A DNA stretch of 64,000 bases from Candidatus Spongiihabitans sp. (GTDB taxonomy: Bacteria; Pseudomonadota; Gammaproteobacteria; Arenicellales; Poriferihabitantaceae), in the NCBI GenBank assembly GCA_965261425.1, contig OZ253452.1:2592645-2656644 (forward strand), in the 5' to 3' direction. The translations under genes and the position numbers were made by a program. Each line of letters starts with the position of its first letter. The stretch's first letter is position 1. Below the pieces are notes generated by a model, which made no database searches, was not told the DNA's origin, and worked only from the letters and a program-made list of their open reading frames with translations. Below are positions 1 through 64,000 of the stretch, piece after piece.

Positions 1-8536: not shown

Positions 8537-10423
8537 CCTGACTTCGACGGTTCATATTCATAAACTATTGATTTATAAGGAAACACAAAAATATCTAGGC
8601 ACTACAAATGCCTAGATATTGAAGGATTATGTCAATTAGTACAGTGGGTAAGCTGTGGTAGTCGCTTTCAATCCCATCACGGCATAGATTTTTTTTGCTT
8701 GTGGGTCGATTGTAGAAGGGATGACATAACGCTGTTTGGTGCGCTTGTGTTTGAACACACTATGTTGCACATGAATCAAGGCATTACGAATAACTTCAGG
8801 GGATAAGGCTTTGTGTTGTAGCTTGATTCGATACATTAGCTGTCTGATGCAGGCAAAAGCCATGAACGAAATAGCAATGTGGGCACGCACCCTGGAAGGT
8901 GTCCAGTGGTAGATAGGGCGTACTTTTAAGTCATGTTTAGTGATGCGGAAACTTTCTTCAACCTGCCATAAGCCGCGATAGTGTGATAGCACTTCCTGGT
9001 GCGGCGTATCGGGCAAATTGGTAATCACCCCATGCAAGCCGTCCCAGCGGCTTTCGGCATCAATTTTATCCTGGTTGATACTCAGGCTGGTTTTTCCTTT
9101 GATAATCAGAAACTTTTTATAGCCGTAGTTATTTAATAAGCTCTTGGGATTCTGGCTTTTACCTATTTTCTTGATGAGCCGATCGACTGCCTTTTGTCGG
9201 TCATGTTGATCTTTATCCGCACGCTTTGGACAATGCGAGACAATGAGCCGTCTCTTCTTGTGCGTCAGCTCGGCTGCGCTTGACCCGCCTTTGCCAACTG
9301 CCTGATAAGCTGATTTATCCAATACTTTGGTTTGTAGTGCACTTGGTAATTGTTTTAGTTTCGCTCCGACAATGTAATAAGCGCCCGCCTCATCCAGGGC
9401 GCTTAGATTGTCTTCATTCAACATGCCCCTATCAGCGACAAAGATCATTTTCCTGACATCATAGCGCGCCTGCATCGTCTTCAAAACGCTGATTAGGCTA
9501 TGGCCCTCGAAAGTAGCACCGGGGAACACTTCGTAGCCGACCGGCAGGCCTTCATGGGTGACCAGCAAAGCCAGCAATACTTGCGGCTGATTGAATTTAC
9601 AGTCCTTGCTGTAGCCATTTTGTTTTAACTCATCTTCCTTGAAAGACTCAAAATACAGTGTCGTACAGTCAAAAAACAACACATCCAACGCACCAGGTAA
9701 CAAGGATCGCGTGCCTTCACAGGTCATCGCTTGTAGCCGACTGATGGTGTTATCGTCCAGCTGATCCATCATCCGATAAACTTTCTCTAAGGACAAAGAA
9801 ACGCCAAAGTCCTGCTCCAGCTGCTGCACACTGCCGCGCTTACTTTTAGGATTGGCAATGCGTGCCATCACACAATGGAACAGGGCTTCATGGGAAGCAC
9901 GATACCGCCTCTGCGACAACAGGGTATCGAATGATAACTGGCGATAGACCTCGCCATACACTTCATGGATGCCCAGTACCACCCGTTGTTCTTCCACCAT
10001 CTGCCTCAGATCAACATTCAAGGTGGCTTTAGACGCTTGGGCTGCTTTCGCTTCAATAACTTGTTTGGCGACCGCCTCAGGCGGAAACAAACCGGGCTGG
10101 TGTTGGGCTTCAAGCTTCGCCTTGACGACTTCGGCCAGCTCTTTCAATCGCACTAACTCATCGTCATCCATGGCAATGCCGATATAACGGACAATCTTTT
10201 GCTTGACCTTATCGCCGACGCGCACAGATGAAACAATCTGAACCGATTGTCTTGGGCTATTGGGTGTAGATTTAACGCGAACGAACATGGGGTGAGTCTA
10301 TACCATTCGATCACCGAAGTCAACACAAATATTCAGATAGGCACTACAAACCAACTTCTCTACCACCCCCGCATGTTTATTGGGCTGTGGGCGATCTGCA
10401 TGGAGCCAACCGTCGAAGTCAGG
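8537..10423 (-). mobile_element. IS1634-family element
   Basis: Perfect 16-bp IRs CCTGACTTCGACGGTT / AACCGTCGAAGTCAGG; long flanking direct repeat. Confidence 0.95.
8636..10288 (-). CDS. IS1634-family transposase
   Basis: FFDCTTLYFES, GYSKD, VADRGM, YRGLWQVEESFR, RPIYHW motifs. Confidence 0.95.
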   Translation of the reverse strand: MFVRVKSTPNSPRQSVQIVSSVRVGDKVKQKIVRYIGIAMDDDELVRLKELAEVVKAKLEAQHQPGLFPPEAVAKQVIEAKAAQASKATLNVDLRQMVEEQRVVLGIHEVYGEVYRQLSFDTLLSQRRYRASHEALFHCVMARIANPKSKRGSVQQLEQDFGVSLSLEKVYRMMDQLDDNTISRLQAMTCEGTRSLLPGALDVLFFDCTTLYFESFKEDELKQNGYSKDCKFNQPQVLLALLVTHEGLPVGYEVFPGATFEGHSLISVLKTMQARYDVRKMIFVADRGMLNEDNLSALDEAGAYYIVGAKLKQLPSALQTKVLDKSAYQAVGKGGSSAAELTHKKRRLIVSHCPKRADKDQHDRQKAVDRLIKKIGKSQNPKSLLNNYGYKKFLIIKGKTSLSINQDKIDAESRWDGLHGVITNLPDTPHQEVLSHYRGLWQVEESFRITKHDLKVRPIYHWTPSRVRAHIAISFMAFACIRQLMYRIKLQHKALSPEVIRNALIHVQHSVFKHKRTKQRYVIPSTIDPQAKKIYAVMGLKATTTAYPLY

Positions 10424-11071
10424 GTAATTCACGCTCGGCGGCTTGGACTTTGAAACTGTCACCATCTTTGAGGTCGGTCAGGACAACATCTTTGATGCTG
10501 ATGAGCTCGGCGGCGTATGCAGGTGTCAGGTAGCCAAGCAAAACCACTGGCAGGAGATGTAAGACAATGTGCAGGTATTTTTTCATCGCCGAGTTTGATT
10601 ATAATAAGTGGCTTGCAACTCGAAGTCTAATATATTTTTTGCGATGGGCTTGTCGGAAAATGAGGTTTTTAGCTTGTTGTGAATATTTAAGCCCTTGCCT
10701 TCGTCAATCAATTGAAGCGGCTGAGCATATTCGTCCCATTCGGATAGCTTTCGCTCGATTAGCTGTAGCGATAGTTCATTACGAGGGGTGTCCCGCAATA
10801 TATCGGCGGCGCGGTCAATGTCCTGTTCCAATGGTTGCAAAATAGGCTGAATTCGGCTTTTATATGCCCCGCGAATCAAATCCGCCACAAAACGCCCACT
10901 CGCGGTTTTGTCAAACCGCCACTTGTCTGTAATATTAGTTGCCAATGTGCCGGGGTGTTCGGCATGAAAAATCATATTTATCGCTGTTTTTATATGCTGT
11001 TCTTCGCGCAGTTTTATAAGCGCAGTCGTAATATGTTCTGATTTGGCGATAGGCACGACTCCAGATTTCTT
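10424..11071. repeat. Right copy of the 648-bp direct repeat; includes truncated 5' end of the nuclease (ATG 10586)
   Basis: Starts immediately after the IS1634 right IR. Confidence 0.9.
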
Positions 11072-11489
11072 GCGTGATTGATCATCTTGCCGATGTCGTC
11101 GGTATCAATATTTTTTTGTTCCTTAATCAGCGCGTTCAGCCTATTTGCAAAGGTGTTGGTGTTACCAATACTTTTGTTCTCACAAAGATGCGCTGTCATA
11201 TTAGCCCGTGTTAATGCGGGCAAAGGCCTTGTTTTTATTGCTTCACGAGCCAATATTTTTCCTGTATCGGGGTTTTCTGAATGCGTAAACTCGCCAATTT
11301 TAGGGTGTTGTATGCCCCACCAATAGGATACTTCCTCGTATAACCGTGGATTAGAAGCCGTTAAAGCCCCACCGCTTTTTGCAAATCACTCTCGGGTGCC
11401 CGGTCGTTAAAACCAGCGTCTTCGTATGCGACATCAATTTCTGCTCGCGACGACTCTGGTGAAACATTAAGCAAATGAAAGGCCGACAT
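10583..11489 (-). pseudogene. Frameshifted gene for a protein with an N-terminal J-domain-like helical region
   Basis: MSAFHLLNVSPESSRAEIDVAYED / shift / LTASNPRLYEEVSYWWG... / shift near 11050; its TGA overlaps the nuclease ATG (ATGA). Confidence 0.55.
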
Positions 11490-12314
11490 TATCACAACTT
11501 AACTCCGCATAATTTCTGACCGTCTTTGAGAAATGTTTTTAAGCGATATTGTCAGGGCGGTTCAACTCCAAACAATATTTTAGGTTCTTCCTTAAATCGA
11601 GCAGGTAGTTTACCCTATAAGCAATTGAACGACACACAAATTTCTCAGTCGGTATAAGTCAGGCTATTTGAAAATGTCTATGCGACCCTGCACTGGACAA
11701 GAGTTTATATAAAGCAACCAAAGATTGGCGGAGTGTGTGCAGTTGTTATTGGGGATGGCACAAAAGATTTCGCTAAATCATTGACGGCTTTTAAGTTAGC
11801 AGTGAATTAGTGCGAAAACGCAGGCTGGCGTTTGTCTGAAACCTGTATTTACCAAAGAGCGGGGCGAACAATGGTTGCCATCGACAATCTCTTTGAGTAC
11901 CTTATCACGGTCATATTCTTGAATTTGATCTTGTTCAAGTAGTTTAGCTTGCTGTTTCTTTCGGTCGGATATGTTGTGCGTTGTCGTCATTGGGTTCTCC
12001 TGTATGTTAGAGCGACTACTCAAATCAACTTGTGTTTTGAGTAATTACATGGGTCTTGGCAACCACTTTCTTTCAATATATTCATCCCCCACCGAGTAGG
12101 CGTTACTAGAATCTATCCCATTTGCTCTGGAATATCAATTTTTGTCCGAGTTCAGTACCCATGAGGCAAAAGGGTCGTCCGTTATAGCAAAGGGCAGTGA
12201 ATCATGAGGGTGCCATTTATTGTCAATAGCCAGAACCTGCCATGCACATGCTATCAATGCGGTCGGTGATGCCTTGATTAAGTGTCGTTTACCTTTGCCT
12301 GCGAGATAAAGCGG

Positions 12315-13031
12315 TTATACCGTTTTAAAGAATTTCTCAATTGCATCATCTTCCGATGTTCTGATTCCCCGCTCTTTATTATTTTTGAAATAGCAGATAT
12401 TTCCTTTCAAATCGTTTTTCCAAGCATTTGCGATATCCTCCGGTGAAGGACGCTCGCAACTAGACTTGGTTGGCGTTGCTAAAAGAATATCGGCACCGTT
12501 ATACGGTTCTCCAGTTTCTGTTTCTGGCCACTCAATATTAAGAATACCGCAGTCGTCAACTATGTCCTCTGTTTCGCAAGTATATAGTGATTTAGTTTGT
12601 TCTGACACTTTAGTAGCCCATTCTTCTTTGATGTTACCGAAACATTCCTCCGCCAAATTAGGATTGAACATAATTCCAACACATCCCCAATTAGCGGATA
12701 TTTGTTCACCTTTCGCTCTTATATTCTCTGCCCTCCAAAGCGCTCCTGCTTCGGCAATCAAATCAGAACCTAATTGAACATTGCGAACGCAAGGAACAGC
12801 CAGACCTACCCCCATCTTTTTTGGGCTGGACATCTCGTTCGAGAAAACCATCGTGTATGTGTTGCCCCAAGTACTTGACATTCGCCCATAACGAATCGGC
12901 ACACGAACATGAACCCGCTCACACATTCTGATTCTAGCCTGCCGCCATTTTTGGCGATGATGTTGTTCACCCCAAATTAATGAACCAATTAACAACACGC
13001 CAATAGAAAGGTTTATATTATTTGTCATCAA
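12315..13031 (-). CDS. Hypothetical protein, possible gamma-glutamylcyclotransferase-like fold
   Basis: N-terminal IGSLIW motif; C-terminal YF..N...GIRT..D. Confidence 0.5.
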   Translation of the reverse strand: MMTNNINLSIGVLLIGSLIWGEQHHRQKWRQARIRMCERVHVRVPIRYGRMSSTWGNTYTMVFSNEMSSPKKMGVGLAVPCVRNVQLGSDLIAEAGALWRAENIRAKGEQISANWGCVGIMFNPNLAEECFGNIKEEWATKVSEQTKSLYTCETEDIVDDCGILNIEWPETETGEPYNGADILLATPTKSSCERPSPEDIANAWKNDLKGNICYFKNNKERGIRTSEDDAIEKFFKTV

Positions 13032-13080
13032 CTATTTCTCCTCGAAAATGTTTAACCGACTGTAAAAACAGAAATACAAC

Positions 13081-13145
13081 GAGACCTTTACATAATTGAC
13101 GGAAGTGTGACTTTACCGATTGTTTTTTGAATTATGCAAAAGTCT
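13081..13145. mobile_element. MITE, GAGACCTTTGCA-type ends (65 bp)
   Basis: GAGACCTTTACATAATT ... AATTATGCAAAAGTCT. Confidence 0.7.
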
Positions 13146-13267
13146 ACTATAATCTATGAACAACAACACAAGCCATTTAACCGACATCTGTTTAAACTCG
13201 TTTAAGGATTGAAAATACTGATTGATAGATGAATCATAACCATAGCCGACATTAAGCATTGAATTGA

Positions 13268-13927
13268 GTGATGAATAACATGGAAGATTTTCCTGATGTT
13301 AAATACGCCTCTGAGCAGGGTTTGCTCGCCATTGGTGGCGATTTAAGTCCGCAACGTCTGCTTGCCGCTTATCAAAAAGGAATATTCCCGTGGTATAGTG
13401 CTGGCGAGCCGATTCTGTGGTGGTCGCCCGACCCCCGATGCGTGTTATTCCCCGACCGCTATAAACCACAACGTAGTCTGAAAAAAATCATTAAAAAACA
13501 TCGTTTTGTTTTTTCTTTCGATCAGGATTTTAAAACGGTTATCAGCCACTGCGCCGCACCGCGTGCGAAGGACAGCGGCACATGGATTACGCAAGAGATG
13601 CGCGATGCCTATATTCATCTGCATCACTTAGGCTATGCACACTCCGTAGAAACCCGTATTAATGACCAATTGGTGGGTGGTTTATACGGCATTGCTTTGG
13701 GTAGCATATTTTTTGGTGAGAGCATGTTTAGTCAGGTTAGCGGTGCCTCAAAAGCGGCTTTGGATTTCCTCATCGCGCACCTTACAACATGGCATTTTCG
13801 GCTTATTGATTGTCAAGTTACTTCCCCGCATTTATTGAGTCTGGGTGCCGTAGAAATTGCGCGCACGGAATTCCTGACACGGCTGGAAGGGGCATTGAGG
13901 CAACCCGGCAAGAGCGGAAAGTGGTAG
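13268..13927 (+). CDS. aat: Leucyl/phenylalanyl-tRNA--protein transferase
   Basis: GLLAIGGDL, AYQKGIFPW, WWSPDPR, FFGESMFS. Confidence 0.97.
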   Translation: MMNNMEDFPDVKYASEQGLLAIGGDLSPQRLLAAYQKGIFPWYSAGEPILWWSPDPRCVLFPDRYKPQRSLKKIIKKHRFVFSFDQDFKTVISHCAAPRAKDSGTWITQEMRDAYIHLHHLGYAHSVETRINDQLVGGLYGIALGSIFFGESMFSQVSGASKAALDFLIAHLTTWHFRLIDCQVTSPHLLSLGAVEIARTEFLTRLEGALRQPGKSGKW

Positions 13928-14267
13928 CCGATACTCGAGTCCTAAAATAACATGGGGAAACCCTTGCGGGTTTGGCTGTTTTACTGAATTCCTGCTTATC
14001 AAGGGAATGACGGATGTGGGTTTTTACACAACATCTAAAGCCCCTCTTCTGATTTGTCACGGTGCGGCACGGGTGAATAGAATACCCGATATGATTTTAT
14101 CCGATCGACGAATATTGGTCATAAAATAGTAGATTTTTCGACACCGATTAAGTAGGATTAACTTAATTAGGACATCAGGAATTTATTTGACTTACAAATC
14201 ATTTGACGGACCCATCGGTCCGAGTTGTTTTCCAAGATAAGTGCAATTCAGAAATATCGATATTGAC

Positions 14268-15719
14268 TCACCTTTCCACGCAGGCATCAAGACTGTTAAA
14301 CTGATGTAAAACTTCATTAGCAAAGATATCTGATTTTGTCAAAACAGGTCCGAAAATAGTTTCTACATCAATAATCGCGCTAACTAAATCCTTTGATTCT
14401 GAGCCCGTTTTGACAATCAGGTGTCGCAGACTTTCCGCCATAGGATCATTCAAGACGAACTTAAATTCACCCTTCATTTGGACAGATATGTACCCAATCC
14501 ATGCCGCCACGCATTTTGCTAGACACTTTATTGGCAAGCCATTGCCGAGTCGTTCTTGAATTGGATGCAAAATTCTTTGGGGTAGTTTTTGTGAGCCATC
14601 AGCGGCAATTTGAGCTAATTTATGCTGCAGTCCGGTATTTTGGAAACGTTGAAATAATGCGGTTTGGTAATCTTCAACATCCACGTTTTTTGGTATATCA
14701 AGTGTCGGGGCGACCTCATCTTGCATGAGCTTCTTAATAAAATGGGAAAGTTGCCGGTCCTGCATTGCTTGGGCAACGGTTTCATGCCCCGCAAGAAGTC
14801 CTAAATAGGCTAAAGCAGAATGACTGCCATTCAGTAGCCTGAGCTTCATCACCTCAAAAGGATCAACGTCAGAAGTCATAAGAACGCCAACTTTTTCAAA
14901 AGCCGGTCGTCCAGCACAAAAATTATCTTCAATCACCCATTGACTGAATGGTTCGGTAACAACCGGCCAATTGTCTTTTAGACCGGTTTCTTTTAACAAT
15001 AAGCTGCGATCCTCATCCGTTGTTGCCGGGACAATTCTATCCACCATTGTGCTTGGAAATGTGACCTGCTTTTCAATCCATTGCACAATATCCGGGCACG
15101 ATAATTTTGCCAACATCAACACCACATTGCGACAGGTTTGACCATTTGCAGGAAGATTGTCGCAACTTAATATGGTAAACGGACCGCTCCCCGATTCTTT
15201 TCTGCGCCGCAAGGCTTCGACCAAGAACCCCGGAGCAGAGACCGGCGTTTGTGGCGTACGAAGATCAGCTACAATATCTGGATGGTTTGGGTTTAACTGA
15301 CCTGTTGCGGGATTATGACAATAGCCTTTTTCGGTAATTGTCAGCGAAACGATACGCGTGCTTGGGAGTGCCATCCTGTGCAATAATCTTTCGCTATCAC
15401 GAGACCCAACAAGCACCCTTAAAACACTGCCAATAATACGATATTGTGGAGCTTCTTCACCTTTTATGATTAGCGTATAAAGCCCATCCTGTGGGGTAAG
15501 CGCATTCGCTGTGTTGGCACTACGCAATGACGCACCAATAATTCCCCAATTTGGGTCGTGTTCCAGTATATCGTCTATATACACGGACTGGTGCGCCCGA
15601 TGAAAAGCTCCCATTCCAAGATGAACAATAGCGGGATTAATTGCCTTCCGGTCATAATTTGGAGTACGCACGGACATATTGTGCAGGCTTTGATTACTCA
15701 GTTTCACCCTTTGCTCCAA
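14268..15719 (-). CDS. uxuB: Mannitol dehydrogenase family / D-mannonate oxidoreductase (fructuronate reductase)
   Basis: HLGMGAFHRAHQ, SCDNL, MVDRIVP, KLRLLNGSH; adjacent to uxuA. Confidence 0.88.
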   Translation of the reverse strand: MEQRVKLSNQSLHNMSVRTPNYDRKAINPAIVHLGMGAFHRAHQSVYIDDILEHDPNWGIIGASLRSANTANALTPQDGLYTLIIKGEEAPQYRIIGSVLRVLVGSRDSERLLHRMALPSTRIVSLTITEKGYCHNPATGQLNPNHPDIVADLRTPQTPVSAPGFLVEALRRRKESGSGPFTILSCDNLPANGQTCRNVVLMLAKLSCPDIVQWIEKQVTFPSTMVDRIVPATTDEDRSLLLKETGLKDNWPVVTEPFSQWVIEDNFCAGRPAFEKVGVLMTSDVDPFEVMKLRLLNGSHSALAYLGLLAGHETVAQAMQDRQLSHFIKKLMQDEVAPTLDIPKNVDVEDYQTALFQRFQNTGLQHKLAQIAADGSQKLPQRILHPIQERLGNGLPIKCLAKCVAAWIGYISVQMKGEFKFVLNDPMAESLRHLIVKTGSESKDLVSAIIDVETIFGPVLTKSDIFANEVLHQFNSLDACVER

Positions 15720-15761
15720 ACTTCAATGATTGTACCCACATAATGGATATATTTCATACTT

Positions 15762-15869
15762 AGACCTTTGCACTATTAACGGAAGTGCGGCTTCAGCCGC
15801 GCAAGACCGTTGTAAATGACGGGACTAAAGCCCCACTTCAGATTATTTTTTGAATTATGCAGAGGTCTC
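15762..15869. mobile_element. MITE overlapping the uxuA stop codon
   Basis: AGACCTTTGCACTATT ... AATTATGCAGAGGTCTC. Confidence 0.75.
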
Positions 15870-17067
15870 ATACTAAATATTCCGTCGCTGCAATTGCACC
15901 ACGCAATTCCGCCAACCCTTTAAGACGACCGATACCCGTATAACCAGGATTTGTAGTGGGCTTGTCCAAATCATCGAATATTTGATAACCATGATCTGGG
16001 CGAAAAGGAATTTCACCGTGAACAACATGGTCGATCTTTCGACGGCGTTCCTCGGCTAACAATATTCCAATTATTGCTAGCATGTCAACATCACTATCCA
16101 AAGGCTCAGCCTCGTGAAAACTTTCGCCATCCGCTTCTCTTCGGGTGCCACGCAAGTGCGCAAAATAAATGCGCTCACTAAATTCTCGGGCCATTGCAGG
16201 CAAATTATTGTCAGCACGAACGCCCAAACTGCCAGTACAAAAAGTCAAGCCGTTAGACGAGCTAGGTGCTTGCAAAAACAAGTTTGCTAAATCATCACGG
16301 GTTGAAACCACCCGAGGCAGTCCAAGAAGTGAACGTGGCGGATCGTCGGGATGGATTGCCAAGCGAATTCCAAACTCTTCAGCCGTGGGTAAAATTTGTT
16401 GCAAAAACGCCAAAAGATTCGCACGCAAATCCGGTGAACCGATCTCGTTATAGCATTCAATATCGCGCTGAAATGTTATCAATCTGTGGGACTCGGTTGT
16501 GCTACCCGGCAACCCTGCCAAAATATTATTTGTCAATTTGCCAATGTCGCTGAGGTTTAATTGGTTAAATAAAATTTCAGCCTCGCTGATTTGCTGCTCG
16601 GAATAGTCTGCTTCTGCACCCGGTCGTTTCAAGATAAACAAATCAAAGGCGGCGAAAGCCTTGGCATCAAAACGTAGCGTTCTTCCACCGGAATCCAGCT
16701 GCCACTCTAAATCGGTGCGAGTCCAGTCAAGTAATGGCATGAAATTATAGCAAACTGTCGTTATTCCGAGCGCGGCTAGTGCCCGCAAACTTTCGTTGTA
16801 TGCGGAGATATATTTCGCTACAGATTTATCCGCCCGTTTTATTGCGTCATGTACTGGAATGCTCTCTACCACCGTCCATTGCAAGAGTTTGCCAGCATGA
16901 TTTCCCGCATTAATGAGCGACTGATGAGCAGTGACAGCATCCACTGTCCACGCCTCTCCTATGGGAATGTTATGCAGTGCCGATACAATATTATGTGCGC
17001 CTGATTGTCTAACATGATTAAGCGGAACGGGATCATTTGCACCAAACCAACGCCAAGCTTCTTGCAT
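15868..17067 (-). CDS. uxuA: Mannonate dehydratase
   Basis: WRWFG, VVESIPVH, CYNFMP, HPDDPP, RPDHG, GRLKGLAELRG. Confidence 0.97.
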   Translation of the reverse strand: MQEAWRWFGANDPVPLNHVRQSGAHNIVSALHNIPIGEAWTVDAVTAHQSLINAGNHAGKLLQWTVVESIPVHDAIKRADKSVAKYISAYNESLRALAALGITTVCYNFMPLLDWTRTDLEWQLDSGGRTLRFDAKAFAAFDLFILKRPGAEADYSEQQISEAEILFNQLNLSDIGKLTNNILAGLPGSTTESHRLITFQRDIECYNEIGSPDLRANLLAFLQQILPTAEEFGIRLAIHPDDPPRSLLGLPRVVSTRDDLANLFLQAPSSSNGLTFCTGSLGVRADNNLPAMAREFSERIYFAHLRGTRREADGESFHEAEPLDSDVDMLAIIGILLAEERRRKIDHVVHGEIPFRPDHGYQIFDDLDKPTTNPGYTGIGRLKGLAELRGAIAATEYLV

Positions 17068-17201
17068 AGTGATTTCCTCTCAAAAAAGTTAGATGTCCTG
17101 TTTAGACTTACCCGATCAATTCGCTCAGACCAAGCGCCTTTGCGCCGAGACGGCAACTACACCGCCGCTAATCAGGGTTTTTAATTGTACCGGAATGTGG
17201 C

Positions 17202-18392
17202 TCATCTCTTTTCCTCAATTATGAATGGGCCTATATGTGTCCGCACCACCTGCGGCCCATTTGCCGATTGCCGCCATTCGACAAATCGTGTCAAATCTCC
17301 GGTGGATTGGTTTTTTGTATCTCGACCAAGCATTCGAGCTGGATTGGTTTGGATAACGGTTAAAACTTGAGGAATTGTGTAACCATACCAGTTGATCATA
17401 TTACGCAATATTTTATCCATAGTGACCGCTGATCCGGCCAAATAGCTTGAGCCGGGAATGCGCACTGATCCGTCGGGCGACAATTCAATTTCGGTTTCAC
17501 CCAGGGTGTAAAAACCCGCGACACTCGCCCGACCCGCCGCCGCGACTGCGTCGGTGGTGAGAATGACACGATCCAACCCTTTGGCACGCACCATAGATTG
17601 AAGAGCCGGTCGCGGTACATGGATGCCATCCGCAATCAGCATCGCGGTCAATTTATCTTGAGCTAGTTGCCAAAAAATCTGATTATCTGTTTTGTGAAGC
17701 ATGTGCGGTAAGCCATTGCCCAAATGAGTACTGAGCGTAGCGCCAGCATCTACGGCGGCTTGAATCTGTAACAAATTGGCAGCAGAATGACCGATAGAGA
17801 CTCGGATGCCCCGCGCCGTTAATGTTGCAATAAGTTCGATAACCCCGCTAACTTCTGGCGCAACCGTCATCAGCCGAATCGGACGTGAGGTAGCCGCTTG
17901 CAAGGCATCGACAAATTCAATATTTGCGCTTGTCATATACTTGGCATCATGTGCGCCAGCATAGCCGTCTTTGGGCGACAGAAAGGGACCTTCTATATGA
18001 TAGCCTGCAACCATGAGTTGCCCGAGACGGCTGGATGAAACAAGTGCGTCAAGCTCCCGCAATGTTTCAATCATTCTATCTCTTGAGCCGGTAATCAGGG
18101 TCGGTAAAAATGTGGTAACACCGCTGAGTGCGATTTCCGCAAGAGCGCAGTCTAACTGCTCAGCACTAATCCCGCAGTTGTTAAAATCGACCCCAGCAAA
18201 ACCATTGACCTGTAAATCTACCAGACCTTCGGTAACAAAGTTGTTGGCAAAGTAATCAATGCCGACATTCGGTTTTTCTGCTCGTTGAAATTGACCATCA
18301 GGGTCAATCGTACAATCATAAACTTGACCGTCACCGGAAAAATAAACGGGCAAAATTTCCGGGCAATGGCGCGATTTTATATCCGAGAACAC
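17202..18392 (-). CDS. nagA: N-acetylglucosamine-6-phosphate deacetylase-like amidohydrolase
   Basis: DLQVNG, HIEGPF, GAH, GHS, THLGNG, DGIH, LAGS. Confidence 0.85.
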   Translation of the reverse strand: MFSDIKSRHCPEILPVYFSGDGQVYDCTIDPDGQFQRAEKPNVGIDYFANNFVTEGLVDLQVNGFAGVDFNNCGISAEQLDCALAEIALSGVTTFLPTLITGSRDRMIETLRELDALVSSSRLGQLMVAGYHIEGPFLSPKDGYAGAHDAKYMTSANIEFVDALQAATSRPIRLMTVAPEVSGVIELIATLTARGIRVSIGHSAANLLQIQAAVDAGATLSTHLGNGLPHMLHKTDNQIFWQLAQDKLTAMLIADGIHVPRPALQSMVRAKGLDRVILTTDAVAAAGRASVAGFYTLGETEIELSPDGSVRIPGSSYLAGSAVTMDKILRNMINWYGYTIPQVLTVIQTNPARMLGRDTKNQSTGDLTRFVEWRQSANGPQVVRTHIGPFIIEEKR

Positions 18393-18415
18393 GTTACACT
18401 TATTGTGAATTCAAG

Positions 18416-19171
18416 TCATTCATCGGCGCAATGGCCGTCTAGTTTGCTTGCCGCCGCCGCATCAAGAAACAACGCCACATTTGGGTGGTTTTGTAGCGCA
18501 GAAGCCGGGCACATATTGGTAATCGACCCTTGTACAGCGTCTCGCACAGCTTGCGCTTTACGGGCATCGGGTACGGTGCAAATAATATTATGACTTCTTA
18601 ATATTTGAGAGATACTCATTGTTATGGCTTCGTTTGGCACATCGGCTAAACTATCGAACCAACCTTCGGACACTTGTTGTGCCCGACATGCTGGATCTAG
18701 GGAAGCCCGTAAATATGGATTATTCTCACTAAAATTTGCTGGAGGGTCATTGAATGCCAAATGACCATTTTCCCCAATTCCGATAAAGGCAACATCTATG
18801 GGTGCGATTCCAATCACCCTACTTAGCCGAGCAATTTCACTTTCTAAATCATTTGCCATACCATCAATAGCCTCAAAATGTTTCAACTTATGCAGTCGGT
18901 TTACGAAGCGCTCCTTGATGTATTTCACAAAACTTGCGGGGTGGTTCTGAGAGAGGTTGATATATTCATCAAGGTGAAAAACCGTGCATTTAGACCAATC
19001 AACATTGGTCTGTTTAACCAGTTTATCCAACATATCGAACTGACTGCTCCCCGTCGCCAATATAATCCGCACATCACCCTTCTTATCAATTGCCTGCCTT
19101 ATTAAATCAGCCCCCTGCGCTGAGGCATGCTGTCCAGACGCAATAGATGTTTGTGCGATATTGATTTTCAT
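18416..19171 (-). CDS. nagB: Glucosamine-6-phosphate deaminase-like protein
   Basis: LATGSSQ, FHLDEY, GIGENGHLAFNDP, PASALQ. Confidence 0.85.
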   Translation of the reverse strand: MKINIAQTSIASGQHASAQGADLIRQAIDKKGDVRIILATGSSQFDMLDKLVKQTNVDWSKCTVFHLDEYINLSQNHPASFVKYIKERFVNRLHKLKHFEAIDGMANDLESEIARLSRVIGIAPIDVAFIGIGENGHLAFNDPPANFSENNPYLRASLDPACRAQQVSEGWFDSLADVPNEAITMSISQILRSHNIICTVPDARKAQAVRDAVQGSITNMCPASALQNHPNVALFLDAAAASKLDGHCADE

Positions 19172-19206
19172 GTCATTTCCTGTTGAAGTGATAAATTGAA
19201 CTTTAA

Positions 19207-19929
19207 CTACTCGGTACGACCACTCGGGTTATCAGGTAGTGGTTCGTCGAAAAAACTCGGGTTTGCTTGAATAATTTGTGGAAGCTCTAGCAGAATCTCC
19301 CGCAAGTGATGGCGGATGGCGGCTTCTGCACCATCAATATCACTCTGTTCTATTGTATCTACGATTGCGGTGTGTTGTAAAATGAGCGTAGCAAAAGAAA
19401 ATTGACCAAGACTGATGAATCGTACGCGATCCATCTGCGATTTTAGCCCTTCAATAAACTTCCATGCACCAGCCTTGCCGGCCGCTTCAGCCAGCGTTCG
19501 ATGGAAATGTTCATCAAGCAAGGTAAAGTTCGGAGATACCTCATTTGCGACCTTTTTTTGCGCTTCCAATTGACTGCGTAGTTCTGTGATTAAGGCAACA
19601 TCTGGTTGTGCCGCCAGAAGTTTCACGATATCGGACTCGATAGCCTCACGCACAAAACGCGCATCCAATACCGAATTGCAGGCAATTTTTCTGACCACCG
19701 TACCACGCTGAGGGCGAACTATGATTAACCCTTCCTCGACCAGTTTGATAAAGGCTTCTCGCACTGGTTGGCGACTGACCGAGTAGGCATTGGCGATTTC
19801 GGATTCGGAAATACGGCTACCCGGAAACAAGTCACAATATACGATGCGCTCGCGCAAAATACGATGAAGCTGCGGCCCGATTGGTAACGATTGATCCAAA
19901 TTCCATCGTTGTTTATCTATTTCTGTCAT
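19207..19929 (-). CDS. GntR/FadR-family regulator (FCD domain); start re-assigned to ATG 19929
   Basis: SE..IA..YSVSRQPVREAF, PQRGT, LDEHFH, HH motifs. Confidence 0.92.
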   Translation of the reverse strand: MTEIDKQRWNLDQSLPIGPQLHRILRERIVYCDLFPGSRISESEIANAYSVSRQPVREAFIKLVEEGLIIVRPQRGTVVRKIACNSVLDARFVREAIESDIVKLLAAQPDVALITELRSQLEAQKKVANEVSPNFTLLDEHFHRTLAEAAGKAGAWKFIEGLKSQMDRVRFISLGQFSFATLILQHTAIVDTIEQSDIDGAEAAIRHHLREILLELPQIIQANPSFFDEPLPDNPSGRTE

Positions 19930-19971
19930 GCAAATGTATGTGCTTATTAATTTCATTAATCTATTTAAAGC

Positions 19972-20068
19972 CATACTACCATACAATATTACTATTATCC
20001 TGTCAACATACTTTACTCGTAACAATCCACCGAAAAGTGTTGACAAGTATAGTAGTATGGTGTAGATT
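19972..20068. promoter_or_regulatory. Divergent promoter region: sigma70 promoter for TRAP operon plus two inverted candidate GntR operators
   Basis: TTGACA 20040-45, 17 bp, TAGATT 20063-68; CATACTACCATAC 19972-84 and GTATAGTAGTATG 20047-59. Confidence 0.6.
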
Positions 20069-20111
20069 GACCAGTCCATTAGTATGAAACTTAACAATTA
20101 GGAGGTAAACC

Positions 20112-21107
20112 ATGATGAAAAACTCAAGAGAATTTATGAAAACAATAGTTGGGGTAAGTATTTTACTCAGCGTTTGGCTGGGGGCGGGTTCAGCATTTGC
20201 GGAAACAAAAATTACATTTGCAACTGGTTTTGCTGGCGGGAGCGGACAGATTGGTCAAACCATGTCCCGCTTCAAAGAACTTGCCGAGGAGCGTTCTGGT
20301 GGCTCTTTGTCAGTTGACTTATTTAGTGATGGTGCCCTTGGCAATGAACGTGAGATTCTGGAATCCATGTCTGTTGGCTCTACAGACATGTCGCTGGCGG
20401 GTATCTCCGATGTGGTTTACTGGCTCCCTGAATATTTTTTATCGGTGCCCTATTTGTTTGAGAGTATAGAACATGTGCGGGCAGTTTATGATGGTCCAAT
20501 TGGTCAGAATATCGATAAACTGATGTTAGAGAAGAAGAATTTGCGAACGCTTGCTATTATGAATCGTGGCGCGCGGAACATATCATCCAATAGACGCATT
20601 GAAAAACCAGCAGACATAAAAGGACTTCGCCTTCGCATGCCCGAGAATCCATTGTGGATTGCAATATGGAAGCAATTAGGCCCAATCCCAACGACTATTT
20701 CGTTTAGCGAGTTATACACAGCACTACAAACGGATGTGGTTGAGGCGCAGGAAAACCCGCTAGAAGCGATTATTAACGCTAAGTTTTTTGAAGTACAGGA
20801 TTACGTTATCCTGACCGGCCATGTTCGTGATGTTTATAAAATTCAAATTTCAGAACATGCTTGGAAAAAGCTGGACCAAGATCAACAAAGTGCATTGAGT
20901 GAAGCAGCTAAAGAAGCTGCATTGTTTGGTGATGGTCTGTTAGCGGATGCGGAAGCTGAATATCTTGAAATCTTAAAGAAATCCGGCACCGAAGTGATCA
21001 AGGTAAACCCTCAAGACTTTGCTGATGCAATGTCTAAATCAAGGGAAATTGCCGATAAATTTCTCTTACCCGGTCTTTACCAGCAAGTGAGAGATGTCCT
21101 CAATTGA
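20112..21107 (+). CDS. dctP: TRAP substrate-binding protein
   Basis: Signal peptide; KGLRLRMP, FSELYTALQT, AQENP; GGAGG RBS. Confidence 0.93.
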   Translation: MMKNSREFMKTIVGVSILLSVWLGAGSAFAETKITFATGFAGGSGQIGQTMSRFKELAEERSGGSLSVDLFSDGALGNEREILESMSVGSTDMSLAGISDVVYWLPEYFLSVPYLFESIEHVRAVYDGPIGQNIDKLMLEKKNLRTLAIMNRGARNISSNRRIEKPADIKGLRLRMPENPLWIAIWKQLGPIPTTISFSELYTALQTDVVEAQENPLEAIINAKFFEVQDYVILTGHVRDVYKIQISEHAWKKLDQDQQSALSEAAKEAALFGDGLLADAEAEYLEILKKSGTEVIKVNPQDFADAMSKSREIADKFLLPGLYQQVRDVLN

Positions 21108-21361
21108 TGTGTCGGTATGCAGTATCCGTTTTTCACGAGCCGGAATTTTGTTTGCTAGCTTTTTGTTTGCTAGATCAAGAAAAAGTGTGCGGAATGAGGA
21201 AGTTTATACTTATAAATGAGCGATTAAGTACGCTTTTGACATGACACTGCTAGGTAACAAGAACTAAGGCACAGAACTAGTGTGCGGCTCCCACTATATG
21301 TTGCTTAAAACTGGGGGTCGCAGGCTAATCTAACAATCAAACAACGTTAGACGTTTGGCTC

Positions 21362-21826
21362 ATGAAAAAACTGGAAAAAGTTCTTTTTATCGCAATTTTA
21401 TCCTTATTTATCTTAATGATAGTGTTGGTCAGCATGCAAGTGTTGAACCGTTATGTCGTTCATGCCTCCACACCTTGGACAGAGGAAATAACGCGCATTG
21501 CTTACATACTGATGATTTATGTAGGCAGTGTGTTGGCGGTTATTCAAAATAATCATGTACGCATAACCATTATTGAGCGGCATCTCTCCTCTGCGCTACG
21601 TCATTTTATTTGGATTGTTATTTCGCTCATGTCGTCTTTGTTTTTTGTCGTGGTGGCTTTTGGAAACTACGCTTATGTACAGGTTAACTGGGGCGCAAAA
21701 TTCCCAACCACACCAATTTTAACGGTTGGGCATGTGATGGCTGTTGTCATGGTGTGTTCAGGCACTATGGCCATTATGTATTTCTTCAACATTTTTAAGC
21801 CGATGCCAAACAATAAAGACATGTAA
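21362..21826 (+). CDS. dctQ: TRAP small permease
   Basis: QVLNRY, WTEE, HVRI motifs. Confidence 0.9.
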   Translation: MKKLEKVLFIAILSLFILMIVLVSMQVLNRYVVHASTPWTEEITRIAYILMIYVGSVLAVIQNNHVRITIIERHLSSALRHFIWIVISLMSSLFFVVVAFGNYAYVQVNWGAKFPTTPILTVGHVMAVVMVCSGTMAIMYFFNIFKPMPNNKDM

Positions 21827-21956
21827 GAGACCTTTGCATAATTCAAAATGTCGGCAGAATAGCGATTAAAACTGTTCCTATTACGATAAACAATGGCGTT
21901 TTTAACGGAAAAACAGGAGTTTTGGTGGCAATCATATTTATTTTATGCAAAGGTCT
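21827..21956. mobile_element. MITE between dctQ and dctM
   Basis: GAGACCTTTGCATAA ... TTATGCAAAGGTCT. Confidence 0.8.
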
Positions 21957-22148
21957 AATTAAACTTAAACAGCAGTAATGAACGCGCTCAAACATGGACG
22001 GCACAGACGGACGGATTGGCAACACATTATGGTTAGTTTGGCGGTATGGTGATGGAATGTCCGCTTCTCGTTGCTGGAAAACAGCGGCAAGGATCCAAAA
22101 ATGTGCTGGATTGGTTAACCTACTAACAACACGAAGAACAACCTAATA

Positions 22149-23435
22149 ATGACTGTTTTCCTAATTCTGCTGCTTTTGATATTGTTGATTCTTATAGGTT
22201 TTCCAATTGCTCTGTCGCTTGGGATAACCTCTTTAATTGCGCTTTATATATTGTTTGGCTGGGACGCACCAATAGATTTAGTCGCACAGCGCATGTATTA
22301 CGGCGTGAACAGCTTCCTGTTGATTGCAGTGCCCTTTTTTATGCTCGCGGGCGAAATTATGAATCGCTCTGGGGCAACAAGTCGGCTTTTTAAGTTTGCC
22401 GACTCGGTGGTAGGTTCGTTGCCGGGCGGCTTGGGGCATGTGAACATCGCATCCAGCTTTATTTTTGCAGGCATGTCCGGGTCGGCAGCAGCCGACGCAG
22501 CCGGACTCGGAGCAATTGAAATACAAGCGATGAAGGAAAAAGGCTTTCCGATGCCTTTTTCGGCAGGGTTAACAGCGGTGTCTTCGACCGTGGGACCTTT
22601 GGTGCCACCATCCATTCCAATGATTGTATTTGGTGTGGTCTCGGGCACATCCGTCGGAGGATTGTTTCTGGCGGGTGTTGTGCCGGGATTGCTGGTGTGT
22701 TTTTTCCTTAGTGTGTTGGTTTGGGTCTGGGGCGCAAAAGAAAACTTTCCTAGAAATAAGGCGTTTTCGTTTCGTATAATGTGCGCCACATTGAAACCGG
22801 CAATCTTGCCGTTGATGACACCGGTTATTGTGCTTGCAGGGATATTTGGGGGATATTTTACCCCAACGGAAGCCTCGGTTATAGCGGTAATTTATACAAG
22901 TTTTTTAGGCGTTGTGGTTTACCGTGAAATTACCGTTCGGGATTTTGGCGGAATTTTAGGTAACGTGGCCCGCGAAATTGCCCCTTTAATGTTAATCGTC
23001 GCAACTGCTTCATTGTTTGGTTACCTAATGATTCGTCTGGGTATGCCACGTCAATTATCAGAGCTTATTTTATCGACAACAGAGAACCCAACCATTATTC
23101 TGTTCCTCATCGTTTTCATTTTACTTGCCGTAGGGTTTTTTATGGAAACGATAAGTGCGATCATCATTTTCACGCCATTGTTTATGCCGGTAGCCATTAC
23201 ATCGGGGATATCACCTCTGCATTTAGGAGTGATTATGATAATAACGCTAATGGCTGGCGTAATTACGCCGCCGGTGGGGATTGTCTTGTTTATTCTGCAA
23301 AAGATATCAGGGATGCCCATCGAAGCGGTATTTAAGGCGGTAATCCCGTTTTTTATTCCGCTACTTATTGCAATTGTAGTTTTAGTGCTGGTTCCGCAAA
23401 TTTCATTGTTTCTGCCAAACCTTGTTTACAAGTGA
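22149..23435 (+). CDS. dctM: TRAP large permease
   Basis: AVPFFMLAG, SGSAAAD, PPSIP, FTPTEA, TPPVG. Confidence 0.95.
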   Translation: MTVFLILLLLILLILIGFPIALSLGITSLIALYILFGWDAPIDLVAQRMYYGVNSFLLIAVPFFMLAGEIMNRSGATSRLFKFADSVVGSLPGGLGHVNIASSFIFAGMSGSAAADAAGLGAIEIQAMKEKGFPMPFSAGLTAVSSTVGPLVPPSIPMIVFGVVSGTSVGGLFLAGVVPGLLVCFFLSVLVWVWGAKENFPRNKAFSFRIMCATLKPAILPLMTPVIVLAGIFGGYFTPTEASVIAVIYTSFLGVVVYREITVRDFGGILGNVAREIAPLMLIVATASLFGYLMIRLGMPRQLSELILSTTENPTIILFLIVFILLAVGFFMETISAIIIFTPLFMPVAITSGISPLHLGVIMIITLMAGVITPPVGIVLFILQKISGMPIEAVFKAVIPFFIPLLIAIVVLVLVPQISLFLPNLVYK

Positions 23436-23480
23436 TGCGAGCATCATCGTAAGCAAACAGCATCTATAACAAAGGCAAGA

Positions 23481-24560
23481 ATGATGACCATTTATAAAAT
23501 TGGTGTTGTAGGCGGTGGTATCTACGGTTCTCATATGCTTAAATGTTTTGCCAATCAGCAGCATATGGGGCGTGTCGAATTGGTCGCTGTTGCTGATCTT
23601 GATAAGAACATTCTTGCGCGTCATGCGGAGACATTTGGAACGCAAGGCTTTACCAACTATACCGCGATGATGGCAGAGACAAATCTTGATGCCGTCGCTA
23701 TCGCTACCCCAGATCATCTGCATTTCGATATTATTGAGACCGCCGCAACGGCTGGGTTACACATCATTTCGCAAAAGCCGTTGGATGTCAATATCGAACG
23801 TACTGAGCGAATTATCAATATCTGTGAAGCAGCTCAGGTTTTACTTTATGTGGATTTTCACAAGCGATTTGACCCAGCGCATATTCGCTTGAAGCAGGAT
23901 GTTGTAGCGGGTCGGCTCGGCAAACTGCAATACGGTCATGTTCATATGGAGGATAAAATCATTGTGCCCACAGTATGGCTGAAAAAATGGGCTGCTAGTT
24001 CCTCACCCTCGTGGTTCCTTGGGACTCATTTCTATGACCTCGTATTCTGGCTAACTGGTCAGTTACCAAAAAGAGTGTTGGCAAGTGGGTATAAGGGCAA
24101 ACTTGAATCACTCGGACTTGTCGGTGCTTGGGATAGTATCCAAGCGAAAGTTGAATATGAAACGGGGTTTTCCGTCACCTATGACCTGAGCTGGATACTT
24201 CCAAACTCCTTTCCGTCAATTGTGAATCAAGGTATTCGGTTGGTTGGAGAAGAAGGTATAGCCGAGGTTGACAGTCAGGATCGTGGGTATTTCTCGGCTT
24301 ATAGCAGCGACACAGCAAGCATTGTCGTTAACCCGTTTGGTGCATTTGAAACCAATCATCCGATATTCGGCAATACGACAGAAGGATATACGTTCAAGTC
24401 GATGACATTTTTTATTGATTTGCTTCAAGCATTGGATAATGGTATGTCAATTGATGGGCTAAAGGGTTCATATCCAAATGCTAATGACGCACTAGTTTCA
24501 ACCCGCATTGGCTGTGCCATAGACGAAAGTTTGATGTCAGGCAAATTGGTCAATATCTGA
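23481..24560 (+). CDS. Gfo/Idh/MocA-family NAD(P) oxidoreductase
   Basis: GVVGGG, ATPDHLH, QKPL, HKRFDP. Confidence 0.9.
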   Translation: MMTIYKIGVVGGGIYGSHMLKCFANQQHMGRVELVAVADLDKNILARHAETFGTQGFTNYTAMMAETNLDAVAIATPDHLHFDIIETAATAGLHIISQKPLDVNIERTERIINICEAAQVLLYVDFHKRFDPAHIRLKQDVVAGRLGKLQYGHVHMEDKIIVPTVWLKKWAASSSPSWFLGTHFYDLVFWLTGQLPKRVLASGYKGKLESLGLVGAWDSIQAKVEYETGFSVTYDLSWILPNSFPSIVNQGIRLVGEEGIAEVDSQDRGYFSAYSSDTASIVVNPFGAFETNHPIFGNTTEGYTFKSMTFFIDLLQALDNGMSIDGLKGSYPNANDALVSTRIGCAIDESLMSGKLVNI

Positions 24561-24809
24561 GCATCTCCACAACCAATAATACGCGGTGAAATCCATATAA
24601 ACGATCCACGCAATCGATAGATTATGTATGCAAAATATGGTGTGGGTGTTTCTAACTGATTTTTAATATCGCTGTTATTGGTTGGAATACATAACAGTAA
24701 GAATATGGCGATAGTTGTCGAGCAATCACATGTTTTTCAACCCACTCAGTGTTTGACTCATAAAACACAAGTTTTAGAGCACTTGTATGCCACAATCTGA
24801 CGATATATA

Positions 24810-26582
24810 GACCCTGCTCATAAAATATATCTATCTGAATATAAACAAATAATAGTGGTCTTGTGGTATAATTTTGCATGGAAATCAGCCCAATAACCTC
24901 TAAAACCTTGCAGCTATGATTGATTATAACGATTCCAACCAATGTACTATCGCAGAATTTGACTGGCCGTTTCACGCCGCCCTTGATGCACACAACCGCT
25001 GGGTAAAACTAGGTCAGTGCATTCCATGGGATGGGTTGGCACAGGGCTATCATAAAAGCCTCTCGTCAAAGCGGGGTCGGCCAGCAAAAGATGCTCGTTT
25101 AGTCATCGGTGCGGTGATCATCAAACACAAACTAGGGTTGTCTGATCGTGAAACGGTGAGTCAGATTCAGGAGAATCCGTATCTGCAATACTTTGTCGGG
25201 CTTGCCGGTTACCAAAGATCAGTCCCGTTTGTACCCTCGTTGCTGGTTGAAGTACGCAAGCGTATGGGGGATACTGTTTTTGAAGTGTTCCATCAAGCGA
25301 TTATTGGTGCTGTGGAAAAGGCGCAGGTCGTGCCGCAACGCAGCGTTAAGGATGGTTTGAAGGTATCCACACAGGCCAACAAGTCGGGTGATGAATCAGA
25401 GCCAGAGTCCGTGCCAGAGTCGAAACCAGAACCAGAATCCAATCAAGACCCACAAGGGGAGGATAATTCCCCAATTTCGCCTGCCACCACTGTGGAAGCA
25501 CCCAGCCACGAAGGTAAGTTGATAATCGATGCGACTGTGGCAGAGCAAGCGATACGGTATCCCACGGATTTAAGTTTACTGAATGAAGCGCGTGAGATGA
25601 CGGAACGGATCATTGACGAATTGTATCCACACACGGAGTTCAGTCAGAAACCACGCACCTATCGTCGCCAAGCACGTAAAGATTTTCTCGGGTTGGTCAA
25701 ACAGCGTCGTCCCAAGCGTCAAGCGACCCAACGAGCGATCAAGCAACAACTGCAATACTTGCGGCGCAATTTTGGTCATATTGAGGGTTTAATGGATTGT
25801 TTCCCGATGGGCACGGCGTTGCCTTTGTCACGCAGGCTGCTATACCACTACTGGGTCATTCAGCATGTCTATACGCAGCAGTGGGAGATGTACCGCAACA
25901 AAAGCCGACGCTGTGATAATCGGATTGTGAGCATTCATCAACCGTATGTGCGTCCGATTGTGCGAGGTAAGCAAGGTAAGTCGGTTGAGTTTGGTTCGAA
26001 GTTGAGCGTGAGTTTAACGGCACACGGGTTATCCCGAGTTGATCATTTAAGTTGGGATGCGTTTCATGAGGGGCATGATTTGCAGGGTCAGGTTGAGCGT
26101 TACCATGAACGTTATGGTTGCTACCCCGTAAGCGTTATCGGTGATCCGATATATGGTAGTCGAGAGAACCGGCACTACTTGAAAGGATTGGGCATCCGTT
26201 TTTCGGGCAAGCCATTAGGCAGACCCAAACAGGTAACAGAATCGAATCGAGAGTTATTGAAGCAATTAAAAGCCCAACGCCGGGCGGATTACCTACAACG
26301 GATTCCAATAGAAGGCAAATTTGGTCAGGCAAAGAACGGTTATCGGCTGAATTACATCCGTGCCAAACGAGCAGACACTTCGGTTGCATGGATCAACAGC
26401 ATTTTCCTAGTCATGAACCTGCTCATCCTGCTGAAGGTCTTTTTTGTGCCCAAAATAAGGCGACTAATAGGGTCGATAACGAACACTGGGCGACACCAAC
26501 TGCGATTATGTCGATGCGGAACTTGTCAACTGACTAACTCAATCGGCTTGGAACATCTAAAACTAATTTTATGAGCAGACTC
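24810..26582 (+). mobile_element. IS5-family element, complete
   Basis: IRs GACCCTGCTCATAAAAT / ATTTTATGAGCAGACTC; TATATA on both flanks. Confidence 0.92.
24916..26574 (+). CDS. IS5-family transposase
   Basis: ENPYLQYF, DATVA..IRYPTD, RPIVRGK..VEFG, IEGKFG. Confidence 0.93.
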   Translation: MIDYNDSNQCTIAEFDWPFHAALDAHNRWVKLGQCIPWDGLAQGYHKSLSSKRGRPAKDARLVIGAVIIKHKLGLSDRETVSQIQENPYLQYFVGLAGYQRSVPFVPSLLVEVRKRMGDTVFEVFHQAIIGAVEKAQVVPQRSVKDGLKVSTQANKSGDESEPESVPESKPEPESNQDPQGEDNSPISPATTVEAPSHEGKLIIDATVAEQAIRYPTDLSLLNEAREMTERIIDELYPHTEFSQKPRTYRRQARKDFLGLVKQRRPKRQATQRAIKQQLQYLRRNFGHIEGLMDCFPMGTALPLSRRLLYHYWVIQHVYTQQWEMYRNKSRRCDNRIVSIHQPYVRPIVRGKQGKSVEFGSKLSVSLTAHGLSRVDHLSWDAFHEGHDLQGQVERYHERYGCYPVSVIGDPIYGSRENRHYLKGLGIRFSGKPLGRPKQVTESNRELLKQLKAQRRADYLQRIPIEGKFGQAKNGYRLNYIRAKRADTSVAWINSIFLVMNLLILLKVFFVPKIRRLIGSITNTGRHQLRLCRCGTCQLTNSIGLEHLKLIL

Positions 26583-26643
26583 TATATAGAGAGCTGGCGA
26601 ATGTTTAAGAAGGGTTTTACTAACTATCCAAAGGCGTACTGAC

Positions 26644-27696
26644 TCACCCTTCTTCGGATTGAAACGATAATTGCACCTTAACCGCTCGGGTTCGATCAGC
26701 GGCTGTGTCAAAGGCTGTAATCATATCTTTAAGAGAGAATATTTTACTAATCATCGGACGTAAATTTATTTCCCCCCTATCAATCAGCGCAACGGCTTCA
26801 GAGAATTCATGATGAAAGCGATGTGAGCCTTTAAGCACTATTTCTTTTCCGACAAGCAAGTTGATTGGCAAAGATATATCACCACTCACCCCAATTTGTA
26901 CAAGTATTCCACGTGGGCGCAACATCTCAATGGCAGATCGGATTGCAGGTGCGGCGGCGGAACACTCAAAAGCCACATCAAAATGTCCTTTGTCCTTGGT
27001 ATATCTGGTGATATCTTTGCTAGGTTTGGACATATTGATTGCCTTCGTGGCCCCCATGTCCATGGCCACCTTTAGCGGTACATTTTGCAAATCGGTTACA
27101 ACAACTTCGGCCGCACCCGCTTGTACGGCGAGTGCCACACATAGTACGCCAATCGGTCCGACACCAGTAACAAGCACATTACGACCGGCAAGGTCACCTG
27201 CCTGATTACGCGCATGCAGACAAACCGCAAGCGGTTCAGCACAAGCAGCTTCAGAAAGAGATGTTTGCGAATTGATCTTCACGCATTGCGCCTGCCCGAT
27301 CACGATTTTGTCCCGAAATGCCCCCTGTTCATGGGGAAAACGAATGGCAGAACCTAGAAAACGCATGTTCAGGCAGTGTTGAAACAAGCCCGTGTGACAA
27401 TAGCTACAAGCTTTACAGGGGCGGCTCGGATTTAAGGAAACACGATCTCCCTTGGCCAAACCTTGGACATCGGAGCCAGTATCAAGGACAGTCCCTGCCA
27501 CCTCGTGTCCCAAGATAATAGGCTCCTTCACTTGAATTGGACCGAACCCCCCATCCTGATAGTAATGCAGGTCAGAACCACATATCCCCCCAACCCCTAT
27601 CGCCACCAAGACCTGATCCGGGTTAAGAGCACTAATCGGTTGATTTTCTATACGGATATCTTTTTTGTCGTAGAGACAACAAACACGGGTTTGCAT
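26644..27696 (-). CDS. idnD: L-idonate 5-dehydrogenase-like Zn-dependent dehydrogenase
   Basis: GICGSDLHYY, GHE, Cys cluster, KVQLSF. Confidence 0.85.
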   Translation of the reverse strand: MQTRVCCLYDKKDIRIENQPISALNPDQVLVAIGVGGICGSDLHYYQDGGFGPIQVKEPIILGHEVAGTVLDTGSDVQGLAKGDRVSLNPSRPCKACSYCHTGLFQHCLNMRFLGSAIRFPHEQGAFRDKIVIGQAQCVKINSQTSLSEAACAEPLAVCLHARNQAGDLAGRNVLVTGVGPIGVLCVALAVQAGAAEVVVTDLQNVPLKVAMDMGATKAINMSKPSKDITRYTKDKGHFDVAFECSAAAPAIRSAIEMLRPRGILVQIGVSGDISLPINLLVGKEIVLKGSHRFHHEFSEAVALIDRGEINLRPMISKIFSLKDMITAFDTAADRTRAVKVQLSFQSEEG

Positions 27697-27705
27697 ATCT
27701 TCTTC

Positions 27706-28983
27706 CTAATGGATGAGAATCGAGGGCAACCAAGTTGCCAGAGCCGGAATGTAGGAGACTAACAGAAGCACCCCGATATTTGTTGCCAGAAAGGGAATAA
27801 TTGCCTGAACGACTGACGATAATGGTAGGCGAGCGATGCCTGCGCAAACGAAGAGGCACACCCCAACGGGCGGCGTAGTCAGTCCAATCATCAGGTTCAG
27901 CACGGCAAAGATTGCAAAATGCAATGGATCAATACCAACCGTCTCCGCGAGCGACAAAAGCGGAACGAACAGGATAATGAGTGCGGCTATTGTTTCCATG
28001 AACATGCCAACAAAGAGCAAAAGCAGATTGATGATTAAAATTACGAGAATCTTGCTTTCCGTAACAGAGAGAACTCCATTTACGATTGCTTGGGGAATGT
28101 GCTCCGATACCAAAATCCAACCAAATACGTTGGCAAAACCAACCAGAACTAAAATGGCAGACGAGGATACAGCACTATCCACAATGATCTTTGGTAAATC
28201 GCGTAGCGGAAGCTCGCGATAAACAAAGACCCCGACGACTAATGCATAAACACTGGCAACAACCGCAGTTTCCGTGGGTGTTGCGAGACCACTCAATAAC
28301 CCGTAAATAATCAATCCAGTCATTGCCAGGGCCCAAAGGGCATTGCTAAAGGAACGCACTATCTCCATCAACCCCCGCCAGGGCTGTCTAGGGAAGCCCT
28401 TTCTAACTGCAATAACATAGGCTGTGCCCATCATGGCAAGCCCCATCAAGACACCGGGGACAGCCCCGGCTATAAACATCTTCCCAACAGAAATCCCCGA
28501 CAATGATCCGACGATAATCATCGGTACGCTTGGCGGGATAATCGGACCGACAGTAGAAGATGCTGCCGTAACTGCCGCCGAAAAACTTGCTGGGTAGCCC
28601 GCTTTTTTCATTCCCGGAATCATAACCCCGCCGATAGAGGCCGCATCGGCTACCGCAGTCCCTGTGATACCCCCAAATAGCATTGAAGCAGCAACATTAG
28701 TCAGCCCCAAGCCTCCACGGATCCACCCGACAAGCGCGTTTGAAAACCGAATGACACGACTGGTGATTCCACCACTATTCATCAGGTTGCCTGCCAATAT
28801 GAATCCCGGAATGCTGAGCAGTACAAAAACATCTATACCGGCATACATTTTTTGCGGTATAACCACCACGGGAATACCGCTGACCAGAATATATGCAAAT
28901 GAAGCAAGCCCGAGGGTAACCGCAATCGGAATGCCAATCACAAGACCGATCAGAAACACAACGAGTAGAATCAATACGTCCAT
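27706..28983 (-). CDS. dctM: TRAP large permease
   Basis: GTAVAD, PPSVP, TPTE, TPPVG. Confidence 0.95.
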   Translation of the reverse strand: MDVLILLVVFLIGLVIGIPIAVTLGLASFAYILVSGIPVVVIPQKMYAGIDVFVLLSIPGFILAGNLMNSGGITSRVIRFSNALVGWIRGGLGLTNVAASMLFGGITGTAVADAASIGGVMIPGMKKAGYPASFSAAVTAASSTVGPIIPPSVPMIIVGSLSGISVGKMFIAGAVPGVLMGLAMMGTAYVIAVRKGFPRQPWRGLMEIVRSFSNALWALAMTGLIIYGLLSGLATPTETAVVASVYALVVGVFVYRELPLRDLPKIIVDSAVSSSAILVLVGFANVFGWILVSEHIPQAIVNGVLSVTESKILVILIINLLLLFVGMFMETIAALIILFVPLLSLAETVGIDPLHFAIFAVLNLMIGLTTPPVGVCLFVCAGIARLPLSSVVQAIIPFLATNIGVLLLVSYIPALATWLPSILIH

Positions 28984-29483
28984 CAGCGGGAGCTTTCAAA
29001 TTTGGAAGAGTACCCATCACTTTTGCCGCGCAACATCTCTGCTACATGCAATAGTGAAAATATCATCAAGAAGAAAAGCAGGATTAACACACTCACATGG
29101 GCAAAGTCCATACGCAAACCCATTGCCGCAGATGTTTGCAGACGACCAATCGAAGTGTATTGCCAAGCCGGCATAATTAGCAGAAAACACAGCAAACTGG
29201 TAACGATAGCCGAGGTTATTCGTAGCTGGAACGGTAATTTTCCCGGCAGTGCCTCGCAAATGACATCAACATTTGCCAAGTCGCCACTCAGCAACGATAG
29301 CCCGGCCCCAAAAGCAACAAGGTGAAGGAGGGCAAAGCGTGTCAGCTCTTCTGTCCAGACGGGCGATGCGCCATAGAAACGACCGAAAACCTGGATAAGG
29401 ACCGCCCCTATCAAAACGATAAAGGCCAACCCAGTTCCCATTCGGCATACTCTTACTAAAAATCTGAATAGTCGTGCGATCAT
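28983..29483 (-). CDS. dctQ: TRAP small permease
   Basis: QVFGR, WTEELTR. Confidence 0.9.
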   Translation of the reverse strand: MIARLFRFLVRVCRMGTGLAFIVLIGAVLIQVFGRFYGASPVWTEELTRFALLHLVAFGAGLSLLSGDLANVDVICEALPGKLPFQLRITSAIVTSLLCFLLIMPAWQYTSIGRLQTSAAMGLRMDFAHVSVLILLFFLMIFSLLHVAEMLRGKSDGYSSKFESSR

Positions 29484-29562
29484 CGACAGGATCTTGTGGC
29501 ATCGAAAGAACAGATGCCGAGTATCCTACTCGACACCCGCACAAGTAAAGAAGTTTGGCAAC

Positions 29563-30534
29563 TTATTTCGCGAAAAGACCTTCGACAATGAGACGAATTT
29601 CATCGTTCACATTGGCAAGCACCGCGTCCTTAGCGCGTGAGGCAAACGCAGCACCATCCACCGTGACGAAAGTCATGCCTTTCTCTTGCAATTCTGCACC
29701 AAGTTTACTGTCATTTGCTAAAAACAATTCACGTTCATAAGTTTGGGCGCGACTTGCTGCTTCCGTCACGGCAACCTGATCATTAGTAGACAGAGACTGC
29801 CATGTATTTTCTGCAATCGTCAGATAGATCCAAGACCTTACATGCTCGGTCAAGTTTACATGTGTTTGAACTTCGTTGAAGTTCGCAGACTTGATCAATG
29901 CGAGTGGGTTTTCCTGAGCGTCAATCGTGCCGTTCTGTAGTGAGGTGAATACCTCGGAAAACGCCATCGGTGTCGGTTGTGCTCCGAGGGCACTCCAGAC
30001 ATCAACAAAAAGAGGTACATTAGGCACTCGCATCTTCAGACCATTCAATTCATCGGGGCTGGTAATCGGACGGTTCGAGGTCAGATTGCGTGGTCCGCGT
30101 GCAAAGAAGGCAATCGGGCGCACCCGCGCCTTCTCAATGATCTGGGCTTTGATCTGATCTCCAACCTTGCCGCTTGCCACCTTATCCATGTGTTCGAGCG
30201 ATTTATAAGCGTAAGGCACCGCAAGCAGTGCCGCCATGGGTGCCCAATTTTGCAAACTTTCCCCAGTGATAGTCATATCAACCGTACCAAGCTGCATCCC
30301 GTTGATTAGATCAATTTCTTTTCCCAAAGATTCATTGGGAAAAACCTGAACCTCAATCCGCCCATCGGTTAAAGTCGAAAGCTCTTTTCCAAATTTCACC
30401 GCAGCAAGATGCCATGGATTTTCTTCATTGGCTAAATGACCTAATTTGAGTGTTAGCTCGGCAGCACTGGCTGTTCCTGCAATGCAAACGACCCCTGTAA
30501 CTAAAAATCTTATGATATTCAAAAATGTTTTCAT
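29563..30534 (-). CDS. dctP: TRAP substrate-binding protein; start re-assigned to ATG 30534
   Basis: AGGAG RBS before MKTFLNII; GLKMRVP, FSEVFTSLQ, AQENP. Confidence 0.92.
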   Translation of the reverse strand: MKTFLNIIRFLVTGVVCIAGTASAAELTLKLGHLANEENPWHLAAVKFGKELSTLTDGRIEVQVFPNESLGKEIDLINGMQLGTVDMTITGESLQNWAPMAALLAVPYAYKSLEHMDKVASGKVGDQIKAQIIEKARVRPIAFFARGPRNLTSNRPITSPDELNGLKMRVPNVPLFVDVWSALGAQPTPMAFSEVFTSLQNGTIDAQENPLALIKSANFNEVQTHVNLTEHVRSWIYLTIAENTWQSLSTNDQVAVTEAASRAQTYERELFLANDSKLGAELQEKGMTFVTVDGAAFASRAKDAVLANVNDEIRLIVEGLFAK

Positions 30535-31041
30535 TGTTTTTCTCCTAAATTGTGAACTTGACATATGCGTCAGGTTATCAGATAGCGACCCGTTGAAAAA
30601 TGCGGAGCTGCTTGAATCATTTGCGGAAGATCGTTCAAAATCTTCTGCAAATCGTGGCTTCTCGATAAATTTTTCCACACTATGCTTTGTCCGTTGCTTC
30701 AGCCAACGTTCAAGAAAACAGTCACCGAGAGGATGAATTCGCAGTGTATCATTATGCAACTTTTTTTTGCCTTCCAATCAATAGTACAAAATGTTATGAA
30801 ACTGATGCTTGATCAGCACCGACTGATTCAACCGCCATCGTGCTTAATATATCGTTAAAATTATCTTTTCGAATTATTTATATCATTCTACCATACAATC
30901 ATTTGTTAATGTAAAGCATAAATGGTAAACTGTGTGTTTATATTCATAAAATTAGATAGTTAAGTCTATGTACACGACAGAAAGCAATACCCGCTCCTCC
31001 AGAGTGCGGGGAATCCGATACGAACAAGCAGGTATTCGGTT

Positions 31042-32271
31042 ATGAAGCAAACATGGCGCTGGTTTGGACCGAATGATCTGGTTTCAATTGATGACATCTG
31101 TCAGGCAGGCAGTGAGGGCGTTGTTTCAGCCCTGCATCATATTCCGACCGGTGATGTCTGGCATCCCGATGAAATCACAAATCGTAAATTGCAAATTGAA
31201 TCCATGGAAAATGGACAGCCCTCAATGCTCAATTGGGATGTGGTGGAAAGCCTCCCAGTTTCAGAAGAAATCAAGAAACAGTCGGGGGATTGGCGCCAGC
31301 ACATTGAAAATTATAAGGAAAGCTTAATTAATTTGGCGGCATCTGGGCTTGATGTCGTATGTTACAATTTTATGCCAGTTCTGGATTGGACGCGCACCGA
31401 TTTGTCTTACCAGTTGTCTACTGGTGCTACTTGTATGCGGTTTGATCTGACAGATTTTGTCGTATTCGATATACATATTCTCATGCGTAAAACGGCAGAA
31501 GCTGACTATTCTATAGAGCTGATGGAAGAAGCTGCCTGCCGATTTTCAAAGATGGATAGCCAACGCCAGCAGGCACTAATCCGAAATGTGGTCTTCGGAC
31601 TTCCGGGGGCAGCTGAAAAATTCACTCTTGATGATGTGCGTCAGCATCTTGCAGATTACACTTTGATTCGTGAAAATGATTTGCGTCACAATCTGATTAC
31701 CTTTCTTGAGTTGGTTGCACCACTGGCAGAAAAGTTGGGGATTCGCTTGTGTTGCCATCCAGACGACCCGCCGGCACCATTGCTCGGGCTTCCGCGGATT
31801 ATGTCGACCGAAAATGATTATCGCAAAATCATTGAAGCTGTTGATATTCCTGCAAATGGTATTACTCTCTGTGCTGGCTCTCTGGGTGCACGTCCAGACA
31901 ACGACCTGCCAGGCATGATGACACGACTTGGTAATCGGATACATTTTTTGCACCTTCGTAATGTAAAGCGAGAAACACCGGATATCCTCGGCTCTTTCCA
32001 TGAAACGGAACATCTTTTGGGCGATACGGATATGGTGGCGCTCGTACAGGCGGTACTAGATGAAGAAACACGCCGTCGTGATAGTGGGTGGGCAAATAGT
32101 TCAATCCCATTTCGACCCGATCACGGGCAGGATATTTTAGGCGATTTGAAGCACAACGCTCAACCAGGTTATTCAGCAATAGGTCGATTAAAAGGACTGG
32201 CAGAAATCAGAGGTGTCATCAGTGCACTGACTCATCCATTATCAGGAGCAACCACACAAATTTGTGACTGA
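31042..32271 (+). CDS. uxuA: Mannonate dehydratase, second paralog
   Basis: WRWFG, CYNFMP, HPDDPP, RPDHG. Confidence 0.96.
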   Translation: MKQTWRWFGPNDLVSIDDICQAGSEGVVSALHHIPTGDVWHPDEITNRKLQIESMENGQPSMLNWDVVESLPVSEEIKKQSGDWRQHIENYKESLINLAASGLDVVCYNFMPVLDWTRTDLSYQLSTGATCMRFDLTDFVVFDIHILMRKTAEADYSIELMEEAACRFSKMDSQRQQALIRNVVFGLPGAAEKFTLDDVRQHLADYTLIRENDLRHNLITFLELVAPLAEKLGIRLCCHPDDPPAPLLGLPRIMSTENDYRKIIEAVDIPANGITLCAGSLGARPDNDLPGMMTRLGNRIHFLHLRNVKRETPDILGSFHETEHLLGDTDMVALVQAVLDEETRRRDSGWANSSIPFRPDHGQDILGDLKHNAQPGYSAIGRLKGLAEIRGVISALTHPLSGATTQICD

Positions 32272-32447
32272 CTTTTTCTGCGTCCTTTTTATAAAAGTAA
32301 CACACCGATTTTTAAGCTCGCTGGCGAGAGTTGGAATAGGCAACAGTAAAAACATGACGACAATTGCCGTGTGAGTTCATAACCCTGCAAACAACTCGGG
32401 TCTCCGATAAAGATTATTGCACAAAGGCAGGGTATTCTGTGTATGAG

Positions 32448-33224
32448 TCAAGCATCACTATCTTTATCACTGTATTCGTCCTTGACGGCATCTATTTTCA
32501 GAAATCGTGAGCAAAGCAAACCGACTTCGAATAACAACCAGACTGGCAATGCCAGTAGTGTTTGTGAAAAAATATCGGGCGGGGTCAGTAACATGCCGAC
32601 TACAAATGCGCCGACAATGATATAGGGTCGTTTTTTTGCCAATTCTTGCTCGGTGGTTACTCCCATGTAAATCATCAACACGGTTGCCACGGGCACTTCA
32701 AAGGCGACCCCGAATGCGAAAAACAGTTTGATGACAAAGCCGAGATAGGAGTTGATGTCGGTCATAACCGCAACCCCTTCGGGTGCTGTATTGGCAAAGA
32801 AATGAAAAATAAGTGGGAATACCGCAAAGTACGCAAAAATAATCCCCAGATAAAACAAGCCACTGCTGGAAATCAACAGTGGCACCACCAATCTCTTTTC
32901 ATGTTTGTATAACCCGGGTGCCACGAATGCCCATATTTGATACAACAAATAGGGTACTGCTAAGGCAAAGGCGCAGGCAAAAGCAAATTTGAAGGGCACA
33001 AAAAACGGCCCGTGCGGCTCGGTTGATATCATGCTGTTGCCTTCCGGCAATGCCGACATCAACGGGCTTGCCAGCACCTCGTAGAGGGTATTGGCAAACG
33101 GTGCCAGAATAATAAAAAACACCAGCACCGAAAACACGCCACGAAGCAAGCGGTCGCGCAATTCAATCAAATGCGAGACTAATGTGCCTTCGCCGGCGGA
33201 CGACTTTGTTTCAGTGTTTGCCAT
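32448..33224 (-). CDS. tatC: Tat translocase TatC
   Basis: [24 protein letters not shown]. Confidence 0.97.
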
Positions 33225-33802
33225 TATCCTGAATGATCACTCTGAATTATTGCTTTTTTTTGGACTGCTTTTTTTGGACTGCTTTTTTTTGGATTGCTTT
33301 TTTGGAGTTGACTCGACTCATCTGCTCTCTTTGCCGCTTTCTTTTTTGAGGTCTTTTTGGCAGTCTTTTTTATAGTCGTTGGTTTGGTTTTTTTGCGGGC
33401 GGCTGGTTTTTTCGATGCCGTTTTTCGGGTCGGTTTTAGCGTGGTAGATTTTTTGGTCGTTTTGCCTGTTTTATGAGCGGATGGAGCGGCTGTCGATGGT
33501 GCTACGGCGTTCTTAACCTCATTGCCTACCGCTTGCAAATCCAGTGCATCGGACGTGGATTGGGTCACCTCGTTGAGCTGTTTTTTTGCCGACTTAAACT
33601 CATCTTTCAGAGTGCTGACCTGCTCAACCTCATACTCCTTCATTTCCTTTTTCACATCCGCCATAACCTCGTTGAGCATGCGCCTGCCTTTGCCGACCCA
33701 CAGACCAACACGATGCGCGGCCCCGGGCAGTCGCTCCGGACCAATGATAAGTAGGGCGATGACCCCAATAAACGCCACCTCCCAAAAGCCAATATCAAAC
33801 AT
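33224..33802 (-). CDS. tatB: Tat translocase TatB with Lys-rich C-terminal tail
   Basis: MFDIGFWE...GPERLP. Confidence 0.95.
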
Positions 33803-33843
33803 TGAGCCGTTTCAAACGTAGATCAAACAGTCCAAGAAACCAA

Positions 33844-34134
33844 TCAGGATTTTTTTTTAGTTTTTTCCCCGACTGTCGTCTGTTCCGCTTCATCACCAGA
33901 GTCCTGTTCCAGATCTTGTTCAGAATCTGGCTCGGAACCTTCAAGTCGATCAGCCTGCTCTTGTTCTTTATGGTCTTGTTTTTTATGTTCTTCTTCTTTA
34001 ACTGCCTTTTTGAATCCTTTAATGGCACCGCCAAGATCGCCACCCAAATTACGTAGTTTCTTTGTCCCGAATATCAATAAAACAATCACTAAAATAATAA
34101 TCAATTGAACCGGACTAATACCGCCTATACCCAT
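33844..34134 (-). CDS. tatA: Tat translocase TatA; start re-assigned to ATG 34134
   Basis: [28 protein letters not shown]. Confidence 0.95.
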
Positions 34135-34241
34135 AATGTTATCTCCACCGTTGCATAATGATTGGTTTGTACCCTTTGGATTGTAACGCGAAACATGCGT
34201 TGTTGTGCTTTTTTGAGTCGATTTGTCGCTGTTATTTGGTG

Positions 34242-34631
34242 TTATTTGGTGTCCGAGTACATTTCCGCCTGAGTTTTCAAAATCGGCTCCACTTCTTGCC
34301 AGCAACCATTCTCATAGCGTTTGTAAAAGCAACTATGCCGACCGGTATGGCAGGCAATGTCGCCGATTTGCTCAACCTGCATTAACACCACATCGCTATC
34401 GCAATCAATGCGTAGCTCCTTTAACACCTGAATATGCCCGGACTCCTCGCCTTTGCGCCATAATTTCTTGCGCGATCTGGAATAATACACTGCCCGCCCT
34501 TCCTCGATGGTCGTTTGCAACGCCTGCCGATTCATCCATGCGACCATGAGCACTTTGCCAGTGCCGTGCTGTTGCGCGATAGCGGGCACCAAGCCCGCTT
34601 CGTTCCATTTTATTTCGTCTAATATTTTCAT
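34242..34631 (-). CDS. hisI: Phosphoribosyl-AMP cyclohydrolase
   Basis: [26 protein letters not shown]. Confidence 0.97.
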
Positions 34632-34719
34632 TTAGTCCTTTTCATCATTGTCGGAAGTGTAGCTAATACTGTACAGGAATCCCGCGGCTCGAGAGCCTCG
34701 CCGAACGACTAGGTCGAGT

Positions 34720-34830
34720 TCTATGTGGACAACCCTTGCGGGTTTGGTTGTTTTACTGGATTCCTGCTCCCCGCCTGCGCGGGGACAGGCTTCGCAGGAA
34801 AGACGGATATTGGTTTTTTGGGCAGTCTCA
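34720..34830. repeat. dRS3-like REP (TTCCTGC..GCAGGAA) with MITE end
   Basis: AACCCTTGCGGGTTTG..TTTTACTGGATTCCTGC also at about 13960, 41730, 47150, 53610, 59445, 60770. Confidence 0.7.
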
Positions 34831-34879
34831 AAGGACTCGCGTAATTCGTAATTCGTAAGCGGAGATTCAAATTATTGTG

Positions 34880-35791
34880 TTAGCCTGAGCCGCGAGTGCG
34901 GTTTCTCTTTGGTTTTGCGTTATTTTCTATAAACTCAATGATGATTCTCGCAACATCTTTACCGGTTGCGGCTTCGATGCCTTCCATGCCCGGCGAGGAA
35001 TTGACCTCCATGACCAGTGGTCCGCTATTGGAGCGTAACAAATCAACTCCGCAGACATTCAAGCCCATTACTTTCGCCGCCCGCGCTGCTGTTTTTCTTT
35101 CTGTGGGGGTGAGTTTGACCAGACTGGCTTTTCCGCCTCGGTGCAGATTGGAGCGAAACTCCCCCGGCGGACCTTGGCGTTGCATGGCGGCAATGACTTT
35201 TTCACCCACCACCAAGCACCGAATATCACTGCCGCCGGCTTCTTTAATATATTCCTGCACCAAAATATCCGCGTTTAATTTCATAAACGCCTGAATAACA
35301 CTTTCTGCCGCTTTTTTGGTTTCTGCCAACACGACACCCCGCCCCTGTGTGCCTTGCAGTAGTTTGATGACCAGTGGCGCACCACCGACTTCTTTGATGA
35401 TGCTGTTAATATCTTTGCTGGAATGGGCAAATGCCGTGATCGGCATCCCGATACCTTTTCTCGACAATAGTTGTAGTGAGCGCAGTTTGTCGCGGGAACG
35501 GGTGATTGCTACCGATTCATTGACGCTATAAATATTCATCATCTCAAATTGACGCACAATGGCAGTGCCGTAATAGGTCACGGACGCGCCGATTCTAGGG
35601 ATCACCGCATCAAAATCATTGCGATTAAATTCGATACTGCCGTAATGAATGGTCGGATTGTCCGAAGTAATATCCATGAAACAGCGCAGGTGATCCAGCA
35701 CTTGTACGCTATGACCGCGCAGTTCTGCCGCTTCAACCAGCCTTTTTGTGGAGTATAAATTTCGATTACGAGAGAGTATTGCTATTTTCAT
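34880..35791 (-). CDS. rimK: Ribosomal protein S6--L-glutamate ligase; start ATG 35791
   Basis: [34 protein letters not shown]. Confidence 0.96.
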
Positions 35792-35804
35792 AATTGATAC
35801 GGAA

Positions 35805-36242
35805 TCAGGGTTGTTGACAATAAGAACGCACAACATCAACCACAAAATCATCGCCTATTGCGGTTCGCCCCAACAGCATTCTGAATACCATGTCGTTGCG
35901 GCGGGTTAATGTGATTTCAATTTTTTTTACCAGCGCACCAATTTTAATAGAACTTAATATGACAACACGTTCTTCAGTCTGCCCGCCAGAATTGGTAATG
36001 TTGCGGTTTTCAACAACCCTTGCGCTACACACTTTTTCTTGTAAATGTTTTCGACCGCCGAAAACCACCTGAAATCGTGCCATAATTACGCCGTTTTCTT
36101 CGCTCAACTCATATACCTCTGCATCCATCGTTGAGGTGCGTGCGCCGGTATCAATTTTTGCCTTGACTCGATCTATGCCAAGATCGGGCAATCCGACCCA
36201 CTCGCGCCATCCGATTATTTGCTTTGCGGGATTTGCTGACAT
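35805..36242 (-). CDS. RimK-associated putative aspartyl protease
   Basis: [19 protein letters not shown]. Confidence 0.9.
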
Positions 36243-36306
36243 GGTTGGTGCAAGATTTGCACAGTCTCTTTAGGGCATTGCCGCCATCCATAGCAGTCGT
36301 AATGCC

Positions 36307-38676
36307 CTAATAATTACCCCGCACTCGTTCTTTCTTCGGGTCAAAATGCGGGAATGGCACTACGGTTGCTGGAATACGTTTCTGGTGTCCGTCCAGTTTA
36401 CCAACTTCAACTTCGCTACCCAGTTCGGTATAAAGTATTTTCATCTTGCACAGGGCAATGTTTTTTCTCAGTATAGGCGAGACCATGCCGCTGGTAATGG
36501 TGCCGACTTGCTCCCGACCAATAAAAACACCATCGCCATTGCCACCGGGTTCTTCGCCCGCAAGCTCAAGACCGACCAGTTTTTGTTGCGGATTTTGTTT
36601 ACGCTCAAGCAACACGTCCCTGCCAATAAAATCATCTTGCTTGGATTTCAACGGCACGGTGAAACCAATGCCGGCTTCAAAAGGGTCGGTTTGGTCACAA
36701 AATTCGTAGCCGGCAAAAATCAAGCCAGCTTCAATGCGGAGCCAATCCAAAGCCTCCAGCCCGAGTGGTGCAATTTTGAATTCTTGTCCGGCTTCCCAAA
36801 CCGCTTCCCAGACTGCTTCGGCATCGCTCGGATGGCAAAATATTTCATAGCCTTGCTCTCCGGTATAGCCGGTACGCGATGCCAGAATCGGCACTCCAGA
36901 TTCATCCCCTATTCGGGCAATGGAAAAACGAAACCAGTTCAATTCCTCGATGGTCGCCTGATCAGGGCGTGTCCAGATAATTTTTTTGAGCACATCCAGA
37001 CTTTTCGGTCCTTGTACCTGAAGGTTATGCAGTTGCGAGGTGGAGTCCTTAACCCAAGCACGCATATTTCTTTCCTGCGCTTGTTGTCTAAGCCATAGCC
37101 CAGAAGTGTCATTGCCACCAATCCAGCGAAAATTATCCTTGCCCAGCCTGAAAACGGTACCATCATCAATCATGCCACCCGATTCGTAACACATCGCGGT
37201 ATAGACGACTTGCCCAGCGGTTAGTTTTCGGACATCCCGGGTCACACAGGTTTGTAGCAAAATTTCGGCATCCGGACCGACCACCTCGTATTTTCGCAAT
37301 GGCGAAAGATCGGTGGCGATGACCCCTTCTCGACAGGCCCAATACTCGGTGGTACAACCATAATCGGTGTAGTTATTCGCCAACCAATAGCCATTGTATT
37401 CGGCAAAGTTGCGGGTTAGCAGGGAAGTTTTGTTATGAAAGCCAGTTTCTTTTGTCATTTCAGGTTCTGCGTCAGTAGTTTTTCGAAAAGCAATTGCACG
37501 TTTGAATAAATTCTTTGCGGAATAAGTTCGTACTTGAATATCGGTTGGCACCCAGCCGTTTGCCGGGTCAATATCACACGGACAGGATGATGAAACACAA
37601 ACCAAATCTTTTATTGCACGCATCAGCACATAATCCCCCGGGCGCGACCACGGATCATCGAATGTGAACGTAAAGGCATCATCAAAGAAAGTGTTAAAAA
37701 ACAAATTCATCGCCTGCCAGCCTTTGCGCGGCGGGATGGGATAGGATTTCAATGCCTTGTTAAAATTGTCCGAACAATTTGCATGACCGGGGTAACCCGC
37801 TTCATCATAGTATTTGCTGGTGCAAGCCAAGCCGAAACTGTCGTGTCGTCCGCAGGAATCCTGCACAATTTCAAGCAACGGTTGAAAATCCACATCGTAA
37901 AATTTTGAATACAATCCGGGTCCGGGATAGGCGGAGCCCATTAACGCCCGCGTTGTGGTCGCGCTGAGATAACGCATCGCGCCTTTCTCCAACTGTGCCT
38001 GATCAAAACATTGAAAATCCGAACACTGGCGCCCATCAATATCGAGAACCTGAATATATTCCCCTGCCTTGACTTCATAACTCTGAGCAGTCGCCGCCTT
38101 AATGCGGAAACTTTGTTGTTCATCTGCCAGCGGATCAGGCAATTCATTGACCATGGCCTGCCCGGGATTCGCTCGGGTGATATAAACAATCAAATCGGTT
38201 GGCGGTAAATCGGTGGGCAATGAATCGGAGGACTGTCCATGCGTTTTCATCGCTTGCCCGGGAGCGCAAATCAAACAAATTAATTCGCTTTCACTGACTA
38301 ATGTGATGCTTGAACCGGCCATCGTATCACCCGATAACACTTCTGCCACCTTCGCCTCAGGCAAACTGACCGCAAAATTTTTCAGTTTATTTCTTATTTT
38401 TGCTGCCCCCAAACTGTCGCCATCCAGCATCTGCGCGATGGTTTCACCGTTTGTATTGGGTACAACACCGAGTTGTGCCGTTGCCGACTTGCTGGCAGCG
38501 TTGAATGCCAGTATATGCGCCGATTGCCGACCTTCAGGATCGACTATTTCCAGTTCATCGGCGGGCAATATTGGAACCGCAATGACCGCACCAGCGCGTA
38601 CTACATAACGCTCCTTGCCAAGCCACTCCTGCCCCAAGCCGGGTTCACGAAGCGTAATAATGTTGTTCATGTTCAT
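36307..38676 (-). CDS. tdm: DUF1989 + aminomethyltransferase fusion, likely TMAO demethylase
   Basis: GRQCSDF, HDSFGLAC, NCSDN; GcvT-like RTGYTGE, RIEAG; divergent from a betaine-type ABC transporter. Confidence 0.85.
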   Translation of the reverse strand: MNMNNIITLREPGLGQEWLGKERYVVRAGAVIAVPILPADELEIVDPEGRQSAHILAFNAASKSATAQLGVVPNTNGETIAQMLDGDSLGAAKIRNKLKNFAVSLPEAKVAEVLSGDTMAGSSITLVSESELICLICAPGQAMKTHGQSSDSLPTDLPPTDLIVYITRANPGQAMVNELPDPLADEQQSFRIKAATAQSYEVKAGEYIQVLDIDGRQCSDFQCFDQAQLEKGAMRYLSATTTRALMGSAYPGPGLYSKFYDVDFQPLLEIVQDSCGRHDSFGLACTSKYYDEAGYPGHANCSDNFNKALKSYPIPPRKGWQAMNLFFNTFFDDAFTFTFDDPWSRPGDYVLMRAIKDLVCVSSSCPCDIDPANGWVPTDIQVRTYSAKNLFKRAIAFRKTTDAEPEMTKETGFHNKTSLLTRNFAEYNGYWLANNYTDYGCTTEYWACREGVIATDLSPLRKYEVVGPDAEILLQTCVTRDVRKLTAGQVVYTAMCYESGGMIDDGTVFRLGKDNFRWIGGNDTSGLWLRQQAQERNMRAWVKDSTSQLHNLQVQGPKSLDVLKKIIWTRPDQATIEELNWFRFSIARIGDESGVPILASRTGYTGEQGYEIFCHPSDAEAVWEAVWEAGQEFKIAPLGLEALDWLRIEAGLIFAGYEFCDQTDPFEAGIGFTVPLKSKQDDFIGRDVLLERKQNPQQKLVGLELAGEEPGGNGDGVFIGREQVGTITSGMVSPILRKNIALCKMKILYTELGSEVEVGKLDGHQKRIPATVVPFPHFDPKKERVRGNY

Positions 38677-39037
38677 AGTGGTCGTATCTAAATGAGTGCT
38701 ACAAATGTCATCTTTAACAGGATTTTATAGTATTTCCCTGTCTGATTGCTGTTTAGTTCTCTCCGTAGTGATGCCTTATGTGCTAACTTTTTCGTGAACC
38801 AATACCAAATTATGTTACATTGCTGACTCAGTAATTGACCAATACTATACCAATGGCAGTTTCAACTCCGCTTGACTATACACTAATTTTAAGCGTTTCA
38901 ATAAGAAATATTGAAATGGTATAGTTGTGGTACTTTTATTATCAAAACAATTCATGTACAGTGCTGAGGTCAACGTGATGGATTCATCACCGCGACCCTA
39001 TAAATCTTATTAAATTTCCTTACGGAGCATAAATTAC

Positions 39038-40006
39038 ATGATAAACAAAGCAAAATATTGTGCTGTTGCAGTCGCAGCCTGTCTAGCATCAAGCATGGCA
39101 GTCGCTGCTGTTCCTGAATCTACCGACCCTATTCAGGTTATTGACAATAACTGGTCAAGCCAAAAAGTGCTAGCACGAGTGGCAAAGAAGATGTTGGAAG
39201 ACATTGGCTACAGTGCCGAGCTAGTCACTCTGGATACACAAAGCCAGTTTGCGGCAATGGGCACCGGAGACGCACACATCCAGATGGAAGTGTGGGAAGG
39301 CTCCATGAACGCCAGCTTCATGAAAGAAGTTGAAGCCGGTCGAATGGTTGATGGCGGTAGCCATGAAGCCACTACCCGCGAAGAATGGTGGTATCCAAAC
39401 TATGTCGAGGAAATTTGCCCGGGTCTGCCTGACTACAAGGCAATTAACGATTGTGCGGAAAAACTCTCTACTCCAGAAACCGCGCCTAACGCACGTTATC
39501 TTTCCGGTCCTGCCGAATGGCATCCAGAAGACATCGAGCGCGTTGAAGCTCTGGGTCTGAATGTGACCATCGTCAATGCCGGCTCTGCCGATGCGTTGTT
39601 TGGCGAACTTAAATCTGCCGCCAAACGCAACGAGCCTATCATCCTGTTCAACTGGGCACCAAACTGGGTCGGTGCGGCTTATCCGGGTAAATTCGTTGAG
39701 TTCCCAAGACGTGACAAAGAAAACAAATGTGTTACTGATGCAAGCTGGGGGGTCAATCCCGATATGGTCAATGACTGCGGAGCCGCTGTTGGGGGTTACC
39801 TGAAAAAAGGACTGTGGGCCGGCTTTGCCGACAAATATACTTGTGCTAATGATTTAATGACCAACATCAACTTTACCGGTCCGATGATTGATGCCGCTGC
39901 GGCATTGGTTGATGTCGATGGCTTGGATCATGATGCTGCTGCCGCCGAGTGGATTAAGCAGAACCAATCTGTTGCTGACGGCTGGGTTCCATCCTGCGCC
40001 GGATAA
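39038..40006 (+). CDS. tmoX: Betaine/TMAO-type ABC substrate-binding protein (TmoX-like)
   Basis: Signal peptide; NNWSSQ, EVWEG, REEWWYP, FNWAPNW. Confidence 0.75.
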   Translation: MINKAKYCAVAVAACLASSMAVAAVPESTDPIQVIDNNWSSQKVLARVAKKMLEDIGYSAELVTLDTQSQFAAMGTGDAHIQMEVWEGSMNASFMKEVEAGRMVDGGSHEATTREEWWYPNYVEEICPGLPDYKAINDCAEKLSTPETAPNARYLSGPAEWHPEDIERVEALGLNVTIVNAGSADALFGELKSAAKRNEPIILFNWAPNWVGAAYPGKFVEFPRRDKENKCVTDASWGVNPDMVNDCGAAVGGYLKKGLWAGFADKYTCANDLMTNINFTGPMIDAAAALVDVDGLDHDAAAAEWIKQNQSVADGWVPSCAG

Positions 40007-40041
40007 GCATCCGATAAACCATTTTTGACGTGGTTATTTAG

Positions 40042-40079
40042 CCACCGTAGATGTCTCTGACACTGCGGTGGTTTTTTTT
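40042..40079 (+). terminator. Rho-independent terminator
   Basis: CCACCGTAG..CTGCGGTGG followed by a T run. Confidence 0.7.
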
Positions 40080-40305
40080 GCCAAAAAAACAGCATGGAAG
40101 AGATTTGACACAGACGACCCCAAGGATGAGACTGTGCAAAAAACCAATATTTGTCGTTCCTAACCCCCCTAGCCCCCCTTATCAGGGGGGAATTGAGTGG
40201 AAAGTCCCCCTGATAAGATACTGTGTTAAAAATCCACTTATTTTCAACTTTTTTTCGGCTCATTGTTAGAATGACTTTGCCTGCTGGGATTCCACCACAA
40301 ACGCG

Positions 40306-41300
40306 CTATCTGCAAGCATAATTGACATCAAAAGGCTGTTCTGATTTTAATACCCCATAAGATATAACCAGTAGTTTCCGCATCACCGCGCACACTGCCA
40401 CTTGTTTAGGTTTGCCTTTATCAAGCAGCCTATTGTATAAATCCTGCGTGACTGGATTGTGTCGCGTTGCCGTCAGTGCTGGCATATAGAGAGACTTTCT
40501 CAGGCGTTTGTGCCCTATTTTTGACAGACTACTCTTGTTGATACTACTGCCAGACTGGGTTATCTTCGGATTCAACCCAGCAAAACTGGCCACTTGCTTG
40601 GCGTTATCAAATGACGATATATCCCCCATATAGGCGAGGATAGCCCAAGCCGTTTTGTTGCCAATCCCGCCAATGCTGGTCAATAACCGTACTTGTTGAC
40701 GCAACACAGAATCGCCCGCAACCAAGGCCTTGATTTCCTGTTCAACAATCACTATTTGCCGACAGATGTACCGAATCATCGCTTTGATTGATTTGCTGGC
40801 GGTCTTATTCAAACTCACTGGCAAACGATTCTTCTCTTGGGTTGATTGTTTGTTTAACTGCTCCAAGCGCGTCATCAGGCATTGTAACGCAACACTGGCT
40901 TCGCTTTTGGGCTTGAACCGGTTTTTCTCTAACTCACCCTTGACCACAATATACTGACAATAACGCGCAATGCTGCCAGCACTTGTGCCCTGTGGGTATC
41001 GGATTTATCCGTTTTATTACGCAACATCTCCACCTTGACAAACGCATGGGTTCTCATTGGGTTCGCCACAATCACCTGGTCGCCTGAGCGATGTAAATAA
41101 TACGCCAAAGCAACCCCATAAACGCTGGTGGCTTCCATACAAAACACTCGCTCTTGCGCTGCGCCCAATGATTTTAGCCATTTGGACAAGGCTTTGAAGC
41201 CTTTATGATCATTAGCAAAAGACTGGTTGTGGTCAACATCCTCAACGCACACAGCACCATCAAAACGTGCTTTAGATATATCAATACCGATACATAACAT
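40306..41300 (-). pseudogene. IS110 transposase split by a 17-bp insertion (40982-40998)
   Basis: Direct comparison with the intact copy at 57937-58914. Confidence 0.9.
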
Positions 41301-41340
41301 AACATTCTCCGGTTATAATTGTAGATAGGTTGGATCATTT

Positions 41341-41615
41341 AACTTCGGTGCATCCTCGTACTATTCGTACTCAGATTTTTGGTCTTGCACCAGATACTGT
41401 CCGCACTTGATGAAGTTTATGTACAAGGACGTACGGGCAAATAATTGCTCCTGCATTATTTGCACTTCCGCCATCCATGGCGGTCGTATGCCGGTTTTGC
41501 AGGAGCAAAAACCGGTAAAGCGGGTAGTAGGTGCGATACCTTATCAACAAGTTTAAAAACTTACTGGGGATTACTGCATCACTACTACCCATCCAACCGC
41601 CGTTGGATAGGGTCC
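41341..41615 (-). ncRNA. IS110 bridge RNA, copy 1 (extra 51-nt hairpin insert)
   Basis: Guides at 41566-72, 41539-46, 41392-400, 41355-60. Confidence 0.75.
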
Positions 41616-42043
41616 ATTAAAAACCACTAAACGAGTTGATAATTTACCCGATTGGGATCATACGAGGGGGATTTAGGGGGTTGGGTTTTCCACCAGCGCA
41701 ACCTAGCAAGGGATTCTTGCACAGTCTCGAAAGCAGGAATCCAGTAAAACAAGCAAACCCGCAAGGGTTTTCTACATGTAACATGCACTGGCTTATGGTT
41801 TTTTGCACAGTCTATTCAGTCGCGCAAGACCGTTGTAAGTGGTGGGACTTAATGTACAGGACACCCGGGATAAACGAGGAAATTCTCTCATTTTCGGTAA
41901 ATCTGTTTTACTCTCTGTGTCGAAAATAATCTATTGTATGCACAATCAAAATTTATGGCCCAAAAACCCAATTCCTGTTAAGATGTGCCCTTACACTAGA
42001 ATTATATTAAACAAAAAATACTCGCCAGCAAAGTTACTGGAAT

Positions 42044-43099
42044 ATGCCCATGACAAATACCGATACAAACACTGCCACCGATAACATCAAGATTTCCTGC
42101 CGACATGTGTGGCAACTTTTTGGCCCGGGGGTTAAGCGTTTTCTTGCCAAACACGATCAGAAACCTACCTTTGAACAAATCACCGAAGCCGGCATTATTG
42201 GTGCAGTGCGCGATGTTAGTTTCGATGTCCACGAAAGCGAGATATTGATGATTATGGGTTTGAGTGGTTCCGGAAAATCCACCATGCTCAGGTGCATTAC
42301 CCAATTACTGGAACCCACTGCTGGCGAGGTTTTTTTTGATGGCATTGATTTAACCCAAATTTCAGCAAAGGAATTATCTGAAATTAGGCGACATAAAATG
42401 GGCATGGTGTTTCAACATTTTGGCTTATTACCCCACCGAACCGTACTTGAAAACATCGCCTTCCCGTTAGAGATTCAAAATGTTGACAAAGAAACCCGCA
42501 TCGCCAAGGCGCGCGAACTGATTGAGATTGTCGGCTTGAGCGGTAGAGAAAGTTATTTCCCGCGTGAATTGTCCGGCGGTCAGCAACAGCGAGTCGGCAT
42601 TGGTCGTAGTCTATCGGTTGAGCCTGATGTCTGGTTTCTTGACGAACCATTTTCCGCGCTTGATCCGCTCATCCGCAAAGAAATGCAAGATGAATTCATG
42701 CGCCTGCAATCACAGCTTAACAAGTCGATTGTCTTCGTTACCCATGATTTTGATGAGGCGGTACGTCTTGGTGACCGCATTGCAATTATGAAAGACGGGC
42801 TACTGGTGCAAATTGGCAGTGCCGAGGAATTGGTTACCGAGCCGGCAGATGATTACGTCAAAGCCTTTGTCGAAAACGCTCCGAAAGCCAAATTAATTTC
42901 CGTAGGAAAAATAATGACTGCTACCAATGGCGCAACCGTTGATACAGACAGCACCGTTGAACCGATAAAAAGCCATGCCGTTCTGGAGGACGTAGCACAA
43001 CGAATTATGCTATCCGAAAAAGATCTGCCGGTCGCCAACAAACAAGGCGAAATTATTGGTTCAGTCAATAAGGAAACTTTGGTTAAAGTTTTATTTTAG
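42044..43099 (+). CDS. Betaine/TMAO ABC ATP-binding protein (TmoW/ProV-like)
   Basis: GLSGSGKST, LSGGQQQR, DEPFSALDP. Confidence 0.92.
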   Translation: MPMTNTDTNTATDNIKISCRHVWQLFGPGVKRFLAKHDQKPTFEQITEAGIIGAVRDVSFDVHESEILMIMGLSGSGKSTMLRCITQLLEPTAGEVFFDGIDLTQISAKELSEIRRHKMGMVFQHFGLLPHRTVLENIAFPLEIQNVDKETRIAKARELIEIVGLSGRESYFPRELSGGQQQRVGIGRSLSVEPDVWFLDEPFSALDPLIRKEMQDEFMRLQSQLNKSIVFVTHDFDEAVRLGDRIAIMKDGLLVQIGSAEELVTEPADDYVKAFVENAPKAKLISVGKIMTATNGATVDTDSTVEPIKSHAVLEDVAQRIMLSEKDLPVANKQGEIIGSVNKETLVKVLF

Positions 43100-43184
43100 G
43101 TAAACGAGTTGTCAGTTTGCAGTTGTCAGTGGGCAGTTACTAAAACTGATAACTGCAAACTGATCACTGACTCATAAATCAAAC

Positions 43185-45179
43185 ATGAAAATGCAACCAA
43201 CAGACATTGAACATAACCCTGCGCTAGCGCGTAAACGCTCGTTAATGCATGTTGCGATTGCGGTTGCAATCATCGTCTCTGGTTTGCTCGCAAAAAGCCA
43301 GTTCGACTGGATTGTAAAATATCCAAAGAAATGGGTAATTCCATTGAAAGTCTGGATTACCGACTTTTTTGAGTGGTTGGTCTATGGGGTCAAGTTTTTT
43401 GAAGGAACCAGTTACCAGTTTGTCCCAACGGACATTACCCGTGGCATGATCAAAATATTCGAGTATCAGGTTTCTTTCGCCGAGGGGCTGTTTTTCAACG
43501 GTTTCAGAGTCGGCATTGAGCCACTGCCGTGGATTACGGTGGTCGGATTGATGTTTATTCTTGGGCATTGGGTCGCGGGTTGGCGCATATCCTTGATAGC
43601 CGGAGGATCGTTTTTATACCTCTCGTTGTTTAGTGTCTGGAAGCCGTCTATGGACACTTTCTCGCTGGTATTGATTACCGTGCCTTTCGTTTTTACGGTC
43701 GGATTGGTGCTGGCAATCTGGGTAGCAAAAAGTGCGCGGGCAGAAAAAATTCTAACCCCGATGTTTGATTTGATGCAGGCGATGCCGCCTTTCGCATATA
43801 TGGTTCCCATTGTCGTGCTGTTTGGTATTGGCGATGTGCCGGCAATGCTTGCCGTAGCAGTATTTGCCGTGCCACCAGTTGCACGTTGTATCGCCCTAGG
43901 ACTTAAAACGGTTCCGAGTGAAGTGATTGAAGCGGGCGAAATGACCGGTTGTACAGAGCGGCAAATGCTCTGGAAAGTGAAAGTGCCGACCTCCCGAGAA
44001 ACTGTGTTGGTTGGTCTTAATCAGGGCATCATGCAGACGCTGGCGATGATTGTATTAGCGTCACTCATCGGTGCGTCCGGGCTGGGGAATAAACTATTAA
44101 CCTCACTCCAAACATTGCGGCTGGGACAGGCATTGGAGCAAGGTGTCGCCATAGTCGTCATCGCGGTCGCGCTGGATCGATTGAGTCAGGCGTATGCCCA
44201 CAAACCACCGATTTATATTGACAAGTCCTTACCGTGGCTAAAGAAACATAACTATCTGGCATTTGCTCTGTTATTTACCATCGGCTCTATTGTGCTTGCT
44301 TGGTTTATTCCGGCACTGCGTGTGTTGCCGCAAGAATTAACCATCACCACTGCCCCGTTGTGGGATGCAGGTATTGATTGGGTACTCGATAATTTTTATG
44401 AATCGGTGCAAGGATTCCGAAATTTTGTTTTGATAGACATTCTGATACCGATTAAAAAATTCTTTCTGGCAATCCCCTGGCCCACTTTCATCGGTCTCAT
44501 CATCCTGCTCGGCTATCGCATGGGTGGCTGGCGACTCGCCATTTTGGTCGGTTCGTTGATGACCTTTCCGCTGCTTATGGGGCTTTGGAAAGAGACCATG
44601 ATAACGATTTACATGATTGGAACTGCGGCAGTGGTGTGTATTATTGTCGGTTTCCCGATTGGTCTCCTCGCTGCCAAAAACGAGCGAATGTCGAAGGCGA
44701 TTATTTTGATGTGTGATTTCTTTCAGACTTTTCCGTCATTCATCTATTTGATTCCGGTCATCATGCTGTTCAAGGTCAGCGATATTTCGGCGATTATTGC
44801 AGTCCTCGCTTTTGCGCTGGTGCCGATGATTCGATACACCAATCTTGGATTCCGTAACGTTCCTTTTCAAACCCGTGAAGCGGCGATTCAACAGGGCGCG
44901 TCTCCGTGGCAACGATTGATAAAAGTCGAACTGCCCATCGCGTCACCCGAAATCATGCTGGGCATCAATCAGGTCATTTTCATGGCGTTGTTCATGGTCG
45001 CAATCACTGCCTTGATTGGGACGCAGGATTTGGGTTCGGAAATCAACCGCGCCCGCACCGGCAACAAAACCGGCAGAGCATTGGTTGCTGGCTTATGTAT
45101 CGCCTTCTTGGGCATCACCGCAGACCGTATTATCAGCGCGTGGAGCAAACGCCGTAAAGAAAAACTGGGGTCATCCTAA
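43185..45179 (+). CDS. Tandem-fused ABC permease (TmoV/ProW-like)
   Basis: Two EAA-loop permease domains. Confidence 0.9.
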   Translation: MKMQPTDIEHNPALARKRSLMHVAIAVAIIVSGLLAKSQFDWIVKYPKKWVIPLKVWITDFFEWLVYGVKFFEGTSYQFVPTDITRGMIKIFEYQVSFAEGLFFNGFRVGIEPLPWITVVGLMFILGHWVAGWRISLIAGGSFLYLSLFSVWKPSMDTFSLVLITVPFVFTVGLVLAIWVAKSARAEKILTPMFDLMQAMPPFAYMVPIVVLFGIGDVPAMLAVAVFAVPPVARCIALGLKTVPSEVIEAGEMTGCTERQMLWKVKVPTSRETVLVGLNQGIMQTLAMIVLASLIGASGLGNKLLTSLQTLRLGQALEQGVAIVVIAVALDRLSQAYAHKPPIYIDKSLPWLKKHNYLAFALLFTIGSIVLAWFIPALRVLPQELTITTAPLWDAGIDWVLDNFYESVQGFRNFVLIDILIPIKKFFLAIPWPTFIGLIILLGYRMGGWRLAILVGSLMTFPLLMGLWKETMITIYMIGTAAVVCIIVGFPIGLLAAKNERMSKAIILMCDFFQTFPSFIYLIPVIMLFKVSDISAIIAVLAFALVPMIRYTNLGFRNVPFQTREAAIQQGASPWQRLIKVELPIASPEIMLGINQVIFMALFMVAITALIGTQDLGSEINRARTGNKTGRALVAGLCIAFLGITADRIISAWSKRRKEKLGSS

Positions 45180-45218
45180 TTTGGCCGCCCTATTACCCCT
45201 CATAACTCAAATACCAAC

Positions 45219-45662
45219 ATGATAAAAACAATTCTTGTGGCTACAGACGGCTCTGCCTCGTCAAATCGAGCGGTTGACCTAGCTGCTAAAATGGCGAAAA
45301 TTCACAATGCTTCGCTACATGCTATCAACGTGATTCGGCAAATACAAATACCGCCAGAGATGCAAAATATGGCGCGTGTTGAAAGTCTCGGAGAAACCCG
45401 CCTCAACGTGTTGGAGTTTATTGCGAATCAGATACTGGATAATGTGGCAACGCGGATTAAATCCAATGGCGCGACCCTCTCAAAAAGAGCCATTGGACAT
45501 GCCGACCCGGCAACATCAATTTCCGAATATGCAAAAAAACACAATATTGATTTGGTCGTCATCGGCACCCGCGGACTGAGCAAGGTAAAGGCTTTGTTGA
45601 TGGGTAGCGTCTCGCGCAAAGTTGCCGAAGTCTGCGAGTCGAACTGCCTCATCGTGCGATAA
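45219..45662 (+). CDS. Universal stress protein
   Basis: ILVATDGS, G.RG....LMGSVS. Confidence 0.93.
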   Translation: MIKTILVATDGSASSNRAVDLAAKMAKIHNASLHAINVIRQIQIPPEMQNMARVESLGETRLNVLEFIANQILDNVATRIKSNGATLSKRAIGHADPATSISEYAKKHNIDLVVIGTRGLSKVKALLMGSVSRKVAEVCESNCLIVR

Positions 45663-46406
45663 TCATGTAGCACAAATCTGTAAATATCGAGCAACCACTT
45701 TTTTCATACCACGATCGAGACATTCAACGGTCAGCGCATGACCGATGGAGACTTCCAAAATTCCCGCTATTTCCAAAAAACGACCTAGATTGTCGAGGTC
45801 TAAATCATGCCCGCCATTCACACCCAACCCTAACGACTGCGCGTAAGCGGTCGCTTCCTTGTACTGGTTGAATACCTGCGCCGCCTTTTCTGCATCCAAT
45901 CCAGCTTGAAGGAACGTGCTGGCAAATTGCTCGGTATATAATTCAATGCGATCACAGCCAACCGCGGCGGCGGCTTTAATTTGCTGGCGATTCGGATCAA
46001 GGAAAAGCGAGCTGCGAATACCAGCGGCTTTTAAGCGTTTCAACGCGGGCAGTAAAATTTCATGAGAATCAGCAACCTCCCAACCATGATCCGAGGTCAG
46101 TTGATTGGCATCATCTGGAACCAAAGTGCATTGATGTGGCATAGTTTGGTCAATCAGTGCGAGAAAATCTTCCGCTGGATAGCCTTCAATATTCAATTCT
46201 GCATCAGGATGATTTTTCAGCAGTTTTGCCAAGTCATACGCATCCGATCGCCTGGCGTGACGCTCATCTGGACGCGGGTGAATGGTAATGCCTTGCACCC
46301 CGAGTTCTAGAAACTTGTTGGCATAGGCAACCACATTGGGATAATCCCGCCCACGAGAATTCCTCAGCAAAGCAATTTTATTGAGGTTGATACTTAAATT
46401 TGTCAC
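45663..46406 (-). CDS. pdxJ: Pyridoxine 5'-phosphate synthase
   Basis: HPRPDERH, NIEG, TSDHGW, EVSIGHA. Confidence 0.96.
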   Translation of the reverse strand: MTNLSINLNKIALLRNSRGRDYPNVVAYANKFLELGVQGITIHPRPDERHARRSDAYDLAKLLKNHPDAELNIEGYPAEDFLALIDQTMPHQCTLVPDDANQLTSDHGWEVADSHEILLPALKRLKAAGIRSSLFLDPNRQQIKAAAAVGCDRIELYTEQFASTFLQAGLDAEKAAQVFNQYKEATAYAQSLGLGVNGGHDLDLDNLGRFLEIAGILEVSIGHALTVECLDRGMKKVVARYLQICAT

Positions 46407-46975
46407 CGCGCTACCGTCGTTTCAAAGTGAGAGGAATCCCAGTTTGGGGTAAACCCAATCATCCGCACCTGCCCAGGCATTGAAGGATTAAAAAGAGAAT
46501 TATGCCAATAGGTTGCCTGATACTTTTGCTCATCCACATCGATGGCACGAGCGGAGCAGTTGAGCCGATAGATTTGATTGCCCTGATCGAAATGAAGCAC
46601 ACATTGTTTAATGTCGATAATTTGTTTTGCCAATTCACTGGTCATGGAAAATACTGCCGTCATCTCTTCATCAAACTCATCGGGTATTTGGTAATAGTAT
46701 TCAGATAGCAGATTTATCGCGCCCTCGTACCTTGCCTGATGATCATGCGTTTTCTGCCCCATAAATAGAAATTCACGAGTAATATCCTCGCTATCCGTTT
46801 TAACGATTTGCACAGAAACCACTCCGATATTTTGACCTGAAATTTCTAATTCAGGACGCATTGCGGATGATGGCAACCCCTCATTTTTACGCACAGAATA
46901 CTGCCTGATGCGGCATTGCCATGAAATAAATTGCGCTCGAAGATCTTGTGGGCTGAGTTGATTGAGTTGATTCAT
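46403..46975 (-). CDS. Hypothetical protein
   Basis: 190-aa ORF overlapping pdxJ start. Confidence 0.7.
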   Translation of the reverse strand: MNQLNQLSPQDLRAQFISWQCRIRQYSVRKNEGLPSSAMRPELEISGQNIGVVSVQIVKTDSEDITREFLFMGQKTHDHQARYEGAINLLSEYYYQIPDEFDEEMTAVFSMTSELAKQIIDIKQCVLHFDQGNQIYRLNCSARAIDVDEQKYQATYWHNSLFNPSMPGQVRMIGFTPNWDSSHFETTVAR

Positions 46976-47323
46976 TATTCTGATTTATGATTAAAATAAC
47001 TGTTTAGAACCACGAAAAACACCGCCTTTCGTGGTCATCATTCTTTGTGATATTATACTTCCTTTCAATGTAGTTATTAGCGTGAGGCCTTTGTATAATT
47101 GTTGAAAGTGTGGCGAGACTGCACAAGAACCTTGGTCGCGCTCCATGAGGAAAACCCTTGCGGGTTTGTTTGTTTTACTGGATTCCTGCTCCCCGCCTAC
47201 GCGGGAACTGTGTATATTCAATGCAATTATTGTTTGCATACAAGCGATGTCCTGTATAAGTTCAGAAACATATTGCACTATGATGAGGGTAATTAGAGAC
47301 CACTTTATCGTACTGATGATTGT

Positions 47324-47572
47324 ATGACAACTAGAATTCTTACTGAGGTAACGACCAGCATAAGTGAGCTTAAAGCAAACCCCATGAAGGTCGCTTTAAG
47401 TGCGGATGGGGAACCTGTTGCGGTGTTGAAGCGGAATAAGCCCGCATTTTATTGCATACCCGCCAAAACCTATGAATCGCTTATGGATTATATTGAAGAC
47501 CGAGACATAATGGCTATTGCCGAAGTGCGTAAAAATGAAGAAAACATCAAAATTGACATAAATGACCTATGA
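47324..47572 (+). CDS. Phd/YefM (StbD-like) antitoxin
   Basis: SISELKANPM..PVAVL.RNKPAFY. Confidence 0.9.
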   Translation: MTTRILTEVTTSISELKANPMKVALSADGEPVAVLKRNKPAFYCIPAKTYESLMDYIEDRDIMAIAEVRKNEENIKIDINDL

Positions 47573-47651
47573 TCTTGAATTTAAAAGGTCTGCGCTGAAA
47601 GAATGGAATAAACTTGACGCAAGACGACCCGTTTTAACAACCTCATCATAA
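47562..47651 (+). pseudogene. Truncated RelE/StbE toxin
   Basis: MTYDLEFKRSALKEWNKLD, then sequence departs and stops at 29 aa. Confidence 0.8.
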
Positions 47652-47657
47652 GGGCGA

Positions 47658-48218
47658 CTAATGCGATATATCAACTCGTTTAGCCACCTGCAACAAGGTT
47701 ATAAACAGAATTCGCAAATCAAACCAAAATGACTGGCGTTGCAAATACACAATATCGAGCGCGACTTTCTGTTCAATCGATAGATTATCCCTACCATTCA
47801 CTTGTGCCCAACCGGTCAGCCCGGGAATCAACCGATCAACACCGTTTGCTGTACGCAGCGCAATCAAATCATCCTGATCGGTGGCAGCCGGACGAGGACC
47901 AACAAAACTCATATCACCTTTTAGAATCGAAAATATCTGTGGCAATTCATCGAAACTGAAACAGCGAATAAATCCGCCAATGGGCAACAGATAAGCATCC
48001 GGATCAGTTATTTTATGACTCGCTACCACTGGCGTATCTACCCGCATAGAACGGAACTTGGGCATCTCGAAGATGACGTTACCGCGCCCAACCCGATCCG
48101 ACCAATACAGCACGGAACCTTTTGAGGTTAGACCCACGGCAATAGCAACCAACAGCATGGGTATTGCCAATAAAGCAATCAACACAATTCCCATCATCAA
48201 GTCAAAAAGACGTTTCAT
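47658..48218 (-). CDS. Monotopic phosphoglycosyl (initiating sugar) transferase
   Basis: KRLFD, KFRSM, DELPQ, GDMSFVGPRP, PGLTGWAQVNGR. Confidence 0.93.
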   Translation of the reverse strand: MKRLFDLMMGIVLIALLAIPMLLVAIAVGLTSKGSVLYWSDRVGRGNVIFEMPKFRSMRVDTPVVASHKITDPDAYLLPIGGFIRCFSFDELPQIFSILKGDMSFVGPRPAATDQDDLIALRTANGVDRLIPGLTGWAQVNGRDNLSIEQKVALDIVYLQRQSFWFDLRILFITLLQVAKRVDISH

Positions 48219-48599
48219 TCATCTCTCTCAATGAGCGTCTCGCATTGAAACCAATAGCGTGTAATTTCTTTGAACAGCAACACTCATCCCCCAGTAATTT
48301 ATTCACCTTGTATTTTATTCGATCACTCGCAGACGCAACAACATCAAACAGCCGTTCAGCCCGTTGGCTGCCGCGATGCGAGTATCACAAACTGAAAATC
48401 ATTGCCGTATTTATTCCGCATTCACCCAAAAATGATAATATCGACCCACTAACCCGCCTAGAGCATCAAGTTAGAGGTTGTACTAACAACTGTGATTACC
48501 ATTAACCCAAACACGGACGGATTGGACTATGAACAAGCAAGCACTGCAAGAGTATCAAACATCGTTATTGACATAGCTTGAATTTCAAGTGCGCAGACG

Positions 48600-49068
48600 T
48601 TACCCCATAAATTTAAAAACAGTCATCAAGGTCGCCAAGATGCCCACCATAAGCAGCATCCGCATAGTGAGTCTTGTTTCCATCTCCGCCATGTCGGCTT
48701 TCAGCTCGGCTTTGGTGACCATGTCGGTTTTCAGCTCGGCGAGGTCGGTTTTCAGCTCGGTTTTCAGCTCGGCGAGGTCTGCTTTGGTGGCCATGTCGGC
48801 TTTCAGCTCGGCGAGGTCGGTTTTCAGTTCGGTCTTCAGCTCGGCGAGGTCGGCTTTCAGCTCGGCGAGGTCGGTTTTCAGTTCGGTCTTCAGCTCGGCG
48901 AGGTCGGTTTTCAGCTCGGCGAGGCCGGTTTTGGTGGCGACCGCGCTCAACAAATGATGGGTCAGGAAATCCGCCTGTGCAATAGCATGGGCTTCCGCCT
49001 GAGCAGATGGAACACCTGCTTCCTGCAAGCGTTTGGAATAAGCGAGGGTGTCAAAGGCAAGCATGTTC
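48600..49068 (-). CDS. DUF1640/CCDC90-like coiled-coil protein with expanded repeats
   Basis: FDTLAYSKRL..AG...QAEA, ATKADL repeats, C-terminal TM. Confidence 0.85.
48690..48935 (-). repeat. Coding tandem repeat (DLAELK[T/A], ELKT units; 21/33-bp periods)
   Basis: TTTCAGCTCGGCGAGGTCGG repeated. Confidence 0.9.
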
Positions 49069-49296
49069 ATAGCGGGAGTGTACCACTTAATACCCAAAAA
49101 ATACTGTTATTTATGGTGCCTCTGCAGGAAAACCATTGCACTCCGAGACGGCGTTGAAAACCTACTCAATCGGTCATTTATAGCTATAAATTCCCATTCC
49201 GTGCGTTTTTACCTTGCCTGACGGCGAAATCATTTGCCGTACAAATGTCTCTATATGTATCTCTCAATTTATTTCTGCCGACAACCAAAACGTGTT

Positions 49297-50436
49297 TCAA
49301 CCGTTGACCGGCCCGCTCATCTCATCGTATATGCGCAGATGCGTTGCCACAACATCATCAATATCAAATAGCCGTTCAGCTCGTTGCCGACCTGCCTTGC
49401 CCATGGCTTTGCAACGCACTGGGTCTTGTAACAATGACTTAATCGCAGCTGTTAAAGCATCGACATCGCGCACTGGCACCAACAAGCCGGTGACATCGGC
49501 TTCAATCGCATCGTGACACCCGGGCGCGTCAGTTGTTACCACAGCCCGCCCACTGGCTGCCGCCTCAATCAGTACTCTCGGCAAGCCTTCACGGTAAGAG
49601 GGTAATACCACGATACTCGAAGTGGCAAAAAGTGTGGGAATATCATCACGATACCCCAATGTCTCAACATTTCCTTGTGCTTTAATCTGCGCCATCTCAT
49701 CATCTGTCATAGACTCTGGATTATTCGGGTCAATCTCCCCGGCCAATAAAAACCGCGCCACAATGCCTTGTTGTTTGATGTTGCAGGCAGCTTCCGCAAA
49801 CTCACCAACCCCCTTATCTCGCAACAATCGAGCCGCCATAATGACAATGGGTGGCTTATTCGGTTCTGTATTTGGGAAATATTGCTCAAAATCCACGCCC
49901 GAACCGGGGATTAACACGGTTTTCTCGGTAGCCAAGTATCCTGAATCTGAAAAAGTATCACGATCATCCGAATTTTGGAAAATCACTCGTAAATTTCTTT
50001 TCCCAAACGCCAGCCGATAAAGACGCTTGACCGCCTGCCGAATCAAAGTCGCCTTCAAACCCTTTGCAACAAACACAAAACCAAGACCGGGGACAGCCGC
50101 TACCACCCCGGGCACGCCGGCAAAACGTGCCGCCAAGTCGCCATATAGCACTGGCTTAATGGTTACCAAATGGGTCAAATCTGGCTTCAACTTGCGGAAC
50201 AATTTATAAATCGCAAAAAAAGCAAATAGTTCTTTTAGTGGATTCATACCACTGCGAGTTAGCGGCAACTCGTGGTGAACAAACCCTAGCGCAACAATCC
50301 CATTGACCGCATCGCCTGCCATGGTGGCCACATGAACATCATAGCCGGCCTGTTTTGCAGCAACCGCCACCGGTAAGCGGTGAGAAAGAAAGTATGCCGG
50401 GCAATTAACCACAAAAAGAAGTCGTTTAGTCATCAA
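49297..50436 (-). CDS. GT4 glycosyltransferase
   Basis: SHRLP, RLLRDKG, PSYREGLPR..EA. Confidence 0.93.
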   Translation of the reverse strand: MMTKRLLFVVNCPAYFLSHRLPVAVAAKQAGYDVHVATMAGDAVNGIVALGFVHHELPLTRSGMNPLKELFAFFAIYKLFRKLKPDLTHLVTIKPVLYGDLAARFAGVPGVVAAVPGLGFVFVAKGLKATLIRQAVKRLYRLAFGKRNLRVIFQNSDDRDTFSDSGYLATEKTVLIPGSGVDFEQYFPNTEPNKPPIVIMAARLLRDKGVGEFAEAACNIKQQGIVARFLLAGEIDPNNPESMTDDEMAQIKAQGNVETLGYRDDIPTLFATSSIVVLPSYREGLPRVLIEAAASGRAVVTTDAPGCHDAIEADVTGLLVPVRDVDALTAAIKSLLQDPVRCKAMGKAGRQRAERLFDIDDVVATHLRIYDEMSGPVNG

Positions 50437-50699
50437 TAAGGATTCGTGCGGGTGAGTTTTGCTCTGCTTTTAGTGTAGCATTGAAAATTGAAAATGAGAA
50501 TTGAAATTGCCCACTAACTAACAACCGTCTCTGGATATTATTCATTGAAAACTCGGCTTTACTGAGAAACCTGTGTAGATAATTGACTTATTGTTATAAT
50601 ACGAGGGCGAATGATGATTCGCCCTACTGCCCACGATAACAGCTAACTTAAAATGTTAATATCCGTATAAACCACGATAAAAACATCGCCATTCAAAAA

Positions 50700-51968
50700 A
50701 TGAAAAACATGAAAATAGCCGTCATTGGGCTGGGTTATGTTGGTTTGCCGCTGGCTGTGGAATTTGCCAAGAAACGCGAAGTGATTGGTTTTGACATCAA
50801 TCACGCCAGAATTGCCGAATTAAAAAGCGGCAATGACAATACACTTGAGACAACACCACAAGAATTAAAAGATGCCATTTATCTAAGTTATAGTACTCGT
50901 TTAGATGACATTAAAGATTGTGGTATTTATATTGTTACGGTGCCAACCCCGATCGATAAACATAATAATCCAGATTTAACCCCGCTTAAAAAAGCCAGTG
51001 AGACAGTGGGTTCGGTGCTGAACAAGGGAGATATTGTCATTTATGAATCGACCGTCTATCCGGGTGCCACTGAGGAGGTGTGCGTTCCACTGCTTGAACA
51101 ATGTTCCGGCTTGAAATTTAATCAGGATTTTTATTGTGGCTATTCGCCCGAGCGTGTCAATCCGGGTGATAAAGCACATCGGATTACCACGATTAAAAAA
51201 GTTACCGCCGGTTCCACCCGCGAAATAGCAACACAAGTCGATGAACTGTATAAAGAAATTATTACCGCTGGTACGCACAAAGCCATTAGCATCAAAGTAG
51301 CCGAAGCCGCCAAGGTGATTGAAAATACCCAGCGCGATGTCAATATTGCACTGATTAACGAGCTTGCGCTTATCTGCAATAAACTTGATATTGATACTCA
51401 AGCGGTGCTTGAAGCGGCCGGGACAAAATGGAATTTTCTGCCCTTTCGGCCGGGTTTGGTCGGCGGGCATTGCATTGGTGTTGACCCCTATTACCTAACC
51501 CACAAAGCCATTGAAGTCGGTTATCATCCAGAGATGATCCTTGCCGGTCGCCGCTTAAATGGCAGTATGGGCGTTTATATTGCGGAACAGGTCGCTAAGG
51601 TGATGACTAAAAAACGCATTCACGTTGTCGATGCGCATATTTTGGTAATGGGCTTAACATTCAAGGAAAATTGCCCGGATTTGCGTAATACGGGCATAAT
51701 CAATCTGATTCATGCGTTCGCCGATTTTAATTGTCATGTGGATGTGTATGATCCGTGGGTGGATAAAGCGGCGGCAAAGCATGAATATGGAATTACGCCC
51801 ATAGATTGCCCGATTAACGGCAAATATGATGCCATTCTGCTCGCCGTTGCACACGATGAATTCAAACGGTTATCAGCACAACAAATCCGGGCTTTCGGCA
51901 AACAGAATCATGTTTTGTATGATATTAAATATCTATTACAAGCCAATGAAGTGGATGGGCGATTGTGA
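50700..51968 (+). CDS. tviB: UDP-N-acetylhexosamine C-6 dehydrogenase (TviB/WbpA-type)
   Basis: [31 protein letters not shown]. Confidence 0.9.
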
Positions 51969-52519
51969 GCGACATAGTAAAACTGAAAAATATAGAAGAT
52001 AAAATTATTCTTATCAGGGGAGAGCAAGTTCTGCTTGACAGCGATGTGGCAGAAATATATGAGGTAGAGACCAAGCGTATCAATGAAGCGGTCAAAAACA
52101 ATCCCGATAAATTTCCGGATGAATATAGTATTGAACTGAGTAAAGATGAATGGGATTCTTTGAAGTCGAAATTTTCGACTTCAAAGATAAGGAGGCAAGG
52201 TTAAATCACCCAAAGCCTTTACTGAACGCGGGTTGTATATGCTTGCCACGATCCTCAAAAGCAAGCAAGCCGTACAAACTACTTTAGCGATTGATTGACA
52301 CAATTCTACAAAATTCGCCATCTCTCCAGAAACATGACGGCATTATCAAACGCGAGCAATGAAACAGAACAAAAAGCCCTCATGCAGAAAAGGGGTGAAA
52401 TCATTGCTGAAATTCTGGACGACGACCTAGTAACCACAGACACAGAAATCACAGTAGAAATTAATTTTTCCCTGCTTAAATTCAAGCACATCATCAAAAA
52501 GAGAAAGCAAAAGGAATGA
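51965..52519 (+). pseudogene. ORF6N-domain DNA-binding protein, frameshifted
   Basis: IRG.QVLLD.D.A..Y.VETK.IN.AVK.N..KFP, then PKAFTERGLYMLATIL in another frame. Confidence 0.8.
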
Positions 52520-53562
52520 CCCACTACCAACAATTACAAGAACACCTAAAAAACCACTCAAGTACTTGGTTGATAACGGGTGTTGCTGGGTTTATCGGCT
52601 CTAGCTTGCTGGAAAAACTGCTTATTCTTAATCAAAAAGTAGTCGGGCTGGATAATTTTGATACCGGCTATCAGCATAATATTGACCAAGCGATAGCCGA
52701 TGCAGAAGCAACACTTGGTGCTGAAAATCGCACCCTGAACACGGACAGTTTTAGCTTCATAAAAGGTGATATTCGCGTATTAAAAGACTGCCAACAGGCG
52801 TGTTCTGGGGTCGATTATGTCTTACATCAAGCGGCACTCGGCTCGGTGCCTCGCTCAATAGCAGACCCTATCAAAACCAATGCAGCCAACATAGACGGCT
52901 TTCTGAACATGCTTGTTGCCGCTCGTGATGCCAAGGTCAAACGCTTTGTCTATGCCGCATCTAGCTCCACTTATGGTGATCATCCTGCTTTGCCAAAGAT
53001 CGAGGATAAAATCGGCAATCCACTCAGCCCGTATGCGGTTACTAAATTGGTCAATGAACTGTACGCACAGGTTTTTGCTACAACCTATGGGTTCAAGTCC
53101 ATCGGATTACGATATTTTAATATTTTTGGCAAACGCCAAGACCCGAACGGTGCTTATGCCGCCGTTATCCCAAAATGGATAAGTAATATCATCCAAGGAG
53201 AAGCCGTGTTCATTAACGGCGATGGCGAAACCAGCCGAGATTTTTGTTATATTAACAACGCCGTACAAATGAACCTATTAGCGGCGATGACGACAAACGA
53301 GGCCGCACTAAACCAAGTCTATAATGTCGCCGTAGGCGACAGAACCACCCTGAACGATTTATACCAACAAATTCACAGCACGCTCTCTGCCCGTTGTCCG
53401 CTACTCACTGAAAATCTAACCTATCGGGATTTCCGCGCCGGTGATGTTAGGCACTCGCAAGCAGACATTGGCAAAGCGCAGCAGTTACTTGGCTATCAAC
53501 CGACACATAAAATTGCGCAAGGATTAGATGAAGCGATGACTTGGTATGTTGAGAATTTGTAG
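52516..53562 (+). CDS. tviC: UDP-GlcNAc(A) C-4 epimerase (TviC/WbpP-type)
   Basis: [41 protein letters not shown]. Confidence 0.9.
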
Positions 53563-53746
53563 GGTTTTCCGGTTTCATTCTCAATTTTCAACTTTCAATT
53601 AACAATGCCGTCTTTCCTGCGGAGCCTGTCCCCGCGCAGGCGGGGAGCAGGAATCCAGTCAAACACACAAACCCGCAAGAGTTTTTCGGTTTCATTTTCA
53701 ATTTTCAATTAACAATGCCATCTTACTAAGAGGAAAATATATTAGG

Positions 53747-55288
53747 TCAGCGCCTAATTTTTTTGCCAATTTTAGCTAGGTTGTCTTTTACGAGTCGCCG
53801 CTCATTAACCGCAGGATAAAACCAACCTGCGATTAGCATCAGAGATAAACTAATAATCCCAATGACTATAAGTTCAAGCAAGGCAGGTGTGTTAAAAGGA
53901 TTGAGATGCTTTGTGATTGGAATGCTACTAAAAATAATCCCCAACCATAATCCCCATTTTAAGTGGGCAAACCAAGTGATTGTATAGCCCATTTTTTGGA
54001 TTGCTTGCAGGGAGACTAAAAATATTAGCCAAACACTGATACTGGTTGCTAAGGCGATTCCAAAAACCCCGAGCTTCAAATAAAATAAAAACAAACTATT
54101 CAATATAACATTGCTAATCATACCAAGAATGACCCGACTCACCATGATTCGGATACGCCGTTCTACCTGAAAAACTTGTTCTAATAATGGCAAGAAAAAT
54201 ATTGGCAATAATAACCACATGTAACCCAACATAGCACTTGAGACCATGAGTGTGTTTTGATGGCTAAATGCACCACGCTCTAACAAAAAACTCACGATTT
54301 CCACTCTAAAATTCAGCATAATAGCACTAACTGGTACGGCTATATAAACGCCTAAAGAAATGGCCTCATTGAGGATATTGCTTCTTTGTGTTTTCGATGG
54401 TTTTTCGGCTAATACGGTGATGAATGACTGATGAATACCTAATATAGCGGGTGCCAATGAAATAAGTACCAACCCATAACTGAGTGCAGAAATCGCGCCG
54501 GTTGTCAAAAAACTAATAAATATTCTATCAGAAACTGCATAAACATAATTTGCACCTTGCAACACCAGCAAGCCCAAGGAGAATTTAAGACAATGTTTGA
54601 CTGTGTCAGAAAGCGGATTGGCGTTAAAATCAATGTATTGATAACTAAAAAATAGTAAGTAGATAAACCCAATAATACTACTTAAACCAAACGACCAAAA
54701 TAAAACATTTTCATTATCTGTGTAAAGTAGCACACAAATTAAAATAATAACGGAACCTATAAATTCGGCTTTATTACAATATGAGAATTGTCGAGTTGCG
54801 CGCATAATACCGCCCATTAAAGATGCGGGTACAACAAGTAAGACAGCGGGTATAAACCAATAAAATGCGTTACCCAGTATTTGAGTTCTATATGGTTCAA
54901 ATCCGACGGCAATTTTTGCCAAATAATCGGACGCAAAAAAAACAAAAATAGACAGCACCGCAGAGCTGAGAAAAATCAGCCAAAATAAGCCCCCGGTTAA
55001 TTGCTTAAAAGCCGCATATTGTTTGTTTTTATAAAGTTCAATCAGTTTGGGAATAGCAATAATTTCCAATACACCCGACCAAGAAAAAACTAAAATACCC
55101 AAAATAGAGAGTGCCATATAAAAAACATCTAATTGGGTAGATAGCCCAATGGCACTCGCAATGATAATGTGCTTAAAGAAACCAATCAGCTTGGAGAGTA
55201 ATCGCCAAACCACACCAAATCCGATTGAATGTAGGAAAGTTTCTTGGCGTGGTTTCATGGGTTTCATTGTAATATAAATGACCTTCAC
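53747..55288 (-). CDS. MurJ/MviN-like (MOP) flippase
   Basis: Multi-TM; SKLIGF.K..IIA, DRIFISFL..G.ISALSY, LLERGAF; low GC. Confidence 0.8.
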   Translation of the reverse strand: MKVIYITMKPMKPRQETFLHSIGFGVVWRLLSKLIGFFKHIIIASAIGLSTQLDVFYMALSILGILVFSWSGVLEIIAIPKLIELYKNKQYAAFKQLTGGLFWLIFLSSAVLSIFVFFASDYLAKIAVGFEPYRTQILGNAFYWFIPAVLLVVPASLMGGIMRATRQFSYCNKAEFIGSVIILICVLLYTDNENVLFWSFGLSSIIGFIYLLFFSYQYIDFNANPLSDTVKHCLKFSLGLLVLQGANYVYAVSDRIFISFLTTGAISALSYGLVLISLAPAILGIHQSFITVLAEKPSKTQRSNILNEAISLGVYIAVPVSAIMLNFRVEIVSFLLERGAFSHQNTLMVSSAMLGYMWLLLPIFFLPLLEQVFQVERRIRIMVSRVILGMISNVILNSLFLFYLKLGVFGIALATSISVWLIFLVSLQAIQKMGYTITWFAHLKWGLWLGIIFSSIPITKHLNPFNTPALLELIVIGIISLSLMLIAGWFYPAVNERRLVKDNLAKIGKKIRR

Positions 55289-55348
55289 ATAAAATAAGAT
55301 GTGGTGAATTCAAGACCGAATAACCCCCCGATTGGAAAAATACGAATT

Positions 55349-56314
55349 ATGAGCGATAAATTAGTATCGGTCATCATTCCGGTTTACAACGTCGAGAAGT
55401 TTGTCGAACAGGCAATCGTCAGCATCATCGACCAAACCTATAAGCACTTAGAGATTATCGTTATTGATGACGGCTCAAGTGATGCCACCTATCAGATAGT
55501 CGCAGATTTAGCCAGTCAAGACCCCCGCATTAAACTTTATAAAAATGAGCGAAACTTAAAGATCGTGAAAACGCTTAATCGTGCTTTGTCGTTGGCGCAA
55601 GGCGAATATATTGCACGCATGGATGGGGATGATATATCAGCACTCGACAGAATAGAAAAACAAGTTGCTTTTTTAGAATCGAATCCTGACTATGATTTGG
55701 TGGGGTGTAGTCTTATTGCAATAGATGAAAATGGCATGGAAGTAAGCCGCACTGTTTGGTTTTCAGATCAGGAACTGTTGATGAAGTTACTAACATATAT
55801 AGCACCTGTTGCTCATCCAACATGGCTGGCAAGAAAAAGTGTTTATAGCAAGCTAAATGGTTACCGTGAACTTTCGGGCGTGGAAGATTGTGATTTTTTA
55901 CTGCGTATGACTTCGGCAAAGCTAAAATATACCAATCTTGAAACCTATTTTGGATTGGAGTATAGGGAAAATAGGGTTGGGAACAGTTCTGGCCTAAGGC
56001 GAAGTAAAATAGCCAATTATGTTGATAAATTGTTTATAGAAAGGCAGAAAACCGGAATGGATAGTTTTAGTGAGGAAAACCTAAAACAAACCACTGTTAC
56101 AAATATATTTTGGGAAAAATTATATCGTTTTTCTAGTATATTTATGTCTAGTGCGGTTAAGCATAAACAGAATAAAAACTTTATTAGAATGGTTGCATAT
56201 TGCTTTCTTTTGCTGATTTCACCGCATAAGGCGTACGAATTATTCAAAATCATTCAACGCAGGCTCATAATTATGAAACATCAACATAAATCCACCAGGA
56301 ATCGTATTTCTTGA
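55349..56314 (+). CDS. GT2 glycosyltransferase (paralog A)
   Basis: VSVIIPVYN, DDGSSD, RMDGDD. Confidence 0.92.
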   Translation: MSDKLVSVIIPVYNVEKFVEQAIVSIIDQTYKHLEIIVIDDGSSDATYQIVADLASQDPRIKLYKNERNLKIVKTLNRALSLAQGEYIARMDGDDISALDRIEKQVAFLESNPDYDLVGCSLIAIDENGMEVSRTVWFSDQELLMKLLTYIAPVAHPTWLARKSVYSKLNGYRELSGVEDCDFLLRMTSAKLKYTNLETYFGLEYRENRVGNSSGLRRSKIANYVDKLFIERQKTGMDSFSEENLKQTTVTNIFWEKLYRFSSIFMSSAVKHKQNKNFIRMVAYCFLLLISPHKAYELFKIIQRRLIIMKHQHKSTRNRIS

Positions 56315-56503
56315 ATATATTACACAATGAGTATTATCAGACCCTCGTGAAGACAATCCGATTTGTCTCATCGGTTCGGTATTGAACTCGGATACTTCGA
56401 GACCCGCGGGCACGTTATCAGCCGAAAGTCACTCGGATGAAAAATAATTATCAATTATCAACAGCTTGTATAAACTCAAACCCGCAATAGCCAAACAAAA
56501 AAC

Positions 56504-57622
56504 ATGCATCTCCTCATATCCATCTACAGCCTCTCCTCAGGCGGCGCCGAGCGCGTTACCGCAAATCTTGCCAATTATTGGGCCGAAAAAGGCTGGCGCA
56601 TAACCCTTGTTACCATGATAGGGGATGCACCGGATTTCTATGAGCTTCATCCAGCGATTCAACGCATCGCCTTGTCCCATCCTAGCGGCAGTCATACCCC
56701 ATTAAATACAATCAAACGTAATTATCGGCGTATAAAAACCTTACGCAACATACTCAAACAGCAACAACCCGAAGTGGCACTTGCTATGATGATCGATGCC
56801 AATGTCTTACTCGCCATGGCCGCAAAAGGGCTGGGTATCACTGTGATAGGTTCAGAGCATAATCATCCCCCTATGCTCCCTGTGGGTAGTGTGCGTGAGT
56901 GGTTGCGCCGCCATACTTATGGGCATTTAGATGCGGTTACTGCATTAACCACTGAAAGTGCAGATTGGTTAAAGAAACAGACCAATGCCAAAGATGTACC
57001 CATCATTGCCAATGCGGTTACTTATCCTATACCATCGCATTCGCCCAAAGTTCGTCCTGATTGGTCCAGTAATCGTTTTAACCTTATAGCAGTGGGACGG
57101 TTGGCGCCAGAAAAAGGCTTTGAACGTCTGTTATCGGCGTTCACAGAATTAGTCGCACAGTTTCCAGATTGGCATTTGACCATTCTTGGCGAAGGTGTCG
57201 CGCGTGATGCTTTGGAAAAGAGACGCTCGGCACTCGATTTAGAACAATGTGTTTCACTACCAGGGGTGGTCGGCAATCTCGGCGATTGGTATGCAGCAGC
57301 AGATTTGTATGTTATGAGTTCTCTTTCTGAGGGGTTTCCCAATACCTTATGCGAAGCAATGGCGTATGGTTTGCCGATTGTGAGCGTTGATTGCGATACC
57401 GGTCCGCGTAACATCATTCGCCATGAGGTTGATGGCTTGTTAGTGCCACAGAATAATCATGGCGCATTGGTCGAGGCATTGGCGACTTTAATGAGTGACA
57501 AGGCATTGCGTCAACAATACGCTACTCGTGCCATTGAAATTAGAGAGAGGCTATCTATGGAAAAAATTGCTGGGATGTGGGAACAGGTGTTTGTCAAACT
57601 TGCGGGGCAGGCTGATGAATAA
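56504..57622 (+). CDS. GT4 glycosyltransferase
   Basis: GGAERV, GRLAPEKG, EGFPNTLCEAM. Confidence 0.92.
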   Translation: MHLLISIYSLSSGGAERVTANLANYWAEKGWRITLVTMIGDAPDFYELHPAIQRIALSHPSGSHTPLNTIKRNYRRIKTLRNILKQQQPEVALAMMIDANVLLAMAAKGLGITVIGSEHNHPPMLPVGSVREWLRRHTYGHLDAVTALTTESADWLKKQTNAKDVPIIANAVTYPIPSHSPKVRPDWSSNRFNLIAVGRLAPEKGFERLLSAFTELVAQFPDWHLTILGEGVARDALEKRRSALDLEQCVSLPGVVGNLGDWYAAADLYVMSSLSEGFPNTLCEAMAYGLPIVSVDCDTGPRNIIRHEVDGLLVPQNNHGALVEALATLMSDKALRQQYATRAIEIRERLSMEKIAGMWEQVFVKLAGQADE

Positions 57623-57936
57623 TAGACCAGACCTTTGTATAATTGTCGAAAGTGCGGCTACAGCCGACCCCGAGGGACTAAATTCTCATTCGTCTTTCCG
57701 TACGAAAGAGACTATGCAAGAAACCCATTTCCGTCATTCCTGCGAAAGAGACTGTGCAAGAAACCCTCCTAGGTTACGCTGGCGGAAAACCCAACCCCCT
57801 AAATCCCCCTTGTCAGGGGGACTTGTCACTCAATTCCCCCCTGATAAGATACTGTGTTAAAAATCCACTTATTTTCAACTTTTTTTCGGCTCATTGTTAG
57901 AATGACTTTGCCGGCTGGGATTCCACCACAAACGCG

Positions 57937-58914
57937 CTATCTGCAAGCATAATTGACATCAAAAGGCTGTTCTGATTTTAATACCCCATAAGATATAACC
58001 AGTAGTTTCCGCATCACCGCGCACACTGCCACTTGTTTAGGTTTGCCTTTATCAAGTAGCCTATTGTATAAATCCTGCGTGACTGGATTGTGTCGCGTTG
58101 CCGTCAGTGCCGGCATATAGAGAGACTTTCTCAGGCGTTTGTGCCCTATTTTTGACAGACTACTCTTGTTGATACTACTGCCAGACTGGGTTATCTTCGG
58201 ATTCAACCCAGCAAAACTGGCCACTTGCTTGGCGTTATCAAATGACGATATATCCCCCATATAGGCGAGGATAGCCCAAGCCGTTTTGTTGCCAATCCCG
58301 CCAATGCTGGTCAATAACCGTACTTGTTGACGCAACACAGCATCGCCCGCAACCAACGCCTTGATTTCCTGTTCAACAATCACTATTTGCCGACAGATGT
58401 ACCGAATCATCGCTTTGATTGATTTGCTGGCGGTCTTATTCAAACTCACTGGCAAACGATTCTTCTCTTGGGTTGATTGTTTGTTTAACTGCTCCAAGCG
58501 CGTCATCAGGCATTGTAACGCAACACTGGCTTCGCTTTTGGGCTTGAACAGATTTTTCTCTAACTCACCTTTGACCACAATATGCTGACAATAACGCGCA
58601 ATGCTGCCAGCATCGGATTTATCCGTTTTATTACGCAACATTTCCATCTTGACAAACGCATGGGTTCTCATTGGGTTCGCCACAATCACCTTGTCGCCTG
58701 AGTGATGTAAATAATACGCCAAAGCAACCCCATAAACGCTGGTGGCTTCCATACAAAACACCCGCTCTTGCGCTGCGTCCAATGATTTTAGCCATTTGGA
58801 CAAGGCTTTGAAGCCTTTATGATCATTAGCAAAAGACGGGTTGTGGTCAACACCCTCAACGCACACAGCACCATCAAAACGTGCTTTAGATATATCAATA
58901 CCGATACATAACAT
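57937..58914 (-). CDS. IS110 DEDD recombinase
   Basis: GIDISK, MEAT, KTDKSDA, QSGSS, RKSLYMPA, A.MRKL. Confidence 0.96.
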   Translation of the reverse strand: MLCIGIDISKARFDGAVCVEGVDHNPSFANDHKGFKALSKWLKSLDAAQERVFCMEATSVYGVALAYYLHHSGDKVIVANPMRTHAFVKMEMLRNKTDKSDAGSIARYCQHIVVKGELEKNLFKPKSEASVALQCLMTRLEQLNKQSTQEKNRLPVSLNKTASKSIKAMIRYICRQIVIVEQEIKALVAGDAVLRQQVRLLTSIGGIGNKTAWAILAYMGDISSFDNAKQVASFAGLNPKITQSGSSINKSSLSKIGHKRLRKSLYMPALTATRHNPVTQDLYNRLLDKGKPKQVAVCAVMRKLLVISYGVLKSEQPFDVNYACR

Positions 58915-58954
58915 AACATTCTCCGGTTATAATTGTAGATAGGTTGGATAATTT

Positions 58955-59180
58955 AACTTCGGTGCATCCTCGTACTATTCGTACTCAGATTTTTGGTCTT
59001 GCACCAGATACTGTCCGCACTTGATGAAGTTTATGTACAAGGACGTACTGTATGCCGGTTTTGCAGGAGCAAAAACCGGTAAAGCGGGTAGTAGGTGCGA
59101 TACCTTATCAACAAGTTTAAAAACTTACTGGGGATTACTGCATCACTACTACCCATCCAACCGCCGTTGGATAGGGTCCA
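58955..59180 (-). ncRNA. IS110 bridge RNA, copy 2
   Basis: Target-binding and donor-binding internal loops with guides matching the target and the circle junction. Confidence 0.8.
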
Positions 59181-59552
59181 TTAAAAACCACTAACCGAGT
59201 TGATAATTTACCCGATTGGGATCATACGAGGGGGATTTAGGGGGTTAGGTTTTCCGCATGTAGCGCATACCTATCGAGGGTTTCTTGCACAGTCTCGATT
59301 TAATTGAGAATGGAAAATTGAGTAAAATCTCGTAATGATGACAGCCTAAGCGCCATAAGAGCGAAACAAAAGAGAGATGCCGCTCCTACGGAGCTGACGA
59401 AATATTGGGTTTTTGCAATCTCGGGAGCGGGACTTTAGTCCTGCCGTCGTTCCTGCGAAAGCAGGAACCCAGTAAAACACACAAACCCTCAAGGGTTTTC
59501 CACTTTAAGCTAAACCGTATCAAGAATGGAAAAATACAACAAAAATACAACT

Positions 59553-60527
59553 ATGAGCGATAAATTAGTATCGGTAATCATTCCGGTTTACAACGTCGAA
59601 AAGTTTGCCGAACAGGCAATCGTCAGCATCATCAAGCAGACCTATAAGCACTTAGAGATTATCGTTATTGATGACGGCTCGAGCGATAACACCTATAAAA
59701 TAGTCGCAGATTTAGCAACTCAAGACCCCCGCATCAGACTTTATAAAAACGAACGAAACTTAAAGATCGTGAAAACGCTTAATCGTGCTTTGTCGTTGGC
59801 GCAAGGCGAATATATTGCACGCATGGATGGGGATGATATATCGGCACTCGACAGAATAGAAAAACAAGTCGCTTTTTTAGAATCGAATCCTGACTATGAA
59901 CTGGTAGGGTGTAGTATGATTTTAATAGATGAAAGTGGCATGGAAATAGGTCGATCAGTAAAGTTTTCAGATTATGAGCTGTTGATGAAGTTGGCAACGT
60001 ATGAAATGGCTGTTGCGCACCCAACATGGCTGGCAAGAAAAAGTGTTTATCGCAAACTAAATGGTTACCGTGAACTTTCGGGCGCTGAAGATCGTGATTT
60101 TTTACTGCGTATGATTTCAGCAAAGTTAAAATATACCAACCTTGAAACCTATTTTGGGGTGGTTTATAGAGCAGATAGGGTTGGGGGCAGTAACGATACT
60201 TTGGGCCTACGGCGACGCAAAACAACCAATTATATTGATAAATTGTATGTAGAAAGGCAGAAAACTGGAATGGATAGTTTTAGCGAGGAAAACCTAAAAC
60301 AAGCCATTGTCACAAATATATTTTGGGAGAAACTGTATCATTTTTCTTGTAGATTTGAGAATAAGAGGCTTGAAGCCAAACATAACAAAAACTTTATTAA
60401 AAGGCTTGCATACACTTTTATTGTACTGATTTCACCGCATCAGGCGGGTCAAGTATTCAAAATTATTAAACGCAAGCTAATAATTAGGAGACATAACCAT
60501 AAATTCACAAGGAACCGTATTTCATGA
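59553..60527 (+). CDS. GT2 glycosyltransferase (paralog B)
   Basis: Highly similar to paralog A. Confidence 0.92.
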   Translation: MSDKLVSVIIPVYNVEKFAEQAIVSIIKQTYKHLEIIVIDDGSSDNTYKIVADLATQDPRIRLYKNERNLKIVKTLNRALSLAQGEYIARMDGDDISALDRIEKQVAFLESNPDYELVGCSMILIDESGMEIGRSVKFSDYELLMKLATYEMAVAHPTWLARKSVYRKLNGYRELSGAEDRDFLLRMISAKLKYTNLETYFGVVYRADRVGGSNDTLGLRRRKTTNYIDKLYVERQKTGMDSFSEENLKQAIVTNIFWEKLYHFSCRFENKRLEAKHNKNFIKRLAYTFIVLISPHQAGQVFKIIKRKLIIRRHNHKFTRNRIS

Positions 60528-60662
60528 ATATATTACACATTATCGTAGGGCTAGATGCCGGTGGCGCTGAGATAGCACTCAAGCGATTGATCGAATCACA
60601 CCATATATTCGAGCACAACTTGGCATCTATGGAAAAAATTGCTGGGCAAGCTGATGAATAGA
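60524..60662 (+). pseudogene. Collapsed GT4 remnant
   Basis: MNILHIIVGLDAGGAE... joined to SMEKIAGQADE*. Confidence 0.65.
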
Positions 60663-60710
60663 CCGAAACCTTTGTACAATTGTCGGAAGTGCGGCTTCAG
60701 CCGCGCACGA

Positions 60711-60830
60711 GAGACTGTGCAAGAAACCCTCGCCAAGTCGTGTTACATGTGGAAAACCTTGGCAGGTTTGGCGGTTTTACTGGGTTCCTGCTTTCGCAGG
60801 AACGACGATATTGGGTTTTTGCACAGTCTC
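60711..60830. mobile_element. MITE containing a dRS3-like REP
   Basis: GAGACTGTGCAAGAAACCC ... GGGTTTTTGCACAGTCTC. Confidence 0.8.
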
Positions 60831-60848
60831 TACTGCTGAGGTTCACTG

Positions 60849-61988
60849 GTGAAGGTGCTTCATGTGATTACTGGACTTGGCACTGGCGGTGCTGAAAACA
60901 TGCTTTATAAGTTGCTTTCTGGCATGGATAACGAGCGTTTTGAGTCCGTTGTTATTTCATTAACCGACAGAGGCACAATGGCGAACAAAATTGAAATGCT
61001 GGGCGTGGAAGTAAGAACATGTAATATGCGTAAAACAAATTTGGGCTTGATTGGTTTTTTGCGTTTAATAAAGCATATTTTTAATATCAAACCAGAAATC
61101 GTACAAACATGGATGTATCATGCTGATTTGTTGGGCGGGGTTGCTGCTAGACTACTCGGCATTAAAAACATCGTTTGGAACATTCGCCACAGTAATTTGG
61201 ACCAAGACAAAACCAGAAAAACAACGATATGGGCGGTGAAAGTTTGCGCTCTGTTCTCTGGTTTTGTGCCACAAGTGATTATTTGTAATTCAAAAAATGC
61301 GATACATATTCATCAACAAATAGGCTATAAAAAACACAAGTTTATAAACATTGCCAATGGTTTTGACACCGATTTGTTAAGCCCTAATTCAACAACAAAA
61401 GAAAGATTACAACACGAATTAAACATTGATAAATCTGTTTTGTTGGTTGGCATGGTAGCGAGATTTGATGCACAGAAAAATCACCAAGGTTTTATCCAAG
61501 CTGCCGCCTTGGCAAGCAAGCAAATTCCGAATGCTGCATTTATCATGGTAGGCACCCATATTGATAAATCCAATAACCGCTTATTAGCATGGATTGATGA
61601 GTGCAACATGACAGATAAAATTTATTTATTGGGGATAAGAGATGATATTGCTTTTTTAATGTCCGCATTTGATGTACTTGTTGTTTCTTCTTCTTATGGC
61701 GAGGCTTTTCCTAATGTCATCGGTGAGGCGATGTCATGTGCTACGCCCTGTGTGGTAACTGATGTGGGTGATTCTGCATTCATTGTTGGTGAGTACGGGG
61801 TTGTGGCACCTGCTGGTGATAACGCCGCCCTGGCACAGGGCATCGCATCATTGTTGACCATGCCTTCTGATCAACGTCAAATTGTAGGACAACAAGCGCG
61901 CCAGCGGATTGAGCATAATTTTGCTTTGAGTAGCATTGTTAATCAGTATGAGAACTTGTATATAAAATTGAGTGGGCGACTCGAGTAA
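60849..61988 (+). CDS. GT4 glycosyltransferase
   Basis: GGAE, TWMYHADL, ARF..QKNH, EAFPNVIGEAM. Confidence 0.92.
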   Translation: MKVLHVITGLGTGGAENMLYKLLSGMDNERFESVVISLTDRGTMANKIEMLGVEVRTCNMRKTNLGLIGFLRLIKHIFNIKPEIVQTWMYHADLLGGVAARLLGIKNIVWNIRHSNLDQDKTRKTTIWAVKVCALFSGFVPQVIICNSKNAIHIHQQIGYKKHKFINIANGFDTDLLSPNSTTKERLQHELNIDKSVLLVGMVARFDAQKNHQGFIQAAALASKQIPNAAFIMVGTHIDKSNNRLLAWIDECNMTDKIYLLGIRDDIAFLMSAFDVLVVSSSYGEAFPNVIGEAMSCATPCVVTDVGDSAFIVGEYGVVAPAGDNAALAQGIASLLTMPSDQRQIVGQQARQRIEHNFALSSIVNQYENLYIKLSGRLE

Positions 61989-62277
61989 CAGGAAAAAATG
62001 AATGTGTGGCATAGTCGGCTATTGGGATAGGCGCGGGGCAGAAGCATCGGTCGTTGAAAAAATGGCGCAACAGATTCGCAATCAGCGGGGCGGTTGTTTC
62101 GGTTGTTTCGTCTATATTTGACAATCACGACAAGAGTCAAAGCTAGAACATTTGAAATATCGCAAAATAGCAAAATTGAGTTAATTTACCAGTAGTTTAT
62201 GATATTATTGTTGACACTTAACAATGTTGTTAAGTGGTGTTATCGCTTTGCAAAACTTAACTTTGAGGGAATCTTTT

Positions 62278-62529
62278 ATGTCTGCTACTGCGTCAGTACA
62301 TGTTCGAGTTGATGCTCACACCAAAGTTCTGGCTGTTGAAGCGTGGAACGAAATGGGGCTGTCGGTATCCGAGGCTGTTCGGTTGTTCATACAAGCATCC
62401 GCCGATGGTCGTCCACTTCCAATAAAGGAGCCCAACGCAAGCGTCATCAAAGCAATGGATGAGCTGGAAAATGGAGGAGGCGAAAAATTTGCTACCGTAG
62501 CCGATTTATTTGAGGATTTAGGCATCTAA
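62278..62529 (+). CDS. dinJ: RelB/DinJ antitoxin
   Basis: VHVRVD..K..A....MGLSVSEAVRLF..LP..PN. Confidence 0.85.
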   Translation: MSATASVHVRVDAHTKVLAVEAWNEMGLSVSEAVRLFIQASADGRPLPIKEPNASVIKAMDELENGGGEKFATVADLFEDLGI

Positions 62530-62531
62530 AT

Positions 62532-62727
62532 GTGCTCGCTCTAGTTCGATACCAGTCAGTTCAAGCGCGATGCTAAGCGTTGTCTTAAGCGTGGCAAGGA
62601 TATGGACAAGTTAAGGGCTGTATTGAACATTCTAGTTGAGCAATCTCCCATTCCTAACACATAGCAAGATCACCCGTTATACGGAAATAGGAAAGGCTAT
62701 CGTGATATTCACATTGAGCCAGATTAA
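62532..62727 (+). pseudogene. yafQ: YafQ toxin, frameshifted, nonsense-mutated and truncated
   Basis: TSQFKRD.KR..KRG...*QDHPL.G...[10 protein letters not shown]. Confidence 0.85.
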
Positions 62728-63116
62728 TGGCGGTGAGTTTGGAAGCCAGAGTCCCGTTACTGGATCATCGCGTGGTGGAGTTTGCACAACGCATACCCAT
62801 GTCGTTAAAGTATCGCGATGGCAAGAGTAAATGGTTATTGCGCGAAGTATTATATCGTTATGTACCACGAAAGTTAATGGAACGCCCAAAAATTGGTTTT
62901 GGTGTACCCATTGATGAATGGCTACGGGGTCCACTACAAGCATGGGCAGAAGAATTGCTCAATGAAAAACGCTTAACAGAACAGGGAGTCTTTTATCCCG
63001 CACCAATTCGCAAAATGTGGCAGGAACACGTTAACGACAAACGCCGTTGGCATTATTATTTATGGGATGTACTCATGTTTCAGGCTTGGTTCGATGAACA
63101 ATAATCTCCAAATAAC

Positions 63117-64000
63117 ATGACAAAACTACTGACCGCACTGCGTGCCGCTGCACAAATGACGCGGTTGCGTATTTTGTCGGTTTTAAGCAACAGTGAATTG
63201 ACCGTATCGGAATTGATGCAAATCCTTGAGCAGAGCCAGCCGAGAGTCAGCCGACATCTGAAGTTGCTGTGTGATTCGGGGTTGTTACAACGGTATCAGG
63301 AGGGGGCATGGGTATTCCATCGAGTTGCTGATAGCGGAGAGATGGCAGAGGTCGCCAGCGGGATTTTGCGAATGATTGAGGTCAACGCGCAGGAATTGCT
63401 TTGCGATCAACAGCGATTACAACACATTAAGCAGACAAACGCCCGCCGTGCATTAGCCTACTTTGACAAAAATGCCGCCGATTGGGACCGTATTCGGAAC
63501 TTAGCGGTGCCAGATGCCCGTATTGAGAACAAACTGCTTGACTGTTTGAGCATCACTAAACCAGCATTATTTTTAGACCTTGGTACTGGCACGGGTAGAA
63601 TTCTGGAAATATTCTCTCCTTATATCAAAAAAGGAGTCGGTATTGATTTGAGTCGGAAGATGTTGCAGGTCGCCCGTTCCAAGCTTGATTCTGCTACCGC
63701 GACAAATTGCTCGGTACGCCAGAATGACATCAACAAATTAGATTTTGAGGATAACACCGTTGATGTCATCACCATTCATCAAGTCCTGCACTATCTTGAG
63801 CAACCGGAATTAGTCATTAAAGAAGCCGCCAGAGTATTAAAATTCGGCGGACAACTGATTATTGTTGATTTTCTGCCTCATGATCTTGAATTCTTGAGAG
63901 AAAAACACGCCCACCGTAGGCTCGGCATCCCCGAACAATCCATCGCTCAATGGGCAGATGCAAACCAATTATCGCTAATCAGTTGCGACAAACTCGCTGA
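63117..64000 (+). CDS. ArsR-HTH + SAM-methyltransferase regulator (SahR-like), truncated by window end
   Basis: TRLRIL..EL.VSEL..SQPRVSRHLK; DLGTGTG; HQVLHY. Confidence 0.85.
   Translation, partial: MTKLLTALRAAAQMTRLRILSVLSNSELTVSELMQILEQSQPRVSRHLKLLCDSGLLQRYQEGAWVFHRVADSGEMAEVASGILRMIEVNAQELLCDQQRLQHIKQTNARRALAYFDKNAADWDRIRNLAVPDARIENKLLDCLSITKPALFLDLGTGTGRILEIFSPYIKKGVGIDLSRKMLQVARSKLDSATATNCSVRQNDINKLDFEDNTVDVITIHQVLHYLEQPELVIKEAARVLKFGGQLIIVDFLPHDLEFLREKHAHRRLGIPEQSIAQWADANQLSLISCDKLA

Follow-up and report, generated by a model that had tools for sequence, protein, structure and literature searches.

The genes nagB', nagA', uxuA and uxuB carried by a Candidatus Spongiihabitans sp. genome constitute a conserved, co-inherited module, and the NagA-type enzyme of this module belongs to a clade whose loci include uxuAB and carboxylate transporters much more frequently than do those of other NagA clades. 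We tentatively propose, at somewhat less than an even chance, that through this module an N-acetyl-hexosaminuronate with the gluco or manno configuration (GlcNAcA or ManNAcA) enters the mannonate branch at fructuronate, the sugar remaining unphosphorylated.

Organization and acquisition of the island

The window, a stretch of 64,000 nucleotides (GCA_965261425.1, OZ253452.1:2592645-2656644), belongs to a genome (G000) that consists of one contig of 2.9 Mb and is 97.9% complete. Open reading frames (ORFs) in the window were searched with Pfam and NCBIfam profiles, and the gene order described in an earlier, sequence-only reading of this DNA was found to be real: gntR-nagB'-nagA'-uxuA-uxuB lie on the same strand, divergent from dctPQM and a Gfo/Idh/MocA gene. 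The minus strand carries a uxuB-like gene for a fructuronate/mannonate oxidoreductase of the mannitol-dehydrogenase family (14268-15719; Pfam Mannitol_dh and Mannitol_dh_C), the mannonate dehydratase gene uxuA1 (15868-17067; TIGR00695), nagA', encoding a divergent NagA-family amidohydrolase (17202-18392; TIGR00221, sub-threshold, and PDB NagA entries), nagB', encoding a divergent NagB-family deaminase/isomerase (18416-19171; PF01182 and, sub-threshold, TIGR00502), and a gene for a GntR-family regulator with an FCD effector domain (19207-20097; PF00392 and PF07729), translation of which probably begins at an internal Met close to residue 57. The plus strand carries dctP1, dctQ1 and dctM1, encoding the solute-binding protein (SBP; 20112-21107; PF03480), the small membrane subunit (21362-21826; PF04290) and the large membrane subunit (22149-23435; PF06808 and TIGR00786) of a TRAP transporter, followed by the gene for a Gfo/Idh/MocA NAD(P)-dependent sugar oxidoreductase (23481-24560; PF01408, PF22725 and PF02894). 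All nine ORFs of 14268-24560 are intact and of full length and, as had been claimed, none of them (0/9) belongs to the kinase, PTS or UxaC families. Unusually long gaps between dctP and dctQ (254 bp), dctQ and dctM (322 bp), and uxuA and uxuB (148 bp) are filled by multi-copy short repeats.

The island also includes a second cluster (26644-32271) that lies beyond the genes named in the earlier reading. This cluster comprises a gene for a Zn-dependent dehydrogenase resembling L-idonate/L-gulonate 5-dehydrogenase (26644-27696, minus strand), a second TRAP system, dctM2, dctQ2 and dctP2 (27706-30777, minus strand; PF06808, PF04290 and TIGR00787), and a second mannonate dehydratase gene, uxuA2 (31042-32271, plus strand; TIGR00695, 482 bits). 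The dehydrogenase scored 368 bits against NF007375 (under the cut-off of 469) and 277 bits against PDB 6DKH. An IS5-family element (24804-26582, plus strand; transposase ORF 24916-26574; NF033578, 368 bits), one of 31 near-full copies in G000, separates cluster A (nag/uxu/TRAP1) from cluster B (Zn-ADH/TRAP2/uxuA2). In contigs of runs X2, X3 and X6, the element is missing and position 24803 is joined to 26583 with 8 shared letters; the insertion is thus recent, and clusters A and B natively adjoin each other. The whole region is a single horizontally acquired sugar-acid catabolic island of ~18 kb, now split by the IS5 copy. Horizontal acquisition is concluded because NagA' and DctP1 were carried by 0/40 searched genomes of the same order; moreover, a NagA homologue of any kind was found in none of these 40 relatives. 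Near-identical copies of the island were present in runs of other samples. The sequence-only reading had also connected the island with recycling of sugars made by TviB/TviC-type enzymes, but co-inheritance was not found: TviB-like genes occurred in 14 of the 40 relatives, and 0/14 carried the island.

A divergent NagA-NagB pair linked to uxuA and uxuB

NagA' scored 210.5 bits against TIGR00221 (under the curated equivalog cut-off of 225.65), 160 bits against NF008371 (cut-off 483) and 107-133 bits against PDB NagA entries. NagB' scored 138 bits against TIGR00502 (under the curated equivalog cut-off of 236.9), 158.6 bits against its best subfamily model, NF001684 (cut-off 326), and 114 bits against PDB 2BKV. 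For both nagA and nagB, the name is therefore based on profile scores below threshold.

When aligned with the E. coli and human enzymes, NagA' was found to keep the metal and catalytic motifs HIEGPF, GAH, IGHS, THLGN and TTDA, and its residues E134, H148, H202, H223 and D281 are invariant in alignment A2; in E. coli NagA, we take E131, H143, H195, H216 and D273 to be the metal ligands and catalytic Asp/His. The equivalent of E. coli R227, presumably the arginine that binds the 6-phosphate, is Lys234 in NagA'; of 120 aligned homologues, 47 have K and 70 have R at this position. Because a sister group located beside a BadF kinase and a MurQ-like gene has K-type NagA as well, lysine at this position does not exclude phosphate. 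For E. coli NagB, we take D72, H143, E148, K208 and R172 to be the catalytic Asp/His and the phosphate-binding Lys/Arg set. NagB' retains D68, H137 and K205, the equivalent of E148 is Asp142, and the equivalent of R172 is Gly170 throughout the NagB' clade, which is also marked by the motifs GIGENGHLAFNDPPA and CRxQQxxEGWF. Position 82 is Arg in 85/102 loci and V, T or I in the five NagB' of the clade; loss of Arg82 was dropped as a mark of NagB' specificity, since the position is R in only 74/150 diverse representatives. The phosphate-binding residues, to which the earlier reading had looked for a decision, do not discriminate at the anion sites of NagA' and NagB'.

A NagA tree with 115 rows placed the window together with L003, L084, L004, L006 and L085 in one clade (SH-aLRT 98), which represents about four lineages that are independent of each other (the window, L003/L084, L004 and L006/L085). 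Among its five other members, uxuA/uxuB were present in 3/5, TRAP genes in 3/5, and at least one of the two in 5/5; at other NagA loci, uxu genes were seen in 1/18, 0/9 and 0/82 by group (1/109 in total) and TRAP genes in 0/18, 1/9 and 1/82 (2/109 in total). All four genes of the module are 62-69% identical to those of metagenome contig L084, in which a packed nine-gene operon, nagB'-nagA'-dctP-dctQ-dctM-uxuA-kdgK-uxaC-uxuB, lies behind a divergent ROK-type regulator. UxuA1 is 69% identical to L084 UxuA and only 46% identical to uxuA2 of the same window, and UxuB is 63% identical to L084 UxuB. The SBP of the sole L084 transporter scored 240 bits against 4X8R (glucuronate-bound) and 220 bits against 4N8Y (galacturonate-bound), and the L003 SBP shares 83% identity with it. 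The flanks annotated for L003, L004, L006, L084 and L085 revealed no kinase, PTS or glycosidase family. In G440 (Martelella radicis) and G442 (a Blastopirellula MAG), NagA' and NagB' are extra paralogues, because both genomes also contain a separate canonical operon of GntR/UTRA, SIS (NagB-II) and NagA, which in G442 includes a BadF-type kinase.

The wider NagB' clade comprised at least 598 matching stretches across phyla, from which 80 loci were kept; most of these adjoin a NagA without uxu genes, including clade members in Bacteroidota/Planctomycetota that are 50-57% identical to NagB'. At the Pfam-annotated loci of this wider clade no kinase was found either, and because these presumably encode ordinary NagB, a missing kinase is weak evidence.

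UxuA1 scored 459 bits against TIGR00695, above the cut-off of 199.55, with residues 1-396 of 399 covered. UxuB scored 421 bits against the fructuronate reductase model NF011611 (under the curated cut-off of 603), 331 bits against the next best model (D-arabinitol 4-dehydrogenase) and 397 bits against PDB 4IM7 (YdfI), and its assignment relies on its position next to uxuA in 4 loci. This UxuB-like gene is single-copy in G000 (one match).

The whole of G000 was also searched. UxaC (PF02614) and Eda (PF01081) had no match in the genome; the same models matched 7/14 and 9/14 control genomes, respectively. Likewise, the whole-genome search yielded no PTS EIIC, no BadF-type kinase above cut-off, and no NagA or NagB homologues apart from NagA' and NagB'. 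One ROK sugar kinase lies ~450 kb from the island (fructokinase model, 243 bits with a cut-off of 443; NagK model, 200 bits with a cut-off of 380). Elsewhere in G000 are a KdgK-like kinase, four extra DHDPS-family aldolases and one HpcH aldolase, and a RidA plus KdgK-like group sits outside the island. Although G000 itself lacks UxaC, the earlier proposal that NagB replaces UxaC fails in general, as uxaC lies in the same operon in 3/3 relatives with uxuAB beside nagA' (L084, L006 and L085). No member of the UxaE family turned up at the annotated loci.

Transporters, regulator and Gfo/Idh/MocA enzyme

DctP1, DctQ1 and DctM1 together form a DctP-type TRAP system (TIGR00787, 202 bits with a cut-off of 175; TIGR00786, 399 bits with a cut-off of 268). 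The best PDB match of DctP1 was 4PC9/4PCD (184 bits), compared with 120 bits for the glucuronate binder 4X8R and ~140 bits for SiaP-type binders. DctP1 is 36% identical to its paralogue DctP2, forms an orthologue group of its own (59-79% identity) and contains R155 and R175, 20 residues apart and invariant in alignment A3. DctP2 scored 523 bits against 4PC9/4PCD and 147 bits against the L-gulonate binder 4PBQ. On these comparisons of sequence, DctP1 is nearest to the family of DctP2/4PC9 and resembles aldonate binders rather than the solved glucuronate/galacturonate binders. TRAP SBPs and FCD regulators typically recognize carboxylates, which, together with the two invariant arginines of DctP1, counts in favour of the route proposed below. 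The FCD domain of the island's GntR protein gave a weak match to the NanR model (58 bits), and a GntR homologue that is 42% identical adjoins uxuA and nagB'-nagA' in L095. For the Gfo/Idh/MocA enzyme, a candidate epimerase in the earlier reading, the best PDB match reached only 72 bits; a homologue with 36% identity occurs in the TRAP/NagA/NagB' locus L050.

A candidate amino-uronate route and competing explanations

In the proposed route, NagA' would take the acetyl group off its predicted N-acetyl-hexosaminuronate substrate, and NagB' would isomerize and deaminate the resulting 2-amino-uronate to D-fructuronate and ammonia; UxuB would then reduce fructuronate to D-mannonate, and UxuA would dehydrate mannonate to 2-keto-3-deoxygluconate (KDG). 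The chemistry is consistent, in that a NagB-type aldose-ketose deamination of a 2-amino-uronate would give exactly the UxuB substrate. The FCD-type GntR protein may sense the acid sugar, and the divergent TRAP system may import it or a related aldonate, the putative ligand of DctP1. The Zn-ADH/TRAP2/uxuA2 cluster is a Haemophilus-type L-gulonate/D-mannonate route dependent on the same single UxuB. Because G000 lacks Eda, the fate of KDG has to be inferred. As to the earlier scheme of GlcNAcA conversion through fructuronate to KDG without a kinase, the co-inherited module, the NagA'-clade linkage, the lack of a kinase at the loci and the extra paralogues speak for it; the arguments from anion-site residues and its replacement of UxaC did not stand.

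Several known systems share parts with the island. The isomerase (Ashwell) hexuronate pathway (UxaC, UxuB, UxuA, KdgK and Eda) resembles it in UxuB, UxuA and the KDG product, and in L084, L006 and L085 the same operon also holds uxaC, together with kdgK in L084. However, the window and G000 lack UxaC and Eda, and the embedded NagA/NagB pair is foreign to the classical pathway. The L-gulonate TRAP pathway of Haemophilus influenzae employs GulPQM, GulD, UxuB, UxuA, KdgK and KdgA (PMC5788505). Cluster B has the same parts and needs the single UxuB of cluster A; in contrast to that pathway, G000 lacks KdgA/Eda, and cluster A adds nagA', nagB' and the Gfo/Idh/MocA gene. With canonical GlcNAc catabolism (NagE or NagK, NagA and NagB), the island shares the two enzyme families with their catalytic motifs kept, but both proteins fall below the NCBIfam cut-offs, a kinase or PTS is lacking, and the genes are linked to uxuAB and carboxylate transporters. 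A precedent for the proposed logic is the pathway for GlcNAc1A (C1-oxidized chitin) of Pseudoalteromonas prydzensis (OngB, OngC, OngD and KdgK), which takes an acidic N-acetyl amino sugar through deacetylation and deamination to KDG with no preceding phosphorylation (PMC9537276). That pathway differs in having its carboxylate at C1 rather than C6, in importing the sugar through an SSS-family transporter and in making no use of UxuA/UxuB; its D-aminoacylase-type deacetylase, fold-type III PLP deaminase and RidA are unrelated to the enzymes of the island. None of these Ong enzyme families was found by Pfam among the island ORFs. No paper on the catabolism of amino-uronates was found.

The main rival explanation, which we regard as somewhat less probable than the proposed route, is that NagA' and NagB' are an ordinary, divergent GlcNAc-6-P deacetylase and GlcN-6-P deaminase merely adjoining hexuronate/aldonate genes. 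Mixed uronate and GlcNAc material might, for example, be used, other loci supplying the transporter and kinase for GlcNAc, and in the window the uxu genes, both TRAP systems, Zn-ADH and Gfo would serve aldonate catabolism (L-gulonate, D-mannonate). Such an explanation fits the intact catalytic and metal-binding motifs of both enzymes, the mostly uxu-free and kinase-free loci of the wider NagB' clade, the NagK-like similarity of the G000 ROK kinase, the paralogy of DctP1 and DctP2, and the match of cluster B to the L-gulonate route. ROK-type regulators are typical of amino-sugar regulons, which also counts in its favour. Moreover, glucuronate alone would justify the uxu genes of the relatives that possess uxaC and, because this holds for 3/3 uxuAB relatives, a plain glucuronate operon with an attached ordinary NagA/NagB explains the linkage almost as well. 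What argues for an amino-uronate substrate instead is that the L084 operon has only a uronate-type TRAP, without GlcNAc uptake or a kinase; that canonical nag operons already exist in G440 and G442; that NagA is lacking from 40/40 genomes of the order searched and PTS and BadF-type kinase from G000; and that a single NagA clade accounts for the linkage to uxu and TRAP genes.

It is improbable that the substrate is, rather than a uronate, another anionic N-acetyl amino sugar imported by TRAP or ABC systems, such as a 6-O-sulfated or otherwise substituted hexosamine or a sialic-acid-related sugar processed first by Gfo, with the uxu genes serving a co-imported acid sugar. NagB'-clade genes do recur with Gfo/Idh/MocA genes and with TRAP, SBP_bac_8 ABC, Nramp-like, MFS and SSF transporters; L046 combines one with a BNR sialidase-like gene, L050, which has no uxu genes, unites NagA and NagB' with TRAP, two Gfo genes and a GntR/FCD regulator, and the SiaP-type and NanR similarities of DctP1 and the FCD domain point the same way. 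Yet no NanA, NanK, NanE or sulfatase family was found in the island or its annotated relatives, the Gfo protein is far from any solved enzyme, and this explanation gives no account of why uxuA and uxuB diverged in step with nagA' and nagB'. Least probable of all is the reading of the island as non-functional or decaying, left over from a larger, L084-type operon after loss of dctPQM, kdgK and uxaC, and without a downstream aldolase. The island may be decaying in G000 because Eda and uxaC are absent and IS copies abound in the genome, including one within the island, whose long gaps contain multi-copy repeats. Nevertheless, its nine ORFs are intact, the KdgK-like kinase and the DHDPS-family and HpcH aldolases are encoded elsewhere in G000, and near-identical copies of the island persist in runs of other samples.

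Judged by its gene neighbourhoods, this island of Candidatus Spongiihabitans may encode a previously undescribed route for the breakdown of N-acetylated amino-uronic acids.

Gene content of the island and its surroundings

ORF listing and profile scans bore out the gene layout proposed in the sequence-only reading. The minus strand carries a uxuB-like gene (14268-15719; NF011611, 421 bits, below the cut-off of 603), uxuA1 (15868-17067; TIGR00695, 459 bits vs. a cut-off of 199.55), the gene for a NagA-like amidohydrolase (nagA', 17202-18392; TIGR00221, 210.5 bits, below the cut-off of 225.65), the gene for a NagB-like protein (nagB', 18416-19171; TIGR00502, 138 bits, below the cut-off of 236.9) and a GntR/FCD regulator gene (19207-20097). 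On the plus strand lie dctP1 (20112-21107), dctQ (21362-21826), dctM (22149-23435) and a Gfo/Idh/MocA oxidoreductase gene (23481-24560). As had also been claimed, none of these nine ORFs encodes a kinase, a PTS component or UxaC.

The source genome, G000, is a single 2.92 Mb contig that is 97.9% complete. Throughout this genome, UxaC, PTS EIIC and Eda were absent and no BadF-type kinase scored over its cut-off; NagA' and NagB' are its sole NagA and NagB homologues. One ROK sugar kinase is encoded about 450 kb from the island, with an IS5 copy and glycogen genes as neighbours, and scored 243 bits with a fructokinase model (cut-off 443) and 200 bits with a NagK model (cut-off 380). A KdgK-like PfkB kinase gene lies about 400 kb from the island, and the aldolase candidates, Eda being absent, are five DHDPS-family genes and one HpcH aldolase gene. 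At the locus of the KdgK-like kinase (L171, G000:C1:2196000-2206000), RidA, an IclR regulator, a SelA-like PLP enzyme and an ABC transporter of the amino-acid type are also encoded, a combination reminiscent of glucosaminate-type (C1 acid amino sugar) breakdown. The best PDB match of the Gfo/Idh/MocA enzyme reached only 72 bits, and Protein Atlas look-ups of this enzyme and of NagA' returned generic family names only. Rfam and tRNA scans of the window gave no matches. In another sequencing run (X5), a 5.7 kb contig covered window positions 15130-20850, from uxuB to dctP1, with 47 differences and adapter-like letters at both ends.

A second sugar-acid cluster (26644-32271) consists of a Zn-ADH gene, dctM2-dctQ2-dctP2 and uxuA2. 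It has no uxuB of its own and must depend on the single UxuB of G000. The Zn-ADH resembles L-idonate/L-gulonate 5-dehydrogenases (NF007375, 368 bits; PDB 6DKH, 277 bits), and DctP2 matched PDB 4PC9/4PCD at 523 bits. This set of Zn-ADH, TRAP2 and uxuA2 corresponds to the L-gulonate route established by experiment in Haemophilus influenzae, in which GulD yields fructuronate, UxuB yields mannonate and UxuA yields KDG (PMC5788505). Between the Gfo and Zn-ADH genes sits a 1779-bp IS5-family element (24804-26582; transposase 24916-26574) with 31 near-full copies in G000. Three other sequencing runs yielded contigs without this IS5 copy, in which 24803 runs straight on to 26583 with 8 shared letters; the copy is therefore a recent insertion, and the two clusters natively form one island. 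Further transposase genes in the window belong to IS630, IS1634, IS110 and a second IS5. Short multi-copy repeats were found downstream of aat (13958-13997; 216 blastn-short hits in the genome), in the uxuA/uxuB gap (about 15780-15840; 15 hits), in the dctP/dctQ gap (21162-21241; 7 hits) and in the dctQ/dctM gap (21824-21862; 22 hits). They account for the unusual length of the gaps between the TRAP genes, and contig depth in other runs was very high at these sites.

Elsewhere in the window (36307-38676 and 39038-45179), a gene resembling that of trimethylamine N-oxide demethylase (NF053776, 1149 bits vs. a cut-off of 1100) adjoins an ABC transporter of the betaine/choline type whose fused permease, at 664 aa, is unusually long. 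Four consecutive minus-strand ORFs of 340, 423, 262 and 473 aa, located between IS copies at 1535-6037, had no Pfam or NCBIfam match.

Distribution of the island and the NagA' clade

The island is a horizontal acquisition. At E ≤ 0.001, no NagA' homologue was found in 40 relatives (6 from the genus, 18 from the family and 16 from the order), nor did any of them contain a DctP1 orthologue; UxuB matches occurred in 5 of the 40, at only 35-39% identity. NagA' relatives were likewise absent from 399 other genomes of the class, from 300 and 400 genomes around genome G441, and from the 13 other genomes of the genus of Martelella radicis (G440). A plasmid search with NagA' recovered only short-form relatives located beside a ROK regulator and an ABC binding protein, and one with DctP1 gave no match.

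The island had also been linked to TviB/TviC-type genes of the window. These belong to a polysaccharide biosynthesis cluster (47658-61988) that contains a TviB-like gene, a TviC-like epimerase gene, several GT2/GT4 glycosyltransferase genes, a flippase-like gene and an IS110 copy. The TviB-like UDP-GlcNAc 6-dehydrogenase scored 652 bits against a cut-off of 592. TviB-like genes were present in 14 of the 40 relatives, all of them without the island; island and biosynthetic cluster are therefore not inherited together, and the proposed coupling was rejected. The TviB of G012, a genome from another genus of the same family, is 99% identical to that of the window, and the sequences suggest that it is shared by recent transfer.

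In a NagA' tree of 115 rows, the window protein formed one clade (SH-aLRT 98) with those of a Blastopirellula MAG (L003), a metagenome contig (L084), Martelella radicis (L004; strain DSM 28101, a cultured carrier), a Tateyamaria MAG (L006) and locus L085. Database matches assigned to the NagA' clade also include proteins of Hoeflea sp. TYP-13, Paracoccus caeni, Salipiger mangrovisoli, Thalassospira and Maritalea. Among the five other members, which are kin and with the window amount to about four independent lineages, uxuA or uxuB was present in three loci and a TRAP subunit in three, such that all five had uxu genes and/or TRAP. The corresponding counts were one and none in a sister clade of 18, none and one in a third group of nine, and none and one in the remaining 82 NagA loci. 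The sister clade comprises shorter NagA' proteins whose annotated members adjoin a ROK regulator and an SBP_bac_8 binding protein; in the third group, a BadF-type kinase, a MurQ-like SIS gene and a GntR/UTRA regulator lie alongside (two loci annotated).

In L084, a divergent ROK gene precedes nagB'-nagA'-dctP-dctQ-dctM-uxuA-kdgK-uxaC-uxuB, an operon whose genes overlap or nearly abut. Identities to the window proteins were 64% for NagA, 62% for NagB, 69% for UxuA and 63% for UxuB. Given that UxuA1 is only 46% identical to the uxuA2 product of the same window, and thus closer to L084 UxuA, nagB', nagA', uxuA1 and uxuB travelled together. In the window, this four-gene module lacks uxaC and kdgK, and an FCD-type regulator, a different TRAP system and the Gfo/Idh/MocA enzyme lie alongside. 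L003 reads ROK and nagB'-nagA'-dctPQM up to the contig end, with a DctP 83% identical to that of L084, and L004 reads nagB'-nagA'-ROK-dctP-dctM up to the contig end. Both L006 and L085 contain ROK and nagB'-nagA'-uxaC-uxuB-uxuA with an Opp-type ABC system alongside. The clade members in G440 and in the Blastopirellula MAG (G442) are additional genes rather than housekeeping amino-sugar enzymes, since both genomes also carry a canonical nag operon: in G440, a further NagA (33% identical) belongs to an operon made up of GntR/UTRA, SIS (NagB-II) and NagA, and G442 has BadF-kinase, GntR/UTRA, SIS and NagA genes besides its NagA' cluster.

Overall, NagA' and NagB' neighbour at least three unrelated TRAP binding-protein lineages as well as ABC systems. 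The binding protein of L084 matched 4OVR (243 bits; a structure we take to hold galacturonate), 4X8R (240 bits) and 4N8Y (220 bits). The best solved match of DctP1 was 4PC9/4PCD, whose ligands are presumably D-mannonate and L-galactonate, at 184 bits vs. 120 bits for 4X8R. 4X8R has glucuronate bound and 4N8Y galacturonate (PMC11668362). DctP1 is 36% identical to DctP2 and belongs to an orthologue group of its own (59-79% identity) that includes Vibrio penaeicida, a Tropicimonas MAG and Mesobacillus harenae. It has two invariant arginines 20 residues apart, presumably the same spacing as in the carboxylate-binding pair of SiaP. What DctP1 takes up may be an aldonate that supplies Gfo, UxuB and UxuA, and not an amino sugar.

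NagB' belongs to a very large clade, with at least 598 matching stretches in the species-genome collection, that is marked by the motifs GIGENGHLAFNDPPA and CRxQQxxEGWF. Most members are from Bacteroidota, Planctomycetota and Verrucomicrobiota, where the adjacent NagA is 30-41% identical to that of the window and uxu and TRAP genes are lacking; members of this type are probably ordinary deaminases. In annotated loci of this clade (L011, L012, L019, L022, L046, L056, L087, L092 and others), Gfo/Idh/MocA oxidoreductases and Nramp-like, MFS or SSF transporters were frequent, and no kinase was found near NagB'. In addition, L046 encodes a BNR sialidase-like protein, and a 3-keto-disaccharide hydrolase is encoded in L011. 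A further locus, L050 of a Spirochaetales MAG (14-10741), encodes a GntR/FCD regulator, a LarA-like protein, NagA, two Gfo/Idh/MocA enzymes, dctMQP and a divergent NagB'. These genes make up a TRAP-linked amino-sugar cluster that has neither a kinase nor uxu genes. L050 includes a homologue of the window's Gfo/Idh/MocA enzyme (36% identical).

A candidate route to fructuronate and its alternatives

In the route that we propose, N-acetyl-hexosaminuronates such as GlcNAcA or ManNAcA of capsules, O-antigens and exopolysaccharides would be imported via TRAP or ABC systems. NagA' and NagB' would then convert the N-acetyl-2-amino-uronate to fructuronate, acetate and ammonia without a sugar kinase, and fructuronate would join the UxuB/UxuA branch; NagB chemistry on a 2-amino-uronate should give exactly the UxuB substrate. 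In an operon of the L084 type, glucuronate would enter via UxaC and the N-acetyl-2-amino-uronate via NagA'/NagB', both converging on fructuronate. Such convergence accounts most economically for a packed operon which combines a uronate-type importer, a full route from glucuronate to KDG-6-P and a NagA/NagB pair with no amino-sugar importer or kinase. The sequence-only reading had gone further in having NagB replace UxaC. The NagA' clade is linked to uxuAB and TRAP, with uxuAB in three of the five other members; uxaC is present in all three, and NagB is therefore no replacement for UxaC. We regard entry of an amino-uronate at fructuronate as plausible, though somewhat short of probable; besides uxaC and the residue data below, the possible aldonate role of DctP1, the lack of Eda to handle KDG and the separate inheritance of TviB weigh against it. 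The wider proposal, that a NagA/NagB paralogue clade was recruited to C6-carboxylate sugars and serves an undescribed kinase-free catabolic pathway on mobile islands, is put forward tentatively.

That the pair are ordinary GlcNAc-6-P enzymes beside sugar-acid genes is a good rival reading, which we hold to be somewhat less likely. A glucuronate operon with ordinary amino-sugar enzymes attached would fit the presence of uxaC in all three relatives with uxuAB, and the residue arguments for a carboxylate substrate failed; however, the L084 operon contains neither an importer nor a kinase for amino sugars. If this explanation were true, the island would be a mosaic of the ordinary kind, assembled from genes for uronates, aldonates and amino sugars. 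The failed arguments concern anion-site residues, which we rejected as a sign of a carboxylate substrate. Lys234 of NagA' replaces the canonical phosphate-binding Arg, and the same Lys occurs in the group beside the BadF kinase and MurQ-like gene. Gly170 of NagB', at a canonical Arg position, is found throughout the very large NagB' clade. At NagB position 82, 85 of 102 loci have R and the five clade partners have V, T or I (two changes on the NagB tree), but among 150 diverse representatives just 74 have R. Another anionic amino sugar is an improbable substrate, and a decaying remnant is a still less probable account of the island. GlcNAc1A, a C1 acid, was rejected on chemistry, because NagB-type aldose-ketose isomerisation would need a free C1 aldehyde; the Ong enzyme families are also absent from the island.

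Precedent and significance

N-acetylated amino-uronic acids are common in bacterial capsules, O-antigens, teichuronic acids and marine exopolysaccharides. A full-text literature search, covering titles and the openings of abstracts, found no paper on the catabolism of free N-acetyl-hexosaminuronates in any organism. The closest parallel comes from Pseudoalteromonas prydzensis, whose GlcNAc1A pathway removes the acetyl and amino groups of a C1-acid amino sugar with no phosphorylation step; the enzymes involved are unrelated (PMC9537276). If the fructuronate route is true, the nagB'-nagA'-uxuA-uxuB module would fill a gap in knowledge of N-acetyl amino-uronic acid catabolism, and NagA/NagB-fold enzymes would act on a carboxylate instead of a phosphate. 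The automatic database annotation that these proteins now bear, 'GlcNAc-6-phosphate deacetylase / GlcN-6-phosphate deaminase', would then be corrected.

Follow-up and report, generated by a model that had tools for sequence, protein, structure and literature searches.

The 1384-bp segment at positions 57847..59230 (minus strand) of the window, the 64,000-nt stretch of the Candidatus Spongiihabitans sp. genome that was analysed (GenBank accession number OZ253452.1), is very likely a complete IS110-family, IS621-like insertion sequence with readable RNA guides. This assignment rests on the family of the encoded protein, an RNA fold with covariation, guides that match the flanking sequences, a target shared between copies of the element, and co-variation of guide and target, both within the genome and in relatives.

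Read on the minus strand, the left junction consists of AATCCCC (59237-59231) and CT (59230-59229) followed by CGTAT, and the right junction of ACAGTAT (57855-57849) and CT (57848-57847) followed by TATCA (57846-57842). The element starts with CT-CGTATGAT and ends with ACAGTAT-CT, and only the CT, which is counted at both ends in the 1384-bp unit, is common to both junctions. The same ends were found in 17 full-length copies in the genome, all of which have CT at both junctions and share the target repeat, as is typical of IS110-family elements; as in these, there are no terminal inverted repeats. The left target half (LT; AATCCCC, 59231..59237) and the right target half (RT; TATCA, 57842..57846) are part of the flanking DNA, where the remainders of a palindromic host repeat extend over about 59231-59250 on the left and 57784..57846 on the right, all on the minus strand. 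Beyond the repeat, the window element sits between two glycosyltransferase-like ORFs.

A single long ORF (58914..57937) is present in the element. This recombinase gene (57937..58914, minus strand), identified from the ORF list, Pfam domains and alignment with structure chains, is intact and encodes 325 aa, including an N-terminal DEDD RuvC-like domain (PF01548; E 2.1e-20, 73.5 bits against a cut-off of 29) and a C-terminal Tnp domain (PF02371; E 3e-26, 92 bits against a cut-off of 21.3). When compared with PDB chains using phmmer, residues 4-321 of the recombinase aligned with ISCro4 (9t56; E 2.5e-54, 188 bits) and with IS621 (8wt6; E 6.4e-50), in agreement with a first-pass annotation of the window that had called the protein IS621-like. 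The GID, MEAT, KTDKSD and SGSS motifs align with the catalytic residues of IS621, with D7, E56, D98 and D101 at the DEDD residues and S244 at the catalytic serine. The latter is found in QSGSS, aligned with ESGSS in IS621, and corresponds to IS621 S241 by a numbering offset that was worked out by hand.

Four guide strings, each occurring exactly once, were identified in the 306-nt non-coding left end, and all were at the coordinates given in the first-pass annotation when read on the minus strand. The left target guide (LTG) AAUCCCC (59130..59136), which is followed by AG (59129-59128), is identical to the LT of the window copy (7/7 positions). The right target guide (RTG) UGAUA (59106..59110) and the core-binding AG that follows it (59104..59105) are complementary to CT+TATCA of the same copy. 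On the donor side, the LDG ACAGUAU+CU (59006..59014; ACAGTATCT at 59014-59006) is the same as the 9 nt with which the element ends, ACAGUAUCU, and the RDG UACG+AG (58969..58974; TACGAG at 58974-58969) is the reverse complement of the first 6 nt. The earlier description of the RNA guides as fully readable is borne out, and they fit both flanks of the window copy perfectly. The guide positions were set by column homology to two related loci, L054 and L055, in which the LTG reads LT+CT.

The fold of the RNA was derived from an alignment of seven sequences, namely two short-linker copies from this genome together with loci L036 and L053-L056. It consists of a 5' hairpin, a stem around a large internal loop containing a small hairpin, and, after a short linker, another module of the same kind; this is the architecture published for the IS621 bridge RNA (PMC11208160, PMC11208158). 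The conserved 5' stem-loop (59152..59176, minus strand) corresponds to helix 1, which has 8 pairs with 100% of cells paired and 1 compensatory pair. It is followed by the target-binding loop module (59086..59154), which includes an outer stem in which GGGTAGTAG (59154-59146) pairs with CTACTACCC (59094-59086), the target guides, and the small hairpin (59113..59126) placed by the fold; 8/12 pairs of helix 2 and 3/4 pairs of helix 3 in this module are compensatory. The donor-binding loop module (58955..59030, minus strand), with the stem AACUUC/GAAGUU, contains helices 4-6.

Over all six helices, 97.3% of cells are paired and 14 of 42 pairs are compensatory, in a set of only seven sequences and with a structure derived from the same alignment. 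The set is small because few loci were confirmed, 8 in a scan of genome contigs and 10 in a scan of metagenome contigs. Folding and covariance had been suggested as a check on the first-pass annotation, and the compensatory pairs exceed those in both types of control, with 6.7 +/- 1.7 in shuffles (0/500 reaching 14) and 0-5 when the partners were slid. An Rfam 15 scan of positions 57500-59600 gave no family match (best E 0.52), and so no curated bridge-RNA model was matched.

The whole of TGATAAGG (59110-59103) had been annotated as target guide. The part UGAUA+AG pairs with CT-TATCA, but the last G is at the position defined for the handshake guide in IS621 (PMC11208158), a comparison with IS621 RNA positions that rests on published text and not on direct alignment. 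Presumed handshake bases, GU at 59102..59103 and GA after the RDG at 58967..58968 (both minus strand), were assigned by homology and occupy the IS621 handshake positions, hence this G is probably a handshake base and not part of the target guide. By hand count, the GU and GA would form 1 Watson-Crick pair prior to strand exchange and, once exchange has taken place, 2 such pairs and one G-T wobble; a bias in the same direction, towards pairing after exchange, has been described for IS621 (PMC13626964).

To locate sister copies, the single 2.92-Mb contig that represents the genome was examined, and junctions were found by motif search. In addition to the 17 full-length copies, several truncated or interrupted ones were detected. 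Rather than lying in unrelated targets, the copies share one target, as 22 of 23 left junctions are in the same palindromic repeat at xxxCCC(C)-CT, the exception being a copy in tandem behind a partial left end. Likewise, 21/21 right junctions read CT-T(A/G/A)(T/T/A)CA (18 TATCA, 2 TGTCA and 1 TAACA) followed by a G-run. One sister copy is also in the window (40216..41666, minus strand; genome coordinates 2632860-2634310), and comparison of the copies showed that its LTG is AATCCCC, that its linker insert is 99 nt long and that a 17-bp insert breaks its gene.

The host repeat is a palindrome of ~72 nt with a site-like string in both arms. The empty unit is matched at 45 places in the genome, and empty half-sites of type xxxxCCC-CT-T[AG]TCA also number 45. 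The target site itself forms a small hairpin, CCCCCT / TATC / AGGGGG. The first-pass annotation had named the target a host REP, and this holds for a short palindrome that is repeated many times outside genes, but no link to a Y1/RAYT gene was seen. As the repeat motif was not found within 1.5 kb of either of the two PF01797 (Y1) matches in the genome, a classic RAYT-associated REP was dropped as an identification, and the term REP is descriptive only.

The guides were found to vary with the sites they occupy. Two LTG variants are present in the genome, AATCCCC (6 left ends) and AGCCCCC (16 left ends). All 6 left ends with AATCCCC are in AAT-type sites (5 AATCCCC and 1 AAGTCCC), and 10/10 GCC-type sites hold an element with LTG AGCCCCC. 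The one-sided Fisher value for the association of LTG and site is 0.0085-0.016; like the other Fisher values here, it overstates independence, given that the copies are relatives of one another and that segmental duplication may account for some of the flanks. A shifted register for the LTG was also considered and rejected, as it would gain the AGC variant 1 matching base at most, and the AAT variant none.

A similar association was seen on the right side, where 16/16 elements with RTG UGAUA (TGATA in the DNA) are at TATCA and 2 of 3 with RTG TGACA are at TGTCA (Fisher p 0.0175). Sites of the form AATCCCC-CT-TATCA are filled in 9 cases and empty in 5, and AATCCCC-CT-TGTCA sites are filled in none and empty in 12 (p 0.0006). 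A difference of one base in the right target separates filled from empty sites in one genome, and a matching RTG variant is found in the rare TGTCA sites, which is a data point for those engineering bridge recombinases. Together, these patterns are a clear case of co-diversification between an RNA-guided element and a repeat of its host, in an uncultured symbiont-type genome.

Among the 19 elements with two ends, 18 match their own right flank and 8 match both flanks perfectly. On the left, of 15 left ends whose LTG is AGCCCCC, 5 are in AATCCCC sites, with 2 mismatches. As the RNA of a copy does not always explain the site that the copy occupies, it must be assumed that RNA acts in trans or that exchange occurs between copies. 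The bridge RNA of IS621 can act in trans according to the published account (PMC11208160).

Relatives of the element carry other guides. In L036, which encodes a recombinase with 68% protein identity, the LTG is GCAUCCC against a flank of GCGTCCC, and the RTG UGAAUAAG matches the right flank CT-TATTCA. The recombinases of L053-L056 share 58-62% identity with that in the window. The guides of L054 and L056 match their own flanks; in L055 the left guide fits, and on the right the guide predicts TTAAT where the flank reads TTTTC, a difference of 2. Copies with 97-98% identity were detected in three other genome records. In a sample from the same class, 399 other genomes were scored, and a match at E <= 1e-60 was found in 5 of them, with 42-44% identity in every case. 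The protein family includes 964 database proteins at E <= 1e-40, none named beyond "transposase", and the nearest database protein outside the recombinase's own cluster is 76% identical. A blastn search with the short-linker left end gave no match in E. coli genomes. The element is not named in the available text of the bridge RNA, IS621 and IS110 literature; thousands of bridge RNAs have already been predicted (PMC11208160), and supplementary catalogues of these may include it. The new natural specificity and the tool candidate put forward in the first-pass annotation are therefore to be read as putative.

One departure of this RNA from that of IS621 is the dinucleotide following the LTG. The first-pass annotation had pointed to AG in place of CU in the window copy, and AG is present in 22/22 readable left ends of this genome. 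Among the relatives, LTG positions 8-9 are AA in L036, CU in L054 and L055, and CC in L053 and L056, and in more distant relatives (42-44% identity) they are mostly CT. Pairing of the LTG with the core through CU at positions 8-9 is a trait of IS621-type bridge RNAs that is absent here. For IS621, it was reported as "strongly preferred" that both strands of the CT core pair with the RNA (PMC11208160), yet the left guide here cannot pair with the core, and this observation counts against the main reading. However, extension of the RTG raises the efficiency of IS621 (PMC11208160, PMC11208158) and the RTGs here are long (5+2 nt, against 2+2 nt), hence the long right guide may make pairing between the LTG and the core dispensable. 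The element has evidently spread without LTG-core pairing, a state strongly disfavoured in IS621, and this again is a data point for bridge-recombinase engineers.

The RNA of the window copy had also been described as lengthened by a hairpin linker. The lengthening is real, though it is due to secondary insertion of a 49-nt dispersed hairpin mini-repeat between the two RNA modules (59031..59079, minus strand; boundary ambiguous by 1 nt) and not to an intrinsic linker, as the insert is missing from 5 of the 17 full-length copies; it is also missing from three partial copies. Nested versions of 99 nt (one copy), 147 nt (nine copies) and 195 nt (one copy) were found, and BLAST located at least 13 stand-alone copies of the 49-51-nt unit elsewhere in the genome. 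Contigs from 4/4 runs join 59030 to 59080, representing the form without the 49 nt, and this is already explained by the sister copies in the genome. No joint leading from 57847 back to 59230, as a circle would give, was seen in these repeat-fragmented contigs, which do not show such joints reliably, and this carries no weight either way. In the IS621 structure the linker is disordered and cannot be seen, and TBL and DBL are functional when supplied as two RNAs (PMC11208158), so that it is plausible that the 49-nt repeat is tolerated in the linker. Copies with 49-195 additional linker nt occupy many sites, which is of further use to bridge-recombinase engineers.

By analogy with IS621, the non-coding left end would encode a bridge RNA whose 5' hairpin is followed by two loops, one target-binding and one donor-binding, and the recombinase, through its DEDD RuvC-like domain and its Tnp domain with the catalytic serine, would bind both loops. 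The donor loop would pair with the joined ends of an excised circle (ACAGTAT-CT-CGTA), the circle being the expected intermediate by the same analogy, and the target loop would anneal to the bottom strand at AATCCCC and the top strand at CT-TATCA in the palindromic host repeat. Strand exchange would then occur at the CT core. Reading of the core on the target side would be left to the long right guide (5+2 nt), as the left guide, with its AG, would not read it. The window copy is presumed to be active at the present day.

Taken further, the element may represent a bridge-RNA lineage, occurring in nature, whose left guide has become blind to the core and whose long right guide alone reads the target core. 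Nested hairpin repeats of 49-195 nt would use its linker as a landing pad without stopping the spread of the element, and single-base guide variants present together in one genome would partition the variant sites of one host repeat. We put this forward as a tentative proposal, reasonable but somewhat short of probable. If it is true, the RNA is in effect a natural split-module bridge RNA.

The linker repeat could alternatively have crippled the bridge RNA of the window copy through misfolding, processing or pausing, in which case any movement of the copy would depend on RNA that short-linker copies provide in trans. The 49-nt form is found in only 1/17 full-length copies in the genome, and both the trans action reported for IS621 and the mismatched LTG/site pairs (5/15 of AGC type), which indicate trans action or exchange between copies, fit such a dependence. 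However, the fold predicted with the insert has the hairpins of the repeat formed and keeps intact both the stem of the target loop and the AACUUC/GAAGUU stem, and no terminator-like site was found within 57700-59400. The same 49-nt form recurs in another genome record (L031), in a copy that has different flanks, the nine copies with the 147-nt form are at different places, and the linker of IS621 is dispensable (PMC11208158). A crippled RNA is therefore unlikely, though it deserves some weight.

The TATGAT noted in the first-pass annotation just inside the left end was seen at 59226-59221 (59221..59226, minus strand; left-end positions 5-10) and agrees with TATAAT at 5/6 positions. The positional homologue of a -35 hexamer in the right end, TGGATT (57862..57867, minus strand), agrees with TTGACA at only 3/6 positions and stands 17 nt before TATGAT when the ends are joined. 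From these hexamers, the RNA would be transcribed from the left-end -10 together with this weak right-end -35 homologue. In the relatives, TATCAT or TATCTT is found at the -10 place and TTGACT, TTGATT or TTGCTT at the -35 place. A promoter scan found nothing at the left end. As the -35 homologue is poor and the left flank of the integrated element offers an equal score (3/6), a promoter dependent on the junction is not evident for this element.

This weak -35 and the loss of core pairing by the left guide might instead mark inactivity, in which case the family would be a fossil in this genome and its copy number would reflect old activity together with duplication of repeat-rich segments. The state of the genes agrees with this in part, as 11 of the 17 full-length copies have a broken recombinase gene. 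In 10 of these the KTDKSD motif contains a 17-bp insert, which is the same in each, and 1 has a 1-nt deletion; members of the 17-mer family are also found elsewhere than in this element. Inserts of about 1.77 kb interrupt another two copies, some flanks, such as those of the copies c110k and c119k, are identical over 45 nt, and the contigs of the four runs showed no circle junction. However, the other 6 genes, including that of the window copy, are intact and differ by only 5-9 residues, and the copies are 96-99% identical in the aligned pieces but lie behind many different upstream flanks. The 97-98% identical copies in three other genome records, and the finding that matching sites are mostly filled and one-mismatch sites empty, also argue against a fossil. 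Further, with AG here and AA in the 68% relative, the elements appear to have spread after the change. A fossil family is thus improbable.

That the guide-like matches arose by coincidence, or by carry-over of flanks through recombination without any RNA guide, is scarcely credible, given that in mononucleotide shuffles (n=20,000) individual strings occurred in 0.16-6.9%, at least two in 0.38% and the full set of four in 0/20,000, that the strings are in homologous loop columns of the fold with 14 compensatory pairs, and that in relatives whose flanks differ these columns hold different strings.

Among solved structures, ISCro4 (PDB 9t56) is the best sequence match to the recombinase, as judged by protein alignment alone. 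The published descriptions of ISPpu9 and ISPpu10 from Pseudomonas putida, with which the element is likened by description only, place these IS110-family elements in repetitive palindromic intergenic sequences, and a target stem-loop adds specificity in ISPpu10 (PMC12288879; 10.64898/2026.03.19.712850). By analogy, the target hairpin CCCCCT/TATC/AGGGGG may have a role in the element described here. IS1111-group elements belong to the same protein family and encode their RNA downstream of the gene, whereas the RNA here is upstream of the gene and within the left end, which is also its place in the IS110 group. The seekRNA concept applies to IS1111-group elements (PMC13604230).

The closest parallel in both protein and RNA is IS621 of Escherichia coli (PMC11208160, PMC11208158). 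According to the published accounts, IS621 shares with this element the two protein domains, the aligned catalytic residues, the CT core, an RNA of the same plan (5' hairpin, then the target and donor loops) whose coding sequence is in the left end along with a -10, and a repeated palindrome as target; donor positions 6-9 are ATCT in both (PMC11208158). The elements differ at LTG positions 8-9 (CU in IS621, AG here), in the RTG (2+2 nt in IS621, 5+2 nt here), and in the linker, which is 11 nt in IS621 and here has a basal length of ~5 nt that a foreign repeat has expanded to ~54 nt. They also differ in target sequence, and the -35 homologue is weak here. As the bridge-RNA principle is already established for IS621, the element adds another example to the IS110/IS621 family.

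A second copy of the IS621-like element located at window coordinates 57847–59230 (minus strand) was found in the same window (coordinates 40216–41666; minus strand), with the left target guide AATCCCC and a 99-nt insert in the linker that joins the bridge RNA's target-binding module to its donor-binding module, and with a broken recombinase gene. This copy includes a 17-bp insert, TACCCACAGGGCACAAG, that is absent from the element at 57847–59230. Genome-wide, the identical insert splits the KTDKSD catalytic motif in 10 of the 17 full-length copies, with the result that the recombinase gene ends at aa 118–123. The 17-mer and near variants of it were also present at other, unrelated places in the genome, mostly ahead of TGC and once in tandem, and this family resembles a mobile repeat that is dispersed and very small.

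Elsewhere in the genome, a partial left end consisting of element positions 1–148 (genome coordinates 113463–113610) directly abuts a full copy (111966–113464), the two meeting at an internal CT within the RNA region, and this arrangement is a tandem or off-target self-insertion. Two other copies (genome coordinates 1593306–1596419 and 2236188–2239318) are each split by an insert of ~1.77 kb, at element positions ~290 and ~340. As these inserts have flank duplications of 7 and 9 bp, it is likely that they represent another insertion sequence.

The element at 57847–59230 and its host repeat, a palindrome of ~72 nt, are placed between two ORFs (56504–57622 and 59526–60527; both plus strand), which were judged by eye from their translations to be glycosyltransferase-like. 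A unit of ~35 nt (gggtttcttgca.agtctctttcg) is present in two direct copies at 57700–57780. The summed contig depth of the flanking repeat segments (57700–57835 and 59236–59300) was very high in metagenome runs, peaking at ~157,000 at 57772–57832, indicating that the host repeat family is abundant in those communities.

Within the RNA region, the hairpin mini-repeat of the linker (59031–59079, and in the sister copies) is nested, and each further module of the longer versions repeats the TTGCTCCTGCA motif. The donor-binding-loop hairpin carries a 13-nt duplication, ACCAAAAACCTGA, in c641k, c842k, c1448k and c1799k (4 of the 17 full copies), and the same duplication was found at L031, a locus in another genome record. 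In IS621, the donor-binding-loop hairpin contacts the recombinase (PMC11208158).

The target site reconstructed from 57842–57852 with 59229–59237 forms a hairpin, in which CCCCCT and AGGGGG enclose the loop TATC and the exchange point is at the loop. For ISPpu10, a preprint abstract (10.64898/2026.03.19.712850) reports that a stem-loop in the target is one determinant of specificity.
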